Of a stretch of 64,000 nucleotides of DNA, positions 1 through 64,000 are shown piece by piece. The position numbers were made by a program, and so were the translations under genes. Position 1 is the first letter of the stretch, and every line of letters begins with the position of its first letter. The stretch is from an uncultured archaeon. GTDB lineage: Archaea > Aenigmatarchaeota > Aenigmatarchaeia > CG10238-14 > SCSR01. The stretch spans positions 323,110-387,109 of the forward strand of contig CAYJQI010000001.1 in the NCBI GenBank assembly GCA_964372485.1, given 5' to 3'. The notes below the pieces were generated by a model. It had not been told where the DNA came from and did no database searches. It saw only the letters and a list, made by a program, of their open reading frames with translations.

Positions 1-12
1 AAATTAAATAAC

Positions 13-339
13 TCATCCGATTAGTCGTAACTGATTTGATGAGTATGATCTAGTTTTTTCGGAGATAACCGCTGAAACATTCGTCACAGGTAAACATTCA
101 CCATATAACAAAAGAGGTGCTGATTCGACGGGAAGAACTTGAGTTCCTCGAGAAAATTGCAATGTCCTACCAGCCCCCCATGCCGAACTTGATATAACTG
201 TAGCATTTCTATATCTTAGAGAGCCACCTGCCGGACTTGACACTTCCTTTATACCGTCAGGTAGAAAATAATCGCCATCAAAACAGAACAAACTTCCAAC
301 TTCCATAACATCTATGGGTTTAACAGGCACAGTATCCAA
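13..339 (-). CDS. Hypothetical protein (108 aa), GC-elevated relative to neighbours.
   Basis: Complete ORF, divergent from mre11. No recognisable motif. Local GC is about 42 %, against about 30 % in the surrounding genome. Confidence 0.3.
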   Translation of the reverse strand: MDTVPVKPIDVMEVGSLFCFDGDYFLPDGIKEVSSPAGGSLRYRNATVISSSAWGAGRTLQFSRGTQVLPVESAPLLLYGECLPVTNVSAVISEKTRSYSSNQLRLIG

Positions 340-405
340 ATTCTATTTAGTTCGTCAGCTTATAAACTTTTCATGGATAAATAAATTTAGTTACAGTTTA
401 GTAGT

Positions 406-1653
406 ATGAAAATTTCGATCTTGTCAGATTTACACTTTGGATATTCTTATTCAACCGAACTGGATAATGATTCTTTCGATAATGCAGAAGAAGCTATACA
501 GAAATCACTTGATTCAGATATTATAATTCTTGCTGGTGATATTTTTGATATTCGTGCGCCTAAGACACAAACATGGGGGAAGGCCTTGAAGATATTATCA
601 AAACCACTTCTTCAAGAGAGTTCAGGTGTAAGTCTAGTAGAAACAGACAAGCAACTTAAAGACATATCCAAACGGACTTTGAATCATATTCCTGTCATAT
701 CAATTCACGGTAACCATGAACGTCTCGTTAAAGGTGATGTTAATACAGTTGAAGCTTTGGAGAATGCAGGATTGGTTATTCATCTCCATCTCAATACGAT
801 AATTTTTGAAAAAAATGGAACAAAAGTTGCAATACATGGAATGTCCTCAGTTCCTGAAAGATATGCTAAAGAAGTTCTTGATAGATGGAATCCTAAACCT
901 GTAGAAGGCTGTGTTAACATTCTTTTAATTCATCAAAGTATCGATCCTTACATTTATTCTCCCTTAGAACCACCAAGTATCAGTCTTTCGAACCTTCCAA
1001 AAGGATTTGATTTGATAATCAATGGTCATCTTCACGGACACAACGTAGAAAAGATAGATGACAAAACCACTTTGATAATGCCGGGAAGTACGGTGATAAC
1101 ACAATTTGAAAAAAATGAAGCGGTAACAGAAAAAGTAATTGCGCGAGCCATTATTGAGAATAATGTAGTTATAACGGAATTTGTACCTTTAGAAACAAAT
1201 AGGAAATTCTATTACGAGGAACTCGAACTTCAACAATCATCATTAACAGTGAGAGATCAAGTAGAGAGAAAGTTGGCACAGGTCATAGCGATGGCTGGGA
1301 ATAACAAAAAACCTGTGGTCAGATTACGTCTAAAGGGAAACGAATTTAATGTAATGGACAGCGAACTCAGGAATATAGAAAATAAATTCTCCGATAAGGC
1401 AATTTTGATACTTGTAAAGGAATTGGAATCCCAGGAAATTGCAGAGAAACGAGAACTTTTGAAAAGTTTACGTGAACAAAAGATGTCAATTGAAGAAATG
1501 GGACTTAATTTACTGAATAAAAATCTAGAAGAATTTGGAGCTGAGAAATCTATGGACTATGATACTTTATTCCATCTATTAAGCGATGACCAGACGGATA
1601 GTGTATTGAATATTTTACTTGGCGAACAAGCAACGTTGCAAAGATCATTATGA
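406..1653 (+). CDS. mre11: DNA double-strand-break repair nuclease Mre11.
   Basis: Calcineurin-like phosphoesterase motifs (DLHFG, GDIFD, HGNHE, GHLH). Start of rad50 overlaps its end by 4 nt. Confidence 0.9.
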   Translation: MKISILSDLHFGYSYSTELDNDSFDNAEEAIQKSLDSDIIILAGDIFDIRAPKTQTWGKALKILSKPLLQESSGVSLVETDKQLKDISKRTLNHIPVISIHGNHERLVKGDVNTVEALENAGLVIHLHLNTIIFEKNGTKVAIHGMSSVPERYAKEVLDRWNPKPVEGCVNILLIHQSIDPYIYSPLEPPSISLSNLPKGFDLIINGHLHGHNVEKIDDKTTLIMPGSTVITQFEKNEAVTEKVIARAIIENNVVITEFVPLETNRKFYYEELELQQSSLTVRDQVERKLAQVIAMAGNNKKPVVRLRLKGNEFNVMDSELRNIENKFSDKAILILVKELESQEIAEKRELLKSLREQKMSIEEMGLNLLNKNLEEFGAEKSMDYDTLFHLLSDDQTDSVLNILLGEQATLQRSL

Positions 1654-4016
1654 TTACAAAAGTAATATTGAAGAATTGGAGATCGCATCAGAATTCCACA
1701 TTGGGATTTTCTCCAGGAACTAATGCACTCATTGGAATAATGGGTAGCGGAAAAAGTTCAATATTGAATGCGATTTGTTTTGGTCTCTTTGGCACTAATC
1801 CAGAAATACAATCAAGAAAATTAAAACTAGACGAACTAATAACAAACAAACCAACACCTAAAGATCTTGCTGAAATAGAAGTATTTTTCAAAGTTGATGG
1901 AACTGAATATTCTGTGAAAAGAATAATTGAAAAAAGAAAAGGTACGTCATATTCTGAATTGCGAGTAAATGGGAAATTGCAAGAAGCACCTAGTACACAA
2001 AGAGTCAATGAACTTGTGGAAAAAATAATGAAAGTCGATTATGAACTTTTTAGCAAAGCAATCTATTCCGAACAAAACGCAATGGATTATTTCCTAACTA
2101 TTCCTAAAGGTCAACGAATGAGAAAGATCGATGAATTATTGATGATTGACAAATTTGAAAGGGCAAGAAGTAACACAATTTCATTAATAAACAGAATAAT
2201 AGAAAGAAAATCTGCAATGGAATCGTCACTTACGAATGTTAACATGACTGAACTTCAAAATACGATCGATAATCTAAAATCTTCTGTTGAAAATATTGTT
2301 AATGAGAAAGTTCAAATTGAAAAAAATATAAAACAAATCTCTCTTGAAAGAGCAACCTTGGAAAAGGAACTTCAGACTTTCTATAAAACTAAAGACAATT
2401 TTGATACTTTGAAAAGAGAAGAAATAGCTTTCTCAAGTGCAATCAATGAAATAGCATCTACTCTTAAAAAACTGGAGGAGTCATTAAAGGGAGTGAATGG
2501 GGATGATATAGAGAAAAATATAAAATCATTTTCAGATATTTCAACAAAATTAGAACAAACCTTTGCTGAAAGACAGGAAGAATATCATAAACTTGCAGAG
2601 CAATTTTCTAAAGCTAAAGCTGAAGCAGAAATGTACAAAAGAGAAACAATAAGTCGATTACAAAATGAGCTTGAGGAAAAACTTCAATTACAAAGGGATG
2701 CGAACAAATTCAAGAAGCAGATAGGTGGCAGTGTCGACAAGATAATGGAGGAGAAGAAGAAACTAGTTGAAAAGTACGTTGGTAAAATGGAAGCAATGCG
2801 AATTAAAATTGAGGATGCTACGAACATAATAGATCAATTGTCTTCCATAAAAGCAAAATGTCCAATATGTGAAGCAAAAATTACTGAAGCTAGAAAAATA
2901 ATTTTGATCAAGCAAAAGAAAGTTCAAGTTAAGGATTTGTATGAAGAAATGGAACATGCAGCGAAGCAAAAACAAATGAGTGAACAAGATCTCAAGGATC
3001 TTGAAATGTCGATTGTTAAATTAAATAGAATACTGGACGAAATAGAAAATTTGGATGCTATAAAGTCAAATCTGGAAAATGCTGAACATATATACAAAGT
3101 GTTAGAAGAAAGTTCTTTGAAACTAGAGAAGGAAATAAAAACTACACGAATAGATCTTGAAAAAATGTCGAAAACCCTATCAGAAACACGAAGTGAAAAA
3201 CAAAAGTATGATTTGATATCATTACAAATGAAAGATTATGAAACCAAGAAATCCAGAATAAATGAATTGATTAGACAAAGAGATGAAATAAACCGTCATC
3301 TACAAACTTTGGAAAAATTGGTAACAGGAAAAGAATCATCTTCTTTGGAGACAAGTTTGAGGAATCTTGTAGGTCAAGAAAGAGAACTGATGGCTAAATT
3401 AGCTGCTTTAGACCAAATTTTACTAGAAAGAGAAGTACGATTGAAGGAATTGGATTCTACCTTTACCAAAACTACAAAAGAAAGACAGAATATAAAGAAA
3501 TTCGAGGATTTGTCCGTACAATTAAAGATTTTTGAAAAATCACTCGAACAAACACAGATACAATTACGTCAAGAATTCATAACACTCGTCAATTATTCCA
3601 TGTCTCAATTATGGCAGACGCTTTATCCATATCAGGATTTCACAGGAATACGGTTGAATATTGATGAAGGAGATTATGTTTTGCAACTGCAATCACGAAA
3701 TGAATGGGTAAATGTTGAAGGTATTGCATCAGGTGGTGAGAGAAGTATAGCGGCTTTGACATTGAGGATTGCATTTTCCCTAGTTCTGGCGCCTAACCTT
3801 AGGATGATATTCTTGGACGAGCCTACACATAATCTAGATTCCAATGCCGTTGCTATGCTTTCATCTGTATTAAGGGAAAGAATAAATGAATTCATCGATC
3901 AGACATTTCTAATAACACACCAAAGCGAACTGGAGGAAGCTGTTACAGGCATGGCTTATCGATTGGAAAGAGATAAAGTAAATGATGGATATACTCAGAT
4001 CACACAATTAAATTAG
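1650..4016 (+). CDS. rad50: DNA double-strand-break repair ATPase Rad50.
   Basis: Walker A (GSGKSS), long coiled coil with a CPICEAK zinc hook, ABC signature (SGGERS) and Walker B (IFLDEP). Confidence 0.9.
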   Translation: MITKVILKNWRSHQNSTLGFSPGTNALIGIMGSGKSSILNAICFGLFGTNPEIQSRKLKLDELITNKPTPKDLAEIEVFFKVDGTEYSVKRIIEKRKGTSYSELRVNGKLQEAPSTQRVNELVEKIMKVDYELFSKAIYSEQNAMDYFLTIPKGQRMRKIDELLMIDKFERARSNTISLINRIIERKSAMESSLTNVNMTELQNTIDNLKSSVENIVNEKVQIEKNIKQISLERATLEKELQTFYKTKDNFDTLKREEIAFSSAINEIASTLKKLEESLKGVNGDDIEKNIKSFSDISTKLEQTFAERQEEYHKLAEQFSKAKAEAEMYKRETISRLQNELEEKLQLQRDANKFKKQIGGSVDKIMEEKKKLVEKYVGKMEAMRIKIEDATNIIDQLSSIKAKCPICEAKITEARKIILIKQKKVQVKDLYEEMEHAAKQKQMSEQDLKDLEMSIVKLNRILDEIENLDAIKSNLENAEHIYKVLEESSLKLEKEIKTTRIDLEKMSKTLSETRSEKQKYDLISLQMKDYETKKSRINELIRQRDEINRHLQTLEKLVTGKESSSLETSLRNLVGQERELMAKLAALDQILLEREVRLKELDSTFTKTTKERQNIKKFEDLSVQLKIFEKSLEQTQIQLRQEFITLVNYSMSQLWQTLYPYQDFTGIRLNIDEGDYVLQLQSRNEWVNVEGIASGGERSIAALTLRIAFSLVLAPNLRMIFLDEPTHNLDSNAVAMLSSVLRERINEFIDQTFLITHQSELEEAVTGMAYRLERDKVNDGYTQITQLN

Positions 4017-4048
4017 AATTTTATTACCCGGCAAATCAATTTTATTAT

Positions 4049-4444
4049 ATGAAATCTCAGGTCGCTCTAGAGTATCTTATGGTTATTGGGTTGGCATTGA
4101 TCGTTGTAATACCGTTCTTCTATTATGCATTAACGAATTCATCGGATTCCGTTCTTGTAGCTCAAACTCAGGATGTTGTAGATACTTTAGCAAAAACAAG
4201 TGACTATGTTTATTCTTTAGGTACTGGATCATCTACAAAAATTGAGATAACAATACCTGAAAATATTAAACGCAGTGCTTTGGAAGGTCATCTTATCATA
4301 CTCGAATTGCATACTAGTTCTGGTGTTACAAATGTTACGGCTTCTTCACGTGCAAATTTGATTGGCACTATACCGATAGAATCAGCTACATATTCAATAT
4401 TAGTCAATATGACAGGATCAAATGTGGAAATTAAGAAGGTTTAG
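4049..4444 (+). CDS. Pilin-like protein with a class III (type IV prepilin-like) signal peptide.
   Basis: N-terminus MKSQVALEYL followed by a hydrophobic helix (DUF361-like QxxLEY motif). Lies 32 nt after rad50. Confidence 0.6.
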   Translation: MKSQVALEYLMVIGLALIVVIPFFYYALTNSSDSVLVAQTQDVVDTLAKTSDYVYSLGTGSSTKIEITIPENIKRSALEGHLIILELHTSSGVTNVTASSRANLIGTIPIESATYSILVNMTGSNVEIKKV

Positions 4445-4446
4445 TT

Positions 4447-4860
4447 ATGAAAGGTCAGAGTGGATTTGAAGTCCTTATAGCAATCTCTTTAGTTCTGATA
4501 CTTTTAATTTTTTCCATAATAGCATATGTGACAAAACGCGGGGAGGTGGATTTTACACGAGAACATATAGAAGCACAAACAATTTGTTTTGAAATCAAAA
4601 ATGTGATAAATCAAATATTTTCTGATGGACCTGGTGCGAATTTGCCATTGAATGTTTCCAGTAAATTGGAAGATAATGATTTTAACGTGACTGTTAATTC
4701 TCCTAGCCGATCCATATCCGTTGAATGGAAAGGAAATGTATTTTCATGTACGATGGTCGTTCAAAATGTCACTAACAGTACTTTCAGTAAAATTTTCAAT
4801 ATAAAAAGCGGAACGTCGACTATAAAAAATGTTGAGGGAGTTGTTGTAATTGAACCGTAA
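4447..4860 (+). CDS. Pilin-like protein with a class III signal peptide.
   Basis: MKGQSGFEVL followed by a hydrophobic stretch. KG|Q is a PibD/EppA-type cleavage motif. Confidence 0.65.
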   Translation: MKGQSGFEVLIAISLVLILLIFSIIAYVTKRGEVDFTREHIEAQTICFEIKNVINQIFSDGPGANLPLNVSSKLEDNDFNVTVNSPSRSISVEWKGNVFSCTMVVQNVTNSTFSKIFNIKSGTSTIKNVEGVVVIEP

Positions 4861-5353
4861 AGGACAATTTATCACGACAGAACTTTTGGTAACAATGTCA
4901 ATTATAATATTTTTGTTCATTGTTGCTACATTCATGTGGAATACCATATCGGACAAAATTGTTGAAAACAGGGTAAGAAATGAAGTAAGAACTACTGCTA
5001 TAGATGTTTCCGATCAACTTTTAAAATCTAGTGGTGTCCCATCTGATTGGGAAACAAGGCCAGGTCAAAATTTTTCTATAGGACTAGTGGATAGAGACAA
5101 TAAACTAAACATAAATAAGACTTTGGAATTGAAAAAAATGAATTACCCTTCACTCAAAACTTCGCTAGGTGTATCTGCATATGGATTCTATTTTAAAGTT
5201 ACTGACCTTTTTGGAAATATTTTAAGTTATTCTGGAAATAATCTTGATGCCGGTTTAAAACCAACTTCAAATGCTAGTATGATAGTAAATTCCAAACGCC
5301 TAGCAATATGGAACAACAATATAGTTTCTGTGGATGTGGTATTATGGCTATGA
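4850..5353 (+). CDS. Pilin-like protein with a class III signal peptide.
   Basis: MNRKGQFITTELL followed by a TM helix. Overlaps the upstream gene by 11 nt. Confidence 0.6.
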   Translation: MNRKGQFITTELLVTMSIIIFLFIVATFMWNTISDKIVENRVRNEVRTTAIDVSDQLLKSSGVPSDWETRPGQNFSIGLVDRDNKLNINKTLELKKMNYPSLKTSLGVSAYGFYFKVTDLFGNILSYSGNNLDAGLKPTSNASMIVNSKRLAIWNNNIVSVDVVLWL

Positions 5354-6867
5354 GACATGGATTTGTTTTTAGCTTAGATACAGCTCTGGCAATTACGATT
5401 GCAATATTTTTAATTGCAGGAACTTTTTATTTTCTCAATGCCAATGAATCTGATGCGTTCAGTAGGTTATACATGACAAAATTTGCAAATGATCTTCTGA
5501 TAACCGCCGATAAAAATGGAACACTCGAAACATTGAACACGTCTTTCATAAGGAATATGTTATCCAATACGATCGCATCAAATTTTGCTTCTAAAATTAC
5601 AATCGATTCATATCAATGCTTTAATCAACAATGTCAAAATTTCAGCAAGACAAACACTACCATAATGTTCATTCCAACTGCAAAAATAGATGTTGTGCTT
5701 GTGTTTGACACATCGGGAAGTATGGATGATGATGGTATAGAGCAGTCTCCAGGAGTTTGTTTTAATCAACGGCAACCTATTTGTGATGCAAAAGAAGCTG
5801 CAAAAGGCTTTATTGATTTATTAGATCCTGTCAATGACAGATCTGGATTGGTTGCTTTTAATACTACTGCCATATTATCCAACCCTCTTACATATAATCA
5901 TGTGTCAATTAAAAATGGGTTGACAAACCTTGTTGCAAGTGGTAATACGGCTATAGGGGACGGAATAAATGTTGCAAATCAAGAACTTCAAAGTAACGGA
6001 AGACAAGATTCAAAATATTTTATAATACTTTTAACAGATGGTATGAACAATCAGGGGCTAGAACCGCTCATGGCTACCGACGATTCTGTGGATATTGGAG
6101 TTCCAATTTATACTATAGGATTAGGTGAAGATGTGAATGTAGAGCAACTTCAAACTATTGCAAATACTTCAGGAGGAAAATATTACTTTGCACCTACCAG
6201 TGATCAATTGGAAGGTATCTATAATGAAATAGCTGCGGATATTTTCGGAGAAGCTGATAATTATGTTATTGCACGGAGAAGTTTCCTTACTTTCGACAGT
6301 AATCGAATCAAATATTTCAACATTGCTGAAATACGAATGTGGTTGAGAGATATAATAACAGAGTTCCATCCAAAAAGTGTTTTCTATCATAGTTTTGAAG
6401 ATTTAGGTTGTGAGGGCGAAAATTGTTTCAATACTACGGTTTGGGATCCAATAGAAAGAGGTGGTGATAATAATGAAGCTACAACGCAAGATGCTCGTTC
6501 TTACACTGGCGATTTTTCTGCTGAACTGGAGGAAGGCGATGAAGGAGAAGTTGCACTTACCACTGCGGCAGGGTTAATAAATTTGGCTGGTTATTCGAGC
6601 TGTACTCTAAAACTATATGTTAATTTAGACAGTAACTGGGAAACGACTGATGATATTTTCCTAGACATATACGATGGCAGTTGGCACTATGGGGTTCTAA
6701 AAATAGACGGTGACCTGATCGATGATGATGAATGGCATCGTTTCAAGTTTTCCTTCACTTCACAGAACTATGTCTTCGATAACAATTTCCGATTAAGGAT
6801 AGATCATGAAGCGAGTGATGATAACGAAGAAGCATTTTACGATGATATAAGAATATTATGTTCCTAG
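5344..6867 (+). CDS. vWA (MIDAS) domain protein with a pilin-like N-terminus. Putative pilus adhesin.
   Basis: MAMRHG|FVFSLDTALAITIAI pilin-like N-terminus. vWA motifs DVVLVFDTSGSMDDD and LLTDGMNN. The track start at 5308 is probably an over-extension. Confidence 0.65.
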   Translation: MAMRHGFVFSLDTALAITIAIFLIAGTFYFLNANESDAFSRLYMTKFANDLLITADKNGTLETLNTSFIRNMLSNTIASNFASKITIDSYQCFNQQCQNFSKTNTTIMFIPTAKIDVVLVFDTSGSMDDDGIEQSPGVCFNQRQPICDAKEAAKGFIDLLDPVNDRSGLVAFNTTAILSNPLTYNHVSIKNGLTNLVASGNTAIGDGINVANQELQSNGRQDSKYFIILLTDGMNNQGLEPLMATDDSVDIGVPIYTIGLGEDVNVEQLQTIANTSGGKYYFAPTSDQLEGIYNEIAADIFGEADNYVIARRSFLTFDSNRIKYFNIAEIRMWLRDIITEFHPKSVFYHSFEDLGCEGENCFNTTVWDPIERGGDNNEATTQDARSYTGDFSAELEEGDEGEVALTTAAGLINLAGYSSCTLKLYVNLDSNWETTDDIFLDIYDGSWHYGVLKIDGDLIDDDEWHRFKFSFTSQNYVFDNNFRLRIDHEASDDNEEAFYDDIRILCS

Positions 6868-6900
6868 GATCTAATAATAAGCAAATACAATAAATAATTT

Positions 6901-7830
6901 ATGAAGGGAATTGTTTCTACGTTAATTATATTGTTAATTTTCACTGTATCTTTGTTACTTGCAATAAGCTTTTCATCTAAAACATTGGAACTGGATGATA
7001 TAGTAATACGAAATCTTGTGCTGGATAAGGTTTATAATACATTTATTTCAATAGAACATGCCGTTCAAGAATTGATGCTCTTTGTATCCCCAAATGGTGG
7101 AATTAATGTTACTATATCTGATCAAAATAACTTTACAATAGTTACTTTCAATGAAACATTACCACGATATGTAAACTCTTCTAAATTTAATGAAGATTTG
7201 GAGAACTTTGAAAGATTCGCAGAAACGAAACTAAACGAAACAAATATAGCAGTTGATTTAATTCTTGATGCTAAATGCCTTTCCTTCGTTATTCAACCAT
7301 ACAATATAACATATACACATAATCCTGGGATAGATTGTTTGAGTGTAAGTGCTCATACAGAAGTTGTTGTAGATCCACAATCCAGTTGGCAGTATGTGAA
7401 TGGATACTCGTTTATTTTCAGGCCAAATGGTAATTTATCTGGAGCATCTATTACAGGATGGAGCGGTCCAGGTTGCAATAAGCCAGGGTTAGGACTCAAT
7501 ATAACTATCGCAGGTAAAGATATCACATTAGGTCCTTCTGCGACTACCAGCAATTACAATAGAATGTGTAGATACAATATTGATGATATATCATGCCCGG
7601 CTGGATTAGGCTATATTCACCTTATCCATAATCAAAATTCCGACGTTACCGATAATGGTGTAGTAGATATAGAAATTCATCCTAATTGCAACATTACGTC
7701 GGCAGTGTCATTGAATTTGACTAAAACAACAGGAAAGGTAAGCGTAGAGTCACTTTTCCAAAAAATAAAGATAAAGGAAACCCTATATAGAATAGAAAAG
7801 AATGACACAATCCGGAATATTGGTGGTTAG
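6901..7830 (+). CDS. Secreted, sequon-rich protein with a pilin-like N-terminal TM segment.
   Basis: MKG|IVSTLIILLIF N-terminus, many N-x-S/T sequons and six Cys. Confidence 0.45.
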   Translation: MKGIVSTLIILLIFTVSLLLAISFSSKTLELDDIVIRNLVLDKVYNTFISIEHAVQELMLFVSPNGGINVTISDQNNFTIVTFNETLPRYVNSSKFNEDLENFERFAETKLNETNIAVDLILDAKCLSFVIQPYNITYTHNPGIDCLSVSAHTEVVVDPQSSWQYVNGYSFIFRPNGNLSGASITGWSGPGCNKPGLGLNITIAGKDITLGPSATTSNYNRMCRYNIDDISCPAGLGYIHLIHNQNSDVTDNGVVDIEIHPNCNITSAVSLNLTKTTGKVSVESLFQKIKIKETLYRIEKNDTIRNIGG

Positions 7831-8952
7831 TTGAGAACTATAATGGATATTATAAAAGATCTTTTGAATCGACGTCAAAAGCAAGTTGAAATCACACTTT
7901 CAGAGCCAATAGAACCTCCATCACAACCAATTAGAAAAGTTAAGAGAAGGGTTAAACGGGTTAGAAGAACAAAAGCAAAAATAAAAACTACTCGTACAAA
8001 ATCAGTTGTGAAAATTAAACCACCTCGAATAAGCACCGTTGCACCTGAGAAAGAAATTGAAATACCCAAAATTCAAGTTTCTTCAGTAGAGAAATTGCAA
8101 AAAATTCTAGAACAAAGTGATCTATCAACTTCTCCAAAACAAGAAAGTAATGTAATAAAACCTGCTCAAAAAAGTCGGTTTCATCTTAGTTTTCCATCAT
8201 TTCGAAGAATAAACAAATCTAGCGAACAAAAATTGCGATCACCAATTCCACATAAAACTAAAAAAGAATCATTTGTAACAAAAATTCCTACAGAGCATAT
8301 CACAGAAGCTATTGTTGCCGATGTTATGTCACGAGATGTTAGTTCATTAGAACCGAATGATACAATAAGTTACGCGATCAGATTATTTTCAGATAGAAAA
8401 ATAAGTGGTGCCCCAGTGGTGAAAGGTACCAATTTGGTAGGTATGTTGGTTGAATCTGATATAATAAAACTCATAGGAAGCAAGGAACTTTTATTAGGTC
8501 AGGGAAAGGGACTGAAATCTCTCGGGGAGATTAAAGTGGAAGGTGTTATGCATAGAAATCCAATTACTGTGCGTGAGTATACAAAATTATCTGAAGTAGC
8601 GGATTTGATGAATAAATACGGAATCACACAAATACCAGTTTTAGATGAGCGACGAGAATTAACTGGAGTTTTATCACGTAGCGATATAATGCGTGCAGTC
8701 TCCAAGAAATTATTATTCAAGTTATTACAAAAACACGAAGTACAGGAGGTTATGAAAGTAGATACGGATATTGATGAGATTCTTCAAATTGTTGAAAGGA
8801 GAGGATCGATCGGGATGGATGAAATTCAGAAAAGATTAACAATACCTGAAGACAAAATTGAAGAATGGGGTAAGATTCTAGAAAGACATAACTTGATTGA
8901 GATGTTCTATCCCCCTATTGGAAAGCCAGAATTTAGGAAGAAGATATCATGA
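7831..8952 (+). CDS. CBS-pair domain protein with a basic low-complexity N-terminus and a winged-helix-like C-terminus. Putative regulator.
   Basis: K/R-rich repeats (RKVKRRVKRVRRTKAK), two CBS-like modules (VMSRDV ... GAPVV ... GVMHRNPITV ... IPVLD). Its stop overlaps the ATPase start. Confidence 0.7.
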   Translation: MRTIMDIIKDLLNRRQKQVEITLSEPIEPPSQPIRKVKRRVKRVRRTKAKIKTTRTKSVVKIKPPRISTVAPEKEIEIPKIQVSSVEKLQKILEQSDLSTSPKQESNVIKPAQKSRFHLSFPSFRRINKSSEQKLRSPIPHKTKKESFVTKIPTEHITEAIVADVMSRDVSSLEPNDTISYAIRLFSDRKISGAPVVKGTNLVGMLVESDIIKLIGSKELLLGQGKGLKSLGEIKVEGVMHRNPITVREYTKLSEVADLMNKYGITQIPVLDERRELTGVLSRSDIMRAVSKKLLFKLLQKHEVQEVMKVDTDIDEILQIVERRGSIGMDEIQKRLTIPEDKIEEWGKILERHNLIEMFYPPIGKPEFRKKIS

Positions 8953-10481
8953 AGGAAAATGAAGTAATTGCAAAATATTTTATAGAGGGGTATAAGGTTA
9001 AAGCAGAAGTTAGTGTTGAACGAACTATAAAGGAATTTGTTCCATTATATGTTTTGAAACTCCCCGAGATACAGCCAGCCACTTTGGCTTTGATGGATCA
9101 GATAAGAGAAAAGATTTTAGCACAAGCTGCAATTAAGACGACAGAATTATTAGAACCAAAAGCTTTCGAAGACCTCAAAGTAAAATTTTATGAAAGGGCT
9201 TATGAATTAGTTAGCAGAGAATTGGCAAATGAAACTCAAAACGTGTGGCAGTTTCTTGCTGGTATGCTTGTTTATGAGATGTTGGGTTTAGGTAGATTGG
9301 AACTTTTAATTGCTGATGGGGAACTTGAGGATATTGTAATCAACAATGCAGAAGATCCGATATGGGTATATCATAGAAAACATGGATGGCTTAAAACCAA
9401 TGTTGTAGTCCCCTCAGAATCACAAATTCAAAATTATGCTGCAACAATCGGACGAAGAGTTGGTAGACAAATAACTACACTGGCTCCATTGATGGATGCT
9501 CACATGACGACAGGTGATAGGGTTAATGCCACGTTATTCCCTATCAGTACTTCTGGAAATACGATAAGCATACGAAAATTCAGGAGAAAACCATGGGTAA
9601 TTACCGAACTTTTAGAAAGCAACACATTGTCTTTGGATATAGCCGCTTTATTGTGGTTGGCGATTCAGTATGAAAGTAATGTGATTTTCTCAGGTGGAAC
9701 AGGGTCTGGTAAAACAACTTTTCTAAATGTTCTGATGCCATTTATCCCGCCAAATCAAAGAATACTCAGCATAGAAGATACACGAGAGATTCAATTACCA
9801 AGATTCTTGCACTGGGTTCCATTAACAACTAGAGAACCAAACCCTGAGGGTAAAGGTGGAGTTTCAATGTTGGACCTTCTTGTGAATAGCTTGCGTATGA
9901 GGCCAGATAGAATCGTTGTCGGTGAGATTAGAAGAGGTGAACAGGCAGAGGTTTTGTTTGAAGCAATGCATACAGGTCACAGTGTTTATGCAACACTTCA
10001 CGCAGATACAGCAGAGCAAACTTATCGAAGATTGATTAATCCACCAATTAATGTTCCGCAGACATTGTTAGAAGCATTGCATCTTATTGCGGTTGCCTTC
10101 AGAGATAGAAGAAAAGGTATACGTAGAATTTTCCAAATAGCTGAAATTGTTCCGGTAACAAAATGGGAAGAGTACAGTCCACATATTAACGTTTTGTACA
10201 AATGGAATCCTGCAGACGATATAATTAAAAAAGTTAAAGAAAGTGTGCGAGTTTTAGATGAATTGAAACTGCATACAGGAATGACTGATCAAGAATTCCA
10301 AAAGGATTTGATAGAAAAAGCATCCATCTTAAAATGGATGAAGGATAAGAAAATCAATACAGTCGATGGTGTAGGAAAAGTAGTTGTTGAATATTATTTT
10401 GACCCCGATAAAGTTTTGAGTGTTGTTAAAAAGAATGAGAATCCGACAACGCTTGTTCCACCGGCACTGCTTCAGGTGTGA
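8949..10481 (+). CDS. Type IV pilus / secretion ATPase, FlaI/TadA/VirB11 family.
   Basis: Walker A FSGGTGSGKTTFLNV, followed by IEDTREIQL and His-box-like motifs. Confidence 0.85.
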   Translation: MKENEVIAKYFIEGYKVKAEVSVERTIKEFVPLYVLKLPEIQPATLALMDQIREKILAQAAIKTTELLEPKAFEDLKVKFYERAYELVSRELANETQNVWQFLAGMLVYEMLGLGRLELLIADGELEDIVINNAEDPIWVYHRKHGWLKTNVVVPSESQIQNYAATIGRRVGRQITTLAPLMDAHMTTGDRVNATLFPISTSGNTISIRKFRRKPWVITELLESNTLSLDIAALLWLAIQYESNVIFSGGTGSGKTTFLNVLMPFIPPNQRILSIEDTREIQLPRFLHWVPLTTREPNPEGKGGVSMLDLLVNSLRMRPDRIVVGEIRRGEQAEVLFEAMHTGHSVYATLHADTAEQTYRRLINPPINVPQTLLEALHLIAVAFRDRRKGIRRIFQIAEIVPVTKWEEYSPHINVLYKWNPADDIIKKVKESVRVLDELKLHTGMTDQEFQKDLIEKASILKWMKDKKINTVDGVGKVVVEYYFDPDKVLSVVKKNENPTTLVPPALLQV

Positions 10482-11386
10482 ATATGCCTCAACGCCGTAT
10501 ACCATTTGTACTTTTTTCCACTAATAGAATTTTAAATTATTCAAGGAGCCTTGGATTATTTGGTATAGGTAATCGAATTTCAAAATTATTTCCATTCCTT
10601 TCACTTTACTTGTATCAATCAGAATCAACTCATGACGCAGGTGAATATGTTTCTATCGCCCTTTTTTCTGCTATTACATGGTTTATAATTCCATTCTCAT
10701 TCGGAATGTTTCTTTCATTAGTAGCGACACTTCCTTCTAATTTTCCTTTAATTATTACAGCGGTCTCTTTTGCAATGTTTGGATTATCATTTTTGTATAT
10801 AATTTTTTATCCCAGAGTATTTGTTACAAGAAGAACTCGTGAGTTGGAGAAGAATTTGCTATTCGCATTAAGACATTTGATGATTCAGGCAAAATCTGGT
10901 ATACCTCTTTTTGATTCGATGGCATCTGTCGCACGCGCAAATTATGGTTTGGTATCCAAAGAATTCAATGAAGTTGTTCGAAGGATCAGTACAGGAGTAA
11001 GAGATGTAGAGGCGTTGGAAGAATTGGCTTTGAAAAATCCATCATTATACTTCCGACGAGCTCTTTGGCAAGTGTCAAATGCAATTCGAGTCGGAGCTGA
11101 TATAGGAAACACATTGGAAATTATCATACAAAATCTTGCGAATGAACAAAGAATACTTGTAAGAAAATACGGTTCACAACTTAATCCTCTTGCATTTCTT
11201 TACATGATGTTTGGTGTAATAATGCCAAGTTTAGGCATAGCATTGTTGATAATATTATCATCTTTCGCAGGATTGCCAATTAAAAAATATTTCTTCTGGG
11301 CGATTTTGGGATTTCTGGTTATTTTCAAGTTTAACTTTCTTGGAATAGTCAAAAGCAGAAGACCATCGGTGGAAGTTTATGTATAG
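10478..11386 (+). CDS. Pilus platform membrane protein, first half (TadB/FlaJ-like T2SSF domain).
   Basis: Polytopic membrane protein with one T2SSF-like domain. Overlaps the ATPase gene by 4 nt. Confidence 0.7.
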   Translation: MNMPQRRIPFVLFSTNRILNYSRSLGLFGIGNRISKLFPFLSLYLYQSESTHDAGEYVSIALFSAITWFIIPFSFGMFLSLVATLPSNFPLIITAVSFAMFGLSFLYIIFYPRVFVTRRTRELEKNLLFALRHLMIQAKSGIPLFDSMASVARANYGLVSKEFNEVVRRISTGVRDVEALEELALKNPSLYFRRALWQVSNAIRVGADIGNTLEIIIQNLANEQRILVRKYGSQLNPLAFLYMMFGVIMPSLGIALLIILSSFAGLPIKKYFFWAILGFLVIFKFNFLGIVKSRRPSVEVYV

Positions 11387-12362
11387 ATTCTTTTATGCAC
11401 TCAGCCCTGTGAAATACAGGAAGTGGGTTACACAACAACTCAACTATTGTGATTTTTCAGTATCGCCAATAAAATTAATTGGTTTCTTGATAATTTTTGG
11501 TCTGATGGCAGGATTTGCTGCAGGTTTACTTTTGTACGGATTTGGGATTGTCGGATTAATTGGTTTTCTTATTACTTGGATAGCGGTGTTGATGGGTTTT
11601 GAAATATTGAGTCATCTCACTTTGATTTTCGTTGCAGATGGCAGAGCAAATTTCGTAGAACAGATTTTACCGGATGCACTACAGATAGTTTCTGCAAATA
11701 TGCGTTCAGGATTGACTCCAGATAAGGCAATTTTGACATCGGCACGACCGGAATTTGGTCCACTTGAGAAAGAATTGAGAAAAGCAGCAAAGGAGACTTT
11801 ATCGGGTAAATCTTTCGAAGATGCGTTGAAAGGGGTTACTGCAAAAATTAAATCAAAAAGTTTAGATAAGACAATTGCACTTGTTGTTGAAGGATTATCG
11901 AAAGGCGGAAGCATAACAAGTCTATTGGATAGCGTGGCAGATGATATAAGACAGGCTCGAGTGCTCAGAAATGAAATAAAATCATATGTCATGATGTATG
12001 GAATATTTATTTTCTTTGCAGCTGGTGTCGGAGGACCTTTGCTTTACTCTGTTGCAACGTATTTGATACAAACAATGACAACTATTGGGGGCTCTGTTGA
12101 TTTGGGAGATTCTTTGACACAATCTTCAATACCATTGCTTAAATTTGGATCGGCTGAGATAGATGTGGATTTCTTACGAACGTATTCCTATATTGCTATA
12201 GTAGTGACAGCATTTTTTGGTAGTTTGTTGATAGGACTGGTTCAGGAAGGCACTGAAAAAGGTGGTTTGAAGTTTTTCCCGATTCTTCTAGTTGTTGGAT
12301 TGGGCGTTTTTACAGTAACTCAGATCGCTCTAAAAGGTATTTTTGGTACACTTGCGGGATAG
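11379..12362 (+). CDS. Pilus platform membrane protein, second half (TadC/FlaJ-like T2SSF domain).
   Basis: Second T2SSF-like domain with TM helices. Overlaps the previous gene by 8 nt in a different frame. Confidence 0.7.
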   Translation: MYRFFYALSPVKYRKWVTQQLNYCDFSVSPIKLIGFLIIFGLMAGFAAGLLLYGFGIVGLIGFLITWIAVLMGFEILSHLTLIFVADGRANFVEQILPDALQIVSANMRSGLTPDKAILTSARPEFGPLEKELRKAAKETLSGKSFEDALKGVTAKIKSKSLDKTIALVVEGLSKGGSITSLLDSVADDIRQARVLRNEIKSYVMMYGIFIFFAAGVGGPLLYSVATYLIQTMTTIGGSVDLGDSLTQSSIPLLKFGSAEIDVDFLRTYSYIAIVVTAFFGSLLIGLVQEGTEKGGLKFFPILLVVGLGVFTVTQIALKGIFGTLAG

Positions 12363-12388
12363 TGCTTTATAAGGCAGGAAAACGAAAT

Positions 12389-12874
12389 ATGAGTTATATG
12401 TTTAAAATAGTACGAAAAGGCCAAACGGCTTTGGAATACTTGATGACTTACGGGTGGGCTATATTGATAGTAATCATTGCTATCGGTGCCCTTTACGCTT
12501 TAGGACTTACAAAACCATGTAGATGGACAGGAACACAAATAACAGGATTCACAGGTGGTGGATTCGAAGCATCTGTTCCGAGATTTAGTGGAGGTGGCGA
12601 CGATCTAGTATTGGACTTCAAAAGAATCGGAGCCAATTCAGTAAATTTCTATCACGCAAATGCAACGTACAAGACAGCACATATCGACTTGAACTCAACT
12701 GAACCTAATGCGATATTGGCGACAGGCGCAACAAAAACAGTCACATTTGATTTCAATCCTCCAGAAGATTCATCATCCGGTGACTGCTATGCAGTTGATA
12801 TAATACTAGGCTACAGCGAAAGTGGAAGAAATTTCACAGCAGCAGGTCGAGTTAGCGGAACAATTGAAACTTAA
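12389..12874 (+). CDS. Pilin with a class III signal peptide.
   Basis: MSYMFKIVRKG|QTALEYLMTYGWAILIV. The track start at 12362 is a GTG extension. Confidence 0.65.
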   Translation: MSYMFKIVRKGQTALEYLMTYGWAILIVIIAIGALYALGLTKPCRWTGTQITGFTGGGFEASVPRFSGGGDDLVLDFKRIGANSVNFYHANATYKTAHIDLNSTEPNAILATGATKTVTFDFNPPEDSSSGDCYAVDIILGYSESGRNFTAAGRVSGTIET

Positions 12875-12875
12875 A

Positions 12876-14378
12876 TCACATAAAAGTCTCTAAATCAGTA
12901 GCACTAAGATTAGAATCAGCGAAACCCAAAAGTTCGTCTTCAAGATTTTTTCCTTTCCCAATTATTTTACTTTTTCTTTCTCTTACATTAACCAAAATAG
13001 GGTAGTTCACAGCTTCTCCAACAATAAATGCTTCACCAACTTTTAATCCTGGAATTGAACTTAATATACCGCTTGTAATTCCTTCTGAACTTTCTTTTAT
13101 ATGATCGAGGTCGTACGGGTTAGTTACACGCATAATGATGTCGGTATTGCATTGTGAAAGTGCGGTTGTAGCTAATCCGGCAGGTCTTTGTGTTATCAAT
13201 GTTAAACAAGCATTAAACTTTCTACCTTCACGAGCTATTTGTTCGATTATACTTCTAGATAATGCAAGATCATGTTCTTCGCCTTCCGGTGCGAATTGAT
13301 GCGCCTCTTCTACAAATAAAACGAATGGAGATATTTTCTTTTGTCGTCTCGCTTCGAATAATTTCCATGCAAAGTAAGCAACAATTATTTGTTTTCTTTT
13401 AATGTCCACAATATCCGACAAATCAAAAATACTTAGATTTCCTTTGAATGCAAGATCCTTTATCGAAGGATAGTCTCTGTTGGAAAATAATCCTGTATAT
13501 TCAATTTCATGCAACCAAGATGCCAGAACTTCTTTTGTATTGTCTTTAATCTCACTTTTCAATACTGCATCAATAAGATCTTGCATGTTGTATGTAGGTT
13601 TTTCTTCCCTGAGTTTTCTAATCACAGGTCCAAGTTCTCTTCTTTGAACAGCAGAAATTTTTGGCTGTAAAACTGAAAGTTGATATGCAGACAAACTATT
13701 CGTCGATATACTGATTTCATTTGCATTGTAAACTTTGGTGGATAATCTATACTTTTCATCCTGCGCAAATCCACTATATTCACCATGCGGATCCACAATA
13801 ATTACAGACGGCCTTGCATTTCTTTCTCTGTTAAGAAGTTCTTCCAATAAAACTGAAGTTAAATATGATTTTCCTGCACCGGACATTGCAAGTATGGCTA
13901 GATGTTTTTGGAATAGTTTTGTAATATTAATTTTAGCATCGATATTATGAAATTCAACTTTACCAAGATTCAATCCAGAATTAACATCCAATCCCAAAGC
14001 ATTGTTCAATAAAGTTTCATCAATTGGAAATACATCATTCCCAGGTGATGGGGGAAATGTTACTCGTTTTTGCATTCCATTAGAGAAAATTCCTAAAGGA
14101 CGCGCCTGAGCAATTAAATATTCCCATCTATCAACAGGAAATTGATCGATGAGAGGTTTGCCTGAACGTTCAAATTCACTCACAGATTCTGCACGTTGAT
14201 AATAACGGTTGGTTTTTATAATATCTTCCACTCGAGCAACTAGAACTCCATCTTGAGTGTCCAATTGAATAAATTCACCTTTCCTTACAGGCACACCTTT
14301 ATTCTCATTTAGAACGAACCAGAATTCCGTACTGTTTGGGCCTAGCTCAGATGAAATAACTGTGCCAATCTCTCGCAT
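12876..14378 (-). CDS. herA: HerA-like (DUF87) FtsK-superfamily ATPase.
   Basis: N-terminal barrel, Walker A MSGAGKS, IVDPHGEY, Walker B VEEAHQF and a QRPAGL C-terminus. Convergent with the last pilin gene. Confidence 0.75.
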   Translation of the reverse strand: MREIGTVISSELGPNSTEFWFVLNENKGVPVRKGEFIQLDTQDGVLVARVEDIIKTNRYYQRAESVSEFERSGKPLIDQFPVDRWEYLIAQARPLGIFSNGMQKRVTFPPSPGNDVFPIDETLLNNALGLDVNSGLNLGKVEFHNIDAKINITKLFQKHLAILAMSGAGKSYLTSVLLEELLNRERNARPSVIIVDPHGEYSGFAQDEKYRLSTKVYNANEISISTNSLSAYQLSVLQPKISAVQRRELGPVIRKLREEKPTYNMQDLIDAVLKSEIKDNTKEVLASWLHEIEYTGLFSNRDYPSIKDLAFKGNLSIFDLSDIVDIKRKQIIVAYFAWKLFEARRQKKISPFVLFVEEAHQFAPEGEEHDLALSRSIIEQIAREGRKFNACLTLITQRPAGLATTALSQCNTDIIMRVTNPYDLDHIKESSEGITSGILSSIPGLKVGEAFIVGEAVNYPILVNVRERKSKIIGKGKNLEDELLGFADSNLSATDLETFM

Positions 14379-14410
14379 AGTTTTTAAGTTGAATGTAAAA
14401 AGATAAATGT

Positions 14411-15169
14411 ATGGTCATCAAGTTTATCACGAACTACCCAGCGGCTTTAATTACGGATAAGAAGATTCTTGTAATCTCTGATATCCACATAGGACTAGAA
14501 TCGGAACTTGGAAGTGCTGGAGTAAGAATTCATAAGCAAATAGAAAAATTCCAGGAAATCCTTTACAAATTGATCGAATTAACAGATGCAAAAACTTTGG
14601 TAATTTTGGGAGATGTTAAACACAAAGTTCCTGGAGCAACGATGCAAGAATTGAGAGATATACCTAAATTCCTACAAAATCTTTCTTCAAAAGTAAAAGT
14701 TATTATAACAAAAGGAAATCATGACGATTATTTGGAAACAATGGTACCAACTGGAGTTAAAATATACGGGAGCAAAGGATTCAAAATTGGAAAATATGGA
14801 TTTTTTCATGGTCATGCAAAACCTGGTAAGACTCTTCTAAAATGTGATCAACTTTTCATAGGTCATTTGCAGCCTTCAGTGGAATTTAGAGATGGTTTTG
14901 GATATGCTACCCGTCAACAAGTGTGGTTGAAAGGTAAATTAAATCCCGACGTTGTAAAAAAGTTGTACAAAACCAAATCAACTGGAAAAATGAATATAAT
15001 AATTGTTCCTTCTTTCAATTCCATGATCGGAAGTATGAATGTTATATCAACCGAAGATCTGTTAGGACCATTATTAGTGAATGAGATGGTTCAATTGGAT
15101 ACAATGCGTACATATCTTCTTGATGGGACGTATTTGGGATTGTTGAGTTCAATAAAAGAACAAATTTAA
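14411..15169 (+). CDS. Calcineurin-like metallophosphoesterase (Mre11/SbcD-like fold).
   Basis: Motifs SDIHIG, GDVKH, GNHDD and GH. Divergent from herA across a 32-nt gap. Confidence 0.7.
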   Translation: MVIKFITNYPAALITDKKILVISDIHIGLESELGSAGVRIHKQIEKFQEILYKLIELTDAKTLVILGDVKHKVPGATMQELRDIPKFLQNLSSKVKVIITKGNHDDYLETMVPTGVKIYGSKGFKIGKYGFFHGHAKPGKTLLKCDQLFIGHLQPSVEFRDGFGYATRQQVWLKGKLNPDVVKKLYKTKSTGKMNIIIVPSFNSMIGSMNVISTEDLLGPLLVNEMVQLDTMRTYLLDGTYLGLLSSIKEQI

Positions 15170-15183
15170 ACGATAAAACACAA

Positions 15184-16497
15184 ATGGATAGTATGAAATC
15201 TACCTTTTTTGTGTCTTTAGTATTGGTAGTGATGAGTGCATCGATTGTGGGTTTTGCACATGCAGACGAGACTGGTTCAAAAACAGGCACTCTTCGAGAT
15301 TTTGCACAAAAGATAGAACAACTAACTCCAGAACAACAACAAAGGTTGCGAGAATTGACATTGGAGAAAACAAGAAATCTAGGCGAATTAAATACACCTA
15401 CTCTTGAAAAGGTTTCACAACTCAATCCAGATGAATTGGAAAAATTGACTTTATTGGGAAAAAGTAGATTGAATGAACTATCAGCTCTTGACAGGGAGAT
15501 GCTTAAAAAAAGATTGGAAAATATAACTATTGAAAGAGTGACGAAAGAACGATTGTTGGAGAAACGAGATATTCTGCAAGGAAAAATAGAGGAAGCACGA
15601 GAAAAAGTAGATGAGTTGAAGGATAGAATAAAAGATCTGAGATCTGAAATAAATGAGAGCAAGAAAGATCTTCAAGAAATACGAGATGAGTTAAAATCAT
15701 GTAAAAATTCGACTTCTGTAGAATGTAATGAAACGAAATCTAGGGCATTAGAGCACGGAAAGAAAGTAGTTCTTAGAAATATTGATCTTGCAATAGATCA
15801 CCTCAATAAAATCAAAGCTCACATTGAAGGAAATGATGACATTGATGAAACTACAGCGAATGAAGCTATAGCAGATATAGATGCCGCGATTGCAGAACTT
15901 GAAGCCTTGAAACCTAAAGTAGAAGGTGCAACTACACTTGCAGAGTTGCGTGATTTAGCTAAACAAGTAAAAGCTGTTTGGAAAAGAATTGAACATCGCG
16001 CCAGATTACACGCTGCAAATTCAATACTTTCTGATGTAGGAGAAATTTTGAGCAGAGCACGACATCTTGAAAGAAAATTGGAAAGAGTACTTGCCTTCGC
16101 AGACAAACACGGAGTTGATGTTTCTGATTTGAACGGTTCAATTAATGATTTTTCTGATAAAGTAGAGTCAGCACGAGTTAAGATAGAAGAATCTAAATCA
16201 AAATTCAAAGAAGCCAAGGAATTGCGAAATGCATCGAGAGCAGATGGTAATATAACGGACGACGAGTCGTCACAAATTAAATCATTATTGAACGAATCTC
16301 GTGTATTATCAAGGGAAGCACATCAATTGCTGAAAGATGCACACGTTATTTTGAAATCCATCTCTGCAAGTATTCGAGAAAGAATAACAGTGGAAACAGA
16401 AGTTGAAATAAAAGAAGAAGAACTCGTTAATGTGGAAGTTGATTTGAATGCTGAGGTGGGTGAACCAGAAGCAGTAGAAATAAATGAGGGATCATAA
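15184..16497 (+). CDS. Secreted coiled-coil protein.
   Basis: Signal peptide MKSTFFVSLVLVVMSASIVGFAHA. The rest is E/K/L-rich heptad-like sequence. Confidence 0.5.
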   Translation: MDSMKSTFFVSLVLVVMSASIVGFAHADETGSKTGTLRDFAQKIEQLTPEQQQRLRELTLEKTRNLGELNTPTLEKVSQLNPDELEKLTLLGKSRLNELSALDREMLKKRLENITIERVTKERLLEKRDILQGKIEEAREKVDELKDRIKDLRSEINESKKDLQEIRDELKSCKNSTSVECNETKSRALEHGKKVVLRNIDLAIDHLNKIKAHIEGNDDIDETTANEAIADIDAAIAELEALKPKVEGATTLAELRDLAKQVKAVWKRIEHRARLHAANSILSDVGEILSRARHLERKLERVLAFADKHGVDVSDLNGSINDFSDKVESARVKIEESKSKFKEAKELRNASRADGNITDDESSQIKSLLNESRVLSREAHQLLKDAHVILKSISASIRERITVETEVEIKEEELVNVEVDLNAEVGEPEAVEINEGS

Positions 16498-16720
16498 AAT
16501 GAAAAATAAAATATTGATATTGTTGATTGGTATTTCAGTATTTCTTGCTGGATGTACTAAGGCTCCGGCAGAACAAGATGTAATTACAGGAAATGTTCCT
16601 CTTGTAGATACAACACAACAAAGCATAACTGACACAGACATTGCCGATTCTGATTTGGGCGACGAAGAAGTTCAACAGATTTCATCGGATATGGATGAAC
16701 TTGATGAAATTTTAAGTTAG
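16484..16720 (+). CDS. Small acidic lipoprotein.
   Basis: Lipobox LAGC after a hydrophobic leader, with a D/E-rich tail. Confidence 0.4.
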   Translation: MRDHKMKNKILILLIGISVFLAGCTKAPAEQDVITGNVPLVDTTQQSITDTDIADSDLGDEEVQQISSDMDELDEILS

Positions 16721-18502
16721 TTCATTCAACAATTCTTTTTCACTTTCTGTGAGTTCATCAAAAACTTCTCTAAGAACTCTTACATCATCCATATTTAACA
16801 CGGATGTTAACACGTCTCCTTCAAAAATTTGTCTGCCAACAGTTGCATCTTCAATACTGACTGCAACTTTGTCATTCTTCTTTGCAAATTCTATTGATTT
16901 ACCTTCACTCTGAACTTCTTTTACTCTACCAACAAATTTTCCATCTTCTCGTTTGAGTAAAACTCCAGTTTTCAAATAACCTCTTAAAATTTCCACACCT
17001 ACAACAGCTGGATTTGAGCTACGGAATACAGCACCTTTGATTAATCTAATTTCAACAGGCCGATTTATTCTACTTAATTTTTCTTCAGTCAAATTTTGTT
17101 TTTTATTTTCCACCCATTCCTTATAATCTTCAATCAAACGATAGATTACATTATTTTCGAAAATCTTAACTCCCAAGTCAGTGGCCATAGATTTTATTTC
17201 ATCTGATACTTTTACATTGAAAACAAGAATAGCTCGTTTGAGTAGATCTTCATTGCCTTGTGCTGCTATAACATCTTCTCTAGTGACTTGTCCGGCATCG
17301 GCATGTCTTATCGATATTCCTTCTTCAGTTAAAAGTTTTATCATTGCTTCAACACTTCCTAAACTATCAGCTTCAATTGCAATTCCATCAATATCTTTGG
17401 TGAACTCGACTTCCTCGACTTCCTTCTGCGCTTCTTCTACGTACTGTTTCACATCTTCTTCAGAACTGACTGCAATAATTGGTGATCCTGGAATTACATT
17501 TTCCAAATTAGGTGCAGAAATTTTAATTCCCGCAGCAGCTTCAACTTTTTCAATAGTGTCAAATTGTTTTTCTACTCGTAGTTCTTTCAGTTCTTTAGGA
17601 CGCAATATAGCTTTTATCTTGGTTACAATCGGTTGTTTCCCACCAATTACCATCGTGTCCCCCTTTCGAATTATTCCATCATATAATATCACATCCACTG
17701 TTGTCCCTAATCCACGAACATCTTTGACTTCTAACACAGAACCTTTAGCAACATTGGATAGAGTTAGTTTATTTTTCAAAAATTGTTGTGATAACCCAGC
17801 TAACATCAAAACCAATTCAGGTATACCTTCTCCTGTTGTGCCAGAACAAGGTACAATGGCAATTTGTTTGGTAAAATCTGTTATTCTATCAAATCTTTCT
17901 GATTCAAAACCCCTTTGCGCGAGTTCAGAAACAATAGAATATAATTTTGTATCGAGTTCGTTTTTAACATATTCTTGTTGTCGAGGTATATTTTCTATAA
18001 ATGATGTTGAGTTGGAAAACCATCCTTGCATTTTGTCTAATTTTGTAGCTGCAACTACAAATGGAGTTTTATATTCTTTCAAAATAGCCAGAGATTCATT
18101 TGTTTGTTCTTGAAACCCTTGCGTAATGTCAACTACCAGAATTGCCAAGTCAGCTACACTCCCTCCTCTTTTTCTTAATGTGATAAATGCCGCATGGCCA
18201 GGTGAATCAATTAATAGCAATCCTGGGATAACTAGTTCAATTTTGAATTTTCCTAAAAGATGACCGCAGATATTTTTTATTGTGGATATAGGAATGTTTG
18301 TTGCACCAATGGATTGGGTTATAAGTCCTGGTTCAGATTTGGCAACTGTAGTACCTCTGATTTTGTCCAGTAAAGTGGTTTTACCATGGTCTACATGACC
18401 CGCTGTAAGGATAATTGGAGATCGTATCATACTATCAATTGTATAAAACAAATGAGAACTTTTAAATACATTAAGTATATCCAAAATACGTCCCGAATTC
18501 AA
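16712..18502 (-). CDS. infB: Translation initiation factor aIF5B (IF2 homologue).
   Basis: G-domain GHVDHGKTTLLD, DSPGH and NKLD motifs. Domain layout matches aIF5B. Confidence 0.9.
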   Translation of the reverse strand: MNSGRILDILNVFKSSHLFYTIDSMIRSPIILTAGHVDHGKTTLLDKIRGTTVAKSEPGLITQSIGATNIPISTIKNICGHLLGKFKIELVIPGLLLIDSPGHAAFITLRKRGGSVADLAILVVDITQGFQEQTNESLAILKEYKTPFVVAATKLDKMQGWFSNSTSFIENIPRQQEYVKNELDTKLYSIVSELAQRGFESERFDRITDFTKQIAIVPCSGTTGEGIPELVLMLAGLSQQFLKNKLTLSNVAKGSVLEVKDVRGLGTTVDVILYDGIIRKGDTMVIGGKQPIVTKIKAILRPKELKELRVEKQFDTIEKVEAAAGIKISAPNLENVIPGSPIIAVSSEEDVKQYVEEAQKEVEEVEFTKDIDGIAIEADSLGSVEAMIKLLTEEGISIRHADAGQVTREDVIAAQGNEDLLKRAILVFNVKVSDEIKSMATDLGVKIFENNVIYRLIEDYKEWVENKKQNLTEEKLSRINRPVEIRLIKGAVFRSSNPAVVGVEILRGYLKTGVLLKREDGKFVGRVKEVQSEGKSIEFAKKNDKVAVSIEDATVGRQIFEGDVLTSVLNMDDVRVLREVFDELTESEKELLNELT

Positions 18503-18542
18503 GCTTATCAGTTTTTATTCACATTTAATAATTAGTGATTTT

Positions 18543-18989
18543 GTGGCATTGACTCTCCAAGAAGTAATCCCGCTGGGTTTGTGTATGGCTACTCAGGATC
18601 TTATAGACACACGAAGATTTCAACAAAATTTTGCTGATAACCTGCTTTTAAGAGGACGCGATAAAGTGCTTGGAAGTAAACTAGTTCCGATAAAGAGAGA
18701 GTTGAATTCTTCAAATCTTCAAAAAAAGTACATAGAGGGTCATAAAATTGCCATTGTGAGTAACCTTGATAAGATAATTGCAATTGTTGCATCCCGTTAT
18801 TCGGAAATAGATTTGAATCTAGTTGACTCGATAGCATATAATGGAAGGCTTATTATAGAAAAAGTCCTGGAAGCAGAATCATTCGATAAAATAGCAGAAT
18901 TAGATTCTACATTCAAAACAAAAATAACTTTACCTGTATATGATTTATTTATTCGACATATGAAGAAATCGCGCATTTCAATGATTTGA
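18543..18989 (+). CDS. Hypothetical protein.
   Basis: ORF with a GTG start. No recognisable motif. Confidence 0.3.
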   Translation: MALTLQEVIPLGLCMATQDLIDTRRFQQNFADNLLLRGRDKVLGSKLVPIKRELNSSNLQKKYIEGHKIAIVSNLDKIIAIVASRYSEIDLNLVDSIAYNGRLIIEKVLEAESFDKIAELDSTFKTKITLPVYDLFIRHMKKSRISMI

Positions 18990-19154
18990 ATGGACGATAT
19001 CGATAATGAAATAGAACGTTTGAAAATGAAGAAGGTTGAAATTACTAACAAGTTAAACTTGGCAGAATTCATAGATGAAAAGGAAGAATATAATAAACAG
19101 ATTGAACTTATTCAAAGACAAATTGAAATTTTAGAAAGAATGAGAACTATGTGA
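18990..19154 (+). CDS. Small coiled-coil protein (54 aa), below the ORF-track cut-off.
   Basis: ATG at 18990 read manually. MDDIDNEIERLKMKK...EILERMRTM. Confidence 0.2.
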   Translation: MDDIDNEIERLKMKKVEITNKLNLAEFIDEKEEYNKQIELIQRQIEILERMRTM

Positions 19155-19156
19155 TC

Positions 19157-21499
19157 TCATTTGCTTTCAGTAATAGTTTTCTTTTTGCGGCCAAACATTG
19201 AAAAGAATTTTTTCAATCCAGTCGGTTTCTTTTCGTCAGCAGGTTTTGCGAATACATATCCGGTTGCAGTTCTATATCCTTTCTTCGATGGCCAGAACAA
19301 GTACCCTACAAATGCTACGATGACTATAATAAGAATCACTACAACTATTATCCAAACACTCGAAGACACGTTCAATAATCCGTTAGGCTCGGCAGATTCA
19401 ATTCGTGCCTCAATTTCTGCAATGAGAGCTTGGACAATATCCAAAGTTTCTTCTGCGTTGAAATAATCGTTAGCGGTTATGTAATCTTCGGCTTGCTTCA
19501 ATGCAGCTTTCAATTCGTTTAATTTTTGTTCTATAGGCTCAGTATTGTTTGTAGTATTTTTAATTGCGTTAAATTCACTTTCCAATTTACTTGCTTCTAA
19601 TTTGTATAAAATTAATGTATCATTTATCTTAATTTTTGTTTCAGCCGATGGAAGAATTCTTAATGTGAAATCTTTTGTTACTGTTGTGTTTGTGCTACTT
19701 GCAGAGAATTTTGCAGCATAATCCCTTATATCAAATCCTTTTATTGTGAATGTAATTGTATATGAAAGTGTCTGTCCTATTGCAAATTTCTTAGTCGCTT
19801 GATCAATAGTATACCAACTTTTATCGAGATCTAGTATATCCAAAGTTATGTTTTGTTCAACCCCACCAGTGTTTTTAATTTTAATTTCTGTTATATTGGT
19901 TTGGTTCTGGATTATCTCTATCAATTGAGGATATTGGATGAAGCTTATGCTGGCCGATGGAGTGAGTTTTATAGACAATGTATTCTTACTGGTTCCAGTT
20001 GTGTAATTTTGATCTGAAGTGCTGTTACAAAGATATTCATATTTGCTTCCTGCAGTGAAGGTTTGTGTTTCGGGATTACTTACAGACGTCAAGTTTCTGT
20101 ATAGATTCGCTGTTAATCCACTCACTCCTACCGAACAAGTTACAACAGTTTGCACAGGAGTGTCCAATTCCCATTGAGGAGATATTGTAAGAGTTAATGG
20201 TGCAGCGGCTTTATTAATTGTAAATGATGTTGATGGAGTTAAATTGAATACATGATCCTGATATTTTCCAAATATTCTCCATGAATGAGTGCCGGCCGGC
20301 AAGGAAGCATTATAATAATAGTAAAGACTCGAGTTTGTTAAAGTGAAATTTTGAGTTGTACTCCATCCTCCTTCTATGAACGAAGTTACAAAGCCAGGAT
20401 TACTTGCAAATGTTGTGTTGAATATGCTATAAGTTGTGTTTGAAAATGTAAGAGGGATATTTGATGTGGTTGTTGTATAACTTGGAACTGTTGCAACAAA
20501 ATAAGTTGCAGTATTTGTGCTATAGTTAGTATTTGTAGCAACGGTAACAGTATAGTTATGCAATCCTATTGATGTAATCACATCATTTATCGTGTATGTG
20601 TTAGGAACACCAGACGCAACTGTTGTGGTGTTGTCTCTCGTTATCGTAACATTACAATTGGTTTGAGAACATGTTGCATTTGTAGTTATGTTGATTGCGG
20701 TATTGTTTATAGCTGTTATGTTTGTGTTTAATGACCCATTTAGATATACTTTTAATGTGTTGGTCGCTTTCGCTACTAAATATGTGAATTGAATTGTTGA
20801 ATTGAATGTGTTGTTTGTGTCATTTGCATATACTCTCCAAACATACGTACCGGCAGAAAGATCGGAAGTGTTGAAATAATACACACTGCTTGAATTGCTC
20901 ATTGTTTCGTTATGGATGGTAGAGCTTCCTGTTATATTGTGTTCTAACAAAACTTTTGAAATCCCCACATTATCTGTCCATGTTATGTTAAACCAGTAAC
21001 TTTGATTTTGAGCATAACTAGTGTTTGAGCTTGGAGTTGTTGTATTGCTTGAATATGCAGGAGCGATGATGTCAAATAATGTTAATGATACATTGTTGGA
21101 AGTAAATGCACCGGTTATGTCTGTTGTTGATATGTTGAATCCATTACTTCCAGTTGATAGCGGAGTGTCGACGTATATCCAGAAATATTGTGTGGCTCCA
21201 TTTCCAATTAGTCCCAGTATAGAACTATTTGTCCATGCAGGAGAAGATGATGAAGCTGTATAAGGGTTTGTATTTGTTGTACCGGAGCTTCCCGTGAATG
21301 CAAATCCAGGAGGTAGTGTGATATTCAAGTGGGTGATGTTTACAGATCCTGTATTTGCAATAGAAAAGTTGATTAGTTGACTGCTTTGTCCAGATGCAAG
21401 TGTTGTTGGGCTGGAACTAGCTGTAAATGTCGCAGCTAAAGAAGTGCTCACTACGATAAAGAAAGCCAATAAAGAAAAGAGAATAATCAATCTTGTCAT
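19157..21499 (-). CDS. Large cell-surface protein with many N-glycosylation sequons (S-layer or adhesin candidate), C-terminal TM anchor.
   Basis: Signal peptide, T/N/S-rich with dozens of N-x-T/S sequons, internal repeats, and a C-terminal hydrophobic helix followed by a basic tail. Confidence 0.6.
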   Translation of the reverse strand: MTRLIILFSLLAFFIVVSTSLAATFTASSSPTTLASGQSSQLINFSIANTGSVNITHLNITLPPGFAFTGSSGTTNTNPYTASSSSPAWTNSSILGLIGNGATQYFWIYVDTPLSTGSNGFNISTTDITGAFTSNNVSLTLFDIIAPAYSSNTTTPSSNTSYAQNQSYWFNITWTDNVGISKVLLEHNITGSSTIHNETMSNSSSVYYFNTSDLSAGTYVWRVYANDTNNTFNSTIQFTYLVAKATNTLKVYLNGSLNTNITAINNTAINITTNATCSQTNCNVTITRDNTTTVASGVPNTYTINDVITSIGLHNYTVTVATNTNYSTNTATYFVATVPSYTTTTSNIPLTFSNTTYSIFNTTFASNPGFVTSFIEGGWSTTQNFTLTNSSLYYYYNASLPAGTHSWRIFGKYQDHVFNLTPSTSFTINKAAAPLTLTISPQWELDTPVQTVVTCSVGVSGLTANLYRNLTSVSNPETQTFTAGSKYEYLCNSTSDQNYTTGTSKNTLSIKLTPSASISFIQYPQLIEIIQNQTNITEIKIKNTGGVEQNITLDILDLDKSWYTIDQATKKFAIGQTLSYTITFTIKGFDIRDYAAKFSASSTNTTVTKDFTLRILPSAETKIKINDTLILYKLEASKLESEFNAIKNTTNNTEPIEQKLNELKAALKQAEDYITANDYFNAEETLDIVQALIAEIEARIESAEPNGLLNVSSSVWIIVVVILIIVIVAFVGYLFWPSKKGYRTATGYVFAKPADEKKPTGLKKFFSMFGRKKKTITESK

Positions 21500-21528
21500 T
21501 CAATCCCTATTAATTCTATTTAAACTTT

Positions 21529-21537
21529 GTATAAAAT
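21529..21537 (-). promoter_or_regulatory. Putative TATA box for the surface-protein gene.
   Basis: TTTTATAC on the minus strand, about 34 nt upstream of the ATG at 21499. Confidence 0.3.
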
Positions 21538-21621
21538 AATGCTTTTAGCTCCTAATTCAATGAAGATTGATGGGCGGCATGATACAAGATGAATAGTTTG
21601 CCGAGTTCTGAGAAGGAAAAG

Positions 21622-22089
21622 CTATTTGCCATAACCGGCTTGAGTTTGGTCTGATTTGATTTCAAGTTTGTTGAATTCTTCTTTCCAGTCCAATTCGAAA
21701 ACTATGACATTTCCAGATTTTATAGAATCTTTGTTATTCAGAATGTTCACCTGTTCATTATCGATGTATGCGGTGAAATTTGAAAGTTCCAATTGTCCAG
21801 TGTTGACTACCGTTGCAAGCAAATTACCATTTGATCCTGTGTAAACTCCTATAATATCCATATTATAGGCACTATCCTTAATCACGGCGATTGTTTTCCC
21901 TGTGGTGGGGATGAATTTTCCAACAAGTGGTATATCCGACATGCTTGGAAAAGATCCGACTAGAAGATAGCTTGCTAGGAAAACTACAATGACAAGCAAA
22001 GCACCAATCGCTATACTGCCGACTATTCTAAACAGTACGAAAGCCACTATTACTAATAGTGCCACTCCGAAGAAAAATTCTAGAACCAT
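21622..22089 (-). CDS. Membrane protein.
   Basis: Two N-terminal TM helices. Confidence 0.4.
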   Translation of the reverse strand: MVLEFFFGVALLVIVAFVLFRIVGSIAIGALLVIVVFLASYLLVGSFPSMSDIPLVGKFIPTTGKTIAVIKDSAYNMDIIGVYTGSNGNLLATVVNTGQLELSNFTAYIDNEQVNILNNKDSIKSGNVIVFELDWKEEFNKLEIKSDQTQAGYGK

Positions 22090-22098
22090 AAGATTATA

Positions 22099-22743
22099 TT
22101 GTGCCAGATGCTTAAATCATATATGAAATCCACTAAATTGCCTGTTTTCAAAACATTGAGTGAAGGATTTGAACTGTTGAAAAATTATCCTATTATATTC
22201 GTCCCTGTGTTCATATCGACAGTTGCCTCCTTTTTGACACCTGATGATTTTCTGATATCAATTGCGAGTGCTCTTGTTCAGGGGTTTCTTTACCTGGTAA
22301 CTATAGTAATGACTTGGCAGGCGCTTACAAAAAGAAAAATTTTAATTGGGGATGCAGCTGAACTTTCACTTAAACGAGTTCCTCAGGTAATATTAGGTAC
22401 TATTCTTTTCTTCATTGCAATTGTAGCTGGTTTCATTGCGTTGATAATACCTGGAATTTTCCTTTCAATAAAGCTGGTTTTCTTCCAGTATTTTATACTT
22501 TTTGAAAATGTTGGAGTAATGGATTCTTTCAAGAAAAGTTGGAAAGCTACTGATAAAAATTGGTGGAGAATGTTTGCACTTAATTTGCTGCTTGTTATAT
22601 CCTTTATACCTGCGGGTGTAATATCACTTCCTGTAGCTTTTGTCAGTTCTATAGTTAGTATCATGTTATTGTCTGTACTTACAACAGTTGTTTCCGCTTG
22701 GTACACAACTTCTTTGGTTGTTGCTTATAAGAAATTGAGGTAG
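22099..22743 (+). CDS. Polytopic membrane protein.
   Basis: Four to five hydrophobic helices. Confidence 0.45.
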   Translation: MCQMLKSYMKSTKLPVFKTLSEGFELLKNYPIIFVPVFISTVASFLTPDDFLISIASALVQGFLYLVTIVMTWQALTKRKILIGDAAELSLKRVPQVILGTILFFIAIVAGFIALIIPGIFLSIKLVFFQYFILFENVGVMDSFKKSWKATDKNWWRMFALNLLLVISFIPAGVISLPVAFVSSIVSIMLLSVLTTVVSAWYTTSLVVAYKKLR

Positions 22744-22836
22744 TGTCCCCGATGGGATTTGAACCCACAACCTCATCCTTAGGACGGATTTGAACTACTT
22801 TCGTATTCGCTCTGGTCCAGGTTGAGCTACGGGGAC
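22744..22836 (-). tRNA. tRNA-Arg (anticodon CCU) with a roughly 17-nt intron at a non-canonical position (D-arm / anticodon-stem junction).
   Basis: Acceptor GTCCCCG/CGGGGAC, D-arm GCTC..GAGC, anticodon loop GTCCTAA, T-arm GTGGG-TTCAAAT-CCCAT, discriminator A. The 93-nt length requires an insertion after position 26. Confidence 0.7.
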
Positions 22837-22857
22837 ATAGTAATGCCTTTAACTTAA

Positions 22858-22864
22858 TTTTAAA
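22858..22864 (-). promoter_or_regulatory. Putative TATA box for tRNA-Arg(CCU).
   Basis: TTTAAAA about 25 nt upstream of the tRNA 5' end. Confidence 0.3.
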
Positions 22865-22904
22865 TAATTAACATATAATTCATTGTTATACTTTTGGTGT
22901 AAAT

Positions 22905-23966
22905 TTGTACGATGCGATAATTGTAGGTGGAGCCCTAGCAGGCAGTAGAACAGCTGGACTTTTAGCTAAACAGGGAAAGAATGTTCTATTGATTGAAGAA
23001 CATGAAAAAATCGGTTTACCATGTAAATGTACTGGTTTGGTGAGTTGGAGAACTCCTGAGATGCTTAAACTTCCTAAAAGATTGATAACGAACAAATTGG
23101 ATATTGGGAAATTCTTCGCAGCAGACGGAACTAATTTCACATTAAAGTCAAAGAAACCAGCGTATGTTCTTGACAGACCAGGATTGGATAAATTTTTATT
23201 TGATAATGCAAAGAAAGCTGGAGCTGATATTAAGATAGAACATTTTGAGTCTTTCAAATATACAAACAGTCATGTTGAGGTTAGAACTACAAAAGGAACT
23301 TATGATACAAAAATTCTAATTGGTGCAGATGGTGCCAATTCTACAGTTGCACAACAAGCTAATTTAGAGCAACCTAAAAATATTTACATTGGACTTCAAA
23401 CAACAGCAAAAGGAAATTTTGAACAAGTTGCAGAACTTTGGTTTGGTAAGAAAATTGCACCTGATTTTTTTGCATGGGTAGTTCCAGAACATGAAGAATC
23501 CGCAAGAATAGGTGTGGGAGCTTCCATTAGTCCGAAAAAGTTTTATGAAAATTTCCTAATATCGCGATTAGGACATAATGGATTGAAACCTGATGTTGCA
23601 GGAGTTATGAGATTTGGTGTAATGAAAGATACTTCAGCTAAGAATATTATGCTTGTAGGAGATTCTGCATGTCAAGTCAAACCATTTTCTGGTGGAGGAA
23701 TTACTTATGGGTTGACTGCTGCACAGATTTGTGCAGATGCAGCAAACAAAGCTTTGGATGAAAATAGATTTGATAAAACATTTTTCAAAAATAATTATGA
23801 TGCAGAATGGAAGAAGAAATTATCAATGGGAATACGAAAAGGAATGATTATGAGAAAAACATTTGAGATATTTTCAGATAGTCATACAAATCTTTTGTTC
23901 AAGAGTTTGAAATTGTTTGGACATAAAGTGTTGACGAAATTAGATTTTGATTTATTATCAGGATAA
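22905..23966 (+). CDS. Geranylgeranyl reductase (FAD-dependent, digeranylgeranylglycerophospholipid reductase family).
   Basis: FAD-binding N-terminus YDAIIVGGALAGS. Overall GGR architecture. Confidence 0.85.
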   Translation: MYDAIIVGGALAGSRTAGLLAKQGKNVLLIEEHEKIGLPCKCTGLVSWRTPEMLKLPKRLITNKLDIGKFFAADGTNFTLKSKKPAYVLDRPGLDKFLFDNAKKAGADIKIEHFESFKYTNSHVEVRTTKGTYDTKILIGADGANSTVAQQANLEQPKNIYIGLQTTAKGNFEQVAELWFGKKIAPDFFAWVVPEHEESARIGVGASISPKKFYENFLISRLGHNGLKPDVAGVMRFGVMKDTSAKNIMLVGDSACQVKPFSGGGITYGLTAAQICADAANKALDENRFDKTFFKNNYDAEWKKKLSMGIRKGMIMRKTFEIFSDSHTNLLFKSLKLFGHKVLTKLDFDLLSG

Positions 23967-23967
23967 T

Positions 23968-25791
23968 TTACAAGAAAGCTTTAATTTTTTTCTTACCGAC
24001 AACAGCTCTTAACAATTCCTTACCAATTTCAGAATCCTTAGTTATCTTGATATCTCCCTTTTTTCCAACAGTTGCAGAAAATAAGAATTGATCTTCAACA
24101 AATACACTTGCAGCTCTACCAATTAAACTTCTGTTGAATACAAATTCAAAACTATTTCCCTTTTCAAACATATCAAACTGAATTTCATTTCCAGTAACTC
24201 CAGTTTTTGGTTCAACATCAATACGTATTCCTAATCTTTCTTCTAATCCATTAATTGTCACACCTTCCTTTCCAATTAATCGTGCAATAATATCGTTATC
24301 AACTCTTACTACTGCCTTATCCTCAGATACAAGCTCAACTTCAACATCAGGATCGAACTTTCTTATTTCTTGAACAATTCTTTCACTTGCCAATCTCTTG
24401 ACAGGAGATATTTTATTACTACCTTCTTTGACAGGAACAATAACGTTTTCTTCACCGAATGTGTAAATTTCATATTCAGTTGTTCCACTTTCAAAATCTT
24501 TTACTTCAACTAATGGTCTTGCTAAATCAGCTTCAGTCATCCCTGAAGGAACCTTCACACTCAATTCTAAATAGTAGACTTTCTTTATCTCACCAGCTTT
24601 TACAAAAATTACTGTATCAAGTATATGTGGAATTACTCCGAGTTCAATTCTACCGATGAATCTTTGAATGGCGTTAATTGCTTCACTTGCATGAACAACT
24701 CCTATCATTCCAACTCCTGCTAATCTCATGTCAGAAAATATTTCAAAATCTCTAGTCTTTCTAACTTCATCATATGCCGAATAATCCGGTCTTACCAAAA
24801 GTAGTATATCTGCTGTTTTTTCAAAATCACCTTCCAATGGACCATATTGTGTAACTTCAGGTGGAACTTGCAAATCACGTGGAGATTCTAATGTTTTTAC
24901 AATCTTTCCTTGCTTTTGATAAAAGTCAATCATCGATCCACATAATGTTGATTTACCTGATCCTGGTGGACCTGCGATAACAATACCTTCTGCTTTTTCT
25001 TTCAATCTTTTCATCAATTTTTCTGATAATTTGTAATCATCCAAAGTCAATCTTACAATTGGTCTTACAAGTGTTATTTCAACTCTTTCGGAGAATGGCG
25101 GTCGAGTTATAGCAATCCTATAATTACCAAGTTGTATAACTGTTGCGCCTGATCTGACTATTTCAAATGAACCTTCACTTCCCACTCGTGCAGCTTCTGA
25201 AATTTCTAAAATTATATCTTCGAGTTCTTTTTCTGTCATTGGTTTGTCATTTATTTTTACAAGTTCGAAATTACCAGGCTTTCCTCTCTTTGCCATTGGG
25301 ACAATATCTTCCTTTAAATGAAGTGATAATGTATCTGGCGTGAAGAATTTTTCAAATGTGAGTCCTTCAGTTTTTATTTCAGCTGCGATGTGAACTACAT
25401 TTACACCTTCAGCTTCACCAACAAGTGCTTGAACATAATCTGCTGTATATAATGTTCCGCTTTCTGATTTCGCGACATCTCGTATCAATGCATCCATCCT
25501 TCCAGATTTTGCAAGCTTGATATCTTCAATTGAAGGTCTGTCTCCTAGAAATCTCATCTTCAGTTTTTTCTGTTTACAAATTTCACGAAGTTTTTTTAAT
25601 TCTTCCAATCCTACAAATCCAGTTTCTCTTCCTTTCGAAGCTTGAGCTTGCAATTCATCTAATACCGCATAAGGTATAATAATCTCGACATTCTCCAATT
25701 CACCATCTTTTATCATCTGAGAAATCTTTCCATCGACAATTATGCTCGTGTCTAAAATTATTTTATTCAACTTTTCTACCATACAAATCAA
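23968..25791 (-). CDS. PIN-domain / P-loop ATPase / KH-domain protein (COG1855-like PilT-family ATPase).
   Basis: N-terminal PIN (ILDTSIIVDG), Walker A AGPPGSGKST and C-terminal KH (IGKEGVTINGLEERLG). Confidence 0.75.
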   Translation of the reverse strand: MICMVEKLNKIILDTSIIVDGKISQMIKDGELENVEIIIPYAVLDELQAQASKGRETGFVGLEELKKLREICKQKKLKMRFLGDRPSIEDIKLAKSGRMDALIRDVAKSESGTLYTADYVQALVGEAEGVNVVHIAAEIKTEGLTFEKFFTPDTLSLHLKEDIVPMAKRGKPGNFELVKINDKPMTEKELEDIILEISEAARVGSEGSFEIVRSGATVIQLGNYRIAITRPPFSERVEITLVRPIVRLTLDDYKLSEKLMKRLKEKAEGIVIAGPPGSGKSTLCGSMIDFYQKQGKIVKTLESPRDLQVPPEVTQYGPLEGDFEKTADILLLVRPDYSAYDEVRKTRDFEIFSDMRLAGVGMIGVVHASEAINAIQRFIGRIELGVIPHILDTVIFVKAGEIKKVYYLELSVKVPSGMTEADLARPLVEVKDFESGTTEYEIYTFGEENVIVPVKEGSNKISPVKRLASERIVQEIRKFDPDVEVELVSEDKAVVRVDNDIIARLIGKEGVTINGLEERLGIRIDVEPKTGVTGNEIQFDMFEKGNSFEFVFNRSLIGRAASVFVEDQFLFSATVGKKGDIKITKDSEIGKELLRAVVGKKKIKAFL

Positions 25792-25799
25792 TTATAGAA

Positions 25800-27041
25800 C
25801 TATTTTAATAAAGAAACAATCTTGCTTAACACTAACTCCTTTTGTTCACCAGTTTTCATATCTTTCAGTTTAAACTTTTTCTTTTTCAACTCTTCTTTCC
25901 CCACAATCAGAACATAAGGAATTCCAGAAGAACTCGCATACTCCAATTGTTTAACAAAACTTCTGTTCATTAGATCAATTTGAACATTTAAATCCTTTCT
26001 CAAATCATTCGCAATTTTTATTACATCATCTTTTACATCATCATTAACATTTGCGATGAAAACTTTTGTGTTGCTTTTTTCATCCTTGAACATTTTATTC
26101 TCTTTCATAACTTCCAAAATACGATCCAATCCCAATGATATACCAGTTGCTGGCATTTCTTGTCCACCGATTGCTTTAATCAAATTATCGTATCTTCCAC
26201 CACCACCACAGGATACTTTGGCACCAAGATTAATTTCAAAAACCACCGAAGTGTAATATTCCAATCCACGTACAAGTGAGATATCGAATTTCAATTTCTT
26301 TTCAATTCCAAATTTCTTCGCAAGTTTGAATAATTCTTCCAATTCAGTTTTACCTTCACTATTAGGAAGTTTACTTAATTCATTTGACTTCAATACTGCA
26401 ACGATTTTAGTAGTTTCTAATCCTTTAGTTTTCAATTCTGCTTCCACACCTTCAAATCCAATTTTATCTAACTTGTCAATTGTTCTGAAAACATCAATTA
26501 TTCTTTCCTTTTTGACAATTTTTTCAAATTCATTCTGGAGTAATTTTCTGCTATTAACTCGTATCTGATAATTTTTGAATCCTAACTTGTCAAGAATTTC
26601 GCATATTGCAGTTAAACATTCTACATCTGAAATTAGAGAAGTACTTCCAACAACATCAATATCTGATTGCCAGAATTCTCTGAATCTCATGCTACCTGGT
26701 TGATCATATCTCCAGACTTTATCAATTGCATACCGTTTGAATGGTTTTGGAAATGATCCAGATGAAACAACTCGCGAAAGAGGCATTGTTAGATCAAATC
26801 TCAATCCTAACTCTCGGTCGGACTTGTCCTTGAAATAATAAATTTCATCTTTTACCGCTTCACCCAATCCACCTTTGGCTGAGAGCAGTTCAAAATTCTC
26901 AAAAGCAGGTGTTATCAACGGGCTGAATCCGTATTTTTCATAAACTTCTCTACAAATTTTTATTATTTGTTGTAATTTGCTTGCATCTTCTGGTAACAAA
27001 TCTCTTGTACCTTTTGGAGGTTGGAAGTTCATGTTCCTCAA
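25800..27041 (-). CDS. hisS: Histidyl-tRNA synthetase.
   Basis: Class II aaRS. N-terminal PKGTRDLLPED and an anticodon-binding C-terminus. Confidence 0.9.
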   Translation of the reverse strand: MRNMNFQPPKGTRDLLPEDASKLQQIIKICREVYEKYGFSPLITPAFENFELLSAKGGLGEAVKDEIYYFKDKSDRELGLRFDLTMPLSRVVSSGSFPKPFKRYAIDKVWRYDQPGSMRFREFWQSDIDVVGSTSLISDVECLTAICEILDKLGFKNYQIRVNSRKLLQNEFEKIVKKERIIDVFRTIDKLDKIGFEGVEAELKTKGLETTKIVAVLKSNELSKLPNSEGKTELEELFKLAKKFGIEKKLKFDISLVRGLEYYTSVVFEINLGAKVSCGGGGRYDNLIKAIGGQEMPATGISLGLDRILEVMKENKMFKDEKSNTKVFIANVNDDVKDDVIKIANDLRKDLNVQIDLMNRSFVKQLEYASSSGIPYVLIVGKEELKKKKFKLKDMKTGEQKELVLSKIVSLLK

Positions 27042-27147
27042 TTTATTTTTAGGGATAGGACTAGTTAAAGTTCGTTCATTTGAAATGAAGTAAACCGCCG
27101 TTCACTTTAATCACAGATTATAGAAGGATTTCTGACTTTAAATATTT

Positions 27148-27735
27148 TTAATTTCTTTGTCGATCTCTTACACAAGCATACCATGCAGCAACGTCAGAGT
27201 TACGTAATCCTTGAGATTTCCAAAAACGTCTTCCGAAAATGTCGCCTTCAATTGGAAAATATCCGTCATTATGCGAATTTAAATGACCTGCTAATTTTTC
27301 ATTCAACATAGCGATTCTATCAATATGTGCATCACCACTTACGTGAGCAATATCATCCCCTAAACCAAGAATTTCAACAGTAAGATTACCAGTTTTAATA
27401 TTTGTAAAGGTGTCAACGGAAGATTTGACAGGTTCAATAATATCTTGTGGATTTACACCATTATCAATCATTACATCTTTCATTCGATCTATCTCTCCTT
27501 CTGTTCCAAGCGGAATCATTCTTCTAAAATAACCAGATTCGTATAATTTTGCAGCTTCTGTAGCTCTGAACTCACTATTACCACCATATACAAATGCTAC
27601 ACTGTAAGTTTTATCAGAAGGACCTTCTTTTACTGATGGACAATTCCCCGGTTTTGTAGCGTAAACACTACCTATTAAAGAAACAAGACCTATAGCTGTA
27701 CTGATCCATATTAATTTTCGATTCTTTAAACTCAT
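27148..27735 (-). CDS. DUF218 / YdcF-like secreted protein.
   Basis: Signal peptide. VAFVYGGNSEFRATEAA...GVNPQDII...DTFTN pattern. Confidence 0.5.
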   Translation of the reverse strand: MSLKNRKLIWISTAIGLVSLIGSVYATKPGNCPSVKEGPSDKTYSVAFVYGGNSEFRATEAAKLYESGYFRRMIPLGTEGEIDRMKDVMIDNGVNPQDIIEPVKSSVDTFTNIKTGNLTVEILGLGDDIAHVSGDAHIDRIAMLNEKLAGHLNSHNDGYFPIEGDIFGRRFWKSQGLRNSDVAAWYACVRDRQRN

Positions 27736-27759
27736 ACTAATATGGAGATAGTAAATTAT

Positions 27760-28110
27760 TTAAGCAGATTTCATGTGAGAATTCCGACGGGAATTTCTGT
27801 TGCCCAAGTACGTACCTATAGTACAGCCTGCAACTGTTCCTACCACAATTAATCCAGCGGCTATACCTACTGGAATGTAAGTATGTAATGGAGCATCTAA
27901 TGGCCACAATGTCCAATTGATAGAAGTTTCACCCGTTTCAAGTTTTTTAATATAATCATTTACTCCAAACCGTTCAAACAAATACGGTCGTAGAACTAGT
28001 GCTGTTCCAACACCTATTGCACTACCGAGGACAGATCCTCCAATTCCATAAGTCAGAGATTTGATTGCACGATTCATAATTTTATAGGAAGATGTTAAAT
28101 ATTTAAACAT
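27760..28110 (-). CDS. Small membrane protein.
   Basis: Three hydrophobic helices. Confidence 0.4.
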   Translation of the reverse strand: MFKYLTSSYKIMNRAIKSLTYGIGGSVLGSAIGVGTALVLRPYLFERFGVNDYIKKLETGETSINWTLWPLDAPLHTYIPVGIAAGLIVVGTVAGCTIGTYLGNRNSRRNSHMKSA

Positions 28111-28149
28111 TCCAATAATCGTTAAATCCCTCTAAAACAAATTCTAATA

Positions 28150-28653
28150 ATGCCTTATGCAGTAACTCATATGCTTATTCCAATGCTCATTCTTGATCTC
28201 CTAAGACACAAACTTCCTAAAATCAAAAAAGAATTACCGAATAGATATGTACTATTTGCAGGTTTGGGAGGACTAATTCCTGATATCGATATACCAATTT
28301 CATTGTTATTCCCGGGTTTACTAGTTCATCGAGGTATAACTCACACTGTGTGGATACCATTTGTATTTTTAACAATATTTTTAATTTTTTACTCTCTCAG
28401 AAAACATAATTTGGCAAAAATCTTTCTCATGATTTCTATAGGAACAGCTTTTCATGTTTTACTGGACTTTGTAACAGCAGGTTCTATACAATTATTCTAC
28501 CCATTAAGTCAATCGTATTTCGAAGTCAATAGTATTTCAACTCTTCTACCAAATTTCCAAGTGCCTTTCGTATATGCAGGAATGGATGCAATTTTATTTT
28601 TTGTGTGGATATTTCGGATGAGTATCAAAAGAAAAGTTCGGGATATCTTTTAA
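28150..28653 (+). CDS. Membrane-bound metal-dependent hydrolase-like protein (YdjM/DUF457-like).
   Basis: MPYAVTHMLIP start, conserved His residues and a polytopic layout. Confidence 0.5.
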   Translation: MPYAVTHMLIPMLILDLLRHKLPKIKKELPNRYVLFAGLGGLIPDIDIPISLLFPGLLVHRGITHTVWIPFVFLTIFLIFYSLRKHNLAKIFLMISIGTAFHVLLDFVTAGSIQLFYPLSQSYFEVNSISTLLPNFQVPFVYAGMDAILFFVWIFRMSIKRKVRDIF

Positions 28654-28656
28654 TAG

Positions 28657-28872
28657 TTGACTACGAGAAAGGTAATTATGAACAAGAAAATTTTGATTCC
28701 ATTAATATTCGCACTCGTAGCTTTAGGTAGTTTATCAACATTTTTCGAATTTTCTAGTATGTCAGGAAGATTTAGTGGTGCTCCAATAATAACAAATATT
28801 TATGCAACTGCAACATTTTTCATATTGTTCGGAATCGCGCTTTATATGATGTTTAGAAAACATTCGCGCTAA
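28657..28872 (+). CDS. Small membrane protein.
   Basis: Two TM helices. Confidence 0.35.
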   Translation: MTTRKVIMNKKILIPLIFALVALGSLSTFFEFSSMSGRFSGAPIITNIYATATFFILFGIALYMMFRKHSR

Positions 28873-29330
28873 CTAACTTCTACAATATCCCCGACGGTTA
28901 AGTCTATTTTCTTCTTTTCATCTCTACGTAAGAGTGTACCGTCAACTTTTTCTCTTAATCTAATATCAAGAAAATTTTCTATTCTTTTTACAAGATCTTC
29001 ATGCGGTTCAAAATCCTGATCTTCAATTCGTTTTAATATCGATTCCTTCTCATTAAGTTTGATTGCAAAATCATATCTTGATAACCCTTTACTTTCTCTA
29101 ACTTGAGTTATCAATTTCCCATATTCAGGCACAAGTTCCATTCCATCCTCTTCTAATTTTGCTACAGAAATGGTATTTTTAATTGGTGTATACGGTAAAG
29201 GTTGAGATACAGAAACTTTTGTTCCAAATCGAGAACATCTTTCACAAACGTCAATAATGGCCCCTTCAATCTTGGTAGGATTTAATTTTGGAAAATCTTT
29301 TCCACAACATGTACATTCCGTAAATATCAT
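28869..29330 (-). CDS. mbf1: Archaeal multiprotein-bridging factor 1 (aMBF1): zinc ribbon plus HTH-XRE.
   Basis: N-terminal CxxC...CxxC. C-terminal HTH KGLSRYDFAIKLNEKESILKRIE. Confidence 0.75.
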   Translation of the reverse strand: MIFTECTCCGKDFPKLNPTKIEGAIIDVCERCSRFGTKVSVSQPLPYTPIKNTISVAKLEEDGMELVPEYGKLITQVRESKGLSRYDFAIKLNEKESILKRIEDQDFEPHEDLVKRIENFLDIRLREKVDGTLLRRDEKKKIDLTVGDIVEVS

Positions 29331-29461
29331 CTCTTATAGTGTTCATCTACTCAATCTTTATAAACATTAACTTATAAAACTTTCTTATGAGTGGTTTACG
29401 GATTGTTGCGTAACTTATTTACTTTACTATTCCTAATTCTAAAAATTGGTATCGTGATGAA

Positions 29462-32458
29462 ATGATAAAGGAAGTTAAAGGCCCTTACAATCCTAAGGAA
29501 TTGGAAAAAAGAATCAGGGAACACTGGGAGAAGAACAAGATACCAAACAAACTGACTAAACTCGATCCTAAGAAGAAAAAATTCTATCTTTTAGATGGTC
29601 CACCTTATGCAAATGCTGATGCACATGTTGGGCATGTTAAAACAACAACTCTGAAGGATATTTGGAGTAGGTTCAAGTTAATGCAGGGATTTACTTCGTG
29701 GTTTCAACCTGGATTTGACATGCATGGATTACCGATAGAAAATATGGTTGAGAAGAAACTCGGAATAAAATCAAAACAAGATATCGAAATGATGGGTGTT
29801 GATAAATTCCTCGAAGAATGCAAAAGATTTGCAAGTGGTAATGAAGAAAAATGGCTGGAAATGTATCGCAAACTCGGTGCATGGCGCGGATATTTGGAAC
29901 CTTACATCACATTCAAAAATTATTATATTGAATCAGGCTGGTGGACAGTCAAACAACTTTTTGAAAAGGGAATGTTAGTAATGGGCGATAAATCAATTCA
30001 TTGGTGTCCTCATTGTGAGACGGCTTTAGCAGGTTATGAAGTAAGTGATAGTTATGCTGATGTTAAAGATCCTTCGATATATGTCAAGTTTCCTGTAGTT
30101 GGAAAAGAAAATGAATATATTGTAGTTTGGACAACCACACCATGGACATTAATTTCAAATGTTGCAATAGCTGTAAATCCGAATGAATATTATTTGCGTG
30201 TTAAAGTTGGAAATGAAATTTTGATAATTGCAGAAAAACGAGTAGAACCTGTTTTGAAAGATTTACTAAATAAAGAATATGAAATTCTAGAAAAATTCTT
30301 AGGAAAGGAATTGGATGGAATAAAATACAAACCTCTACTTGATGTTCCATCACAGAAAAACTTAGATAAAAATTCGAATGCACGAAAAATAATTTTGTCA
30401 ATTCCAGTTCTAGTGAAGAAAACTTACAAACATCGATTTAAGGAAGGACAAGAGACGAAAGAGGAAAATGTTAAAGAGTTTGTTACGATGAATGAAGGTT
30501 CTGGAGCTGTTCATACTGCACCGGGACATGGACCTGAAGATCATTTGATGGGTTTGCATTACAATCTTCCAATAGTTTCACCAGTTGATGAACAAGGACG
30601 ATATACAGAAGAAGGTGGAGAACTAAAAGGAATCTTTGTTAAAGATGCAGACAAGATGATAGTTGAAAAGTTGGAAAAGAAAAATCTTCTTCTGAATTTC
30701 AGTTGGGTTGTACACTCATATCCATTATGCTGGAGATGTAAATCACCATTAGTTTTCCGTGTAAGCAAACAATGGTTCTTCAAAGTCGATAAAATAAAAG
30801 AAAAAATGATGAGGGAAAATGAAAAAGTAAAATGGTTACCTGAATTTGGTAGGGAAAGATTTCATAATTGGTTGGAAGATGCTGTCGATTGGTGTATTTC
30901 TCAGCAAAGATATTGGGGAATTCCATTACCTGTTTGGATATGTGGAAAATGTGAGAACATTGAAGTTATAGGAAGTTTGTCTGATTTAGAAAAACGTTCG
31001 ACAAAACGATTGCCAAAGAACATAGATTTACATAAGCATGTTGTTGATAAGATAGAGTTGAAATGTAAAAATTGTTCTGGCGTAATGAATCGTGTTCCTG
31101 ATACAATGAATGTTTGGTTTGATTCTGGAATTGCACCATGGGCATCTTTGGGATACCCATATCAAAATAAAGAACTTTTTGAAAAATTATGGCCAGTGGA
31201 TCTTGTAGATGAAAGTCAGGACCAAATACGTGGATGGTTTTATTCTTTGATGTTTTGCGGTGTTGCAACTTTTGGCACATCACCGTATAAATCTGTTGGA
31301 TTGAATGGATGGGTCGTTGATGAGAAAGGAGAAAAGATGAGCAAATCATTAGGAAATGTTGTATGGGCGAATGATGGTTTAGAAAAATTAGGTGCAGACA
31401 TCTTGAGATTGTATTATTGTTGGGAAGTTGCACCATGGGAGGTTCAAAGTTTCAGTTTCAAAACTGCTGAAGAGATTCGAAGAGCATTAAACATATTATG
31501 GAACTCATATTCATTCTTTACAACTTATGTTACATCAGATTTCAAACCAAATTTCAAAAATTTAAAAATAGAAGACAAGTGGATACAGTCAAGATTGAAT
31601 TCTTTGATACAAGAAGTTACTAGACATCTTGAAAATTTTGAATTTCATCATGCGGGAAGAAAGATTGTTGACTTTATTGTTAATGATCTCAGTAGAGTTT
31701 ACATCAAATTAATTCGAGATCGAGTATGGGTAAGTGAAACAGGTAAGGATAGACAAGCTGCATTATCAGTTTTGTATGAATGTTTGTTAACATCTTCAAA
31801 ATTATTGGCTCCAATAGCCCCATTCTTGTCAGAAGAAATATATCAGAACTTGGATAACACCGAGAAATCTGTTTTCATGACAGAATGGCCAGAAGAAGAT
31901 AAAGAATTGATTGACAAAGATCTAGAACTTCATATGGAAATTGGAAAGAAAATAACTGAAGCAGTTCTTGCAGCAAGACAAACAGCAGGAATAAAATTAA
32001 GATGGCCAATTGCAGAATTTTTTGTAGAAAGTGAAGATGAAAATGTGATTAAAACAGTCGCAAAATTGGATAGTACTTTAGCATTCATGACAAATTCGAA
32101 AACAGTCAAAATAACAAAGAAACCTTTAAGTTCAGATTTTGTAGAAACTCAATTCGAACAAGGTAAAGTGTATGTTAACAAAACTTTGGATAAATCAGTT
32201 CTCGAAGAGGCTTTGGTAAAAGAATTGACAAGAGAAATTCAAAATATGAGAAAACAAAATAACTTTAACGTTAAGGAACACATTTCACTTTTCATAAAAT
32301 CTGATGATAATACACAAAAAATATTAACAAAGCACATCGATATAATAAAGAAGGAAGTCGGTGCTACGAAAATAACAACAGGTAAACTCAACGGGGAATA
32401 CAAAAGTAAAGTAAACTTTGAAGATAAAGTCGTTGAAGTCGGCTTTGATCGAGTCTGA
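29462..32458 (+). CDS. ileS: Isoleucyl-tRNA synthetase.
   Basis: GPPYANADAHVGH, WCISQQRYWGIP and KMSKSLGN motifs. Length about 1000 aa. Confidence 0.9.
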   Translation: MIKEVKGPYNPKELEKRIREHWEKNKIPNKLTKLDPKKKKFYLLDGPPYANADAHVGHVKTTTLKDIWSRFKLMQGFTSWFQPGFDMHGLPIENMVEKKLGIKSKQDIEMMGVDKFLEECKRFASGNEEKWLEMYRKLGAWRGYLEPYITFKNYYIESGWWTVKQLFEKGMLVMGDKSIHWCPHCETALAGYEVSDSYADVKDPSIYVKFPVVGKENEYIVVWTTTPWTLISNVAIAVNPNEYYLRVKVGNEILIIAEKRVEPVLKDLLNKEYEILEKFLGKELDGIKYKPLLDVPSQKNLDKNSNARKIILSIPVLVKKTYKHRFKEGQETKEENVKEFVTMNEGSGAVHTAPGHGPEDHLMGLHYNLPIVSPVDEQGRYTEEGGELKGIFVKDADKMIVEKLEKKNLLLNFSWVVHSYPLCWRCKSPLVFRVSKQWFFKVDKIKEKMMRENEKVKWLPEFGRERFHNWLEDAVDWCISQQRYWGIPLPVWICGKCENIEVIGSLSDLEKRSTKRLPKNIDLHKHVVDKIELKCKNCSGVMNRVPDTMNVWFDSGIAPWASLGYPYQNKELFEKLWPVDLVDESQDQIRGWFYSLMFCGVATFGTSPYKSVGLNGWVVDEKGEKMSKSLGNVVWANDGLEKLGADILRLYYCWEVAPWEVQSFSFKTAEEIRRALNILWNSYSFFTTYVTSDFKPNFKNLKIEDKWIQSRLNSLIQEVTRHLENFEFHHAGRKIVDFIVNDLSRVYIKLIRDRVWVSETGKDRQAALSVLYECLLTSSKLLAPIAPFLSEEIYQNLDNTEKSVFMTEWPEEDKELIDKDLELHMEIGKKITEAVLAARQTAGIKLRWPIAEFFVESEDENVIKTVAKLDSTLAFMTNSKTVKITKKPLSSDFVETQFEQGKVYVNKTLDKSVLEEALVKELTREIQNMRKQNNFNVKEHISLFIKSDDNTQKILTKHIDIIKKEVGATKITTGKLNGEYKSKVNFEDKVVEVGFDRV

Positions 32459-32873
32459 TTTTATGGAACTGTCACGAAAAACATTGTTGACAGCCAGCCT
32501 TTCCATTTCTATAATCGGATTAATTGTAATATATTTTGCGACTCTGTTTATTGAACCAGCCAAAATCGAAATAAGCGATATTACTCCAGAATTGGAAGGA
32601 CGGAAAATAAGTGTGGTAGGTCACATCACTCAAAAACGAGAACATCAAGATGGTCATTTGTTTCTTACTTTATCAGATGGAAAATCAACTATAGATGTTC
32701 CGCTTTTTTCAGATATGATGACCACATTGGAAAATTTTGGTATTTCCGCCAAGGAATTTAAGTTCGGTAAAAAAGTTTCTGTTGGTGGTGTTCTTGAAAT
32801 TTACAAAGGTAAACTACAAATAGTTCCTAGAAGTCCAGAAGAAATAAAAATTTTGGTGGATAATGTTTCTTGA
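32418..32873 (+). CDS. Membrane-anchored OB-fold-like protein.
   Basis: Single TM helix followed by a beta-rich domain. Confidence 0.4.
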   Translation: MKIKSLKSALIESDFMELSRKTLLTASLSISIIGLIVIYFATLFIEPAKIEISDITPELEGRKISVVGHITQKREHQDGHLFLTLSDGKSTIDVPLFSDMMTTLENFGISAKEFKFGKKVSVGGVLEIYKGKLQIVPRSPEEIKILVDNVS

Positions 32874-34104
32874 AATTATTTTTTTCAGTTTAATTGGAAT
32901 GATTATTGGGGTTGCATTGGGGTTATTACCTGGATTCCATTTGAATAACATAATACCATTTCTTCTGTTGTTATTACCATTTGTAGATTCCCCATATTAC
33001 ATAGTTACATTGATCGTATCCACTGCAATAAGTCAGATATTCACTAGTTTCATCCCGTCGATTTATTTGGGAGCTCCGGATGGAGATAGTAATAGCCTAT
33101 CAGTTTTGCCAGGTCACAGACTTCTTTTCGAGGGAAGAGGATATGAAGCAATTAAATTGACAGTGATCGGAGGTTTCATAGCTTTACTAACTTCAGCGTT
33201 GATTGTTTTGTTTTTAGGAAGCTACTTTGCAAAAATTTACGAATTTTCACGCCCTTACATCACATATGCACTGATGTTGATTATATTGTTCATGGTATTC
33301 AGTGAGAAGGGTAACAAGAAAGTTTTCGCATTCTCGATAATATTACTTTCAGGAATTTTTGGATTAATTGTACTCAATTCTTCTCTAGTACCGCAACAAA
33401 ATTCTCTCTTTCCAACATTTGCAGGTTTATTTGCACTGAGTACTTTGATAACATCTATTGCTGAAAAATCTAACATGCCTAAACAGGAAATTGATTCAAA
33501 ATTAAATCTTCCAAAAAATGGAATAATAAAAGCTGCTATTTTTGGAGTTATTGCAGGTATATTGATAGGATTATTACCTGCAATTGGAGTATCTCAAGGT
33601 GCAACTCTTATGCAATATATAGGTGGTTTAGGAGAACCAAGAATGTTTTTAACCACTCTATCCGGAATTAACACAGCAAATGAAGTGGTTTCACTTAATT
33701 CGTTATATCTTATATCAAATCCAAGATCTGGTGCATCAGTGGGGATAGAAAGAATAATGCCGGAGATTGGTTTTTATGATATGTTACTTTTCATGGGAAT
33801 AATGATTTTCGTTGCAGGAATGATAGCACCAATAACAATCTATCTTGGGAAGATTGTACCAAAATTTTTAATTAAATTAAACTATACAAAATTATCTTTA
33901 GGTGTCATAATTTTCTTATTACTGTCTATATTTGGTTTGACTGGATTTTACGGATTGTTGATAGCTGCTACAGCCACAGGAATAGGTTTACTTTCAACTT
34001 ATCTTGGAGTAAAAAGAAGTACATGCATGGGTGTGTTAATTGTCCCTACATTGTTATTTTTTGCCGGAGCTAATCCATTTATTTTTGCTCTATTGAATCT
34101 TTAA
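32863..34104 (+). CDS. TctA/DUF112-like polytopic membrane protein.
   Basis: GLLPGFH N-terminus with repeated TM domains. Confidence 0.5.
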   Translation: MFLEIIFFSLIGMIIGVALGLLPGFHLNNIIPFLLLLLPFVDSPYYIVTLIVSTAISQIFTSFIPSIYLGAPDGDSNSLSVLPGHRLLFEGRGYEAIKLTVIGGFIALLTSALIVLFLGSYFAKIYEFSRPYITYALMLIILFMVFSEKGNKKVFAFSIILLSGIFGLIVLNSSLVPQQNSLFPTFAGLFALSTLITSIAEKSNMPKQEIDSKLNLPKNGIIKAAIFGVIAGILIGLLPAIGVSQGATLMQYIGGLGEPRMFLTTLSGINTANEVVSLNSLYLISNPRSGASVGIERIMPEIGFYDMLLFMGIMIFVAGMIAPITIYLGKIVPKFLIKLNYTKLSLGVIIFLLLSIFGLTGFYGLLIAATATGIGLLSTYLGVKRSTCMGVLIVPTLLFFAGANPFIFALLNL

Positions 34105-34129
34105 ATTCTTTTCTATCCTCTACTAATTC

Positions 34130-34873
34130 ATGGCCATAATACCATTTGGATTATATGTAGTTTTGAATGGCGTAGAAAGACCAATAAGACCAGAAATATC
34201 CTTGCTAGGTAAGTCAAAATTTGATATAAGGCGATACACACAAAATCCAGATAATGGTGAAGTAGAATTAGATGATTCAAGAACAATCAACAGAATTGTT
34301 TATGCACTTCAGAGTGCAAGATCGGATAGATACGACTCATTAGCAAGAAGTCAGACTCTTGTAAGAGCAGGAAAGGTGACTATTGATGAAATGAGAGAAG
34401 CCTTATCCAAATTCGATGGTGAAATACGGGATTCCGATATGAGCGTGTGGGGTGAACTTATGGATTCACAACCTCAGTTAAGAGGATTGGAACTTCCTAA
34501 AGGCAAGAATGCACTTTTATACAGAGGACCATGGACAGTGAAAAGGGATTATGAGATAGATGTATTGACCATGCATGATCCAGAAAGAGATATTGTGCCA
34601 GTTTATGTGCCTGAACATATAGACTTCATTACTCAGGAATGGACGGTAGCAACAGAAGCAAATCCAGATACTACTCATTACACAGCTAATTTGGAATACG
34701 CAGAAGAAAATCCAAATGGACTCAATGCTCTCCGTTGGGACTTCGGGACCCCTGAGTGGCCGAGTCTCGAATCGGGCTGGGATCCGTTGGACGGGAACTC
34801 CGGGGGTGCCTTGTTGGGTAGTATACTGAAAATTGATGAAATTGTCGAAAGATTCGAAAGAACTGATCTATGA
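34130..34873 (+). CDS. Hypothetical protein. Its 3' portion contains an extreme GC spike (see findings).
   Basis: Continuous 247-aa ORF. The last roughly 45 codons switch to G/C-ending codons. Confidence 0.35.
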   Translation: MAIIPFGLYVVLNGVERPIRPEISLLGKSKFDIRRYTQNPDNGEVELDDSRTINRIVYALQSARSDRYDSLARSQTLVRAGKVTIDEMREALSKFDGEIRDSDMSVWGELMDSQPQLRGLELPKGKNALLYRGPWTVKRDYEIDVLTMHDPERDIVPVYVPEHIDFITQEWTVATEANPDTTHYTANLEYAEENPNGLNALRWDFGTPEWPSLESGWDPLDGNSGGALLGSILKIDEIVERFERTDL

Positions 34874-35072
34874 ACGAAACAACCACGATGAAACTGAAAT
34901 ATCAAACTTCAAAAACCCACTATTGAATTTCTAGAACACATAAAAGATCAAGTATGCTAGTTTTGTGTGCTTGTCTTGTGATTCTTTCCAGCCTGAAATA
35001 TGATGTACATAAAATAAAATTTTATTCCATCTTAAATTAATTTTTACTTTACTAATATTTAATTAGAACAAA

Positions 35073-36980
35073 ATGCCAAAGTCACGAACATCCAAGGTAA
35101 ATAGTAAGAAAATATCATTCGATGACATAAGATCTAGATATTTCGAATTTTTCAAGAAAAATGGCCATGTTATAGTTCCTTCAGCATCACTTATACCTGA
35201 AAATGATCCTACTACACTTTTTACAGGATCTGGTATGCAGCCATTAATCCCGTATCTAGTTGGTCAACCTCATCCCATGGGTAAAAGATTATGTAATTCC
35301 CAAAAATCATTCCGAGCTGAAGATATCATGGAGGTTGGTGATAATCGACATACAACGTTTTTTGAAATGTTGGGAAATTGGTCTTTGGGAGATTATTTTA
35401 AACAAGAACAATTATCGTGGTTTTTTGAATTTCTTACAGAAGAATTGAAACTTGATCCAAAGAAATTATACGTCTCAGTTTTTTCTGGAGATGAGAAAAA
35501 TAAAGTTCCTAAAGATGAAGAATCTATTGCAATTTGGAAAAAATTATTCGCAAAGAAAGGTATTGATGCAAACTCTGTGGATCTTGTTACAACTGAAAAA
35601 GGAAGCGAGTTGGGAATGCAAGATGGGAGGATTTTTTCATATGGTGCTAAAAAAAATTGGTGGAGTAGAGTCGGTTCTCCAGAAAATATGCCTACAGGCG
35701 AACTAGGCGGACCTGATTCGGAAGTTTTTTATGAATTCACTGATGTGAAGCATGATACAAAATACGGGAAGAAGTGTCATCCAAATTGTGATTGTGGAAG
35801 ATTTCTTGAAATCGGAAATTCAGTTTTCATGGAATATAAAAAATCTGCAGCAGGATTTGAAAAACTAAAACAGAAAAATGTTGATTTTGGAGGAGGATTG
35901 GAGAGAATAGCTGCTGCAATGGCAAATGACCCCGATGTGTTTAGAAATGATGTATTTCAGGAACTTTTTGAAGATATTCGAATCCGTCATGGATGGAATT
36001 ATAATGATGCGACTGAAAAGGAAAAGAAAGCAATGCGAATTGTTGCCGATCACATGCGTTCAGCAGTTTTCATGATTGGAGACGGAGTTACTCCTTCAAA
36101 TAAAGAGCAAGGATACATTTTAAGAAGATTAATACGAAGAGCAATTCATAGCGCACATGAGTTCAATTCACAAACTTCTGATTTGTATGTGCTTGTAGAT
36201 ACGATAACGAACTCGTATAAAATTTCATATCCTGATTTGCTTGCTAAAACTGTAGAGATCAGTGAAGTGTTTAGATTAGAAGAAGAAAAGTTTGGGAAAA
36301 CTTTGAAGAAGGGGTTGAAGATTTACGATTCTTTGGGTAAAAAAATTACAGGGGAAGAAGCTTTCATTTTATTCACAAGTCATGGATTTCCAATTGAATT
36401 GACACAAGAATTGGCAGAACGTGATGGAAAAACTATTGATATAGAATCATTTAAACAAAAAATGAAAGAACATCAGGAACTTTCACGAACTGCTGCTGCG
36501 GGAAGATTCAAAGGAGGGTTGGCTGATACATCGATGCAAACTACGAGATTGCATACAGCACATCATCTTTTGTTAGCAGCTTTGAGAAAAGTTTTAGGTG
36601 ATCATGTGCATCAGCGTGGAAGTAATATCACTTCAGAAAGATTACGAATAGACTTCTCACATCCAGCTAAATTGACTCCTGAAGAATTGAATAAAGTTGA
36701 GAATCTTGTTAATGAAAAAATAAAAGAGAATTTGGATATGGTGAGAAAAGAAATGTCGAAGGATCAAGCTATCAAACTTGGTGCAGAAATGGAATTTGGT
36801 GTGAAATATGGAGATATAGTTTCTGTTTATGTGGCACAAGACAAGAAAGGAAATATTTTCAGCAAAGAATTTTGTGGAGGTCCGCATGTGAAGAATACTG
36901 GTGAACTTGGGATATTTGAAATTATCAAGGAAGAGTCAGTTGCTGCAGGTATTAGAAGAATAAAAGCAATTCTTAAATAG
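35073..36980 (+). CDS. alaS: Alanyl-tRNA synthetase, short form (catalytic plus editing domains, no C-Ala domain).
   Basis: N-terminal FTGSGMQP, WSLGDYFK, editing motifs HTAHHLL and CGGPHV. Confidence 0.85.
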   Translation: MPKSRTSKVNSKKISFDDIRSRYFEFFKKNGHVIVPSASLIPENDPTTLFTGSGMQPLIPYLVGQPHPMGKRLCNSQKSFRAEDIMEVGDNRHTTFFEMLGNWSLGDYFKQEQLSWFFEFLTEELKLDPKKLYVSVFSGDEKNKVPKDEESIAIWKKLFAKKGIDANSVDLVTTEKGSELGMQDGRIFSYGAKKNWWSRVGSPENMPTGELGGPDSEVFYEFTDVKHDTKYGKKCHPNCDCGRFLEIGNSVFMEYKKSAAGFEKLKQKNVDFGGGLERIAAAMANDPDVFRNDVFQELFEDIRIRHGWNYNDATEKEKKAMRIVADHMRSAVFMIGDGVTPSNKEQGYILRRLIRRAIHSAHEFNSQTSDLYVLVDTITNSYKISYPDLLAKTVEISEVFRLEEEKFGKTLKKGLKIYDSLGKKITGEEAFILFTSHGFPIELTQELAERDGKTIDIESFKQKMKEHQELSRTAAAGRFKGGLADTSMQTTRLHTAHHLLLAALRKVLGDHVHQRGSNITSERLRIDFSHPAKLTPEELNKVENLVNEKIKENLDMVRKEMSKDQAIKLGAEMEFGVKYGDIVSVYVAQDKKGNIFSKEFCGGPHVKNTGELGIFEIIKEESVAAGIRRIKAILK

Positions 36981-36986
36981 AGACAA

Positions 36987-37415
36987 ATGAAAAAATGTCC
37001 GTTTTGTGATAAGGAGAACCTTGGTAGGCACGAAATACTCTATGAGACTAATGATAATTTAGTGTTTTTTTCAGCCGAACCTGTCACGATTGGTCATACG
37101 CTTGTAATTCCTAAAAAACATGTTAAGTCCATGCTGGTACTGACTGATAGAGAGGTGGATAGATTATTTGAAGTTGTAAAAAAGACGGCAAAAATTCTTC
37201 ATAAAGTTCTCAAACCTAGTGGATTGGATATAGGAACTAATTATGGGAGATTGGCTGGACAAAGTGTTGATCACTTGCATGTTCATGTTGTTCCACGATA
37301 TAAAGGAGATTTTACTTTCCTACAAATAGTAGGTAAAAATATAGCGCCTTATTCAAGGGTTTTGAAAAATGATGAAATTGGAATTGTAAAGAAATTGAAG
37401 ACGGCTTTCTCTTGA
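36987..37415 (+). CDS. HIT-family hydrolase.
   Basis: CPFC...HTLVIPKKH...HLHVHVVPR histidine triad. Confidence 0.8.
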   Translation: MKKCPFCDKENLGRHEILYETNDNLVFFSAEPVTIGHTLVIPKKHVKSMLVLTDREVDRLFEVVKKTAKILHKVLKPSGLDIGTNYGRLAGQSVDHLHVHVVPRYKGDFTFLQIVGKNIAPYSRVLKNDEIGIVKKLKTAFS

Positions 37416-37459
37416 AGCGTCAAAAAGAGTGATTTATAGACTCCCTCCTAATAATTATT

Positions 37460-38050
37460 ATGCCAATCGTTAAGATGAGAGGCCCTCGTTTAGAATGTTC
37501 ATTGATAGATTCGAGTTCCTTATGGGATCCTGATGTTTTAGTTGTTTTAGTTGAAAATAATCGTACAGTGAACGATGTAACACCATTTAATACTTATCCA
37601 TTGACAAAATATGGATTGGGTTTACGTATTTTGTTTCCTCATGAAAGAGGGTGGACACTTTATGCATCGCCCCTAAATGGTTCTAAAGGCTCGGCTGCCA
37701 TCTACATTGCTGAACGAGAAGGACATGCGGTACAAATTATTCCTCCTTATAGTAGGACTTCTGCACATTTGCATCCTGATACAATTGAAACATTTCAACC
37801 GTTATATGGTAAATCGTGGTTGGCCACAGGAGATGGTACAGTAAAAGTTGAAGAGTTAGACTGGAGATGTGCGACGCATACAGAACCACTAGTAAATCAT
37901 ATGTTAATTACAAGAGAGTCTCCCGCTGTTAATCTTCTACAAACTGACCCTCCGCAATGGTTGCGTGAAATACATCATGTGCATATGAGTGATGAAGAAA
38001 CAGAACGTCTTTATAGCGAATCCTTGCGTATTATATCCTCGCGTTTTTAA
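37460..38050 (+). CDS. Hypothetical protein, possible cupin fold, GC-atypical.
   Basis: HLHPDTIE(x6)G resembles cupin motif 1. GC is about 43-45 %. Confidence 0.4.
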   Translation: MPIVKMRGPRLECSLIDSSSLWDPDVLVVLVENNRTVNDVTPFNTYPLTKYGLGLRILFPHERGWTLYASPLNGSKGSAAIYIAEREGHAVQIIPPYSRTSAHLHPDTIETFQPLYGKSWLATGDGTVKVEELDWRCATHTEPLVNHMLITRESPAVNLLQTDPPQWLREIHHVHMSDEETERLYSESLRIISSRF

Positions 38051-38075
38051 ATTTATTAGTAATAATGATGATTTT

Positions 38076-38735
38076 ATGGTAACCTCAATTGATTTAAGAA
38101 AAAGTAATACGCGGCGAGCGGCGCAATTAGAAGTGGAAGGTTTTATTCTTCACGATCAAGGAAATTATCGTCTAGGTGGAGAAAAATTTGGACATTCATA
38201 TCATGCTGTTGATCGCTACCGTGAAACTCCTGTTGGTCTTGACAGATGTTTAGAAGCAGGTCTCAATAAAATGGCTGTCCTGATAGCTTATGATAGAATA
38301 ATATATTCAAATCCACCGTCTTTTATTGACGAGAGTATTATATCACATCCAGAATTTGGTAATATGGGGACATTTGCTCTTAGGGAAGCTCGAGAGCTTG
38401 GCGTACCTCCTGAATATGGTAGGTTTACTGTTCAATGGTACCTGGAACATGCTGAATGGATGAGAGGCCTTGCCGGTAAAGAACATCTACCTCAAGACGA
38501 TTATCCATTTTTAGAAGGATTGAAAATAGCCAGAAAACATTTTGACATTGGTATGGTAGGAAAGTTGGATGATGCAACTTCTGAACGGTCTTGGAGATTG
38601 TATTTGAAGTGTGTATTGGCACATGATCATCGTAGAGTATTTGGATTGAACGATCATTCACCAGAAATGATAAGAGAAATGGAAGAAAACTATCAAGCAT
38701 ACCTCGATAATCTATTTGAGCACGGTTCTAAATAA
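38076..38735 (+). CDS. Hypothetical protein, GC-atypical.
   Basis: The ATG at 38076 avoids the overlap created by the track start at 37989. No recognisable motif. Confidence 0.35.
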   Translation: MVTSIDLRKSNTRRAAQLEVEGFILHDQGNYRLGGEKFGHSYHAVDRYRETPVGLDRCLEAGLNKMAVLIAYDRIIYSNPPSFIDESIISHPEFGNMGTFALREARELGVPPEYGRFTVQWYLEHAEWMRGLAGKEHLPQDDYPFLEGLKIARKHFDIGMVGKLDDATSERSWRLYLKCVLAHDHRRVFGLNDHSPEMIREMEENYQAYLDNLFEHGSK

Positions 38736-38746
38736 TATTAGAGAAA

Positions 38747-39316
38747 ATGTTACCATTCGTCACAAAGTTACTAGTTGGAGGTCAGCTTAAATTTGAAAAA
38801 GGTAATTTGTCTATCTTTGGAGAAAGAGTTTTAATAATCCCATTGGAATTAGTTTTAATTCTAGTAAAAGAATCCATGAAAGATAAAAAACTAGCAAAAT
38901 CTGTCTACGAAAGTTCAAAACAATCAGTAATAAAATTTTGTGAAAGTATTCAAAAGAGATTGAAAATAAGCAATAAGGAAGTTCTTGAGATTTTAATTAG
39001 TTTAACAGAGATGAACGGCTATGGCGAAATAACTCCGATAAAAATTGATTATATAGAAAAAAATGCAGTATTTCATCTCAAAGGATTGCCGTCTATTGCA
39101 TTTTTCGGTAATATGGACAATGTAACTGATACAACTACTGTCGATGTCTATTGGTGTGGATTGGTTGCTGGAGGAATGTCTTTCGTCTTTTCAGAAGATA
39201 TTGATTGTTTAGAAACTAGGTGTATAGTTTCCGGCAAGGAAACATGTGAGGTTATTGCCGGTCAGAAGGTAGCTCTTAAAAAACAATATCCGAAAGCAAC
39301 AAAATATTTTTCTTAA
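38747..39316 (+). CDS. V4R (4-vinyl reductase-like) domain protein.
   Basis: C-terminal WCGLVAGG...C..C...C pattern. Confidence 0.55.
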   Translation: MLPFVTKLLVGGQLKFEKGNLSIFGERVLIIPLELVLILVKESMKDKKLAKSVYESSKQSVIKFCESIQKRLKISNKEVLEILISLTEMNGYGEITPIKIDYIEKNAVFHLKGLPSIAFFGNMDNVTDTTTVDVYWCGLVAGGMSFVFSEDIDCLETRCIVSGKETCEVIAGQKVALKKQYPKATKYFS

Positions 39317-40009
39317 CTATTTTTTAATAGACACGCCATTTTTCGAAATTTCGAATGGATATATATCAGTTCCATGTGACGTTCTCCTCATTTTTCTTAC
39401 CATTAAACTTCTAGGAGTTCCACCTGCTGCATATTCCAAATAATTGAGCATTACTACACCATCTGCAAGAAATTCTTCAAACCCAAATCTGCTCAATGCT
39501 TTCACATCATTTTCAGGAACTTCTGTTATCAACAAACTCGTCACCCCTAATTGCTTCAAAGTTTTCATATAACCAAAAGTCTCACTTCTTATTTTAGTAA
39601 CATCCAACGCTCCCATTCTCCACCCCATTGTTGCAATTGATAAACTATCCAAAACAAATCTCGTCGCACCCGTTTTCTTTACAACTTCAGCTGTTTGCAT
39701 GGTAAGATCTTCTATACTTGTTGGTTCGAGTGCGATTAATGAAAATCTTCCTTGCTTGATGTAATTTTTCAGTTCCACATCCCATCCGAATGCAGCAACA
39801 TCTGCTAATATTTCATCAACTTCTTCACCAAGAGAAATGTATAATCCTTTCTCACCACTTTTCAATCCATGTAAAAGATATTGTGTACTGAAAATTGTCT
39901 TTCCAGCACCTGTTTGTCCGGCTAGAAGATTAACAGAACCTTTCACCAGCCCACCTTGTATGAGTTTATCCAATCCAGGAATACCAGTCTCGATTCTTTC
40001 AGTAGGCAT
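39317..40009 (-). CDS. KaiC/RadA-like single-domain RecA-superfamily ATPase.
   Basis: GIPGLDKLIQGG plus Walker A AGQTGAGKT. Confidence 0.75.
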   Translation of the reverse strand: MPTERIETGIPGLDKLIQGGLVKGSVNLLAGQTGAGKTIFSTQYLLHGLKSGEKGLYISLGEEVDEILADVAAFGWDVELKNYIKQGRFSLIALEPTSIEDLTMQTAEVVKKTGATRFVLDSLSIATMGWRMGALDVTKIRSETFGYMKTLKQLGVTSLLITEVPENDVKALSRFGFEEFLADGVVMLNYLEYAAGGTPRSLMVRKMRRTSHGTDIYPFEISKNGVSIKK

Positions 40010-40018
40010 AATAATTAT

Positions 40019-40516
40019 TTATTTCCTGCCTTTTTTACTTTTTACCTGGCTTAATTCGACCTCAATTTCGGCCAATTCTTTCAATAACCCAGAATATGTC
40101 GCTTCCAATTCCTTCTCGCTTATTTCCTGCCTATAATACTTGTCCTTGAGATTGGAGATGACTTCCTTTATTTCACCCGATCTTCTTTTCAAGTTCGATA
40201 ATCTTATAACATTTTCATAAAATACCCACACAATTCCAGTCACGGTAAAAATAGATCCGGCTGCTACAGTAACAGTTACCACAGGTGAAGTGTCTTGGTC
40301 TAACCACATTCTAAACAAATGCGATATTCCAATAAGATTTACCCCCACAGCCAGTGAGAACATGTTAACACTAACTTTCGGGCTTATCAGTCCTCCGAGA
40401 TAGAAGATGGTATATGTAGCGGCAGTTAGACCAGAAAAAGCGAACAGATTGACAATATCCGGTATGTCGATTGCAATCATAATAGAATATTTTAGTTTAC
40501 TTTGATATAAGCGCAC
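40019..40516 (-). CDS. Membrane protein with a C-terminal coiled coil.
   Basis: Three to four TM helices, then a charged helical tail. Confidence 0.4.
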   Translation of the reverse strand: MRLYQSKLKYSIMIAIDIPDIVNLFAFSGLTAATYTIFYLGGLISPKVSVNMFSLAVGVNLIGISHLFRMWLDQDTSPVVTVTVAAGSIFTVTGIVWVFYENVIRLSNLKRRSGEIKEVISNLKDKYYRQEISEKELEATYSGLLKELAEIEVELSQVKSKKGRK

Positions 40517-40952
40517 AAGAAACAGGAGGTGCTACCATAAGCTTGCAGAGTGAGTGGAAAATTTGAGTTTCGTTTGCTCCCACCAGCTCATCCTTCCCAT
40601 AAACACTTTCTACTGTTAATTTTGATACACTCAAACTATCATCTCTTATCTCTTCAAGAAAGATCTGCTCTTTGTATTCATTTGCGAGAAATTCTAGATT
40701 TGATTTCTGATTAACACAATCTTCACATACTAGATTGTAATCAAATGTCATTAAAGTGACACCATACTGTAATAACGCAGCTCTGAGATTAGGATCCAAT
40801 TGGTAATTGATAATATTTGTTTCTGGTAATTGCAGATTCTGTGACGGTGAGGAGAAAGATTGAATTATGGCATAAGCAAAAGTTGAGAAAAGCATTGTAG
40901 CTATCAAAAACAATCCAATCCAGGATGTCTTTACTTTGAGTTTCATAAACAT
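40497..40952 (-). CDS. Membrane-anchored protein with a CxxC (thioredoxin-like?) motif.
   Basis: N-terminal TM helix and a CEDC motif. Confidence 0.3.
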   Translation of the reverse strand: MFMKLKVKTSWIGLFLIATMLFSTFAYAIIQSFSSPSQNLQLPETNIINYQLDPNLRAALLQYGVTLMTFDYNLVCEDCVNQKSNLEFLANEYKEQIFLEEIRDDSLSVSKLTVESVYGKDELVGANETQIFHSLCKLMVAPPVSCALISK

Positions 40953-40979
40953 TAATTTTTAAATTACTTATTTAAGAAT

Positions 40980-41771
40980 ATGGTACTTGAGAAGCTGGTA
41001 ACGATACGTGAAGCTGTCCAGCACCCTATGTGGATGTTTGCTATTGGGGCTATAATTTCGGTAATAAGTCTGTTCTTATCCTTCTGGGTGTTTCCAGATT
41101 CTGTTGGGCTTTTCACAACGGTTTTGATAACTTTCATAATGACTCCATTCATGGTCAATCTTTTGACGTATGAAATGTTTATGACAGAGTTGGATATTAA
41201 GAAAAGAAAGATGCAAAACTTTTTCCAGCGACATTGGGGGATTTTGATGGTCTACAGCGCATTTTTCTCCGGAATGATCGTTGCATTATCATTAGCTTTC
41301 ATATTTTTGCCCGATGGTACAGTAACTAAACTTTTTGAGGATCAGATAAATGAAATAAAATTAATACGGGGAAATTTCCTATCTTCAACAACTTTCTTGA
41401 AAATAATAATTAACAATATTGGCGTGTTGTTGATTTCAGTTTTGTTTGCATTTATTTTTGGGTCAGGTGCAATATTCATTTTATCATGGAATGCTTCAGT
41501 TTTATCCGCAGCTATAGGCCTAACTGCAAAAGCAGTTGGGGGTGTTCATGGTATTCCTGTTGCACTTGCAACTTATATGCCTCATGGTATATTTGAAATA
41601 ATTGCATATTTCTTGGGTGGAATTGCGGGTGGAATTCTATCCGCAGAAGTCATGAAGGACAGAAAAGCATTTTTTAAAATAGTCATGATAGATAGTATGA
41701 AAGTTATTCTTGCAGCTGTAATTCTTTTATTCATTGGAGCTTTCATAGAAAGCGTGTTAATAGGCGTGTGA
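40980..41771 (+). CDS. SpoIIM/DUF95-family membrane protein.
   Basis: HGIFEIIAYFLGGIAGG motif. Confidence 0.55.
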   Translation: MVLEKLVTIREAVQHPMWMFAIGAIISVISLFLSFWVFPDSVGLFTTVLITFIMTPFMVNLLTYEMFMTELDIKKRKMQNFFQRHWGILMVYSAFFSGMIVALSLAFIFLPDGTVTKLFEDQINEIKLIRGNFLSSTTFLKIIINNIGVLLISVLFAFIFGSGAIFILSWNASVLSAAIGLTAKAVGGVHGIPVALATYMPHGIFEIIAYFLGGIAGGILSAEVMKDRKAFFKIVMIDSMKVILAAVILLFIGAFIESVLIGV

Positions 41772-44423
41772 TTATTCTAAATAGATTGCCGGTTTGCCGT
41801 ATTTTGCTCTAGATGCTCTGTTTTCAGGATCATGTTTTCTTTTGTCAGAAACTTTGAATAATTCTAATTTCTTGAATTCAAACAAACTCTTAATATAATC
41901 CTTACCTTCTTTGAAATATTCAAGCTCTTTGTCTGTTACAAAATACAAATATGCATTCTTCTTTCCTTCAGCAAGTTTCAATACTTGATGGAGATCTTGT
42001 TGGGTTTTTTTGAAAATATTTTCTAATTCGAGTACATTTTTGTCAATTAATTTTTCATTAAAGGTTGGCCATGAACTTGTCGATATGAAATTTTTATTCC
42101 CCAATTTTTCCCACAATTCTTCAGATATGTGAGGTGTAAATGGTGCAATGAGCTTCACCATTGTTGATATGCATTCTTCAAGAATTTCCTTATTGGCTTT
42201 TTTAATTCCGCCATTTCTTTCTATGTAATATTGTATTTCGTTCATTAGTTGGAAAACACTAAACTGTGATCCAGATCTAAATTTCATAACTTCATAACTT
42301 TCAGTTGCACCTTTCACACAATTTTGAAGAATTGTTAAAATATATTTGTCCAAATCATTTTTGGATTTCCTTTTAGCAGTTTTGTAATCTTTTACTAGTT
42401 TTTCTAAATTTTCCAATCTGATCGAAAATGTTTTTAGAGAATCTTCTCTCCAATCTGCATCATCCATGTTTTCATTTGATGTTGTGATGTTAATTCTAAC
42501 TAAATCTGGACCATAATTTTTGATTAATTTTGTCAATGGAATTATGTTACCTTTGGATTTAGCCATTTTCTCTCCGGCTACTGTAACAAATCCATTTACA
42601 CCATATGTTTTTGGCCAATATTTTGGATCATCCCATATTGCTACATGATGGAATAGTGCATAAGTTAAATGATTTTGAACTAATTCTTTCGCAGAGTTTC
42701 TCATATCAAGTGGATAGAAATATTCAAATTCCCCTCTCATTTCTTCAATTAATTTCTCTTTCAATTTGGATGATTTGCTAATATTTTTCAAATTTCCCTT
42801 GCCTAAAAATACATAATCAAAAACTTCATCGGTTAAACTATCTGCTTTTATTTTATTTTCATTTATCACTCGAGCTATTGTATAATACGCCATGTAAATC
42901 ACAGAATCGCTCAATGTTTCAACAATCCATTCTTTATCCCATGGTAATCTAGTTCCCAACCCGCTTTTTCTTGCGCATGCTTTATCATCCAACCAATCTA
43001 CTGTGTTAAGAAATTGGATTCGAGCTTCTTCTGGATAAAATTTCATCTGATCTATTGCATGCTTTACTTTTTCCTTCCATACAACGTCTGAAAATTTCAA
43101 AAACCACTGATTTTCAAGAATTTTTACATGGCATTTTGTAGTACATCGACATACAACTTCATTTGTAGTTTCCCACATTGTATCTGCTATATTTTGATCA
43201 ACAAAATCGTCAATTAACTCGTCTTTTACCTCAGAAACTTTCCTTCCTGCATATTTTCCACAAGCTTCTCCAAGAATTCCTGTGTGAAATTCCTTTTTGT
43301 ATACTTGAGATGTTGCCTCTTCCAACTTTTCAGATTCTTTTGTACTTTTTATTCCCATTTTTTCTGAAATATCTATTGCAAGATTTTTTGAATTATCTAC
43401 ATTTACAACTGGGACAGGTTTTATCATTTCAAGTTTTCCCAATTCTTTCAATGCAACATAATCATACGGTGCATGTGATGGAACTGACATTACTATTCCA
43501 GTTGCCGTTGCCGAATTTACAAATTCTCCTGGGAAAATAGGGACTTTATGATTTGTTAATGGATTTGTAGCATCTTTTAATGAATTAACAGATATCTTTC
43601 CTATAATTTCAATATTTTTCAATTGGTCTTTTAATTTTTCCACAGCTTCCTTACTCACAATCCAAGTTTCTTTGTCAATTTTTACTTTTACATATTCCGA
43701 TTTTGGATTTATCCAAAGGTTTGTTACGCCGAAAATTGTTTCAGGTCGGAGTGTTGCACAAGGAAGTATTTCACCAGAATCTAGTTTGAATTTCAAAATA
43801 ACAAATTCTGTAGGACTTTCTCCTTCACCTTTCAATCTATCATGGTCACCTGTTGGTGACTGATCATGTGGACACCAAATAACAGGATGTGTTCCTTGAA
43901 TTACAAATCCTTTTTCTTTTAGTGTGTTGTATTGCCATTCGATGAATCTATTGAATGTAGGTGTTATTGCCGTAATGAATTTTCTTCTCCAATCGATTGA
44001 ATATCCGATACTTTTCAAATCTTCAACAAACTTTTCTGCCCAATAATTGGCTACAAATTCTGGTCCATGTTTTACAAAATCTTTCAAATCTTTTTCAGTT
44101 GCACCATACATTTTGAATGTTTCTATTTGAGTTTTGTCACCTTTCTTCAGTCTTTCAACAGTGCCGATTATAGGTTCTCCAGTTGCATGAAATCCAACTG
44201 CTTCCAAAGTGTTGAATCCTTGCATTCTTTTGAAACGAGCATATATGTCAGTTCTTGTATTTGTGAATGAATGACCGATGTGTGGTCTTCCATTAACATA
44301 TGGAATAACAATCGATGTGAAGAATTTTGATTTTTTAGTATTGATGTCGGTGTCGAAAAGTTTATATTTCTCCCATTTTGCTTGCCATTTTTTATCGATT
44401 TTTCGGAAATCCATTAAAATCAT
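41772..44423 (-). CDS. leuS: Leucyl-tRNA synthetase (archaeal/eukaryal type).
   Basis: [35 protein letters not shown] and KMAKSKGN motifs. Confidence 0.9.
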   Translation of the reverse strand: [883 protein letters not shown]

Positions 44424-44437
44424 TTGACTAATTTAGA

Positions 44438-44767
44438 TTAAGTTTCTATTGGCTCTACCCAATATTCATATTGTGGACTTTTCCCCCTAAATCTTTGTAC
44501 AATTATTTTCACACCTTTCGCATTTACTAGTCTTTGGCTTACAGGTAAACTGTTTGGAACAGGACTCTCATAGAATCTCAGTCTCATTCTTTCTCTTTTA
44601 CGTTTCACATGTGTAGACGATTTCATACCAATTTTATAATAGTCTCCCGGTTTCGGTCTTGTACCGTTAAAATAAAATTCCCTGGATAATGGTCTGTCAT
44701 GAGCAGGTCTTTTAAATGGTATGCTCAGATATGGTTGCTGATAAAGTTCTCTAATCAAATCTTGCAT
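44438..44767 (-). CDS. Hypothetical basic protein (109 aa).
   Basis: K/R-rich, sits downstream of leuS. Confidence 0.4.
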   Translation of the reverse strand: MQDLIRELYQQPYLSIPFKRPAHDRPLSREFYFNGTRPKPGDYYKIGMKSSTHVKRKRERMRLRFYESPVPNSLPVSQRLVNAKGVKIIVQRFRGKSPQYEYWVEPIET

Positions 44768-44976
44768 CTAAGAAACCTCCTTATTCAGAAATCGGTTAAG
44801 GGTCCTCTGCAACCACTTGGCAGAATCCTCCCCTATTGCCCCAAAACGAGCAACAGAGGTAGTATCAATACATTCAAGAGTAGAATAATAATGTTAGAAT
44901 CAAGATTCAATAATTGAGTTGGTCCCAAATTCATCAATAATCACTGATTTTATAAAACTCATTAAAACTTTAAAAC

Positions 44977-44984
44977 TTATAAAT
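44977..44984 (+). promoter_or_regulatory. Putative TATA box for tRNA-Arg(UCU).
   Basis: TTATAAAT about 20 nt upstream of the tRNA 5' end. Confidence 0.3.
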
Positions 44985-44999
44985 ATTATTGAAATCAAT

Positions 45000-45088
45000 G
45001 CTCCCGTAGCTCAACTTGGATAGAGCAAATATTATAGCTCAATTCCCTTCTAAGGAAGAGGTTGAGGGTTCAAATCCCTCCGGGGGCA
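45000..45088 (+). tRNA. tRNA-Arg (anticodon UCU) with a roughly 14-nt intron at a non-canonical position.
   Basis: Acceptor GCTCCCG/CGGGGGC, D-arm, anticodon loop CTTCTAA, T-arm GAGGG-TTCAAAT-CCCTC. The 89-nt length needs an insertion after position 26. Confidence 0.7.
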
Positions 45089-45341
45089 TATTTATACAAA
45101 TGGATAAATATTATTATGAATCCTTTACGCTATCTTGATGTTCACCGAGGCGATAATTTTTTCCAAATTGCATTGAAATTAAATGTACCAGGAAGTTATT
45201 TGTATAACGTAAGAAGACTTGTTGAACCAACATGGACTAGTCGAAGTATGGGATATTCTGGTGCTGCACTTTTAGAATTGCCTAAATTAGGTTTATTGTG
45301 TGTATTTTTGGGTTGGCACAATCTTTAAACTATAGAAAACT

Positions 45342-45692
45342 TTAGGAACGTCGACCTGTGTAAGCAGCTATTTCTGTTTTTGTTAAAGGCATACCCACAA
45401 AGGTTTCATGCTCGTCAAAATATCTTGCCGATTCTTTTATGAAATCATTTATAGCTTTTCTTGCTCTAGCTTGTCTTTGTCTTTCCCATTTCGCATCCCT
45501 CTCTATGTCTAGTTGGACATCTTCAGGATTTCTCTGGTCATATCTTGGCAGCACACCTGAATAACATGGATTTTTGCCTGTATATCTTTGAGATCGCTCC
45601 GCTTGTAAATCTTCGAAAAATTGACGCATTCCAGATTTACTCATACTATCATGTGAACCTTCAACTATTTGAATTTTACCAGACTGCAACAT
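45342..45692 (-). CDS. Hypothetical protein (116 aa).
   Basis: Charged protein with moderately elevated GC. Confidence 0.35.
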   Translation of the reverse strand: MLQSGKIQIVEGSHDSMSKSGMRQFFEDLQAERSQRYTGKNPCYSGVLPRYDQRNPEDVQLDIERDAKWERQRQARARKAINDFIKESARYFDEHETFVGMPLTKTEIAAYTGRRS

Positions 45693-45721
45693 TTAAACGA
45701 ATAAAAACTTAATTATCTTTA

Positions 45722-46477
45722 ATGACTCGAGTAATTGGTATAGTTTCTGGCAAGGGTGGGGTTGGAAAAACTACCCTAGTATCTAATTTATCACATGTTT
45801 TGACAGAATTAGGCAAGGACGTTACAGCTGTTGATGCTAATTTAACCACACCACATCTTGGTTTACATCTCGGATATCATATGGTTCCGAAATCTTTGCA
45901 TGATTATCTACGCGGCGATGCAAAGTTGAAAGATGTCATTTATCCTCATCCCTATGGATTCAAAGTTATACCTGCGGGATTGTCTATTAGTGATCTCGTT
46001 GGGATTAACGCTGACAAATTCCATAGTTTAACTCTAAGTCTTATTGGGAAAACTGATTATGTTTTAGTCGATTCTGCACCATCATTAGGAAAGGAAGCAA
46101 CATTGTCATTGAAAGTTTCTGACGAATTGATTCTTTTAACAAATCCTAATTTACCTGCAGTTTTGGATATACTAAAAGTTGCCAAAGTCAGTGAATCGCT
46201 CAAGAAAAGTATTCTTGGTGTGGTTGTTAATCGATCTACAAGAAAGGATGATTTGAAAGCAGATGAAATTGGAGAAATTTTGAAATATCCTATCATCGGT
46301 GAAATACCAGAAGATGTGAATGTTCAGAAAGCATTAGCTGCAAGAACAGCTGTAGTCGATTACAGTCCAAAATCACCAGCATCAATTGAATTTAGACGAT
46401 TGGGTCATCATCTTGTGGGAAAGAAATTCAATCATAGACGCGGATTGTTTGAAATGTTACTCAATAATTTCAGATAA
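45722..46477 (+). CDS. minD: MinD/ParA-family ATPase.
   Basis: Deviant Walker A SGKGGVGKTT. Confidence 0.85.
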   Translation: MTRVIGIVSGKGGVGKTTLVSNLSHVLTELGKDVTAVDANLTTPHLGLHLGYHMVPKSLHDYLRGDAKLKDVIYPHPYGFKVIPAGLSISDLVGINADKFHSLTLSLIGKTDYVLVDSAPSLGKEATLSLKVSDELILLTNPNLPAVLDILKVAKVSESLKKSILGVVVNRSTRKDDLKADEIGEILKYPIIGEIPEDVNVQKALAARTAVVDYSPKSPASIEFRRLGHHLVGKKFNHRRGLFEMLLNNFR

Positions 46478-48101
46478 GATCAAGATTTATTTCAAAAGCA
46501 GCACAAGGCATTTCTAATTTCCAATTTCCTAAAACTACAGGAGATATTTCTCCTATCATTCCAATAGATTTATCATTCGATATTATATCAGCCCTTCTTC
46601 CTTCAATGAAGGTCCCATTTGAATTTTCTTTAAATGAATATTTTACTCCTGCTTGCCGTAATAATGTTTCTACAATTCCTTTTATTTCTGTGTAACTACT
46701 TTTTGAATGACATGTTATTCCCGCTAATTTTCTAACAGTTTTTGACATTGTTTCTTCAGATGAATCAAATACAACTACATCCCCAACTTCGAAAATATTT
46801 TGAGGATATTCAACATGTTTATTTTTAGACAACACTTCTATCAGGCTTGGTAACAACCAACTTCTCAAACACGTGTATTCTTCTGATACAGGATTTTCTA
46901 GTTCTATTATTTTTTCTTTCTCTACATTCATCATTGCGAAGAGATTTTTATTATTCGTCAGAATAGGTTGTATAATTTCTTGCAAACCAAATCCAACCAT
47001 TAATTGCCTGATTTTCGATGATAATTTTTCTGTTGTATGAGAACGGCCAACTGTTGCGATATTTGGTAGTTGTGGTATTAGATTGTTGAATCCATATCCT
47101 ATTGCGATATCTTCCATTACATCCATTTTATGAAGTATATCCGTTCTGTAAGCAGGAATGAAAATTCTTAAAGCATTTCTATTTTCTGCAACATCATAAC
47201 CCATTCTATTTAGTACAGCAGTAACGTCCATCTTTTGTAATTCCAATCCAAGCAATTTGTTTATTTCCTCTAGAGTAATTTCAACAAAAACTGGGCTGAT
47301 AACAGGTGTGATGTAATACTTATCTCCTGAAAATATTTTAACTCCTTCTATCTCACATCCTCGATCTGCAAAATTTGTTACTATTATATTCAAAGTTTGT
47401 AATACAGCTTCTTGGTCAGTGCCCGTCAATTCTACAAGTAAATTTTTAGTTGATTCTGTTACACGGGTTCTCTCTGAATTTATTATTGGTGGAAAACTGA
47501 AAATTCCTTTTGTATCCGAATAAACAGGGAATTTTTGATTGTTTGAAACAATGTGGCCGTATTCTTTACCTTTGGGAATTTTTTCCAATACTTCTTTTAA
47601 AGTCATTTCTTCTTTCATGCCTAGAGGTATGATTGTTTCATTTGGATTTACTTCTGAATATGTTATGTTTGAAACAATTTTATCAAAATCATGAATACCT
47701 ATAGCAACTTTCTTTCTTTTTCTTCCAATACTTTCAGCAAGAACTTCTTGAATGTTCATCATGCTTTTAATGAATGCATCTGACATGGGAACATTTTTTA
47801 CAACAGCGGCTGCTAAATACGGTCTATTGGGAACATGCGAATCTTTAATCTGCAATCTCGCACTTGATAAAGTATATTTTTTCATTCCCATCTGTATTCC
47901 AAGAAATTGTTTTATACTTCTTGCCAATCCTTCAACACCAAACATGTCAGGCCTATCAGGAGTCATTTTCAGAGTAATTTCATGTTCAGTTAAAGTTTCA
48001 AGTTCAGGTTTCAGTAAATGTATCGCTTCTTCCAATTGTTCATGAGAAATTTTACCAATAAGATTCATCAAATCTTTTCTATCATAAGTTATTGTTGGCA
48101 T
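46470..48101 (-). CDS. pheT: Phenylalanyl-tRNA synthetase beta subunit.
   Basis: Archaeal PheT architecture. The likely start MPTITYD abuts the pheS stop. Confidence 0.85.
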
Positions 48102-49363
48102 TATTTCACCATCTCCTTCTGTCTCACCCAATTAATATCATCCGAGAAAAGATATCGAATATCACTTATTCCCAGCTTCAACATTGCCAATCTCCCAATT
48201 CCAATTCCCCATGCAAGTACAGGAACTTCTACACCTAATGGAATTGTAACTTCAGGACGGAATATTCCTGATCCTCCAGCTTCTACCCAACCAAGATCTT
48301 TAAAGTAAACATACATTTCAGTGCTGAATTCTGTAAATGGAAAGTAATGTGGTTTGAATCTAACTTTCTCTGCACCAATTGTTAATGCAAATTCTTTCAA
48401 ATATCCAAGTAAATGTCTGAATGTTAATCCTTCACCCGCTACAATTCCTTCACATTGATCAAAATCAACAGAATGGGTTGCATCAATTACATCGGGTCTA
48501 AAATTTCTATGAATAACAAACATTTTATGCGGCAAGTCTTCCCTTTTCAATGTTGATAATACTCGTGAAGATACAGCTGTTGTTTGACTTCGGAGAATTA
48601 ATTTCTTTGCAAGTTCTAAATTCCAATGCCCCCAACCTTTACTTCCAGTTATCCAACCACTCTTATGAGTTTCTTCAACTCGTTTCCATAAATCGTTGTT
48701 AATAATTTTTCCTTGTGTAGGATCCTTTACCATGTAAACATCATGTATACCTCGTGCTGGATGATCACTGGGCATGAATAATGCATCTGCATTCCAGAAA
48801 TTCAATTCAACCAATGGACCCTTTGCTTCAACAAATCCCAATCCAATTAATTTTTCTCTAAACTCTTCAATAACTTGACGATACGGATGAAGATTTCCCG
48901 GATATACTGATGATACAGGAACATTCACATCATATTTTTGTAATTTTACTTGTTTCCATAATCCTGTTTTCAATAATTGCGGTGTAAGATTTGTAATTTC
49001 CTTTCCAACTAATTCGTCAGCTTCACTTGTAACAACTTTTCTTATTAATTTTCTTTGAAGTAATATATTGGTTATATGTGGATCAGTTTCTTCTCCTTTG
49101 TCTAATTTTTCAAGAGTATCGTGTTCAGGGCTGAATTCTTGATAATGTACAAGTTCAATATTTTTACCATCAGATTTTACCCATTTATTTTTTAATGCCC
49201 ATTGCAGAGCTATGTAGAAATTTTTTATTTTGTGTTTTGCTTCTTCGACAGAGATCGATTTTGAGGGAGTTTCATTTAGAATTTTTAGAAGTTGTTTCTC
49301 TGGAAGTCCACTTTTCAAGTACTCCTGGCCTTCTTCAGTTAGCTTGTATTCAGCACTTGCCAT
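48101..49363 (-). CDS. pheS: Phenylalanyl-tRNA synthetase alpha subunit.
   Basis: NADALFMPSDHPAR class II motifs. Confidence 0.85.
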   Translation of the reverse strand: MASAEYKLTEEGQEYLKSGLPEKQLLKILNETPSKSISVEEAKHKIKNFYIALQWALKNKWVKSDGKNIELVHYQEFSPEHDTLEKLDKGEETDPHITNILLQRKLIRKVVTSEADELVGKEITNLTPQLLKTGLWKQVKLQKYDVNVPVSSVYPGNLHPYRQVIEEFREKLIGLGFVEAKGPLVELNFWNADALFMPSDHPARGIHDVYMVKDPTQGKIINNDLWKRVEETHKSGWITGSKGWGHWNLELAKKLILRSQTTAVSSRVLSTLKREDLPHKMFVIHRNFRPDVIDATHSVDFDQCEGIVAGEGLTFRHLLGYLKEFALTIGAEKVRFKPHYFPFTEFSTEMYVYFKDLGWVEAGGSGIFRPEVTIPLGVEVPVLAWGIGIGRLAMLKLGISDIRYLFSDDINWVRQKEMVK

Positions 49364-49396
49364 AAATTATCTTTTGATTTAGATTATTTAATCAGT

Positions 49397-49756
49397 TTAT
49401 TCCAATCCTACTTTTACCCATCGGTTCCTATCTAAATATTCATCCGATAGTACATGAATGTATCTCAATTTTCTCCATGTTCTTGGGGGATTTTTATTAG
49501 GATGAGTAATAGTTGCATAGATACCTTTATGACCTAACATGCGCCATGCGACTGCTCTATGATTTCCATCGTCTAGGCCGAAACAATCTTTTTCTCCATT
49601 ATGTGGATTGTATCTAATAACAATTGGAGGACCTAAATCAACACCGCGACACAATAATTCTCTAAAATCCCTTACTTTGCTTCCATAAACATTCCGTTGT
49701 GGAGTATATAATCGATCAAATGGGACGAATATTTTACCTTCTGAACCGTAATTCAC
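49397..49756 (-). CDS. ParB/sulfiredoxin-like domain protein.
   Basis: DGNHRAVAWRMLG motif. Confidence 0.45.
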   Translation of the reverse strand: MNYGSEGKIFVPFDRLYTPQRNVYGSKVRDFRELLCRGVDLGPPIVIRYNPHNGEKDCFGLDDGNHRAVAWRMLGHKGIYATITHPNKNPPRTWRKLRYIHVLSDEYLDRNRWVKVGLE

Positions 49757-49815
49757 CAGTCATTCTGACTCCTCTTGAACCAATTGAAAATTAATTTGAG
49801 AATTAACTTTATAAA

Positions 49816-50919
49816 TTAATCACTTTTCAATATCTTTTCTGCTTTAGATCTCATCTTCTCTTTTTTCTTCTGATGGTCTTTAATAAATTTGGTTATAATC
49901 TCAACTGTAATTTCTTTCATCTCTCCATCAAGCATCTTTCCTGATTTATAATCATCATAGATTTTCTTCACTTTTTTGTCATCGTCCATGAAATGATAGT
50001 AAAGTAGTTCATATACGACTGAATCCTCTGGTACCCCACCAAGTTTCCTCTGTTCTTCAATTGTATTTCTCCCACCCGTTATAGCGCCCATAACCTTTCT
50101 CTTCACCATCTCAGGAGGATCATTTAACGAAAGCATCGATAGCGGGTCTCTTTTACTCATTTTACTATCACCCTTTAATGATCGGAAGAATTTGTGATAG
50201 ATTCCGGATATTGGTAAGAATTTGAATTCTGTAGTTTTCCTTATAATGTCTCTGCATAAAAGAATGTGATAAACTTGATCAGCACCTACTGGTATTAAAA
50301 CTATTTTTGGTCCACCAAATTCTGGTAATTGTGGCAAAAGCATATCACCACATTGTGTCAATGCTGCAAAATACAATCCAAGTTCTCTTTCACCATACAA
50401 ATTTTTCATGTGATTTGTTGTAACTTTTCTGCTGAAAAGATACGCCATGTTCATTACATGTTGTTCCTGAGATTGTCGGTAAATGTATGCATTTTTTGCA
50501 TCTAATCCAAGCGCAAGTAAATCAGCAACATTATCAATTGCGGTTTTCAGTTGTTCTTCTAAAGGTAAACCATTATCGACCATTCCTTCCAAATCTGCGA
50601 TAGCATAGAAAACTTTAGTTTTGAATTCTTTCTGGAAATAAATTATTTTTTCTGCAGTAATTTTACTTCCCAAGTGGAATTGATTGGTAGGTTTGATACC
50701 CGTCATTATGGCCGTAGGTTCTTTTTTCTCATATGCATCTAAAAATTTATCAAAATCTGTATGTGCAAAATCAATTCCTCTTCTGAGAAATCTGTTGGGA
50801 TGTTTTATTCTTTTTAAAATAGCACTGTCAATCGGTTTTATTCCCAATTCTGTTATTAATTTAGAATAATCCTTTACTTCTGATGCTCCAAATGGATCTA
50901 TCTTATTCTGGATGTCCAT
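49816..50919 (-). CDS. trpS: Tryptophanyl-tRNA synthetase.
   Basis: RRGIDFAHTDFDKFLDAYEKKEP N-terminus typical of archaeal TrpRS. HLGS and KMSK motifs. Confidence 0.8.
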   Translation of the reverse strand: MDIQNKIDPFGASEVKDYSKLITELGIKPIDSAILKRIKHPNRFLRRGIDFAHTDFDKFLDAYEKKEPTAIMTGIKPTNQFHLGSKITAEKIIYFQKEFKTKVFYAIADLEGMVDNGLPLEEQLKTAIDNVADLLALGLDAKNAYIYRQSQEQHVMNMAYLFSRKVTTNHMKNLYGERELGLYFAALTQCGDMLLPQLPEFGGPKIVLIPVGADQVYHILLCRDIIRKTTEFKFLPISGIYHKFFRSLKGDSKMSKRDPLSMLSLNDPPEMVKRKVMGAITGGRNTIEEQRKLGGVPEDSVVYELLYYHFMDDDKKVKKIYDDYKSGKMLDGEMKEITVEIITKFIKDHQKKKEKMRSKAEKILKSD

Positions 50920-51044
50920 AGAATCATAATCCTGTTAAGAAGTAATTTAGAAATCTGAGTAAATAAAATCTACAAACTATTGCTGAAAGGCATTCCATTG
51001 GAACATACCACTCATCTTTAATTACCAACCCCACTAATTTAAGC

Positions 51045-51054
51045 TTTAAAAATA
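51045..51054 (+). promoter_or_regulatory. Putative TATA box for the rps6e-eIF2gamma operon.
   Basis: TTTAAAAATA about 24 nt upstream of the ATG, suggesting a leaderless transcript. Confidence 0.35.
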
Positions 51055-51073
51055 TGTAATCTGTGATAAGATT

Positions 51074-51505
51074 ATGGCAAACTTCACAATTGTAATATCA
51101 GATCCAGAATCGAAGAAATCCTACCAGACTTTGGTAGATCAGAATAATGCTGTTTCTCTCGTTGGAAAGAAACTTGGAGAAGAAATATCAGGTGATATTT
51201 TTGGTATATCCGGCTATTCATTGAAAATAACAGGCGGAAGCGATAGGGATGGTTTTCCAATGAGTCCAGAATTTCCAGGACAAGGAAGAAGACGAGCACT
51301 TTTAAGAAAACCTCCTGGATTTCACCCAACTGCTCAGGGAGAAAGACGAAGAAAAACTATACGTGGAAATACAGTTTCAAATGAAATAGCACAAATCAAT
51401 TGCAAAGTTGTAAAGAAAGGAGATAAATCATTGGAAGAAGTTTTTGGTAAGAAAGAAGAAAAGAAGGAAGGGGGCGATGGAAGTACAGAACCAAAAGCAA
51501 GCTGA
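51074..51505 (+). CDS. rps6e: Ribosomal protein S6e.
   Basis: MANFTIVISDPESKKSYQ S6e N-terminus. Confidence 0.85.
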   Translation: MANFTIVISDPESKKSYQTLVDQNNAVSLVGKKLGEEISGDIFGISGYSLKITGGSDRDGFPMSPEFPGQGRRRALLRKPPGFHPTAQGERRRKTIRGNTVSNEIAQINCKVVKKGDKSLEEVFGKKEEKKEGGDGSTEPKAS

Positions 51506-52712
51506 TCCTCGATTGATTCCAGAAATTAATATTGGTATAGTCGGACACGTGTCCCATGGTAAAACAACTCTTGTAAAAGCATTGACCGGGAAACTTACAT
51601 TGACCCATTCGGAAGAATTGAAACGTGGAATAACTATTCGTTTGGGTTATGCTGATACTACAATTTACAAATGTTCAAGTTGCGGCAAGTATTCAGTTAA
51701 TCAAAAATGTATTTATTGTCTGTCTAGTGCAGAAGTTGTTAGAACAATAAGTTTTATTGATGCGCCAGGGCATGAAACTCTGATGGCGACTGTTCTTACA
51801 GGTGCGAGTTTAATGGATGGTGCTATTCTTTTAGTTGCCGCAAATGAAAAATGTCCACAACCGCAAACAAGAGAACATTTAACAGCACTTGAAGTTGTTG
51901 GAATTAAAAATGTAATCATTGTTCAAAGCAAGATAGACCTTGTAACAAAAGAACAAGCAGTTGAGAATTATAATCAAATAAAAGAATTCGTCAAAGGAAG
52001 CAGCATAGAAAATGCTCCTATAATTCCAGTCTCTTCACAATACAATATCAATATTGATTTTCTTCTTGAAACAATACAAAATGTTATTCCCTCATCACAA
52101 AAAGATTTGGACACAGATCCATTAATGTTTGTTGCGAGAAGTTTTGATGTCAACAAACCTGGTTACAAGCCTGAAGAATTATCAGGAGGAGTAATTGGAG
52201 GATCAGTTGTTCAAGGCAAGTTTAAAGTTGGTGATGAAATAGAAATTAAACCCGGTGTTCTCAAGAAAAATGTTTACTATTCTTTGAAAACTACCATAAA
52301 TGAATTGGAGAAAGGACATCAAAAATTAGAAGAAGCCGGTGCAGGAGGATTATTGGGATTGATGACAAAATTAGATCCGTCATTAGCAAAATCAGATGGT
52401 TTAGTCGGTAATGTAGTTGGAATGCCTGGTAAATTACCGCCAGTTATGACTTCGTTGAATGTTGAATTGCATTTATTGGAAAGAGTTGTCGGTGCAAAAG
52501 AATTGGAAACTGTGGAACCAATCAAAATGAACGAGACATTATTAATAAACAGAGGAACTAGCAGATCTGTTGGAAATGTTCTTTCTTCAAAGAAGGGAAT
52601 AATTCAATTGAACCTCAAGATTCCAATCTGTGCAAACATTAATGATAGAATTGTTATCTCACGACAAATCCAGGGAAGATGGAGATTAGTCGGTTACGGT
52701 ATTTTAAAATAA
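51444..52712 (+). CDS. eif2g: Translation initiation factor aIF2 gamma.
   Basis: NIGIVGHVSHGKTT G-domain and a Cys4 zinc knuckle. The true start is probably MEVQ at 51477. Confidence 0.9.
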   Translation: MVRKKKRRKGAMEVQNQKQADPRLIPEINIGIVGHVSHGKTTLVKALTGKLTLTHSEELKRGITIRLGYADTTIYKCSSCGKYSVNQKCIYCLSSAEVVRTISFIDAPGHETLMATVLTGASLMDGAILLVAANEKCPQPQTREHLTALEVVGIKNVIIVQSKIDLVTKEQAVENYNQIKEFVKGSSIENAPIIPVSSQYNINIDFLLETIQNVIPSSQKDLDTDPLMFVARSFDVNKPGYKPEELSGGVIGGSVVQGKFKVGDEIEIKPGVLKKNVYYSLKTTINELEKGHQKLEEAGAGGLLGLMTKLDPSLAKSDGLVGNVVGMPGKLPPVMTSLNVELHLLERVVGAKELETVEPIKMNETLLINRGTSRSVGNVLSSKKGIIQLNLKIPICANINDRIVISRQIQGRWRLVGYGILK

Positions 52713-53165
52713 TTATCCTGTGCAAGATACTGCAGCTTCAATTGTTCTTCCTGCAGGTGGGGTTATTCTATAAACACAACTTCTTGCAACCCCAACGGTG
52801 GTGCATCCACGATCTATTAAATTAGCTGGTGCACCAGCCCCTACGGGAGATCTATCACCCTCCATGTCTAGAGTACCCCCACCACTAGTTCTAGTTACTG
52901 TTACTGATCCACAAGTTGCTACGTTTCCTGATATTGTACAATCTGCAAAAGTTCCTCCACTACCTACAAATGTAATTTCACTTGTACCGATATTTCTGAA
53001 TGCAATTCTTGCCTGAGTGCCAGCAGTGCAATAACTATCAGAAATATCAATTCCTTGAAGCTCTCTTTTGAATGAAGCGTTAATGAATGTATAAGCAGTT
53101 CCTGCCAAACCTATTGTAATCATCAGCATCAGAATAGTAGCAATAATCGTCGAAACCCCTTTCAT
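52713..53165 (-). CDS. Small pilin / archaellin-N-terminal-domain protein.
   Basis: MKG|VSTIIATILMLMITIGLAG class III signal peptide. Confidence 0.6.
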   Translation of the reverse strand: MKGVSTIIATILMLMITIGLAGTAYTFINASFKRELQGIDISDSYCTAGTQARIAFRNIGTSEITFVGSGGTFADCTISGNVATCGSVTVTRTSGGGTLDMEGDRSPVGAGAPANLIDRGCTTVGVARSCVYRITPPAGRTIEAAVSCTG

Positions 53166-53206
53166 ACAGCACCTTTATAAAATATTTGGTGACCGCTTTT
53201 TAAATA

Positions 53207-53602
53207 TCACTGGCAAGAAACAGCTGCAACTATTGATTTACCAACTGGAGGTGAAATTCTGTAAACACATGTTCTTCCCTCTGTTCCCTCACATTCATCT
53301 ATCATAGTAACAAGCGCTTCAGACAATATGTTTTCTTTACTCCATGTAACACTTGTCGTTGAATCAGATTGCATTACAATTATACTTGAAGAATCTATGG
53401 GGGATGTGCCGATATTTCTAACCAATATATTCGCAGTGGAAATACCCGTCGTAGGATCTTTAAAACAATATGCATCAACAAGTTGCATTCCTTGTGTTTG
53501 TTGCGAAAAAATAATTGAAATGAACATATAAGCTGCTCCAGCTAAGCTAATTGTAATAATCATCATAATTAGGTTTCCAATAATATCAGAAATCGCCTTC
53601 AT
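53207..53602 (-). CDS. Small pilin / archaellin-N-terminal-domain protein.
   Basis: MKAISDIIGNLIMMIITISLAG. Paralogue of the preceding gene. Confidence 0.6.
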   Translation of the reverse strand: MKAISDIIGNLIMMIITISLAGAAYMFISIIFSQQTQGMQLVDAYCFKDPTTGISTANILVRNIGTSPIDSSSIIVMQSDSTTSVTWSKENILSEALVTMIDECEGTEGRTCVYRISPPVGKSIVAAVSCQ

Positions 53603-53653
53603 CTTCTCTGAGTTATATTTAACACTTCCGAATATAAGCTATAAGAGAGTTTC

Positions 53654-54022
53654 ATGAAGATTTTGCTTGACACAAATTTCCTTATCGATATGATGAGGTT
53701 CAAAGTAGATTTGAATGAACTTGATGAATTGATAGATTCTGAATATTCTTTAGCCGTTATAACGCCAGTTTTACAAGAATTAAGAACTATATCCAACAGA
53801 AAAACGAAAGAATCTATGTACGCCAAGGTCGCATTGAAACTAATTGAGGTAGAAAATTTGGAAATTATTAAATCAGGTAAAAGAACCGACGAAGAACTAG
53901 TGAATTTGTCCCATGGTAAAACCATCGTAGCAACCAATGATGGTGGCTTGAGGAAAGAGTTAAAAGCTTTGGGGAAGAAATCTATTTATTTAAAATCTAA
54001 AAAACATTTAGCTATAGGTTAG
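53654..54022 (+). CDS. PIN-domain protein.
   Basis: [12 protein letters not shown]...TNDG acidic residues. Confidence 0.6.
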
Positions 54023-54027
54023 ATAAA

Positions 54028-55995
54028 ATGGTAGTGTTATTCGGATTCGGCGCTGGGGTACTTGCATTGATATATGCAACCTATCTTATCCTACGTATCA
54101 ACTCTAAACAAGCTGGAAACAATCGAATGGTCGAAATTGCGAGTGCGATTAGAAATGGTGCAAATGCATACCTTGTTAGACAGTACAAAGTTCTTGTTCC
54201 TATTCTAGTTGTTCTATCAGTCATACTTTACTTTACATTTGGTTTATGGACTGTGATTACATTTGTTGCCGGTGCTGTAATGTCGGCATTGGCAGGATAC
54301 ATCGGAATGAGTATTTCAGTTCGTGCAAATGTTAGAACTGCGGAAGCTGCAAAATCAGGATTATCAAAAGCACTTGATGTTGCTTTCAAAGGAGGAGCTG
54401 TTACAGGATTTGTTGTTGCAGGTTTGGCACTTTTGGGTGTTACTTCGATTTTATTTTTTACAGAAGATGTTGCATTAACGGTTGGGTTTGGTTTTGGTGC
54501 AAGTTTGATAAGTTTGTTTATGAGAGTCGGTGGTGGAATATACACAAAAGCAGCTGATGTTGGTGCAGATCTTGTAGGAAAAATCGAGAAAGGAATTCCA
54601 GAAGACGATCCAAGAAATCCAGGAGTGATTGCAGATAATGTTGGTGACAATGTTGGTGATTGTGCGGGAATGGCTGCTGATCTTTTTGAATCATATTCCA
54701 TTACATTAATCGCAGCAATGCTTTTGGGATTATCAATAGGAATTGGTGCAGTTTTGTTCCCAATTACAATCGGTGCAGCTGCAATAGTAGCTTCGATCGT
54801 AGGAACATTTTTTGTAAGATTGAGTAACGATCAGAATATTTGGAATGCATTGTACAAAGGAGTTCTTGTTACGGCAGGAGTTTCAGCGGTTTTATTCTTC
54901 TTATTGTCATTCTTCATTTTCAAAAATCTGAATATATTTTACGCATCATTAGTTGGTCTTGTTGCAACACTTGGAATAACTTATATAACTGAATTTTACA
55001 CTGCACGTGATAGAAAAGCTGTGAAGGAAGTCGCTGAAGCAGCAAAGACAGGTGCAGGTACAAATGTAATTGCAGGTCTTGCATTAGGAATGAGAAGCAC
55101 ATACCCTACAGCAATATTGATTGGAGTTGCTATATTCGCAGCATATTATTTTGCAGGAGTTTATGGAATTGCAGTTGCAGCTTTAGGAATGCTTTCTGTA
55201 ACTGCGATGATTGTTGCAGTTGATTCTTATGGACCAATAACTGATAATGCAGGTGGAATTGCTGAAATGGCAAGATTGCCAGCAAAAGTAAGAAAAGTTA
55301 CTGATGCACTTGATGCTGTGGGTAATACAACAAAGGCTGTTACAAAAGGATTTGCAATTGGATCTGCTGCATTAGCTGCATTGTCTTTGTTTGTTGCATA
55401 TGCAGAATCTGCACAATTACAAGTTATTGACATATTGAAGGTGAATGTAGTAATTGGATTGTTTGTTGGTGGAATGATTCCATTTTTGTTTTCATCATTT
55501 TTGATGAGAGCAGTTGGAAAGGCAGCATTTTCAATAGTTGAAGAAGTTCGAAGACAATTCAAGACAATTAAAGGAATTATGGATGGTAAAGCTAAACCAG
55601 ATTATGCGGCATGTGTTGATATAACAACGAAAGCTGCATTGAAAGAATTTGTTGTTCCAGGAGTGATTGCAGTTTTAGCACCATTAGCAGTTGGATTTCT
55701 ACTTGGAGCAGAAGCTCTGGGTGGAATGTTGGCAGGAAGTATTGTTACAGGATTGTTGATGGCAATAATGATGGCGAATGCAGGTGCGGCATGGGATAAT
55801 TCTAAGAAATTTATCGAAGCAGGTAACTTTGGTGGAAAAGGTTCTGAAGCACACAAAGCAGCTGTTGTAGGTGATACCGTTGGAGACCCTTACAAAGACA
55901 CGGCTGGACCAAGCTTAAATCCTTTAATAAAAGTAATGAATATGGTTGCTCTTTTAGCAGCTGTTTTAATAATAAAGTATTCGTGGTTGGGATAA
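54028..55995 (+). CDS. hppA: Membrane H+/Na+-translocating pyrophosphatase.
   Basis: [39 protein letters not shown] and [15 protein letters not shown] motifs. Confidence 0.9.
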
Positions 55996-56556
55996 ATGTA
56001 TAGAGTAATGACAATTGAAGATACAATTAGAGTACCCCCTGAAAAGTTTACAATGAAGTCTCGGGATGCAGTCAGGCAAGCACTATCTGATAAATATGAG
56101 TGTTTGATTGAACCCAAGCTTGGTGTTGTTTTGATGATTATAAATGTTGACAAGATTAGCGAAGGAAAGATATTCCCAGAAGATCCTGGTATACATTACC
56201 CTGTTATTTTCAAAGCTTTGGTTTACAGACCAGAAATACACGAACTAGCTTTTGGTGAAGTAGTCGACAATACAGAATTTGGCTCATTTGTACGAGTCGG
56301 TCCACTTGACGGATTGGTTCATATTTCACAATTAATGGATGATTATGTGAGTTTTGACAGCAAAAATTCTTTATTCTTAGGAAAGGAAACCAAAAAGACT
56401 TTGAAAGAAGGAGATCTTGTCAGAGGAAGAGTAATTTCAATTTCTTGGGAAGAAGGGAATAAGATTGGATTAACAATGAGACAACCTCTTCTTGGCGCTC
56501 TACAATGGATAGAAGCTGATAAAAAGAAACAATTAAAAGCTACGAAAGAGAAGTGA
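55996..56556 (+). CDS. rpoE: RNA polymerase subunit E' (Rpb7 homologue).
   Basis: S1-domain architecture with the conserved N-terminus. Confidence 0.85.
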   Translation: MYRVMTIEDTIRVPPEKFTMKSRDAVRQALSDKYECLIEPKLGVVLMIINVDKISEGKIFPEDPGIHYPVIFKALVYRPEIHELAFGEVVDNTEFGSFVRVGPLDGLVHISQLMDDYVSFDSKNSLFLGKETKKTLKEGDLVRGRVISISWEEGNKIGLTMRQPLLGALQWIEADKKKQLKATKEK

Positions 56557-56560
56557 TTGA

Positions 56561-56749
56561 ATGGCTAAACGATTGCAGGTCTGTAGAAATTGTAGACGAT
56601 TTACAAGCGAAAAAGTATGTGAATTTTGCAAATCTACTAATCTTTCTACAAGTTGGAAAGGATTGGTTGTTATTACAGATGCAAACAGTGAGATGGCTAA
56701 ACTTCTAAACATAGTTGAACCAGGTCGTTATGCAATTTATGTAGAGTGA
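56561..56749 (+). CDS. spt4: Spt4 / RpoE'' zinc-ribbon protein.
   Basis: CRNCRRF...CEFC. Confidence 0.7.
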   Translation: MAKRLQVCRNCRRFTSEKVCEFCKSTNLSTSWKGLVVITDANSEMAKLLNIVEPGRYAIYVE

Positions 56750-56753
56750 TTTT

Positions 56754-57050
56754 ATGGAATTAACAATAGTTACAGAAAAGGAAAATCCATTTTTCAAAAG
56801 AAAGGATTTGGAAGTCAAAGTAAAACATACAGGAAATTCTACACCATCAAAAGTTGACTTGACAAAAGAACTCGCGACGAAATACAGTGTTGATAATTCA
56901 CAGGTTGTTATCAATTACGTCTCTTCACAGAGAGGAATTGGGGAAACATTCATAAAATGTAAAATTTTAAATGAGAAACCTAAGGAAGTTCCGAAACCAC
57001 AAGAAGTAAAAGGTGAGCAAACTGAAACACAAGCTAGTCCAACAGCATAA
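56754..57050 (+). CDS. rps24e: Ribosomal protein S24e.
   Basis: Conserved S24e N-terminus and gene order. Confidence 0.8.
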   Translation: MELTIVTEKENPFFKRKDLEVKVKHTGNSTPSKVDLTKELATKYSVDNSQVVINYVSSQRGIGETFIKCKILNEKPKEVPKPQEVKGEQTETQASPTA

Positions 57051-57189
57051 ATATTATCTGATTAAAGAGGGGAAAGTTGAAAGAACTAGACGATACTGTC
57101 CACGATGCGGAACATCTATCTTAGCTCAACATAAGAATCGACTTACATGCGGTAAATGTACATATTCAGAAATTTTAAAAACAAATTAA
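57013..57189 (+). CDS. rps27ae: Ribosomal protein S27ae, below the ORF-track cut-off.
   Basis: Read manually. ...HKYYLIKEGKVERTRRYCPRCGTSILAQHKNRLTCGKCTYSEI. The in-frame GTG start at 57013 is uncertain. Confidence 0.6.
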   Translation: MSKLKHKLVQQHKYYLIKEGKVERTRRYCPRCGTSILAQHKNRLTCGKCTYSEILKTN

Positions 57190-57417
57190 CTATTCAACAA
57201 ATTCTACTCTCGTAGTTTTTTCATCCTTAACAATTTTTACTCTAATTTTTGGATTTTTTTCAGACCAAAACTTTTCATTAAGTCCCTGTGAAATTTTCAA
57301 ATTATCATCCTTGAATTTTTCTCTAATTATTTTTGCAAATGCACTTTGTCTTTTCCAAACAGGAACTTTTTTCAATTCTTTTCTCAGATTTAACTTGACT
57401 AATTTTTCTTCTGCCAT
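57190..57417 (-). CDS. rpl31e: Ribosomal protein L31e.
   Basis: L31e-like pattern (LNLRKEL...IREKF...LNEKFW...RVKIV). Confidence 0.65.
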   Translation of the reverse strand: MAEEKLVKLNLRKELKKVPVWKRQSAFAKIIREKFKDDNLKISQGLNEKFWSEKNPKIRVKIVKDEKTTRVEFVE

Positions 57418-57419
57418 AA

Positions 57420-57587
57420 TTATACCTTAATTCTAGTTCTTCTCCATCTTTTTATTGATGTTATTTGTATTCTTCTTCTCCTTGCCTTTTTCATTCCAAA
57501 TTTTCTTATGTCTGCCCATCTTGGAGCATTCTTTACTTTGTGAATTCTCGCAAGTTTTATCTTCTTACCAACTGTTTTTCGGCTCAT
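57420..57587 (-). CDS. rpl39e: Ribosomal protein L39e (55 aa), below the ORF-track cut-off.
   Basis: Translated manually: MSRKTVGKKIKLARIHKVKNAPRWADIRKF...KRWRRTRIKV. Confidence 0.7.
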   Translation of the reverse strand: MSRKTVGKKIKLARIHKVKNAPRWADIRKFGMKKARRRRIQITSIKRWRRTRIKV

Positions 57588-58345
57588 TTAACCAACTTTC
57601 GTAATTCTTTGGATTTTTCAATCGCTATATCAAAAATTTCTTCCAATCTATCAAATTCTATTCCACTATATCCTTGTTTTTGTATTGCGCAAATCTTATC
57701 ATCTTCTCTAACTGCAATTGAAAGTTTCGTTTCTATGATTGGTTCTTCCTCTTTTGTCGGATCCAAAAATAATTTGTCACCTACCTTGCATACAGAAACT
57801 GTTACAGGTTTGTGTGCAATAGGTAATTTACCTTCACGTTCACCTTTTATGATCTTTCCTTCTGCATCAAGCTTTGGCATTCTTGCACTTAAAAGAGCTG
57901 AAATTGCTGCTAATGCAGCTGCATCCAAAAGATTACCTTGATTGTCAATTATATGAATGTCGATGAAAACACTCCAGCATTTTTCACCAGGCGTGATAAT
58001 AAGTTTTTCCATTTCAATTGTTTTTGATTCTCTAATTCCACGATCAACAATTCTCGCAAGTTCGATTGCATTTTCACTAGGTGGACCTGATTCGAAATCA
58101 GGTGATGCCAATGGTGTAAATTCTGCGCCTACTGACAGCACTCCTTCATTCGGCGTATCAGCAAAAGGTGTTCCAACACCCATTTTCACTCCAACAAGAA
58201 CTTGTGTATTTCCCAATCTAATATGAGTAGACCCTTCCGCCTTTTCTATCACATTTTCCTTAATCTCAATATTTCTAAATTGCGTAAATTCTCTTTTGTC
58301 AACTCTTTTATTATTCTGTATCAATTCTAATGCGTATGTTTCCAT
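57584..58345 (-). CDS. rrp42: Exosome subunit Rrp42.
   Basis: RNase PH-like, catalytically inactive. Gene order places it after rrp41. Confidence 0.85.
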   Translation of the reverse strand: METYALELIQNNKRVDKREFTQFRNIEIKENVIEKAEGSTHIRLGNTQVLVGVKMGVGTPFADTPNEGVLSVGAEFTPLASPDFESGPPSENAIELARIVDRGIRESKTIEMEKLIITPGEKCWSVFIDIHIIDNQGNLLDAAALAAISALLSARMPKLDAEGKIIKGEREGKLPIAHKPVTVSVCKVGDKLFLDPTKEEEPIIETKLSIAVREDDKICAIQKQGYSGIEFDRLEEIFDIAIEKSKELRKLVK

Positions 58346-59076
58346 TATTCTTCACCTTTGTATTTTTCTAATAATGCGACTTTTTGCATTTCATAAACTT
58401 TCTCACATGTTTCTTTCGCCATTTTTACAAGTTTCATAACTTCCGCCTTTGTCAAAACACCATCCATCTGAAGTAATGTTACAAGATTTTTTGTTGGCAT
58501 CATTGCAACTGCTACATCAGCTTCTGAATTGTTGTCTTCTATTCCATTCAAATCAACAATCAATGTTCCATTTATTTTTCCAACAGAACATGCTGTGACC
58601 AAATCTCTCATTGGTATGCCTGAAGATGCTAATGCAAGTGTTAATGCATTAATTCCCGTTACTCTTGTGCTACCATCAGCTTCTATGATTTCAATAAATC
58701 CATCAACAGTTGATTTCGGATAATCGTCCAAAAATAATGAAGGTTCCAATGCAAGTCTTATGACTTTGGACAATTCTGTACTTCTTCTGTCCTGTCCTGG
58801 AGATTTTCGATCATCAACAGAGAATGGTGCCATGTTATATCTTACACGTAAAATTCCTCTTTGTGATTCTTGCATATGCCTAGGGAAAACAGGTCTAGGT
58901 CCATGGACAGCTGCCAGTGCAGTTGTGTGACCAAAGCTAACTTGTGCAGATCCATTCGCACTCGTAATGTTCCCAACATTCATTTTAATTTCTCTAGGTT
59001 GGTCTGACGTTCTTTTATCAGTTCTTATCCCGTCGATTATCAATTCAATATCAGATTTCTTTCCCATTTTATACAC
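58345..59076 (-). CDS. rrp41: Exosome catalytic subunit Rrp41.
   Basis: RTDKR...ANGSAQVSFGHTTALAAVHGPR and GQDRRSTE motifs. Confidence 0.9.
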   Translation of the reverse strand: MYKMGKKSDIELIIDGIRTDKRTSDQPREIKMNVGNITSANGSAQVSFGHTTALAAVHGPRPVFPRHMQESQRGILRVRYNMAPFSVDDRKSPGQDRRSTELSKVIRLALEPSLFLDDYPKSTVDGFIEIIEADGSTRVTGINALTLALASSGIPMRDLVTACSVGKINGTLIVDLNGIEDNNSEADVAVAMMPTKNLVTLLQMDGVLTKAEVMKLVKMAKETCEKVYEMQKVALLEKYKGEE

Positions 59077-59725
59077 CTAACATTTTTTCAATTTTTTCTG
59101 TCAATCCGGTAGTATGCGAATCTCTTTCGATTGTGAGAATTGCTTCAATAGCTTTATCCTTTTCATCTCCTCTTATCCAAACCCATCCATTCTGACCCGC
59201 AATTATTTCGCATCCTGTTTTCGTTTTAATCATTGATATCATACTTCCTTCCTTTCCAATTAATCTTGGCACTTTCGATGGTGTAATCTTCATTGTAATT
59301 CCGCCGCGTAATTTTCTTGATTCGAAATCTCGCATTGAAAGTTGTATTGTTTTGTTTCTAGTAACACGAGATATTTTTCCAAAAACAACATCGCCTATAT
59401 CAAAGTACCTGCTCAAATCGCTTCTCTTATCGACAAATTCATCGATCGCTTCGCTCAATGGTAAGAATGCCGAATATGGTGAATTTATTTCAACAAACCA
59501 TCCTGAAAGTTCAACTTCTTCAATAACACCCAAAATTCTATCACCAAATCTTGGAAGATAAACTCCCGCCAATGGAATAACTGAAATTTCATTTTCGTTA
59601 ATTCGTGGCATACCTAAGAATTTCGAGAATACTTTCTCTCCTTCTTCATAAACACCCATTCCAAGTTTCCTACCTTTTCTTTCTTCTAGTTCATCTCCCG
59701 GTAAAACAACTTCTCTTGAACTCAT
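59069..59725 (-). CDS. rrp4: Exosome RNA-binding subunit Rrp4 (S1 plus KH).
   Basis: S1 and KH (IGKEGSMI) motifs. Confidence 0.85.
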   Translation of the reverse strand: MSSREVVLPGDELEERKGRKLGMGVYEEGEKVFSKFLGMPRINENEISVIPLAGVYLPRFGDRILGVIEEVELSGWFVEINSPYSAFLPLSEAIDEFVDKRSDLSRYFDIGDVVFGKISRVTRNKTIQLSMRDFESRKLRGGITMKITPSKVPRLIGKEGSMISMIKTKTGCEIIAGQNGWVWIRGDEKDKAIEAILTIERDSHTTGLTEKIEKMLGV

Positions 59726-60441
59726 ACATCTTCCCTCTTTAATATTTTTGATTCAAAACTACCATGAGTTAGATTCGAAAGTTTTTGAATAAAATCATCC
59801 ATGACTCCTGCAAGCATTTCTATGCTAACTTGCAATGAACCATCATTCAACCATTCTTCACTCAATAATTTTCCAGCGGATTTGACTACTGAAAATGACT
59901 TTCCAGCAACTTGTGGTTGGATTTTGACTTGAATTGTAACTTTTTGGAATCTGATCGGTATCAATGGCTTGATCGCAGGAATTACTTTTTCAACTTGGGC
60001 TTCTGCATCAATAAAAGGATCAATGTTCACACCAGCTTGGTGCATCGCATTCAATATTCTTTGTTCTGGATGAGGCGTATTTGTTTGAGGGTTTATTCCT
60101 CTTTTCGAAATAATTGACGCAACTAGGTTTCTTTTCTGTTCGACCATGGCTTTTCTCTGTTCTGTGGTTATTTGTATTTCCCCTTCTTTCAAAATTTTCG
60201 GAGCTATCTTCGCTACATCAGTTGTCCCGAAGGCTTTCTGTAGTTCACTGTCAGCCATAGTTTCTGCAGCCTTAACATCCTTGTAAACTGTCGGATATGC
60301 AAGTATTTCTTCCATAGAAACCGCCTTACCGCTCTTAAAATCCATCGCTTTATTAGGATCTACAAGCAGTTCAAACCTTTGGTTCGAGTAATTCAACCTC
60401 GCTATTACAGCCTTTTCTATACTTACCGTCAACAGAATCAC
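59722..60441 (-). CDS. sdo1: SBDS/Sdo1 ribosome maturation factor.
   Basis: VIARL...FELLVDP N-terminal pattern and gene context. Confidence 0.8.
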   Translation of the reverse strand: MILLTVSIEKAVIARLNYSNQRFELLVDPNKAMDFKSGKAVSMEEILAYPTVYKDVKAAETMADSELQKAFGTTDVAKIAPKILKEGEIQITTEQRKAMVEQKRNLVASIISKRGINPQTNTPHPEQRILNAMHQAGVNIDPFIDAEAQVEKVIPAIKPLIPIRFQKVTIQVKIQPQVAGKSFSVVKSAGKLLSEEWLNDGSLQVSIEMLAGVMDDFIQKLSNLTHGSFESKILKREDV

Positions 60442-60503
60442 TTATAATTACAATCACTCAATATAGTACATTAATAGGATTTAAATAGCTTTTGATAAAT
60501 CAT

Positions 60504-61205
60504 TCACTTTAATGATTTAGCGTATTCTTCACTTACTTTTTTGAATCTACCATCCTTTCGTATAACAGCCATGTCAGTTACAATTTCTCTTTTTTCCTTG
60601 TCGGCCTTTTCCGTCTTTTCTATAATGTCTAAAGCAATGTCAAACGCCTCTTTTTCAGTCAAGCTTTCCCTCCATTTTTGGTTTAATATCTTGTTTGCTA
60701 TAACAGCACCTCTCCCAATGGCTTGTGCTTTCCATTCAAACAATGTTCCTGAAGGATCGGTTTCAATCAAATGAACCCCTGTTCTGTCAACACCACCCAA
60801 GAGCATTGATACACCAAAAGGTCTCAATCCACCATATTGTGTTATAAGTTGCATTCTATTTCCAATTACCTTACCGATATTCCAAACGTCGATTGGTTCT
60901 TCGTATGTTATTTTGTGCATTTGTGCCTTGACTCGGATCATTTGTGAGAGTGCACGTGCATCAGCAATGAAACCAGCTGCTACGGCTGCCATGTGATCGT
61001 CAATTTGGAAAATCTTTTCAGTCGCATCCGACACGATCAATTTACCAGAAGGTTTAACAGTTGCTAAAACAACACCATCTTTGAATGTTATACCTAAAGC
61101 AGTACTTCCTCTTTTAACAGCCTCTTTTGCATATTCAACCTGGAATAATCGTCCATCTGGGCTGAACATAGCCATAGTACGATCATATCCCATGTATTCA
61201 GGCAT
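60504..61205 (-). CDS. psmA: Proteasome alpha subunit.
   Basis: YDRTMAMFSPDGRLFQVEYA N-terminus. Confidence 0.9.
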   Translation of the reverse strand: MPEYMGYDRTMAMFSPDGRLFQVEYAKEAVKRGSTALGITFKDGVVLATVKPSGKLIVSDATEKIFQIDDHMAAVAAGFIADARALSQMIRVKAQMHKITYEEPIDVWNIGKVIGNRMQLITQYGGLRPFGVSMLLGGVDRTGVHLIETDPSGTLFEWKAQAIGRGAVIANKILNQKWRESLTEKEAFDIALDIIEKTEKADKEKREIVTDMAVIRKDGRFKKVSEEYAKSLK

Positions 61206-61258
61206 TATATCTGGAATTCAAAATCACCTTGAGAATAAATTTCTTTCCACTATTTAAA

Positions 61259-61609
61259 TTAATTTACATTTAAGCTTTTTATCGTTCCTGACACTTTGAG
61301 TATCTTGAAAATTATCCTACTTTCACCTAGTCTGGTTATCAATCCCAGTCCTGCGATTACTTTGGGAACTGATTTATTGTTGCATCTTATTACACCCGAT
61401 TGTTCTTTTTCATTCCACAGATTTTTTACTAACCATATCGACATTTGACTAGTTCCCAATTCACCATAAAAATCTAATAATGTCGACCAAATACTTGCTT
61501 CTAAATCAGAATATGAAATTGGTTCTTCGGAAATTACTTTAAATGAAATATACCTTTCCTTCTCTCGTAATGTTGGTGAGAGGATTTTTAATTTTTCTTG
61601 TTGTTTCAT
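61259..61609 (-). CDS. rnp2: RNase P protein subunit Pop5 (Rnp2).
   Basis: RYISFKV...VSGTIK motif. Confidence 0.7.
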   Translation of the reverse strand: MKQQEKLKILSPTLREKERYISFKVISEEPISYSDLEASIWSTLLDFYGELGTSQMSIWLVKNLWNEKEQSGVIRCNNKSVPKVIAGLGLITRLGESRIIFKILKVSGTIKSLNVN

Positions 61610-62322
61610 TTCACTACCTTAACTCCAGGTAATATCCATTTTTTAGATTTTCTTTCTTTTGATTGTTTTAAAATATTTTCTGGAATTTTTGATGCAGAGT
61701 TTTCTCCTTCATCTAAATCTAGACCTAGTTGATTTGATATGGATATCATCACTTGTGGATCTCGCAATTCGAAATGAGAAATTGCACCAGAACACAAAAT
61801 TATTGGTGCTTTGAATTTTTTAGCTAATTTGATATTGTTTAAAATATTTTTCATAATGAGATTTCTTGTACGTTTACTTGCTAGAACTATTTCTCGGAAA
61901 TTTACTTCAATTGCCACATTATTTTCTGCAGCAGATTTAACTAGAACATGATTTAGTCCAGAATCATTTCTATTATTTTCAGGATGAGTTAATATGTCAA
62001 CCTCTGGAGTTTCGCATGCTAATCTGTTCATTTTTAAATCCCCTCCTTGTACTAAAAGTACATCAAACATTTTCCTTCTTTCAACAAGCTTGTGCAATTC
62101 TTTCGGATGTCTTGCTTCAAATCCAAGATAAATATCAATTCCAACTTTTCTACTGACCTTCGCAATATCTTCTTTGAGTTTTTTTATTTGATCGTCATTC
62201 TCAAAATATTCGGCAAAACAAATTCCTGTATATCCAAGTTCTTTTGCAGTTGATGCCAATTGTTCTAAACTACTATGTCCACCGCTAAATGCACTGTGAA
62301 CATGAAGATCGAAATATCGCAT
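61606..62322 (-). CDS. rnp3: RNase P protein subunit Rpp30 (Rnp3), PHP domain.
   Basis: FDLHVHS start and a TIM-barrel PHP pattern. Confidence 0.75.
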   Translation of the reverse strand: MRYFDLHVHSAFSGGHSSLEQLASTAKELGYTGICFAEYFENDDQIKKLKEDIAKVSRKVGIDIYLGFEARHPKELHKLVERRKMFDVLLVQGGDLKMNRLACETPEVDILTHPENNRNDSGLNHVLVKSAAENNVAIEVNFREIVLASKRTRNLIMKNILNNIKLAKKFKAPIILCSGAISHFELRDPQVMISISNQLGLDLDEGENSASKIPENILKQSKERKSKKWILPGVKVVK

Positions 62323-62337
62323 AAACTAATTTACAAT

Positions 62338-62904
62338 TCAATGTTTTAATTCTCTGGATTTCTTTCCAGCAGAAGTCTTTCCATGAAATACTCTTTTCTT
62401 ATTTGCAGGATTCAATACCCAATTAACATTCGAGTCACTGATTATTGTAGGGTGTTTAGGATCGACCATTATAATTTCGTACCAATCATCTACACCATCT
62501 GATCCAACCCAATAAGAATTCAAAACTTCCATGTTGGAAAATCTTCTTTGTGCTTTTTCTTCAGCTATCCATTGAAGTGATTTTGGAGTAAAATGAACAA
62601 GTCCTGCGTGTCGTGGTCCTCTTCCCTTTTCAGGTTTTCTTCTTCTTCGTCCACCTTTCTTAACTCTAACACGTGCAATCGCATATCCGAGTTTTGCTTT
62701 ATAACCTAATTCTCGTGCTTTATCTAATCTTGTTGGTCCATCGGCTCGAACAACAACATTTTGTGTTCTCCATTCCATTAATCGGTATTTGAGTAATTCT
62801 CGTAAATTTACTTTAGGCTTCTTCCAAGTTTGCCTTAAAAATCCGTAAAACCCTTTTACCATACATTCACTTTGCAGATAAGGTTTAAATCTTTTTCCTT
62901 CCAT
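62338..62904 (-). CDS. rpl15e: Ribosomal protein L15e.
   Basis: VLNSYWVG and TSAGKKSR motifs. Confidence 0.85.
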   Translation of the reverse strand: MEGKRFKPYLQSECMVKGFYGFLRQTWKKPKVNLRELLKYRLMEWRTQNVVVRADGPTRLDKARELGYKAKLGYAIARVRVKKGGRRRRKPEKGRGPRHAGLVHFTPKSLQWIAEEKAQRRFSNMEVLNSYWVGSDGVDDWYEIIMVDPKHPTIISDSNVNWVLNPANKKRVFHGKTSAGKKSRELKH

Positions 62905-62923
62905 TTAATATCTTAGGTTAAAA

Positions 62924-63187
62924 ATGTCAGGATCCTTACTCAAAATAATAATTGGTGCTATTCTTGTTGTCGTAAGTGTGTGGTGGATTGCTCAAGGTTC
63001 TAGTTACATAGATCCTGTGAAAAGCTCATCTCTTGTAACAAGCAGACCAGCACTTGCTGATTTGATAGTTTTGGCCAATGGCGGATTGCCTCCATTTATT
63101 GCACTTGTAGGACTTTTAATTGTCTGGTTGGAATGGGATAGCTTTAAGATGCAAAAAGAAGTTGCTAAAGAAGAAAAGAAAAGCTAA
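62924..63187 (+). CDS. Small membrane protein.
   Basis: Two TM helices with a K/E tail. Confidence 0.35.
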   Translation: MSGSLLKIIIGAILVVVSVWWIAQGSSYIDPVKSSSLVTSRPALADLIVLANGGLPPFIALVGLLIVWLEWDSFKMQKEVAKEEKKS

Positions 63188-63199
63188 ACAACTATATTT

Positions 63200-64000
63200 A
63201 TGGGAGTTCAAATATCCAGCATAATTCCTTCTAAAGAAATTGAATTAACAGATCTATCAGGGAAAAAAATAGCCATTGATGCGTTCAACACAATTTTCCA
63301 ATTTCTTTCAATTATTCGAGACCGAATGACAGGAGAACCTCTGAAAGATCATAATGGAAATATTACAAGCCATCTTTCAGGATTGTTATACAGAAACATG
63401 AATTTAATTGAAGCCGGAATAACTCCTGTGTTTGTTTTTGATGGTGCATATCCGGAGTTCAAGAAAAAAACTGTGGAAGCACGTCGACGGGTTAGAGAAG
63501 AAGCAATGAAAAAATGGGAGGAAGCTGTTCGTAAAGGAGAGAAAGCGATGAAATATGCACAAGCAGCTTCTGAAATGAGTGATGAAATTTTGGAGAGTTC
63601 TAAAAAAATTCTAGATTTAATGGGAATATCTTGGATACAAGCTCCATCTGAAGGTGAAGCACAATGTTCACATATGTGTAAAAAAGGTGATGTTTTTGCA
63701 ACAGGATCACAAGATTCTGATAGTATATTATTTGGTTCACCGAGACTTGCTAGAAATCTTTCAATAAGTGGAAGAAAGAAATTACCTGGTAAAGAAGTTT
63801 TTATTGAAGTCAAACCACAGTTGATAGAGTTACAGAATGTTTTGAAAATACTTGATTTGACTCGGGAACAATTGATAATGATTGGATTGTTAATTGGGAC
63901 TGATTATAATGAAGGAGTAAAAGGTGTTGGACCAAAGACAGCATTGAAGTTGGTTAAAGAACACAAGACTTTGGATAAGCTTTTGTCCGCAGTTGAATTC
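63200..64000 (+). CDS. fen: Flap endonuclease FEN1, truncated at the window end.
   Basis: [10 protein letters not shown]...[21 protein letters not shown]...TSHLSGL...ITPVFVFDG. Absent from the ORF track because there is no stop codon within the window. Confidence 0.85.

Follow-up and report, generated by a model that had tools for sequence, protein, structure and literature searches.

The locus described here raises the question of whether the proximity of double-strand-break (DSB) repair genes and type IV pilus genes in a DPANN archaeon reflects a functional partnership or the accidental meeting of two units. The organism is a tiny, symbiotic archaeon of the Aenigmarchaeota (DPANN), with a genome of ∼0.79 Mb and 35% G+C. 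In the 64-kb stretch of DNA that was analyzed (64,000 nucleotides, hereafter the window), mre11 is followed by rad50, a 32-nt spacer, ten type IV pilus genes on the plus strand and, after 1 nt, a convergent herA. Information-processing genes dominate the window, and a scan of it against Rfam yielded one tRNA and nothing else.

The rad50 stop codon (TAG) occupies positions 4014-4016, and the spacer, at 4017-4048, is exactly 32 nt long. The ten pilus genes extend from 4049 to 12874 (plus strand), with intergenic gaps or overlaps of at most 33 nt each. The stop codon of the last pilin gene ends at 12874 and the herA ORF, on the minus strand, ends at 12876, leaving 1 nt between them. Such an order might result from an assembly or binning chimera, as these are assemblies of an uncultured organism, two of which (L173 and L174) end ∼1.1 kb upstream of mre11. 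However, the rad50-pilin junction was recovered in these two independent assemblies of the same strain, from separate read sets (ERR3478686 and ERR4904391, respectively), and the junction together with the whole gene order was also found in the related genomes L081 and L082 (with its twin L083). Moreover, the base composition is uniform across both the rad50-pilin and the pilin-herA junctions, and a chimeric origin can practically be dismissed. Genes were identified by Pfam and NCBIfam profile matches. The identities and coordinates given for mre11, rad50, the type IV pilus locus and herA in a preliminary description of this DNA were confirmed; the order mre11-rad50-pilus-herA is real.

The mre11-rad50 unit begins with mre11 (406..1653, plus strand), downstream of a divergent spacer of 66 nt. 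Its 415-aa product matches Pfam Metallophos (2e-12) and the NCBIfam mre11 models (7e-20 to 2e-10, all under the equivalog cut-offs). The start of rad50 (1650..4016, plus strand) overlaps the end of mre11 by 4 nt; the encoded 788-aa protein contains the Pfam domains SMC_N, SbcC_Walker_B and Rad50_zn_hook, carries a CPICE hook motif, and matches the NCBIfam Rad50 model (1.6e-52, under the cut-off). A Mre11 match was present in ∼70 of 80 Rad50-centered loci, a count limited by several contigs that begin within or just before rad50, and in most cases rad50 is immediately preceded by the mre11 orthologue. The convergent herA (12876..14378, minus strand) encodes a 500-aa protein with Pfam DUF87 (1.4e-29) and HAS-barrel domains. 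It forms a divergent pair, with a 32-nt spacer, with a gene for an SbcD-related phosphoesterase (14411..15169, plus strand; 252 aa; Pfam Metallophos), which matches TIGR00024 (6.4e-31; 107.8 bits, cut-off 115.2) and PdeM (6.8e-17). A Pfam scan of the ORFs of the 64-kb window gave no match to NurA. The layout of mre11-rad50 facing a convergent herA, followed by the divergent 252-aa phosphoesterase gene and then aIF5B, is typical of the lineage and family-wide. The SbcD-related phosphoesterase is a conserved member of this repair block, in the place that NurA would be expected to hold.

The preliminary description had taken the herA-mre11-rad50-nurA operon of many archaea as its reference. This end-resection operon (Sulfolobus/Pyrococcus type) shares with the present locus the clustering of Mre11, a zinc-hook Rad50 and a HAS-barrel HerA, but this lineage has a different layout. 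In the window and in the relatives alike, herA is convergent instead of co-oriented, and the four genes do not form one contiguous operon. The place of NurA as fourth neighbor is taken by the TIGR00024/PdeM-like phosphoesterase, and 8.9 kb of pilus genes part rad50 from herA.

The state of the rad50/herA junction was compared across relatives. In a Rad50-centered metagenome set comprising 55 loci with at least 3 kb downstream of rad50, none (0/55) had pilins after rad50. A convergent herA lay within 6 kb of rad50 in 17 of the 55 loci, abutting it in five, and the gene for the 252-aa phosphoesterase was found downstream of rad50/herA in 39. Among close relatives, whose Rad50 proteins show 63-75% identity across 452 shared columns, the junction is empty (0-14 nt) in L104, L169 and L171; L089 and L170 have a PP2C-like gene there, and L172 has purD. 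The two genes abut at 0-14 nt in distant relatives as well, e.g., L091, L102 and L114. The pilus insertion was thus present in three of nine close-relative genomes, i.e., the window, L081 and L082/L083 only, and the other six lack it. As had been proposed, the pilus operon is indeed inserted at a site at which rad50 and herA are otherwise immediate neighbors; the synteny comparison showed that the arrangement is kept in L081 and L082/L083 and is absent from most relatives, i.e., from all 55 metagenome loci and six close genomes.

In neighbor-joining trees of Rad50, Mre11, HerA and the phosphoesterase, the carriers of the insertion never formed an exclusive group, and the nearest neighbor of L081 in the Rad50 and phosphoesterase trees is L170, which has no pilus operon. 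The Rad50 proteins of the three carrier lineages are only ∼70-79% identical, and therefore the insertion is not very recent. Other placements of pilus genes near mre11-rad50 were also observed. In L130/L131, rad50 is followed by a nucleotidyltransferase gene and then by CBS, ATPase and TadB genes (assembly genes 1 kb downstream), in L127 pilus assembly genes lie ∼6 kb downstream of rad50, and many relatives carry a second T4P-like locus ∼6 kb upstream of mre11. Overall, with all 55 metagenome loci and six close relatives lacking it, the adjacency of rad50 and the pilus genes does not exceed what random rearrangement would produce.

The pilus operon starts with three genes for pilin-like proteins, each with a class III signal-peptide-like N-terminus and an N-terminal hydrophobic helix. 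Pilin-like protein 1 (4049..4444, plus strand; 131 aa, MKSQVALEYL...), in which this helix is the single one, matched no Pfam or NCBIfam model, and its homologues stand first in the pilus locus of many DPANN loci. Pilin-like protein 2 (4447..4860, plus strand; 137 aa, MKGQSGFEVL...) is preceded by a Shine-Dalgarno (SD)-like AAGG (duplex -4.3 kcal/mol), and pilin-like protein 3 (4850..5353, plus strand; 167 aa, MNRKGQFITTELL...) by the SD GAGGGAG (-7.3 kcal/mol). The next ORF (5308..6867, plus strand) encodes a VWA pilin-like protein with an N-terminal helix, a Pfam VWA domain (5.6e-20) and the MIDAS motif DTSGS (DxSxS); its true start is likely near 5344 (MAMRHGFVFSLDTALA...). It is a probable tip adhesin. 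The VWA domain is also found in L087 and L088, while the orthologue in L081/L082 comprises only ∼145 aa and has no VWA domain; the adhesin is a modular component of a conserved DPANN pilus operon. The gene at 6901..7830 (plus strand), conserved in L081-L088, encodes a product of 309 aa whose N-terminus is class III-like (MKGIVSTLIILL...). The 33-nt spacer 5' of this gene contains TAATAATA, a possible internal promoter.

The assembly genes follow. The gene at 7831..8952 (plus strand), behind the SD GGTGG (-9.8 kcal/mol), encodes a protein with two CBS domains (Pfam CBS 5.7e-29), an N-terminus rich in Lys/Arg and a helical domain at the C-terminus. Its homologues are located directly upstream of the ATPase gene in at least 12 DPANN loci and in L081-L088, and it is a conserved accessory gene with a fixed place before the ATPase. 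The pilus assembly ATPase of the FlaI/PilB/TadA family (8949..10481, plus strand; 510 aa) matches Pfam T2SSE (8.9e-37), as well as the NCBIfam FlaI (4e-83) and TadA-family (5e-61) models, both under the equivalog cut-offs. It has thousands of homologues in DPANN; those with names belong to Aenigmarchaeota. Platform protein 1 (TadB-like; 10478..11386) and platform protein 2 (TadC-like; 11379..12362), both encoded on the plus strand, match Pfam T2SSF (2e-16 and 2e-15, respectively).

The last pilin (12398..12874, plus strand; 158 aa from the ATG at 12398, MFKIVRKGQTALEYLMTYGWA...), with an N-terminal helix, is the candidate major pilin. The sequence TTTATAAG at 12366-12373, i.e., at -32..-25 from this ATG, may provide the gene with its own promoter. 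In many DPANN loci, TadC is followed by a homologue of the last pilin, which in some cases is encoded on the other strand. An AF2 single-sequence model, of low confidence (pLDDT 63.5), comprises a helix (residues 6-34) and seven strands forming a beta domain; a Foldseek search of the PDB with this low-confidence model matched the archaeal pilins 8fk7 and 8q30 at 5e-3 to 7e-3, with none at or below 1e-3. In all six pilin-like proteins the N-terminus is short and basic (usually K-G/S), with G/S at position -1 and mostly Q at +1, and one N-terminal hydrophobic segment is present. Their assignment as pilins is motif-based, the pilins having no Pfam or NCBIfam HMM match, and PDB sequence searches with two of them gave no meaningful match. 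A prepilin peptidase of the peptidase A24 type was not found among the 68 ORFs of the window that were scanned.

Because a T2SSE ATPase, two T2SSF genes and class III-type pilins match its pattern, the pilus genes were classified as an Epd/Tad-like archaeal type IV filament (TFF) 'system 1' locus. Loci of this kind have been reported in methanogens and DPANN (bioRxiv 10.64898/2026.04.22.720090; PMC4858521), and two platform-protein genes adjoining the ATPase gene are the defining trait of system 1 (bioRxiv 10.64898/2026.04.22.720090). With the system 1/Epd pilus of Methanococcus maripaludis, an archaeal relative of the bacterial Tad pilus, the locus shares a FlaI/PilB-type ATPase gene followed by two platform genes, several genes for pilin-like proteins with class III signal peptides, mostly with Gln at +1, and adhesin-type accessory genes. 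It differs from this system in several respects: one compact operon brings together all of the assembly genes and six pilin-like genes, the gene for the CBS-domain protein keeps a fixed place directly before that for the ATPase, one pilin-like N-terminus is joined to a VWA domain, neither the locus nor the window yielded a prepilin peptidase, and the pilins match no Pfam or NCBIfam model.

The 32-nt spacer (4017..4048, plus strand) carries TTTTATTA at 4019-4026, i.e., at -30..-23 from the ATG of the first pilin gene, a predicted TATA box. A T/A box is present at this same position in the window, L081, L082, L087 and L088, with three different genes upstream, and an A/T run over about -30..-24 was found in 17 of 20 DPANN loci, with an A+T maximum of 0.87 at -30..-26. 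Spacers in a genome of 35% G+C are A/T-rich regardless. A Gibbs motif search with the other short-spacer genes of the window identified ATnTTTAA, usually 25-33 nt upstream of the starts; the matrix of this motif scores the 4019-4026 box poorly, and its best score (3.9 bits) falls elsewhere. The promoter call was made because the position of the box is conserved across loci, not because of the ATnTTTAA matrix. No SD sequence precedes the first pilin gene (anti-SD duplex -1.3 kcal/mol), unlike the internal pilus genes, whose SD matches range from -4.3 to -9.8 kcal/mol. By our reading of the duplex-energy table, an SD is likewise lacking in 19 of the 23 first genes with short spacers. The divergent herA/phosphoesterase pair has a spacer of 32 nt and other divergent pairs have spacers of 27-40 nt; promoters as compact as that predicted for the pilus operon are normal in this genome.

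We predict, on the basis of these sequence features, that the pilus operon carries its own TATA box at 4019-4026. Its mRNA is most likely leaderless or very short-leadered, starting at or near the ATG at 4049, and the short-spacer first genes of this genome are probably leaderless. Within the 4017-4048 spacer, a rad50 terminator was not evident, with only two T4 runs present, so transcriptional read-through from rad50 into the pilin genes is possible. A scan for sigma-70 promoters and hairpin terminators was set aside, since it is of bacterial design and its sites were no more numerous than in shuffled sequence. Co-transcription of the repair genes with the pilus had been suggested, with a strong terminator or promoter between rad50 and the pilins, or absence of the order from all relatives, named as evidence to the contrary. 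Such evidence has largely been obtained: the promoter-like box was found and most relatives lack the order, while no terminator is evident. The conserved A/T box at -30..-23 and the first pilin gene without an SD argue against co-transcription.

Orthologous pilus operons (ATPase 65-74% identical) are located in other genomic settings in further Aenigmarchaeota: after a ParA-like gene and one small ORF in L084/85, behind aIF2-beta in L087, where MCM/RFC genes are nearby, and behind Lhr in L088. This points to a self-contained, mobile operon that moves as a block. As a wide control, contigs were searched with a profile built from the ATPase alignment; the matches listed are distant DPANN loci (at most 57% identity), with no close relatives. 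In ∼60 wider DPANN loci among these matches, Mre11/Rad50 was never found beside the pilus genes. One of the wider loci, L003, has a distant DUF87/HerA-like ORF 7.5 kb upstream and no other repair neighbor. Likewise, Lhr, MCM, RFC or ParA are not recurrent neighbors of the wider DPANN pilus loci beyond lineage-specific synteny, such as that of MCM beside the pilus locus in three Micrarchaeota loci.

Several readings of the locus have to be weighed against this evidence. The mre11-rad50 and pilus genes might form one transcription unit or regulon, with the pilus serving to exchange or import DNA for recombinational repair, as in the Ups/Ced systems of Sulfolobales. The same orientation of rad50 and the pilins, 32 nt apart with no obvious terminator, the retention of the order in L081 and L082, and the pilus genes placed behind Lhr (L088), near MCM/RFC (L087) or 1 kb past rad50 (assembly genes, L130) are consistent with it. 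There is also a precedent, the ups neighborhood having helicase and endonuclease genes (bioRxiv 10.64898/2026.04.22.720090). The two systems do have in common a type IV pilus locus adjoining DNA-processing genes, but the Ups neighborhood is maintained throughout the order, and DNA damage induces both the Ups and the Ced genes (bioRxiv 10.64898/2026.04.22.720090; PMC11868833), whereas the linkage described here is patchy even among close relatives. It is missing from all 55 Rad50-centered loci and six close genomes, and the ∼60 wider DPANN pilus loci among the matches listed have no repair-gene neighbors. In addition, the locus has the two platform genes after the ATPase that are the hallmark of system 1, unlike Ups (subsystem 4G/4I), and has no CedA/CedB/CedD-type components, i.e., no Ced-type membrane ATPase or channel, while its HerA is a soluble protein whose gene remains beside rad50 in the absence of the pilus. 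The window is rich in information-processing genes, and such neighbors of a pilus operon are therefore expected by chance. Together with the promoter-like box and the first pilin gene without an SD, these findings make a single unit or regulon very unlikely. A related proposal is that these host-dependent cells take up DNA by means of a pilus, to be processed by Mre11-Rad50-HerA and the phosphoesterase. Such a system would be the DPANN equivalent of Ups/Ced, made up of unrelated components, and read-through from rad50 would account for part of its co-expression. The proposal draws on the three configurations with pilus genes near mre11-rad50 (the junction insertion, the downstream genes of L130/L131 and L127, and the second T4P-like locus upstream), and we regard it as decidedly unlikely.

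Could the herA product itself be a pilus or DNA-transfer translocase of the CedB/CedD/VirB4 type, rather than a DSB repair protein? A single nucleotide separates the end of its gene from the last pilin gene, and weak NCBIfam matches to CedD (2e-26), VirB4 (5e-12) and CedB (1e-3) were obtained. However, the best NCBIfam models are those of DSB-repair HerA (1.9e-46 and 1e-39, under their own cut-offs), the HAS-barrel is present, and HerA chains in the PDB are matched, among them 4d2i at 2.9e-29. [quoted passage not shown] Finally, orthologous herA genes (products 78-86% identical) adjoin rad50 in genomes that lack the pilus operon, and pilus operons elsewhere have no adjoining herA. The protein is a soluble HerA with a HAS-barrel and does not belong to the membrane-anchored ATPases of the CedB/CedD type; a role as such a translocase is a very remote prospect.

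We therefore favor, with a probability of about 0.8, the view that two unrelated units, a repair block and an autonomous system 1 pilus operon, have become neighbors by rearrangement. One is the Aenigmarchaeota DSB repair block, and the other a pilus operon encoding five pilin-like proteins, the CBS protein, the ATPase, two platform proteins and the final pilin. In the lineage of the window, the 8.9-kb pilus operon with its upstream spacer (4017-12875) fills the convergent rad50/herA junction. Its transcription most likely begins from the predicted TATA box at 4019-4026, with further starts possible before 6901 and 12398. By analogy with characterized archaeal pili, a prepilin peptidase from another locus would process the prepilins, which the ATPase and platform proteins would then polymerize. 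The most plausible role of the resulting filament would be to attach the DPANN cell to a host or surface.

Repair-pilus coupling, if true, would have linked pilus-mediated DNA exchange with repair in DPANN and provided a second instance of the Ups/Ced principle known from Sulfolobus. The preliminary interpretation is partly supported: its description of the locus was right, while its functional half, the Ups/Ced-like coupling, is not supported, given the soluble HerA and the lack of the arrangement in most relatives. The adjacency looks like a local, ordinary rearrangement rather than a repair-pilus partnership, and the convergent rad50/herA junction also accepts other insertions. The analysis also yielded a map of the Aenigmarchaeota DSB repair block, sequence evidence for leaderless-looking short-spacer first genes in this genome, and an account of a DPANN pilus operon that is conserved, in which the CBS gene is fixed and the VWA adhesin modular.

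The mre11 gene (positions 406-1653) overlaps rad50 (1650-4016, stop codon TAG at 4014-4016) by 4 nt, and the encoded Rad50 carries an SMC_N head, a Walker B motif and a zinc hook (CPICE). After a 32-nt spacer, rad50 is followed by ten genes of the same strand (4049-12874), separated by overlaps or gaps of no more than 33 nt. The convergent herA gene (12876-14378, minus strand) ends 1 nt from the last stop codon of this pilus locus. A gene for a 252-aa phosphoesterase (14411-15169, plus strand) is divergent from herA over a 32-nt spacer, with genes for a secreted coiled-coil protein and aIF5B downstream. ORF listing and domain searches confirmed to the base the gene order and coordinates of the preliminary description. 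HerA is composed of a HAS-barrel and a DUF87 core, its top matches were double-strand-break HerA models and solved HerA structures, and no membrane segment was found in the protein.

The rest of the window encodes chiefly aminoacyl-tRNA synthetases, exosome and RNase P subunits, ribosomal proteins and initiation factors, and information-processing neighbours are therefore the norm in this genome. Other features include a 607-aa protein combining a PIN domain, a T2SSE-like ATPase core and a KH domain (23968-25791, minus strand), and a KaiC-like ATPase followed by two small proteins without a family match (39317-40952, minus strand). The sole Rfam match in the 64 kb is a tRNA (45021-45080, plus strand; model positions 8-63 of 71, 35 bits), which may be an interrupted or atypical gene.

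Six of the ten pilus-locus proteins start with a short basic N-terminus followed by G or S, mostly then Q, and a single hydrophobic helix (e.g. MKSQVALEYL, MKGQSGFEVL, MNRKGQFITTELL and MFKIVRKGQTALEYLMTYGWA), as in the class III signal peptides of archaeal pilins. In one of these six, a VWA domain with the metal-site motif DTSGS is present. The pilins had no HMM match in Pfam or NCBIfam, and a single-sequence AF2 model of the last one gave the expected layout of a helix plus a beta-domain, at low confidence; a Foldseek comparison of this model with PDB yielded nothing at E <= 1e-3, the archaeal pilins 8fk7 and 8q30 scoring 5e-3 to 7e-3. Besides the pilin-like proteins, the locus encodes a protein with two CBS domains, an ATPase of the FlaI/PilB/TadA family and two T2SSF platform proteins. 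Domain searches of the ORFs revealed no prepilin peptidase within the 64-kb window. An ATPase gene with two platform genes after it, together with numerous pilins, is the hallmark of system 1 of the archaeal type IV filaments, the Epd-like pilus reported from methanogens and DPANN archaea (bioRxiv 10.64898/2026.04.22.720090; Makarova et al. 2016, PMC4858521), and the locus fits this description.

Two components of the locus deserve separate mention. The CBS protein (7831-8952, plus strand) is rich in Lys/Arg at its N-terminus and carries a small helical domain at its C-terminus; in many DPANN loci a two-CBS-domain protein is encoded directly 5' of the ATPase gene of the pilus (L002, L004, L005, L010, L012, L018, L021, L030, L053, L056, L058, L060), and it would seem to be a constant accessory or regulatory subunit in pili of this type. 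The fourth pilin-like gene (5308-6867, plus strand) encodes 519 aa, with the VWA domain and a long C-terminal extension. Its counterparts in L087 and L088 also contain a VWA domain, while in the closest pilus-carrying relatives it encodes only ∼145 aa and lacks VWA (L081, 7556-7996; L082, 7526-7963). The adhesin part thus seems modular.

Database searches returned thousands of relatives of the ATPase and hundreds of Rad50, the named ones being from Aenigmarchaeota. The order mre11, rad50, pilus operon, convergent herA and phosphoesterase is shared with L081 (ATPase 83% identical) and with the twin loci L082 and L083 (77%). In the next relatives the whole operon is found at other sites, where it is preceded by a ParA-like gene and an additional small ORF (L084 and L085, 74%), by MCM, an OB-fold protein and aIF2-beta (L087, 71%), or by an Lhr helicase (L088, 65%). 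Among the matches listed, the same module was present in ∼60 loci of other DPANN groups, none of which had Mre11 or Rad50 adjoining it; Lhr or RFC were not recurrent neighbours of these loci, and the only DUF87/HerA-like ORF was a distant one, 7.5 kb upstream of the pilus locus in L003. The pilus locus of L082 also contains, 5' of the last pilin gene, a cassette of an HNH endonuclease, an N6/N4 methyltransferase and MazE (13753-15306), and a similar HNH-methyltransferase pair is located at a different place in L172 (5341-6565).

The surroundings of rad50 were surveyed in 80 metagenome loci around Rad50 relatives, and the counts refer to the 55 that extend at least 3 kb beyond rad50. The widely conserved block consists of mre11-rad50, convergent herA, the 252-aa phosphoesterase and, on the opposite strand, aIF5B. 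The herA gene lies within 6 kb of rad50 in 17 of the 55 loci, abutting it in 5. In the closest relatives (Rad50 63-75% identical), the junction between the convergent rad50 and herA stop codons is either empty (0-14 nt in L104, L169 and L171) or filled with other cargo: a PP2C-like gene in L089 (3019-3813) and L170 (12382-13194), the latter having lost herA, or purD in L172 (12399-13751). On this comparison the pilus operon has been inserted into an ancestrally empty junction, one that is open to other insertions too, and its correct description as wedged between the repair genes thus gains an evolutionary basis. In neighbour-joining trees of the four flanking proteins the three carriers never formed an exclusive group, and the nearest neighbour of L081 in the Rad50 and phosphoesterase trees was L170, without the operon. 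The trees, being short and unsupported, are no basis for a count of gains and losses, but they do show that near neighbours differ in junction state.

Further variation was observed around the repair genes. The herA gene encodes ∼840 aa in L081 (14020-16542), L172 (13744-16263) and L126 (2868-5435) versus 500 aa in the window, which suggests an intein or other large insertion. In L081, a further Mre11/Rad50-like pair of very distant relationship (375 and 807 aa; Rad50 E = 1e-16) lies between herA and the phosphoesterase (16647-20198), and cas1-cas2-cas4 adjoin herA in L172 (16357-18209). A second T4P-like locus is located 5' of mre11 on the same strand in L169 (1-4238), L170 (1-4246) and L171 (1-3209), and also occurs in L097, L099, L105, L106, L112, L114 and L127; the window begins too late to cover this region. 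Its genes encode a long T2SSE ATPase (774-836 aa), two T2SSF proteins and proteins of 173 and 450 aa, and those for aCPSF1, a proteasome subunit and ProRS lie between this locus and mre11. The strain of the window is represented by two independent assemblies, L173 (ERR3478686) and L174 (ERR4904391); both end at the same point (position 1), ∼1.1 kb upstream of mre11, which hints at a repeat or strain-variable region.

The arrangement had been taken to suggest co-transcription of rad50 with the pilins. Archaeal promoters contain a TATA box (with BRE) ∼25-30 nt upstream of the transcript start. The sequence TTTTATTA at 4019-4026 occupies positions -30 to -23 from the first pilin ATG, and a T/A box is found at the same distance in L081, L082, L087 and L088, with rad50, aIF2-beta or Lhr as the gene before it. 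In 17 of 20 DPANN loci a stretch of A/T spans about -30 to -24, and over the 20 loci A+T content peaks at 0.87 at -30 to -26 versus roughly 0.61-0.77 in the other five-position bins, to be read against the A/T-rich spacers expected anyway at 35% G+C. A motif derived from other genes of the window with short spacers did not score this box. Short spacers with promoters exist in this genome, as between the divergent herA and phosphoesterase genes (32 nt) and other divergent pairs (27-40 nt). The first pilin gene lacks a Shine-Dalgarno match (-1.3 kcal/mol), as do 19 of the 23 first genes that follow spacers of 25-66 nt by our reading of the table, and the internal operon genes have such matches (-4.3 to -9.8 kcal/mol). 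In archaea, first genes are usually leaderless and internal genes preceded by an SD, and by these features the first pilin gene looks like the head of its own transcription unit. No sign of rad50 transcription ending before the pilins was found. Given the conserved box and the missing SD, co-transcription is unsupported.

A functional link between pilus and repair genes, likened in the preliminary description to the Ups/Ced systems, would agree with the persistence of the insertion in lineages whose Rad50 differs by 20-30%. Pilus assembly genes also lie 1 kb downstream of rad50, behind a nucleotidyltransferase gene, in L130 and L131, and ∼6 kb downstream in L127, and in many relatives the second T4P-like locus is placed ∼6 kb upstream of mre11. 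In Sulfolobales, the Ups pilus genes do lie in a conserved neighbourhood of DNA-processing genes. However, these points are post hoc, and the proximity may stem from a single ancestral neighbourhood that was locally reshuffled in genomes of very small size. Unlike the Sulfolobales systems, the locus has no Ced-type components, and pilins followed rad50 in none of the 55 Rad50-centred loci, which leaves a combined repair-pilus system unsupported and the link improbable.

No gene accompanies mre11-rad50 more constantly in these archaea than that of the 252-aa phosphoesterase, present in 39 of the 55 loci and directly after rad50 in 15 (within L090-L162). The protein is SbcD-related (TIGR00024, 6e-31; PdeM-like, 7e-17), and no NurA was found within the 64-kb window; the phosphoesterase may stand in for NurA as a nuclease partner of HerA or Mre11-Rad50. 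We consider it probable (about 0.8) that the locus is a member of a known pilus family lying beside the lineage-typical version of a known repair cluster.

Follow-up and report, generated by a model that had tools for sequence, protein, structure and literature searches.

The 64,000-nucleotide stretch of DNA analysed here (the window) carries at positions 4049-12874 a tightly packed ten-gene type IV pilus (T4P) operon, with all ten ORFs (g1-g10) on the + strand. We consider it highly probable that this locus is, peptidase aside, the complete structural operon of a DPANN-type archaeal T4P from an Aenigmatarchaeota-like genome. The source organism is a tiny, probably symbiotic archaeon, and we predict that the filament is an adhesive surface pilus. 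The first-pass annotation had proposed nine or ten co-directional genes separated by gaps of -46 to +33 nt, and the ORF coordinates return ten with those same spacings, namely +2, -11, -46, +33, 0, -4, -4, -8 and -1 nt in order from g1 to g10. The -46 nt value between g3 and g4 is an artefact arising because the longest ORF was taken for g4; with the alternative ATG at 5350, the stop codon of g3 and the start codon of g4 overlap as ATGA. Upstream of g1, A/T-rich TATA-like elements at 4019..4047 (+ strand), with TTTTATTA at 4019-4026 lying about 26 nt ahead of the g1 ATG at 4049, probably represent the operon promoter; TATA-like hexamers are enriched 5′ of g1 orthologues and rare 5′ of g2-g4.

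Comparisons across 81 loci (80 related genome loci, which represent Aenigmat-, Woese-, Pace-, Nanohalo-, Micr- and Parvarchaeota, together with L001, the copy of this locus in Logan) reveal two recurrent modules, g1-g2-g3-g4 (predicted minor pilins) and g6-ATPase-platformN-platformC, each with its family-specific signal motifs and each holding its internal order even where inverted or split. By synteny, g6 is present in 79, g7 in 81, g8 in 80 and g9 in 75 of these loci. Thus, contrary to the initial claim, the gene set is not unusual, since the same set and order are the norm in 80 DPANN loci; moreover, conserved CpaF/TadC loci have been published from Aenigmarchaeota, Woese-, Pace-, Nano- and Nanohaloarchaeota, and proteomic data from Ca. 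Nanohaloarchaeum antarcticus include proteins of such loci (Hamm et al. 2024, PMC11291902). Makarova et al. 2019 (PMC6393860) likewise show pilus islands of DPANN whose 'dark' pilins lack annotation, and split-platform systems of DPANN are assigned to "System 1/4A" in a 2026 preprint (10.64898/2026.04.22.720090). This locus family has already been described by bioinformatics but is experimentally uncharacterised, our literature search having found no experimental study of a DPANN pilus. Hence, the locus is no oddity but a clear-cut example of a machine that is known though experimentally unstudied.

Six of its proteins (g1-g5 and g10), where five or six had been suggested, display class III signals: in translation, a short basic leader is followed by [KRH][GS] and a hydrophobic stretch of about 20 residues. 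Each family keeps its own motif among orthologues in as many as 60 other loci, so these signals are not chance occurrences. N-glycosylation sequons are enriched only in these six pilin-like proteins, with 1.5-3.6 per 100 aa, whereas the cytoplasmic and membrane proteins have 0-0.8. Three predicted minor pilins open the operon (a slash marks the predicted processing site): g1 (4049..4444; 131 aa; MKS/QVALEY, E at +5), g2 (4447..4860; 137 aa; MKG/QSGFE, E at +5) and g3 (4850..5353; 167 aa; MNRKG/QFITTE, acidic residue at +6). Orthologues of g1 occur in 62 of the 81 loci, 60 of their 67 members showing [KR]G/Q..xEY followed by a TM segment; those of g2 occur in 59 loci, with a class III-like N-terminus in 58 of 67 members, and those of g3 in 55, with a conserved KG/Q....D/E motif. 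The fifth pilin-like extracellular protein, g5 (6901..7830; 309 aa; MKG/IVSTL), has no acidic residue near +5, contains 11 sequons and 6 Cys, and has orthologues in 20 loci, with N-termini of the KKG/ILLTLG type in 18. Searches of Pfam and NCBIfam with g1-g3 and g5 recovered no curated family beyond a weak ComGE-like NCBIfam match at the N-terminus of g3 (E=0.047).

The vWA protein with a class III signal noted at first sight is g4 (longest ORF 5308..6867, 519 aa), which probably starts at 5350 to give a 505-aa protein with the N-terminus MRHG/FVFSLD. Pfam detects a VWA domain at aa 128-306 (E=5.6e-20), and its MIDAS residues D120, S122, S124, T200 and D230 are invariant across 40 sequences. 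The AF2 model displays an N-terminal pilin helix with a β-sheet, the vWA domain at residues 112-300, and a C-terminal domain of about 170 residues (335-505) with pLDDT below 50 and no usable fold. Foldseek aligns this model over about 335 columns (E from 5e-12 to 1e-10) with the Streptococcus sanguinis minor pilin PilB (7B7P/7BA2), in which a pilin module likewise bears a vWA/MIDAS adhesion module. However, PilB is bacterial and shares about 19% sequence identity with g4, which has the additional C-terminal domain, and the DPANN g4 orthologues usually span 800-1400 aa. Orthologues are found in 54 of the 81 loci, and 26 of these 54 fourth-position pilins contain the vWA domain. Accordingly, we predict that g4 acts as a metal-dependent adhesin via its vWA/MIDAS module. 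As a typical adhesin part, this module also speaks against the pilus being mainly a competence-like DNA-uptake device that feeds a nucleotide-auxotrophic symbiont, an idea to which the flanking mre11-rad50 and herA genes on either side of the locus, the ComGE-likeness of g3 and the proposal of DNA import for DPANN pili (PMC9563170) lend some weight. However, of the other loci only that of the closest relative (L002) has the same Mre11/Rad50/HerA neighbourhood, and we noticed neither a ComEA/ComEC-like gene nor a nuclease within the locus, making this a quite improbable alternative to adhesion.

The assembly ATPase is encoded by g7 (8949..10481; 510 aa; Pfam T2SSE, E=8.9e-37), which conserves the Walker A (GGTGSGKT), Asp box (EDTRE), Walker B (IVVGEIR) and His box (GHSVYATLH) motifs. 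Its relatives at 46-79% identity lie on 80 DPANN genome contigs, the nearest being named Ca. Aenigmatarchaeota, and the identical protein sits on a contig of 791 kb. Among solved structures, the best relative is the Archaeoglobus fulgidus GspE (2OAP), matched nearly full length at 231 bits, ahead of FlaI (181) and CpaF (174); we take this GspE to belong to Makarova clade 2 (euryarchaeal T4P). Many loci of that clade also have two tadC genes (PMC4858521). The platform is split between g8 (10478..11386; Pfam T2SSF, E=2.3e-16; start two codons downstream in the gene call on the Logan contig) and g9 (11379..12362; T2SSF, E=1.9e-15). The former covers positions 14-249 of 555 in the NCBIfam ArlJ profile, and the latter positions 267-464 of 465 and 360-553 of 555, making them equivalents of the N- and C-terminal halves of ArlJ/FlaJ, respectively, with only 19% identity to each other. 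The earlier calls of a FlaI/TadA-class ATPase and two half-size T2SSF genes, along with that of a CBS protein (below), are thus borne out by Pfam and NCBIfam, and the overall reading as a T4P locus with a split Tad/Epd-style platform and class III proteins stands. While the best NCBIfam matches of g7 and of g8/g9 are the FlaI and ArlJ models, we regard it as extremely improbable that the locus specifies an archaellum (a rotary motility filament) or a bindosome/secretion pseudopilus: g7 scores 280 bits against the FlaI cutoff of 550 (207 bits with the TadA model), the BasE score is 141 against a cutoff of 1000, and a split platform is not an archaellum feature (10.64898/2026.04.22.720090). Further, Pfam and NCBIfam detect no ArlF/G/H/CDE/X, archaellin or class-III-signal substrate-binding protein among the ten locus proteins, since these match no families beyond VWA, CBS, T2SSE and T2SSF.

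The terminal pilin of the initial description corresponds to g10 (ORF 12362..12874), which has a class III-type N-terminus and probably starts at ATG 12398, yielding 158 aa beginning MFKIVRKG/QTALEYLMTYGW. A TATA box, TTTATAA, at 12366..12372 (+ strand) lies about 26 nt ahead of this ATG, which would mean a leaderless start, and canonical CTTTTTATAAAG elements are found 5′ of most of 34 g10 orthologues; g10 thus probably has a separate promoter of its own. Orthologues are present in 35 of the 81 loci; G8, Q9, E13, L15, T17, Y18 and G19 are invariant across 25 of them from six DPANN lineages (a GQ..E.L.TYG core), and this core is followed by a β-rich C-terminal domain of about 110 aa. The Pfam Class_IIIsignal and Pilin_N models match g10 only weakly. 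It is likely the major pilin. Further possible substrates are two stand-alone Pilin_N-type pilins elsewhere in the window, at 52713-53602.

Neither the locus, in agreement with the original observation, nor the rest of the 64 kb window yielded an A24 prepilin peptidase, either by Pfam searches of all multi-TM ORFs with 110 aa or more or by a scan of multi-TM ORFs for the GxG[DE]x[KR] motif; the motif scan of about 10 kb around each of the 80 related loci likewise found no EppA. A locus without this gene is ordinary for archaeal T4P: among the systems compared, Epd alone is reported to have a dedicated peptidase, EppA, often in its gene context (PMC4858521). This bears on a possible true orthology of the locus with the Methanococcus Epd (Makarova clade 1 or 'System 1'), in which case it would work as Epd does and the differences would be due to divergence. 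It resembles the Epd system of M. maripaludis in its two half-size platform genes, several minor pilins, Q(+1)/E(+5)-type class III signals with an EY motif and predicted adhesion role, and DPANN are among the System 1 hosts (10.64898/2026.04.22.720090). However, in addition to the 9-TM EppA, it lacks the KaiC/FlaH-like secondary ATPase of Epd; its candidate major pilin contains a globular domain and measures about 150 aa, in contrast to the very short, tail-less Epd type of about 70 aa (PMC4858521); among solved structures, its ATPase is closest to GspE rather than CpaF; and the same preprint also puts DPANN two-platform systems in subsystem 4A. On balance, Epd orthology appears unlikely, and we favor a DPANN-type system.

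Directly upstream of the ATPase, g6 (7831..8952) encodes a predicted cytoplasmic partner or regulator with a basic disordered N-terminus, two CBS domains (Pfam, E=5.7e-29) and a C-terminal winged-helix-like (wH) domain. A 369-aa database protein (NCBI/Logan; P0121), 100% identical over 99% of g6, starts four residues after the g6 start, at MDII (~7843). The AF2 model (mean pLDDT 85) shows the CBS pair followed by an H-b-H-H-b-b arrangement at model residues 164-221, with Foldseek matches confined to the CBS pair. The universal part of g6 is the wH domain, present in all 79 orthologues directly upstream of the ATPase, while the CBS pair occurs in only 8 and is an Aenigmatarchaeota-type, lineage-specific add-on. 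The wH domain occurs in 835 protein clusters (50% identity) and is covered by no Pfam family. In Woese-, Pace- and unspecified Nanoarchaeota, nearly all g6 orthologues have it after 1-4 TM segments, and in Nanohaloarchaea it is accompanied by a long coiled coil; its placement behind a TM hairpin with cytoplasmic ends in one locus (L058) argues for g6 being a membrane-proximal part of the machine. We accordingly posit contact with the ATPase, as suggested by gene adjacency, translational overlap and the membrane-anchored orthologues, and predict an adenosine nucleotide as the CBS ligand. The winged helix could equally bind DNA, and a less probable alternative is that g6 is an ordinary transcription factor with a CBS ligand sensor, controlling the operon from outside the motor: the fold of its C-terminal domain is consistent with this, CBS-HTH regulators are common in archaea (arCOG00608), and transcription regulators were noted in T4P loci by Makarova 2016 (PMC4858521). 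Nevertheless, TM segments or a coiled coil would be odd for a DNA-binding regulator, and the gene lies in mid-operon, with a 4 nt overlap with the ATPase start, in 79 of 81 loci.

The 'cluster 2 DPANN' loci of Hamm et al. 2024 (Nat Commun, PMC11291902), which combine CpaF, TadC and a coiled-coil protein (CCP), come from the same lineages (Aenigm-, Woese-, Pace-, Nano- and Nanohaloarchaeota) and share the core of ATPase and TadC-type platform. In our nanohaloarchaeal loci, a gene coding for a wH domain and coiled coil lies directly 5′ of the ATPase and fits this CCP; matched by position and description rather than sequence, the CCPs are candidate g6 orthologues. Only CpaF, TadC, FlaF/PilA and CCP are annotated by Hamm et al.; we found neither the g1-g4 quartet nor the vWA pilin, the shared wH domain or the CBS variant described in their main text and the available supplements, and the latter have nothing relevant under CBS, winged helix or von Willebrand. 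To that picture we add the universal wH-like domain of g6 with the CBS pair as its Aenigmatarchaeota-type addition, the fourth pilin as a putative modular vWA adhesin of S. sanguinis PilB-like architecture, and g10 as the likely major pilin with a probable TATA promoter of its own.

On the basis of the observed genes with their domains and signal motifs, the MIDAS residues and the conserved pair of modules, we posit subunit roles and an adhesion target as follows. The six prepilins (g1-g5 and g10) would enter the membrane, and an A24 peptidase from a gene elsewhere would trim them after [KR]G. The g7 ATPase would sit beneath a platform of g8 and g9, which correspond to an ArlJ/PilC-like protein split into N- and C-halves in unchanged order, and would polymerise g10, while g1-g4, perhaps with g5, might form the priming or tip complex, the vWA/MIDAS module of g4 contacting a surface or host cell. 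As a cytoplasmic motor partner, g6 might dock via its wH-like domain on the ATPase or platform, with the CBS pair in this lineage potentially coupling assembly to an adenosine-nucleotide signal.

Similarities also extend to the bacterial Tad/Flp systems (CpaF/TadA, TadB, TadC, TadE/F/G), which share the order of accessory protein, ATPase and two platform genes, a major pilin with a G/xxxxEY motif, a pilin-like vWA protein analogous to TadG (PMC4858521) and a CpaF scoring 174 bits with g7. The present locus differs in lacking a secretin and TadZ/CpaE, the position of the latter being taken by g6, in its first platform gene being the N-half, whereas TadB is the C-half (PMC6668835), and in the globular domain of its likely major pilin.

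Ten plus-strand ORFs, here termed g1 to g10 in order, fill positions 4049-12874 of the window with junctions of +2, -11, -46, +33, 0, -4, -4, -8 and -1 nt, and their domains and signal motifs bear out the compact type IV pilus locus of nine or ten co-directional genes recognized in the first-pass annotation. The G+C content is about 35% across the whole window. The -46 overlap between g3 and g4 arises because the longest ORF was taken for g4; an alternative ATG at 5350 gives an ATGA overlap with the g3 stop and an N-terminus, MRHG|FVFSLD, that fits the KG|FxFSxDA N-termini of the orthologues. Relative to the longest ORFs, the NCBI/Logan starts lie 4 codons later for g6 and 2 codons later for g8. 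Upstream, the locus is flanked by mre11 (406-1653, +) and rad50 (1650-4016, +), and downstream herA (12876-14378, -) converges on g10, with the stop codons of the two genes one base apart. We considered this DNA-repair neighborhood as a meaningful context and rejected it: among the related loci, Mre11, Rad50 and a near homologue of HerA are neighbors of the pilus genes in the nearest relative (L002) only, and the setting is probably lineage synteny with no functional link. A TTTATAA element (12366-12372) lies about 26 nt ahead of the g10 ATG at 12398, most g10 orthologues are preceded by canonical CTTTTTATAAAG boxes, and TATA-like hexamers are enriched before g1 and rare before g2-g4. This distribution fits a predicted single operon starting at g1, with a promoter of its own, probably the stronger of the two, for g10, the likely major pilin gene.

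The locus displays the features of archaeal type IV pili within the type IV filament superfamily, namely an ATPase of the T2SSE/FlaI/TadA class, a T2SSF platform and subunits with class III signals. The ATPase g7 (Pfam T2SSE, E=8.9e-37) retains intact Walker A, Walker B, Asp box and His box motifs. Among NCBIfam models it scores 280 bits with FlaI, below the cutoff of 550, 207 with TadA and 141 with BasE, and against solved structures it scores higher with the A. fulgidus GspE (231 bits) than with FlaI (181) or CpaF (174). The platform is encoded by g8 and g9, which have one T2SSF domain (PF00482) each and are only 19% identical to each other. On the ArlJ profiles, g8 aligns within the N-terminal half and g9 within the C-terminal half, so that the pair reads as a collinear fission of the platform protein.

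Away from the locus, a KaiC/RecA-like ATPase of 230 aa with a GQTGAGKT motif is followed by two small membrane-protein genes (39317-40952, -); ATPases of the KaiC type have been proposed to regulate archaeal pili. A 607-aa protein (23968-25791, -), which by our reading of its sequence looks like a PIN-domain, P-loop ATPase and KH-domain protein, is the only other window ATPase mistakable for a pilus motor, and presumably belongs to the PilT-named, non-pilus family. A stand-alone P-loop ATPase 33 kb off (45722-46477, +) is likewise classed by sequence reading as MinD/ParA-like (GKGGVGKTT); arCOG00589 FleN/MinD proteins, which are relatives of TadZ, have been tied to clade 1 and clade 2 pili as unlinked genes (Makarova 2016, Denise 2019).

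A copy of g7 with 100% identity is present on a 791 kb contig, and its closest named relatives come from Ca. Aenigmatarchaeota. Scanning GTDB genomes, one for each species, recovered 80 loci with ATPases 46-79% identical to g7, from Aenigmat-, Woese-, Pace-, Nanohalo-, Micr- and Parvarchaeota and unclassified Nanoarchaeota. We called ORFs in 81 loci, namely these 80 and L001, the copy of the g1-g10 locus in Logan, and mapped onto them family HMMs seeded with the window proteins. In this mapping, the iteration of which possibly stopped short of a third round, the motor genes were present in 81 (g7), 80 (g8), 79 (g6) and 75 (g9) loci, and the pilin genes in 62 (g1), 59 (g2), 55 (g3), 54 (g4), 35 (g10) and 20 (g5). 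Gene order is retained within each of the two modules, g1-g2-g3-g4 and g6-g7-g8-g9, and the modules are combined in three ways: in tandem as in the window, divergently, or, in Pace- and some Woesearchaeota, with g2-g1 divergent and g3-g4 downstream of the platform genes. Given the recurrence of the two modules across the 81 loci, the gene set is the standard DPANN arrangement and not, as it had been described on first reading, an unusual one: g6-g7-g8-g9 is common to the 80 loci, which represent six named DPANN groups, and g1-g4 to most of them. The window itself holds nothing exceptional. In several Pace- and Woesearchaeota loci (L058, L065, L073 and others) the longest ATPase ORFs begin about 250 codons upstream of the g7-homologous region, which suggests a lineage-specific N-terminal extension with uncertain start codons.

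Six proteins, g1-g5 and g10, begin with a short basic leader and a [KRH][GS] motif followed by a hydrophobic or TM stretch. Each of these families has its own signal motif conserved among the orthologues of the related loci: [KR]G|Q..xEY in g1, KG|Q....E in g2, KG|Q....D/E in g3, KG|FfFSxDA in g4, KKG|ILLTLG, with no acidic residue, in g5, and RKG|QSAIEYLMTYGW in g10. Enrichment in N-glycosylation sequons is confined to the same six proteins. Neither Pfam nor NCBIfam provides a significant family for g1, g2, g3 or g5, and the Class_IIIsignal and Pilin_N matches of g10 and its family in these databases are sub-threshold. The family-by-family conservation of the motifs and the sequon enrichment therefore indicate that the class III signals of the first-pass annotation are real rather than fortuitous. 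Aligning 25 orthologues of g10, drawn from six DPANN lineages, shows no variation at G8, Q9, E13, L15, T17, Y18 and G19; g10 and its orthologues are about 140-170 aa long with a beta-rich C-terminal domain. The likely major pilin is g10, and its core, GQxAxE[YF]LxTYGW, is invariant.

The pilin g4 contains a VWA domain (Pfam, E=5.6e-20) with a metal-ion-dependent adhesion site (MIDAS) of the form DxSxS...T...D; across 40 aligned sequences its residues D120, S122, S124, T200 and D230 do not vary. The AF2 model of g4 (mean pLDDT 70) starts at the N-terminus with a pilin helix and beta-sheet, continues with a vWA domain modelled at high confidence (residues 112-300) and two more strands (305-331), and ends in an unmodelled C-terminal domain (335-505). 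Foldseek searches of the PDB matched this model to vWA domains and, along some 335 aligned columns, to the bimodular minor pilin PilB of Streptococcus sanguinis (7B7P/7BA2). Homologues that are both close and full-length are scarce, with only six orthologues at query coverages of 65-66% and, for one, 37%. Elsewhere, 26 of the 54 pilins in the fourth position are proteins of 800-1400 aa with a g4-like N-terminus and an internal vWA domain, mostly retaining DxSxS, and the unmodelled C-terminal domain of g4 is homologous to part of two giant pilins from other Aenigmatarchaeota. Taken together, the frequency of the vWA domain at this position and the homology to the giants point to g4 as the compact form of a modular protein that is widespread and a candidate tip adhesin. 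For large pilin-like proteins in general, one of 629 aa from a Candidatus taxon being an example, an arCOG label already exists.

The gene directly preceding the ATPase, g6, codes for a protein with two CBS domains (Pfam, E=5.7e-29). Its AF2 model (mean pLDDT 85) places after the CBS pair a C-terminal H-b-H-H-b-b unit with the topology of a winged helix, here called the winged-helix-like (wH) domain; Foldseek returned matches to the CBS pair only and none to the wH domain, for which there is no significant Pfam family either. We queried the g6 orthologues separately with the CBS segment and with the 77-aa C-terminal segment. The wH domain is present in all 79, and the CBS pair in eight, all of the Aenigmatarchaeota type. 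In Woese-, Pace- and other Nanoarchaeota the wH domain follows 1-4 TM segments, which in the L058 orthologue form a hairpin whose two ends are both predicted on the cytoplasmic side; in Nanohaloarchaea it precedes a long coiled coil, and in Micr- and Parvarchaeota it stands alone. As the sole query the wH domain retrieves 835 clusters at 50% identity, with fusions to CBS, DUF2226 or membrane regions. Two such members are a protein at L009:8420-9964, with a fused multi-TM C-terminal region, and P0387, fused to the uncharacterised archaeal domain DUF2226.

The main rival account of g6, to be set beside its winged-helix topology, is that it is a DNA-binding regulator. In 79 of the 81 loci the wH domain is encoded immediately ahead of the ATPase gene, and with few exceptions the g6-orthologue gene adjoins the ATPase start or overlaps it. 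From its contexts we infer instead that g6 is a membrane-proximal partner of the motor. Going further, and with somewhat more doubt than confidence, we put forward a combined proposal in which the wH domain would define a cytoplasmic subunit of the pilus motor that is universal in DPANN and so far unrecognised, functionally analogous to TadZ, ArlX or GspL, with lineage-specific modules, adenosine-ligand gating in Aenigmatarchaeota and a host-selecting vWA-MIDAS tip pilin. If this proposal holds, each lineage would attach a different module to the wH domain (TM anchors, a coiled coil or, as in g6, a CBS nucleotide sensor), the assembly of the aenigmatarchaeal pilus would be gated by the status of adenylate or another adenosine ligand, and the modular pilin at the pilus tip would select the host.

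In terms of known systems, the locus has two separate platform genes in common with Epd (Makarova clade 1/System 1). However, it lacks the FlaH-like ATPase of Epd, and the Epd major pilins are about 70 aa without a globular domain, as compared to the 140-170 aa of the g10 family with its beta-rich domain. The bacterial Tad system resembles it in the order accessory-ATPase-platform-platform, the EY pilin motif and the TadG-like vWA pilin. In contrast to Tad, where the MinD-like ATPase TadZ/CpaE adjoins TadA, the CBS+wH protein g6 takes this place; the C-half-like TadB precedes the N-half-like TadC (PMC6668835), whereas here the N-half g8 precedes the C-half g9; and the pilin has a globular domain. 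As for the archaellum, no ArlF/G stator proteins, ArlH, ArlCDE, ArlX or archaellins were detected in the locus, the ten proteins matching only VWA, CBS, T2SSE and T2SSF, and g7 stays under the FlaI model cutoff (280 vs 550 bits).

The dedicated 9-TM prepilin peptidase EppA, usually encoded in the Epd locus, was not found at g1-g10. Among the systems compared, Epd is the only one reported to keep its own peptidase, often in the gene context (PMC4858521), and the absence of EppA therefore speaks against membership in Epd and not against function. The lack of a peptidase gene, remarked on earlier for the locus, extends to the window: no multi-TM ORF in it matches Peptidase_A24 in Pfam, the matches being YdjM, TctA and SpoIIM, with no significant family for the other two ORFs. 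A crude scan for GxG[DE]x[KR] combined with multiple TM segments gave no candidate in the window or in the 81 loci, an absence that is only indicative for the roughly 10 kb around the 80 relatives.

The closest counterparts are the two conserved loci, with CpaF, TadC and coiled-coil proteins (CCPs), reported from these same DPANN lineages by Hamm et al. 2024, who also detected proteins of the Ca. Nanohaloarchaeum antarcticus locus by proteomics (PMC11291902). A CpaF-like ATPase and a TadC-like platform are conserved and syntenic in both their 'cluster 2 DPANN' loci and ours. At the position of the CCP the window has the CBS+wH protein, and the Nanohaloarchaeal wH orthologues are coiled-coil proteins that may correspond to the published CCPs. 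DPANN pilus islands with unrecognisable pilins were noted earlier (Makarova et al. 2019, PMC6393860), a study of Nanohaloarchaeota annotated TadA/B/C with 'no pilins' in its DPANN genomes (PMC9563170), and a 2026 preprint places DPANN two-platform systems under System 1 and 4A (10.64898/2026.04.22.720090). Our literature search found no experimental study of any DPANN pilus. The locus is a well-preserved member of an already reported, experimentally untouched family of DPANN type IV pili.

DPANN archaea are believed to rely on touching their host cells physically, and their pili rank among the leading candidates for establishing that contact. What is new here is modest: the quartet of pilins in fixed order, each family with its own signal motif, the modular vWA-MIDAS pilin, the collinear platform fission, and the one wH-like domain common to the CBS, TM and coiled-coil proteins upstream of the ATPase. 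The window locus and its 80 relatives yield a consistent parts list for the DPANN pilus, comprising a likely major pilin, four ordered minor pilins, a candidate vWA-MIDAS tip pilin, a split platform and a putative wH partner of the ATPase with lineage-specific modules. Targets can be drawn from this list for proteomic, cryo-ET and genetic work on the few DPANN in cultivation.

Elsewhere in the window, two tandem stand-alone genes (52713-53165, - and 53207-53602, -) code for pilin-like proteins of another class, with the N-termini MKG|VSTIIATILM... and MKA|ISDIIGNLIM..., weak Pfam matches to Pilin_N and Arch_flagellin and, at the C-terminus, conserved Cys; both are possible additional substrates of the pilus machine or its peptidase. 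Additionally, a 780-aa secreted protein (19157-21499, -), Thr/Ser-rich with very many NxS/T sequons and a C-terminal TM anchor, looks like a candidate S-layer protein or surface adhesin.

Follow-up and report, generated by a model that had tools for sequence, protein, structure and literature searches.

A gene for a protein with a pair of CBS domains overlaps the start of a pilus assembly ATPase gene in an archaeal genome, which raises the question of what such a protein does next to a pilus motor and which of its parts is tied to that motor. An initial annotation had described a basic, low-complexity tail, a CBS pair and a C-terminus resembling a winged helix, had asked whether homologues are kept beside FlaI-like ATPases, and had proposed either a nucleotide-sensing regulator of pilus assembly, with c-di-AMP among the possible ligands, or a DNA-binding component. 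Here we follow the gene through its window, i.e. the whole stretch of 64,000 nucleotides that was analysed, and through homologous loci.

The pilus operon and the layout of the protein

The CBS+wH gene (wH, winged helix; TTG start, 373 aa product) is one of the 11 genes of an Epd/Tad-like type IV pilus operon; close homologues named Aenigmarchaeota/Aenigmatarchaeota mark the genome as Aenigmarchaeota-like. The features of the operon and of the gene are as follows:

4017..4048, plus strand: AT-rich spacer 3' of rad50 with two copies of the TATA-like AATTTTATTA
4049-4444, 4447-4860, 4850-5353, 5308-6867 and 6901-7830, plus strand: pilin-like genes with class III signal-peptide-like N-termini
7831..8952, plus strand: the whole CBS+wH gene (ORF 7831-8952), encoding an amphipathic helix, a basic disordered region, the CBS pair and the wH; homologues found
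7831..7878, plus strand: N-terminal amphipathic helix, aa 1-16
7879..8307, plus strand: K/R-rich and P/S/T/Q-rich region, aa 17-159, predicted to be disordered
8308..8685, plus strand: CBS pair (Bateman module), aa ~160-285, from Pfam PF00571, AF2 and Foldseek
8686..8751, plus strand: connecting helix and short flexible linker, aa ~286-307, as predicted by AF2
8752..8949, plus strand: C-terminal, family-defining wH domain, aa 308-373, from AF2, Foldseek and profile
8949..8952, plus strand: ATGA stop/start overlap (ATG 8949-8951, TGA 8950-8952)
8949..10481, plus strand: secretion ATPase of the FlaI/TadA superfamily, 510 aa (Pfam T2SSE, E 8.9e-37)
10478..11386, plus strand: platform protein, first TadB/TadC-like half (Pfam T2SSF, E 2.3e-16)
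11379..12362, plus strand: platform protein, second TadB/TadC-like half (Pfam T2SSF, E 1.9e-15)
12362..12874, plus strand: pilin-like protein whose translation has the class III signal peptide …RKGQ/TALEYLMTYGWAILIVII

The pilin-like gene at 5308-6867 also carries a VWA domain (E 5.6e-20), and the order of the upstream pilin genes recurs in six further loci (L001, L002, L004, L006, L008 and L009). Compared by BLASTP across locus types, the pilin-like genes 5' of the wH gene revealed no homology to one another; the …RKGQ/TALEYLMTYGWAILIVII motif is also present in the pilin of L014. Judged from its sequence, the spacer at 4017-4048 is probably the operon promoter, and AATTTTATTA is kept at the equivalent place in L001 and L002. 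A scan for sigma-70 promoters and terminators gave no enrichment, such a scan not being meaningful for an archaeon. In the window and in L001 and L002, the pilus operon is located between mre11-rad50 and herA; L004, L006, L008 and L009 represent other contexts without this link to repair genes. The 510-aa ATPase reached 279.9 bits with the NCBIfam model for FlaI and 206.8 bits with that for TadA, both under cut-off. A T2SSE-like ORF at 23968-25791 on the minus strand was considered as an alternative partner and rejected, as it encodes a PIN-ATPase-KH (PINA-like) protein and has no wH neighbour.

ORF 7831-8952 is no chance ORF because about 28 close homologues exist with E-values down to 1e-146. 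The identical database protein P0001 (369 aa) was begun at ATG 7843. On sequence grounds, TTG at 7831 is the better start because the resulting N-terminus MRTIMDIIKDLL aligns with the homologue N-termini MPTILEVIRDFF and MPNILEIIRNFF and a GGTGG stands 4 nt 5' of it. The N-terminal helix follows the pattern MxxI[LM][DE][IW][IL][KR]xx[FL], which is kept in about 20 homologues, and its hydrophobic moment is about 0.5 in five family members. For the adjoining region (about aa 17-159), 24% K/R, a net charge of +21 and a pI of 10.7 were calculated; for aa 1-160 as a whole the values are 24%, +23 and 10.9, and the densest basic run, aa 29-75, reaches 38% K/R and a pI of 12. A Pfam search with aa 17-159 gave no match. 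In the homologue alignment, length and sequence of the basic region differ and composition alone is kept; homologues of 500+ aa have coiled-coil insertions in it and an extra weak HTH-like motif (P0006 aa 98-131). The basic character ascribed to the first ~160 residues was thereby borne out, but their low complexity is only moderate and the region is an N-terminal 'head', not a 'tail'. Disordered stretches of this polybasic kind can attach to nucleic acid no less readily than to lipid. Neither a TM segment nor a HAMP domain was found in the 373-aa protein. The connecting helix spans residues 133-155 of the AF2 model and leads into a low-confidence stretch at 153-161.

The winged helix and its partner gene

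For aa ~313-370, AF2 predicts an H-S-H-H-S-S topology with a pLDDT of ~84-90. Foldseek aligned this predicted domain to the winged helices of PapI, MarR, Z-alpha and TFE with query-normalised TM-scores of 0.6-0.74, and the modelled structure thus agrees with the resemblance to a winged helix suggested initially. ROK was also among the structural neighbours, and the nearest structural matches of this generic fold are mostly DNA-binding proteins. No Pfam or NCBIfam model matched the wH above cut-off: DUF4423 reached an E-value of 0.017, HTH_28 and MarR remained below their cut-offs, and all sub-threshold profile matches were HTH families (IclR, Lrp, MarR, HTH_28). A PDB profile search with the wH returned nothing significant (best IclR, E 0.017). 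The same was true for the wH and N-terminal segments against Pfam and NCBIfam; with the whole protein, only models containing CBS domains were matched.

The family to which the domain belongs was visible just by an exhaustive HMM search, which yielded 2127 protein clusters with P0001 as the top match (125.3 bits); word-indexed searches with the wH profile recovered only a few short proteins. Operationally, we define the family by a wH of the form ETDxD…IEEW…ILEEH…YPxxGxP whose gene is located immediately 5' of that of a FlaI/TadA-like ATPase, and the 373-aa protein fits this definition. The fuller wH motif reads ETDIDxxLxxVxxxGxI...KIEEWGKILExHxLIxxxYPPxGxP. Family members are annotated just as 'hypothetical' or 'CBS domain-containing'. 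Their architectures vary widely: TM helices accompany the wH in ~29% of the top representatives, 84 of 152 representatives are devoid of a recognisable sensor domain, bare wH proteins of 79-114 aa are present in many loci, and in many members a basic region is missing, or TM helices or CBS domains alone are present. In the TM-type relatives, the flanking basic residues suggest a cytoplasmic wH.

In the homologue alignment, conservation is highest in the wH, and from Aenigmarchaeota to Woesearchaeota no segment is conserved more strongly than its helix 3. Within the domain, T5, D8, W39 and Y53 are 100% conserved, and E37 (92%), E38 (88%), P54 (98%) and G57 (98%) nearly so. Acidic residues make up 94% and 90% at positions 37 and 38 and 46% each at positions 33 and 34, with the facing of these positions judged by helix periodicity. 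A helix 3 ending in 'LEExGLI' is also typical of DNA-binding wHTH regulators, and E37, E38 and W39 alone are therefore unusual. Overall, the conservation pattern looks like that of a fixed protein interface. On sequence grounds, canonical DNA binding by the wH is disfavoured by the near-invariant Glu-Glu-Trp at positions of helix 3 that would face the DNA.

The link between this domain and the ATPase proved very consistent. All 57 loci whose downstream sequence extends far enough have a T2SSE ATPase gene directly 3' of the wH gene; these loci had been retrieved via the wH protein or domain alone, and homologues are indeed conserved beside FlaI/TadA-like ATPases, which answers the question raised initially. 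For the metagenome pattern scan, a diverse wH alignment (A6) was too variable and that of the TM-type subfamily (A7) was taken; the resulting locus sample is skewed to wH+TM and short CBS types but not to ATPase adjacency. At no locus does the wH gene stand at the edge of its operon or run divergently; it always abuts the ATPase gene. The two genes overlap in 36 of 42 non-redundant pairs (gap range -155 to +109 nt), and the -4 nt overlap, correctly recognised in the initial annotation as an overlap of stop codon and ATPase start, recurs in homologous loci; we infer from it that the genes could be translationally coupled. The partner ATPases elsewhere are 47-79% identical to the 510-aa ATPase. 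Distance matrices of wH and ATPase correlate with a Mantel r of 0.87 (maximum of 0.36 in 2000 permutations), a result that shared ancestry would also give. An operon-encoded regulator would likewise show gene adjacency and co-divergence.

The 42 pairs comprise 20 wH+TM, 13 CBS+wH, 8 basic tail/other+wH and one TM+wH architecture. The pairing is also kept with a zinc ribbon+wH (single locus, L014), with a coiled coil+wH, with the bare wH proteins of 79-114 aa, and in three loci whose platform genes lie apart (L007, L025 and L034). Because ATPase pairing survives these domain swaps, the constant companion of the pilus ATPase is the wH and not the CBS pair.

The CBS pair

The presence of CBS domains is beyond doubt: Pfam PF00571 matched the protein in two stretches with 100.6 bits (cut-off 24, E 5.7e-29), in agreement with the initial annotation. 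Each half contains one motif of the G-h-h-[ST]-x-x-D type, GMLVESD and GVLSRSD, the family consensus of the first being G-x-I-S-E-S-D. Ser/Thr and Asp of this ribose-binding motif are retained family-wide in both halves; in the homologue alignment, the Asp is invariant in the first CBS domain and present in at least 90% of sequences in the second. The AF2 model of the pair has a pLDDT >90 across most of its length, and Foldseek with this predicted structure retrieved 2ef7, 2p9m and 3kpb with E-values of ~1e-13; its CBS matches ST2348, MJ0922 and MJ0100 showed target-normalised TM-scores of 0.75-0.9, the predicted beta-alpha-beta-beta-alpha x2 fold superposing on solved CBS pairs. In the PDB, the sequence comes closest to MJ1225 (E 1.1e-21). 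By sequence and predicted structure, the pair is canonical and nearest to the nucleotide-binding MJ1225 and MJ0100 classes. MJ1225/gamma-AMPK-like and MJ0100-type proteins share the canonical Bateman module and its ribose-phosphate motifs, but they exhibit neither the polybasic-CBS-wH sandwich nor the pilus ATPase context seen here. Identity with the c-di-AMP receptor CbpB/DarB was rejected: model NF041630 scored 45.7 bits against a cut-off of 125 and covered one CBS motif, which leaves specific c-di-AMP sensing unsupported.

The CBS pair is an optional part of the wH family, found in only ~16% of the top representatives. Of the proposal of a nucleotide-sensing regulator of pilus assembly, the role as regulator or partner is reasonable, while the emphasis on the CBS domains does not hold in view of this low share. 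CBS pairs occur with two separate ATPase sub-clusters, and L065 has a canonical HTH_3+CBS gene beside a bare wH-ATPase pair. This gene of L065 was counted in favour of the docking role described below, since a separate regulator is present beside the pair.

Possible functions and their meaning for DPANN archaea

We give an even chance to the explanation that the protein is a subunit that docks with the ATPase near the membrane and gains adenine-nucleotide sensing from its CBS pair. It would act as a cytoplasmic partner of the assembly ATPase of an Epd/Tad-like type IV pilus in a DPANN archaeon, with the wH (aa 308-373) docking onto the FlaI/TadA-like ATPase encoded by the overlapping downstream gene. 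The amphipathic helix and the polybasic region could tether the complex to the anionic inner membrane face, a task that true TM helices would take over in related proteins. The CBS pair would be an add-on sensor and dimerisation module for AMP, ADP, ATP or SAM, and the connecting helix could pass its ligand state on to alter how the wH engages the ATPase, so that pilus assembly would track the energy or nucleotide state of the cell. The domain architecture, the family and the invariant gene pairing are shown by the data; physical contact with the ATPase, a ligand in the CBS pair, the membrane tether and which way regulation runs are what we infer here.

Known systems offer partial parallels for a docking subunit. 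GspL/EpsL of the bacterial T2SS and ArlX of the crenarchaeal archaellum are membrane-anchored cytoplasmic partners of a secretion ATPase. They would be equivalent to the proposed docking role, and the wH+TM relatives share their topology exactly; however, their folds are actin-like or coiled coil and unrelated to the wH, there is no sequence similarity, and the interaction proposed here is a putative one. The genes of TadZ (bacterial Tad pili) and UpsX (Sulfolobus Ups pili) are located directly 5' of the pilus ATPase gene and match the wH gene in operon position. TadZ belongs to the ParA/MinD-like ATPases, UpsX is large and functionally uncharacterised, and neither is known to have this wH or a CBS pair; a ParA/MinD-like gene resembling TadZ heads L004 and L009. 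With Pfam/NCBIfam models, no homology of the 373-aa protein to TadZ/ParA-like, ArlH/KaiC-like, ArlCDE or ArlX proteins was detected. ArlX is mentioned in a recent study that also noticed CBS genes near loci of the archaeal TFF subsystems 4B and 4F, in Thermoproteus and Halobacteria and as mere neighbours (10.64898/2026.04.22.720090). Text searches of this study and of Makarova et al. 2016 (PMC4858521), with keyword searches in addition, turned up neither a wH partner of the ATPase nor a DPANN system-1-like case, and the wH accessory family thus appears to be undescribed.

The main rival, a one-component transcription factor of the ArnR/CcpN kind, seems unlikely to us. Here, the CBS pair would sense a metabolite, the wH would bind the pilus-operon promoter, the basic region would add non-specific DNA affinity, and the TM relatives would be ArnR-like membrane-bound regulators. 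A sensor joined to a wHTH is the standard one-component architecture, and the MarR, PapI, ROK and TFE neighbours, the weak HTH-family matches and the HTH-like motif of the 500+ aa homologues all fit, as do the database names of two relatives, P0027 ('predicted transcriptional regulator', JGI) and P0072 (DtxR-family regulator). Moreover, Sulfolobus acidocaldarius controls its archaellum and pili through the membrane-bound one-component regulators ArnR and ArnR1, each of which has an HTH together with two TM helices at the C-terminus and binds to T4P promoters; HTH transcription factors anchored in the membrane thus do exist in archaeal pilus regulation (PMC6396743). The likeness extends to an HTH-type domain with a sensor, to the tie to type IV filaments and, for the TM-type relatives, to the two C-terminal TM helices. 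However, in ArnR the HTH is N-terminal and joined by a HAMP domain and a sensor, and the protein binds promoters (PMC6396743), whereas the wH of the 373-aa protein is C-terminal with an acidic helix 3. Membership in the ArnR family was rejected for the 373-aa protein (no TM or HAMP, C-terminal wH), the wH+2TM layout being restricted to TM-type relatives. CcpN-type proteins (TransRegCcpNBacil) likewise have a CBS pair and an HTH-type domain but in opposite order, and their model scored only 20.3 bits (cut-off 260) in the CBS region alone. Further points against a transcription factor are that no curated DNA-binding HTH family was matched above cut-off, that the N-terminal half of helix 3, which would face the DNA, is near-invariantly acidic, that the isolated wH has a pI of 5.4 in this protein, and that strong conservation of helix 3 is unusual for operator-reading helices. 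In addition, the gene abuts the ATPase gene even if pilins and platform genes are elsewhere, and L065 has its own HTH_3+CBS gene.

A role without signal input, in which the protein would passively scaffold the ATPase or act as its assembly chaperone, the CBS pair serving as dimeriser and the basic region as solubility or spacer element, is quite improbable. It would suit the many representatives without a recognisable sensor, the bare wH proteins that suffice in many loci, and the dimerisation that is common among CBS pairs. On the other hand, the ribose-binding Asp and Ser/Thr kept in both CBS motifs suggest retained ligand binding, and the recurrence of CBS domains with two ATPase sub-clusters and as a separate gene in L065 suggests recurrent selection. 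Least probable by our estimate, and very unlikely, is a nucleic-acid handler of a DNA-uptake or DNA-exchange pilus, whose polybasic region, perhaps with the wH, would bind incoming or outgoing DNA near the ATPase on the cytoplasmic side. The very basic N-terminal region and the position between mre11-rad50 and herA would agree with this, and natural transformation of Methanococcus maripaludis needs Epd-type pilus genes (PMC10133366) while Ups pili of Sulfolobales aid DNA exchange for repair (10.64898/2026.04.22.720090). Still, repair genes flank the operon at some loci only, a basic region is missing from many family members, the surface that the wH conserves is acidic, and domain searches of the operon recognised no DNA-translocation component.

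Returning to the docking subunit, a broader version is more tentative and falls short of an even chance: the wH could define a hitherto overlooked, near-obligate docking subunit of the Epd/Tad-like pilus motors of DPANN archaea with swappable anchors (TM hairpin, multi-TM, or amphipathic helix and polybasic tail) and swappable inputs (CBS pair, zinc ribbon or coiled coil), the CBS version being an energy-state 'clutch'. If this is true, an obligate symbiont would extend its host-attachment pili only when adenine-nucleotide levels permit.

DPANN archaea are ultra-small, most of them depend on a host, and type IV pili rank among the prime candidates for the means of attachment; the pilus system of the wH loci probably attaches DPANN cells to their hosts. 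To our knowledge, cytoplasmic control of archaeal pilus motors is almost unknown beyond the archaellum (ArlH, ArlX, ArlCDE). The wH family, found with one ATPase clade at every examined locus, is a testable candidate for the missing regulator or adaptor of the pilus motor, and its profile is a handy annotation marker for pilus loci. The findings also correct the view that the functional link would lie in the CBS domain. The CBS-bearing version of the family, if a sensor, would tie pilus assembly to nucleotide or energy status, a plausible need where the host supplies nucleotides and probably energy.

The CBS and winged-helix protein

At 7831-8952, where the initial annotation placed the gene, a reading frame is present on the + strand; it runs from TTG 7831 to a TGA ending at 8952 and encodes 373 aa. 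In the databases the identical protein is P0001 (369 aa), which begins at ATG 7843. TTG 7831 is the better start because the translation from there, MRTIMDIIKDLL, aligns residue for residue with the N-termini of homologues (e.g. MPTILEVIRDFF and MPNILEIIRNFF) and because GGTGG lies 4 nt upstream. The public annotation of P0001 is probably truncated by 4 aa. TTG 7831 directly abuts the stop codon of the upstream gene, and the proposed overlap with the ATPase gene at the other end was found as ATGA at 8949-8952. The window has a G+C content of 35%, and close homologues carry the names Candidatus Aenigmarchaeota/Aenigmatarchaeota.

Pfam recovers the expected CBS pair in two stretches (100.6 bits, E 5.7e-29). 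Modelled with AlphaFold2 from 25 homologues (mean pLDDT 83.8), aa 151-373 are predicted to form a standard CBS pair that a long helix connects to a C-terminal winged helix (wH, aa 308-373) of the order H-S-H-H-S-S, in line with the winged-helix-like C-terminus suggested earlier; modelled by itself, the wH reached a pLDDT of 83.7. In structure comparison the CBS part of the model resembles the ordinary solved pairs ST2348, MJ0922, CBSX2 and MJ0100, and by sequence it is nearest to MJ1225 (E 1.1e-21). Within its superfamily the CBS pair is unremarkable. Both halves retain a G-h-h-[ST]-x-x-D-type motif with conserved Asp in the homologue alignment, which fits binding of an adenosine ligand, as in MJ1225 and MJ0100. 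Sensing of c-di-AMP in particular finds no support: the protein scores 45.7 bits with the model of that receptor, against a cut-off of 125. The modelled wH gave query-normalised TM-scores of 0.6-0.74 with many solved winged helices (PapI, MarR, Z-alpha, TFE and RPC34), none of the matches being significant by sequence.

The region described as a basic, low-complexity tail is indeed basic (aa 1-160: 24% K/R, net +23, pI 10.9, densest at aa 29-75) but forms an N-terminal head. Its first 16 residues are a conserved amphipathic helix (hydrophobic moment ~0.5). Homologues of 500-550 aa (P0006, P0007, P0009, P0012 and P0023, the last at 8001-9641 of locus L002) carry a coiled-coil-like insertion of ~200 aa at the junction of basic region and CBS pair; the insertion opens with a motif that weakly resembles an HTH, …ELAAAFNLSTATLQEIYNKV… (HTH_10, E 0.013). 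Short [LMI]PK[IFL] repeats, such as KISMPKISLPKISMPKK and HLPRIHLPKITLPKL, occur in the disordered basic region of P0018, P0024, P0008 and P0023 (alignment columns ~300-400); they may represent a linear motif, or nothing more than compositional bias.

The pilus locus

The CBS+wH gene is number 7 in a tightly packed 11-gene operon on the + strand.

Features of the pilus operon and its flanks (window 406-16497)
406-1653, mre11, on one flank
1650-4016, rad50, on the same flank
4017-4048, the 32 nt that separate rad50 from the first pilin gene, with two TATA-like copies of AATTTTATTA 21 nt apart after the rad50 stop
4049, 4447, 4850, 5308 (VWA) and 6901, +, upstream genes with class III signal-peptide-like N-termini (translations, Pfam)
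5308-6867, +, 519-aa protein with pilin-like N-terminus and VWA domain
8949-10481, +, FlaI/TadA-superfamily ATPase directly after the CBS+wH gene
after the ATPase gene, +, two half-size T2SSF platform genes
12362, +, downstream gene with class III signal-peptide-like N-terminus (translation)
12876-14378, -, herA, on the other flank
14411-15169, Metallophos gene, on the herA side

The two-platform-gene layout fits the Epd/Tad-like 'system 1' or the DPANN form of subsystem 4A of archaeal type IV filaments (10.64898/2026.04.22.720090). The product of 5308-6867 is a probable tip adhesin, and its position is held by larger VWA proteins in the homologous loci L006 and L010. One copy of AATTTTATTA is kept in L001 (~5275-5320) and L002 (~5325-5340); the motif probably serves as TATA box for a pilus operon with a short leader or none. 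Flanking by mre11-rad50 and by herA with the Metallophos gene recurs in L001 and L002, and related pilus loci lie elsewhere in L004, L006, L008 and L009. This setting may hint at a link of the pilus to DNA repair or exchange, or at a lineage-specific insertion.

In L001, an HNH endonuclease, an N6/N4 DNA methyltransferase and a MazE-like antitoxin (12844-14397) between pilus locus and herA may form a small mobile or defence island. A ParA/MinD-like gene (AAA_31/CbiA) comes first in the pilus operons of L004 (3747-4652) and L009 (3802-4827); this gene, reminiscent of TadZ in bacterial Tad loci, is missing from the window locus. KaiC/RecA-like ATPase genes near several wH-ATPase loci (L064 680-2594 and 11633-12264, L002 13054-13758 on the - strand, L017 29-670) recall the ArlH/KaiC-type regulation of archaella, and in L064 V4R and DUF7504 genes also cluster with the locus. 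Elsewhere in the window, a divergent T2SSE-like reading frame at 23968-25791 (-, 607 aa) is PINA-like (PIN + ATPase + KH) rather than a pilus ATPase, and has no wH neighbour.

Pairing of winged-helix and ATPase genes

About 28 proteins have the CBS pair and the wH in common (38-75% identity); their N-terminal regions differ greatly in length, and the wH is the best-conserved part of their alignment. In loci L001-L009 the homologue lies immediately upstream of a T2SSE ATPase in every contig, and the 4-nt overlap often recurs; the pairing spans quite different chromosomal contexts and holds in L007 without an adjacent platform gene. The relatives listed next, which lack the CBS pair, also all lie directly 5' of a T2SSE ATPase, most of them overlapping it.

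Relatives without the CBS pair
P0039, L010: 114 aa, basic tail + wH
L014: 169 aa, basic region + zinc ribbon + wH
L016, L018, Woesearchaeota: 281-298 aa, helical region + K/E-rich disordered region + wH
L017 and L019: 160 aa and 140 aa

Exhaustive HMM searching with the 66-residue wH profile yielded 2127 cluster representatives at E<=1e-3, 611 of them at E<=1e-10. Among the best ~152 of the 2127, a CBS pair is present in 24, transmembrane (TM) helices follow the wH in 20 (1-2 helices) or precede it in 24 (1-5), and 84 have neither CBS nor TM. Among 141 of the best representatives, Pfam matches were almost exclusively to CBS (17 members). Neither Pfam nor NCBIfam has a model for the wH, and members with a name are annotated 'hypothetical protein' and come from Aenigmarchaeota or Woesearchaeota. 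The constant element is the wH, not the CBS pair.

A further 44 metagenomic loci were found by the wH of the TM-type subfamily alone, and all loci were scored for the gene after the wH gene. Where the downstream DNA is long enough (55 loci), the next same-strand gene is a T2SSE ATPase in all 55; the six ATPase-less loci all end <=362 nt from the wH gene. With L064 and L065, where bare wH proteins of 87 and 111 aa directly precede the ATPase, the adjacency to FlaI-like ATPases that the initial annotation had proposed to check is seen in 57 of 57 informative loci. Removal of wH domains >=90% identical left 42 non-redundant pairs (13 CBS+wH, 8 basic-tail or other+wH, 20 wH+TM, 1 TM+wH), 36 of them with overlapping genes and all with partner ATPases 47-79% identical to that of the window. 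TM-type loci are three-gene operons amid housekeeping genes, encoding in this order a pilin-like protein (~400 aa), wH+2TM and the ATPase. Distances of wH and ATPase correlate (Mantel r 0.87; permutation maximum 0.36), which fits co-inheritance and possibly co-evolution and does not separate the two.

Possible roles of the winged-helix family

DNA-binding winged helices read the major groove with the first half of helix 3. In the wH of the 152 best representatives this half is K-I-E-E-W (E37 92%, E38 88%), positions 33 and 34 are each acidic in 46%, T5, D8, W39 and Y53 are invariant, and L43, E44, P54 and G57 reach >=96%. The pI of the window protein's wH is 5.4. Curated HTH families of Pfam and NCBIfam gave no match above threshold; 'LEExGLI' is generic to many wHTH regulators, and the similar 'ILEEHxLI' helix end was given no weight. 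We favour the wH as a protein-docking module, because of its presumed acidic, highly conserved face, the lack of an HTH match and the invariant abutment of the ATPase gene. In about 29% of the relatives, which are integral membrane proteins, the wH lies beside TM helices; this points to the membrane as the site where the family acts. In the window protein, the amphipathic helix and polybasic region could stand in for a TM anchor or, alternatively, bind nucleic acid. The CBS input seems to have been recruited repeatedly, since the pair occurs with two ATPase sub-clusters and since L065 encodes a separate HTH_3/XRE + CBS protein (4205-4762), next to a SAM synthetase gene and two genes upstream of its wH-ATPase pair. 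In that locus the wH is encoded separately from both the CBS input and a canonical DNA-binding domain.

The case for gene pairing is strong; each mechanistic step is an inference. We give an even chance to the window protein being a membrane-proximal, ATPase-docking subunit, whose CBS pair would gate or tune the pilus motor according to adenine-nucleotide state. The main rival, a one-component transcription factor, is a less probable, if still credible, reading; precedents are CBS+HTH regulators such as CcpN, and ArnR and ArnR1, membrane-bound HTH regulators of Sulfolobus pili and archaella (PMC6396743). It is rather improbable that the protein serves as a passive scaffold that receives no signal. 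Least probable is DNA handling in a DNA-uptake pilus. This reading draws on the basic N-terminal head, on the location near mre11-rad50 and herA in three genomes, and on the part that Epd pilus genes play in transformation (PMC10133366).

A text search of two surveys of archaeal type IV filaments (PMC4858521, 10.64898/2026.04.22.720090) returned no mention of the wH family; the latter mentions only unrelated CBS genes in the vicinity of subsystem 4B and 4F loci. As an ATPase-docking subunit, the wH protein would resemble GspL/EpsL and ArlX, which anchor the ATPase, in role and not by descent; TadZ and UpsX share its gene position and are likewise not homologous (no homology of the window protein to any of them with Pfam and NCBIfam models). 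We take the wH family to be a putative accessory or regulatory subunit belonging to the type IV filament machinery.

Follow-up and report, generated by a model that had tools for sequence, protein, structure and literature searches.

Head-to-head pairing of herA with an MPE/PdeM-type phosphoesterase gene in Aenigmatarchaeota

What does it mean when a herA gene has no nurA beside it and shares a short upstream region with the gene for a small phosphoesterase? HerA is a hexameric DNA translocase that acts with Mre11-Rad50 and with NurA. The question arose from a 64-kb stretch of an archaeal chromosome (hereafter, the window), for which the original prediction had described a HerA-like ATPase next to a second Mre11-like phosphoesterase and had considered either a substitute for NurA or a separate HerA-nuclease module, HerA-like ATPases being known from defense systems as well. 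The window is low in GC (approximately 35%) and carries genes for translation, tRNA synthetases, the exosome, and the proteasome. The nearest homologs of both HerA and the 252-aa phosphoesterase are labeled Candidatus Aenigmatarchaeota, and by this kinship we assign the host to that DPANN phylum. The two genes in question, herA (12876-14378, minus strand) and mpe (14411-15169, plus strand), are transcribed away from each other. A mre11 gene (406-1653, plus strand; Metallophos and weak Mre11 NCBIfam matches) and a rad50 gene (1650-4016, plus strand; SMC_N, SbcC Walker B, and Rad50 NCBIfam matches) are also present; their products cluster with the rad50-adjoining Mre11 of 28 related loci and the Rad50 of 44 loci, respectively. 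While herA directly adjoins rad50 in most relatives, mre11-rad50 lies approximately 9 kb away from it in the window, separated by a pilus-like gene block (7831-12874, plus strand) in which Pfam recognizes a CBS protein, a secretion ATPase, two TadC-like membrane proteins, and a pilin-like protein. This block, which we do not count as part of the repair module, is also found beside herA in eight related loci, in either orientation.

The 500-aa product of herA has the makeup of a hexameric FtsK/HerA-type translocase of double-strand-break repair, i.e., a predicted HAS barrel followed by a RecA-like DUF87 core. The core was matched by Pfam DUF87 (PF01935) with an E-value of 1.4e-29; the HAS barrel (PF09378) scored 21.9 bits, under the cut-off of 25.2, and some near homologs have a precomputed PF09378 match. 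All three motifs named in the original prediction were located, the Walker A motif GAGKS at residues 167-171, DPHGEY at 196-201, and the Walker B motif VEEAH at 356-360, and they are invariant in 15 homologs. In a profile search, the top solved relatives were 9x1l (176 bits), which is the HerA of Thermococcus kodakarensis (PMC12977600), and 4d2i (147 bits), the HerA of Sulfolobus solfataricus; with the family profile, both archaeal structures outrank the anti-phage HerAs among the solved relatives. These alignments begin at approximately residue 106, leaving the N-terminal 105 residues unaligned by sequence to solved HerAs, so that they do not reach the NurA-binding residues Trp76 and Leu77 of T. 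kodakarensis HerA. Furthermore, the protein shares 50% identity along its entire length with a HerA from Iainarchaeia whose gene adjoins nurA. Scores against the NCBIfam HerA equivalogs stayed under their cut-offs (NF040819, 158.7 bits against 970; NF040937, 136 bits against 800), which, since these models were built from narrow lineages, reflects the divergence of DPANN sequences rather than exclusion from the family. Orthology thus identifies the ATPase as its lineage's genuine HerA, corresponding to the HerA of the Mre11-Rad50 pathway, with ring formation and translocation as its predicted activities.

The 252-aa product of mpe was matched by Pfam Metallophos with an E-value of 1.8e-9, and its best families are TIGR00024 ('SbcD_rel_arch'; 107.8 bits, cut-off 115.2) and, second, PdeM TIGR04123 (61.6 bits, cut-off 150). 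The AlphaFold model (pLDDT 89.4) has as its nearest solved fold the Pseudomonas putida MPE 6NVO, with an E-value of 8.1e-10 and a TM-score of 0.70 normalized to the target and 0.57 to the query; YfcE is next at 1.2e-4, and YfcE, LpxH, and Mre11 trail by approximately five orders of magnitude. The catalytic residues D24, H26, D68, H71, N103, H104, H133, and H152 are all kept. Across 55 Aenigmatarchaeota sequences, the positions of the metal motifs DxH, GD, GNH(D/E), H, and GHxH (D24/H26, D68, N103/H104/D105, H133, and H152) are invariant or nearly so. His81 and His113 of the P. putida enzyme are essential for its nuclease activity (PMC7826289); their equivalents, as mapped by motif position rather than superposition, are H71 (52 of 55 sequences) and H104 (55 of 55). 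We therefore describe the protein as a binuclear metallophosphoesterase of the MPE/PdeM type (TIGR00024/COG1407 family), predicted from sequence and model to be an Mn-dependent single-strand DNA endonuclease. The activity of the window's enzyme may differ, because the final motif-V ligand is Gln154 instead of His (GHLQ for GHxH). Gln likewise takes this position in 7 of the 54 other sequences, drawn from two separate clades: in the four closest relatives of the window's protein among the loci retrieved and, as an independent change, in three distant ones.

The designation as a second Mre11 does not hold for this protein. None of the Mre11 models matched it, the sbcd subfamily reached 27 bits against a cut-off of 77.65, and just residues 15-105 align to Mre11 chains. 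Mre11 folds matched the model with E-values of 2.5e-4 or weaker and TM-scores of 0.3-0.46, and the protein is only 252 aa long, while the true mre11-rad50 pair of the window sits at 406-4016.

A HerA alignment, run against a single genome from each species, yielded 80 loci, whose genes were all clustered, and 72 of these species-level loci include at least 1.2 kb upstream of herA. An mpe gene lies upstream of herA in 48 of the 72, on the opposite strand every time. The phosphoesterase family thus co-occurs with herA, as the original prediction had suspected it might, and the recurrence of the head-to-head pair indicates a pairing beyond chance. Counted as direct junctions, mpe-herA occurs in 40 loci, herA-rad50 in 23, and mpe-aIF5B in 8. 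The common layout in relatives is mpe on the minus strand facing away from herA on the plus strand, followed by convergent rad50 and mre11 on the minus strand. Among the 80 loci, rad50 adjoins herA or lies close to it in 44, and mre11 does so in 28, in keeping with an orthologous HerA and not just a HerA-like protein. The housekeeping surroundings of herA across the phylum are aIF5B, rad50-mre11, ProRS, and the proteasome. No description of a HerA-metallophosphoesterase pair was found in the literature; the head-to-head arrangement of herA and mpe is a phylum-wide and previously undescribed one.

The spacer between the two start codons (14379-14410) is exactly 32 nt long, in agreement with the original prediction, and A/T-rich. 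Both start codons are correct, since the homologs of both proteins align from residue 1. In 35 related genomes, the start-to-start spacer measures 32-69 nt and is likewise A/T-rich. One A/T box stays at a constant distance of approximately 22-30 nt from the herA start across the spacers of relatives, and a GTGA-type ribosome-binding motif precedes mpe in the longer ones. Within the window's spacer, two facing TATA-like boxes can be discerned, TTTTTAAG near the herA start and AAAGATAAA near the mpe start, which we consider putative promoter elements. Each would lie approximately 22-30 nt upstream of the start codon that it would serve, implying leaderless or near-leaderless transcripts. The layout would be consistent with archaeal promoters that face each other and overlap, and with a herA transcript that lacks a leader; the overlap, which the original prediction had taken as a necessity, is here an inference from spacing and composition.

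That such a short divergent region of 32-69 nt has been kept across the phylum makes facing, overlapping promoters and joint regulation the most likely explanation. Our main reading, to which we give a probability of roughly 0.6, is that a genuine Aenigmatarchaeota herA stands head to head with the gene for an MPE/PdeM-type nuclease, with nurA encoded elsewhere, and that the two genes share a control region and likely belong to a co-regulated repair neighborhood. The neighborhood would read lhr - mpe, herA - rad50 - mre11, with the divergent junction between mpe and herA and with nurA near or far, and herA and mpe would be regulated together within it. In such a setting, MPE could trim the single-stranded tails, flaps, and bubbles that result from the processing of DNA ends or stalled forks, and the two products possibly cooperate.

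The place of lhr in this arrangement comes from a second line of gene-order evidence. Many bacteria and archaea encode MPE together with its usual partner, the Lhr helicase (PMC7826289), and the archaeal family TIGR00024/COG1407/cd07391 was reported to adjoin aLhr1 or aLhr2, DPANN included (PMC8301817). Motif and profile searches identified an Lhr gene (DEAD, Helicase_C, WH_Lhr, and DEAD_assoc domains) flanking mpe on the side away from herA in three relatives that branch early, directly adjoining it in one and within approximately 2 kb in the other two, with lhr and mpe converging and herA pointing away from mpe. Neither the 64-kb window nor the loci of 45 of the 48 related mpe genes contain an Lhr gene. 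The three loci connect the published Lhr-MPE pairing to the pairing with herA, and they suggest an older and larger repair neighborhood of which the clade of the window retains just the tight junction of mpe and herA.

The same three loci fit an explanation in which the adjacency has no function at all. According to it, a leftover lhr-mpe pair came to lie beside herA, nurA and lhr both drifted off, and only the tight junction survives, because splitting a spacer of 32-69 nt with overlapping promoters would kill the expression of one of the genes; MPE would work with an Lhr encoded elsewhere and HerA with NurA, independently of each other. Adjacency inside one phylum can indeed be inherited without functional coupling, and among the loci scanned, the pair was not found outside Aenigmatarchaeota, other DPANN lineages having nurA-herA without mpe. 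In addition, the best 150 of 2264 representatives of the MPE family contain no fusion to HerA, Lhr, NurA, or any other domain. Against this, the junction persists down to approximately 46% HerA identity amid reshuffled surroundings, with the other flank of mpe occupied by at least 8 different genes and the pilus-like block inserted in both orientations, and where the pair has been broken up, mpe mostly remains within a few kb of herA. Furthermore, both products are expected to act on DNA ends or single strands. We regard a functionless adjacency as a serious rival, though a less likely one than the main reading.

A more committed version of the functional reading would have MPE as a second nuclease partner of HerA in Aenigmatarchaeota, physically docked to it and acting beside an unlinked NurA or replacing NurA on some substrates. 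We consider such docking unlikely. If MPE does dock on HerA, one nuclease family would serve two motors, Lhr and HerA, and the order lhr-mpe, herA-rad50-mre11 would mark a combined pathway of end processing and fork repair.

A complete takeover, in which the HerA of this lineage would use MPE in place of NurA and form with it a new HerA-MPE end-resection machine, can be judged by the whereabouts of nurA. The absence of NurA from the window, as stated in the original prediction, was borne out by every search made of it: Pfam scans found none in 49 window ORFs, among them every ORF of at least 200 aa apart from those nested in a longer one on another strand or in another frame; a DPANN NurA profile run against every ORF and stop-to-stop fragment gave a best E-value of 5; and tblastn with a NurA from the window's own clade gave no match. 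Moreover, no nurA was found within 8 kb of herA in approximately 45 genomes of this clade. A search of a protein database with the NurA profile, whose sensitivity is limited by a word filter, revealed no match on the 791,048-bp contig of this genome among the 120 of 158 matches listed, and none among these on the other long contigs that carry a herA of the window's clade. Candidates for nurA beside herA in loci lacking mpe proved to be GARS, a CCA-adding enzyme, a Rad50 fragment, a TPR protein, cation transporters, and a radical SAM enzyme. The literature search found nothing relevant on NurA in Aenigmatarchaeota.

The absences from the window, from the surroundings of herA, and from the long contigs favor a replacement, as does the position of mpe immediately upstream of herA, which is that of nurA in other DPANN lineages. 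Upstream nurA genes were found in 12 loci; a nurA confirmed by Pfam precedes the herA ortholog on the same strand in Iainarchaeia, Micrarchaeota, and Undinarchaeota, adjoining it in a few loci and otherwise at a distance of up to approximately 4 kb. However, nurA and mpe coexist near herA in four loci of a sister clade and in three further ones, which contradicts a substitution. In addition, the NurA profile search and a metagenome scan revealed many nurA genes without herA within up to 10 kb. One of them, designated P0339, lies on contig JAZDPU010000066 in the same bin as JAZDPU010000039, which carries the head-to-head pair; this bin belongs to the window's clade, and its HerA is 62% identical to that of the window. 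Of 80 metagenomic nurA loci, 40 are closest to P0339, and in these herA and mpe are absent within up to 10 kb. A second nurA (CAYPCO010000011) likewise shares a bin with one of the herA loci, and the NurA tree shows one group per HerA clade. A gene for a MetRS-like class I tRNA synthetase is a frequent neighbor of nurA. When the genes flanking nurA were sought in the window as a tie, only weak or distant matches were obtained, and MetRS was absent; one locus of the window's clade does have MetRS, with no nurA in the 0.9 kb of sequence beyond it.

Given the bin links, the 40 loci of the P0339 type, and a NurA tree that matches the HerA clades, this genome quite likely carries nurA at an unlinked site; in its relatives the gene often lies beside a MetRS-like one. 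For the window's clade, the assignment depends on a single bin and on a 2.9-kb contig that is possibly mis-binned. In these genomes nurA commonly lies apart from herA, so that a herA without nurA beside it does not equal a HerA without NurA. Replacement of NurA by MPE is thus highly improbable. The original prediction had named as its refutation a canonical nurA adjoining another herA, together with a placement of the window's ATPase outside the HerA clade. Half of this was borne out: nurA does occur elsewhere, yet without a second herA next to it, and the ATPase belongs to the HerA clade.

An anti-phage defense module of the HerA-plus-effector type can scarcely be entertained. HerA models of a defense library do match at the family level (best, 184 bits), and anti-phage HerA structures appear among the solved relatives. 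Across the phylum, however, herA occurs once per genome as an ortholog amid a constant set of housekeeping genes; the NCBIfam anti-phage HerA models gave 127 bits (NF042943, cut-off 800) and 125 bits (NF042944, cut-off 850); neither a Sir2 nor a DUF4297 partner accompanies it; and the only defense-partner match of the phosphoesterase is PDC-S10 at 24 bits.

Returning to the presumably co-regulated herA and mpe genes of our main reading, the head-to-head pair probably represents a minor departure in gene order rather than a novel machine for repair. The main value of the analysis is corrective, in that a small phosphoesterase near repair genes should not be taken for an extra Mre11. If the link is functional, MPE, known so far just as a companion of Lhr, would be wired phylum-wide to the genes of HerA, Mre11, and Rad50 in archaea with tiny genomes, an arrangement that would suggest some cross-talk linking the two pathways of repair.

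Among known systems, the anti-phage HerA modules (Sir2-HerA and DUF4297-HerA) resemble the locus in that a gene for a HerA-family ATPase lies beside one for a predicted nuclease or hydrolase, whereas here a Sir2 or DUF4297 effector is lacking, scores are far under the cut-offs, and the context is one of conserved chromosomal housekeeping genes. With Mre11/SbcD, the MPE of the window shares the metallophosphoesterase superfamily and the N-terminal motifs I-III; in contrast, it has neither the capping nor the Rad50-binding domain, measures 252 aa versus approximately 400, and is not encoded beside rad50. The P. putida MPE (6NVO), an Mn-dependent single-strand DNA endonuclease, is the best structural match and has the metal ligands and the two essential histidines in common with it, while the window's protein is only 17% identical, has approximately 35 extra residues and a conserved C-terminal YLLDGT motif, and carries Gln in place of the last His.

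At the level of gene order, the Lhr-MPE two-gene cluster described by Ejaz and Shuman (PMC7826289, PMC8301817) involves the same nuclease family, and Lhr is adjacent in the three Aenigmatarchaeota; in the locus studied here, however, the constant neighbor is herA, whose product is an FtsK-type hexameric translocase rather than an SF2 helicase, and the two genes diverge instead of running in the same direction. Finally, the archaeal Mre11-Rad50-HerA-NurA cluster of Sulfolobus and Pyrococcus/Thermococcus differs from the Aenigmatarchaeota arrangement, in which nurA lies outside the locus, herA is convergent with rad50-mre11 rather than co-transcribed, and mpe stands head to head with herA, while both have in common an orthologous herA, alike in its motifs and predicted domains, and mre11-rad50 in its neighborhood.

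The phosphoesterase encoded head-to-head with herA (window 14411-15169) carries glutamine at residue 154, in place of the last metal-binding histidine of the GHxH motif. The same change was found in seven loci fetched from relatives (L004, L005, L006, L011, L046, L060, and L076), the variants reading GHLQ, GHIQ, or GHNQ. Because glutamine is present in two separate clades, the alignment suggests that metal site 1 tolerates the substitution. Directly 3' of mpe, on the plus strand, the window encodes a secreted coiled-coil protein of 437 aa (15184-16497), the place of which is occupied in relatives by a DUF5667 protein.

Some Aenigmatarchaeota HerA genes contain an insertion of approximately 340 aa directly behind Walker B, as in the related locus L016 (2102-4636, plus strand) and the homologs P0131, P0134, P0174, and P0230, with products of about 840 aa. 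Its junctions lie between VEEAHQF and CLSSDTEIL and between ITGN and CPEGEE; the ends are intein-like, 2 LAGLIDADG-like motifs are present, and no Pfam match to an intein domain was obtained at E < 0.001. Separately, in the Nanoarchaeota-labelled locus L075, the gene directly downstream of herA (1819-3096, plus strand) encodes another DUF87/HerA_C ATPase, this one shorter at 425 aa.

Between rad50 and herA, the window harbors a pilus-like block (7831-12874, plus strand) comprising a CBS protein, a T2SSE-type ATPase, 2 T2SSF/TadC-like membrane proteins, and a small pilin-like protein. This block adjoins herA in eight relatives as well, in both orientations. Upstream of it (4049-7830) lie 3 small ORFs, a gene for a VWA-domain protein, and one for a 309-aa protein without an assigned family.

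A recurrent neighbor of nurA, adjacent or within about 2 kb on the opposite strand, is a gene for a MetRS-like class I tRNA synthetase (L084, L097, L102, L105, L112, L118, L128, L151, and L170); this neighborhood is conserved. On the metagenomic contig L166, Csm6/Cas02710-type CRISPR ancillary and sigma-70-like proteins (17609-19078) are encoded near a stand-alone nurA.

Within the window, aminoacyl-tRNA synthetase genes (HisRS, IleRS-like, AlaRS, LeuRS-like, PheRS alpha and beta, and Tyr/TrpRS) are unusually concentrated within 25 kb (25800-50919). A secreted 780-aa protein (19157-21499, minus strand), rich in Asn-x-Ser/Thr sequons, with a C-terminal membrane anchor and no Pfam family found, may be a surface-layer protein. 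Finally, a minus-strand gene separated from herA by 9.6 kb (23968-25791) encodes a PIN, secretion-type ATPase, and KH protein, the domain architecture of archaeal PINA, an ATPase that, according to PMC12977600, interacts with HerA and Hjc in Sulfolobus.
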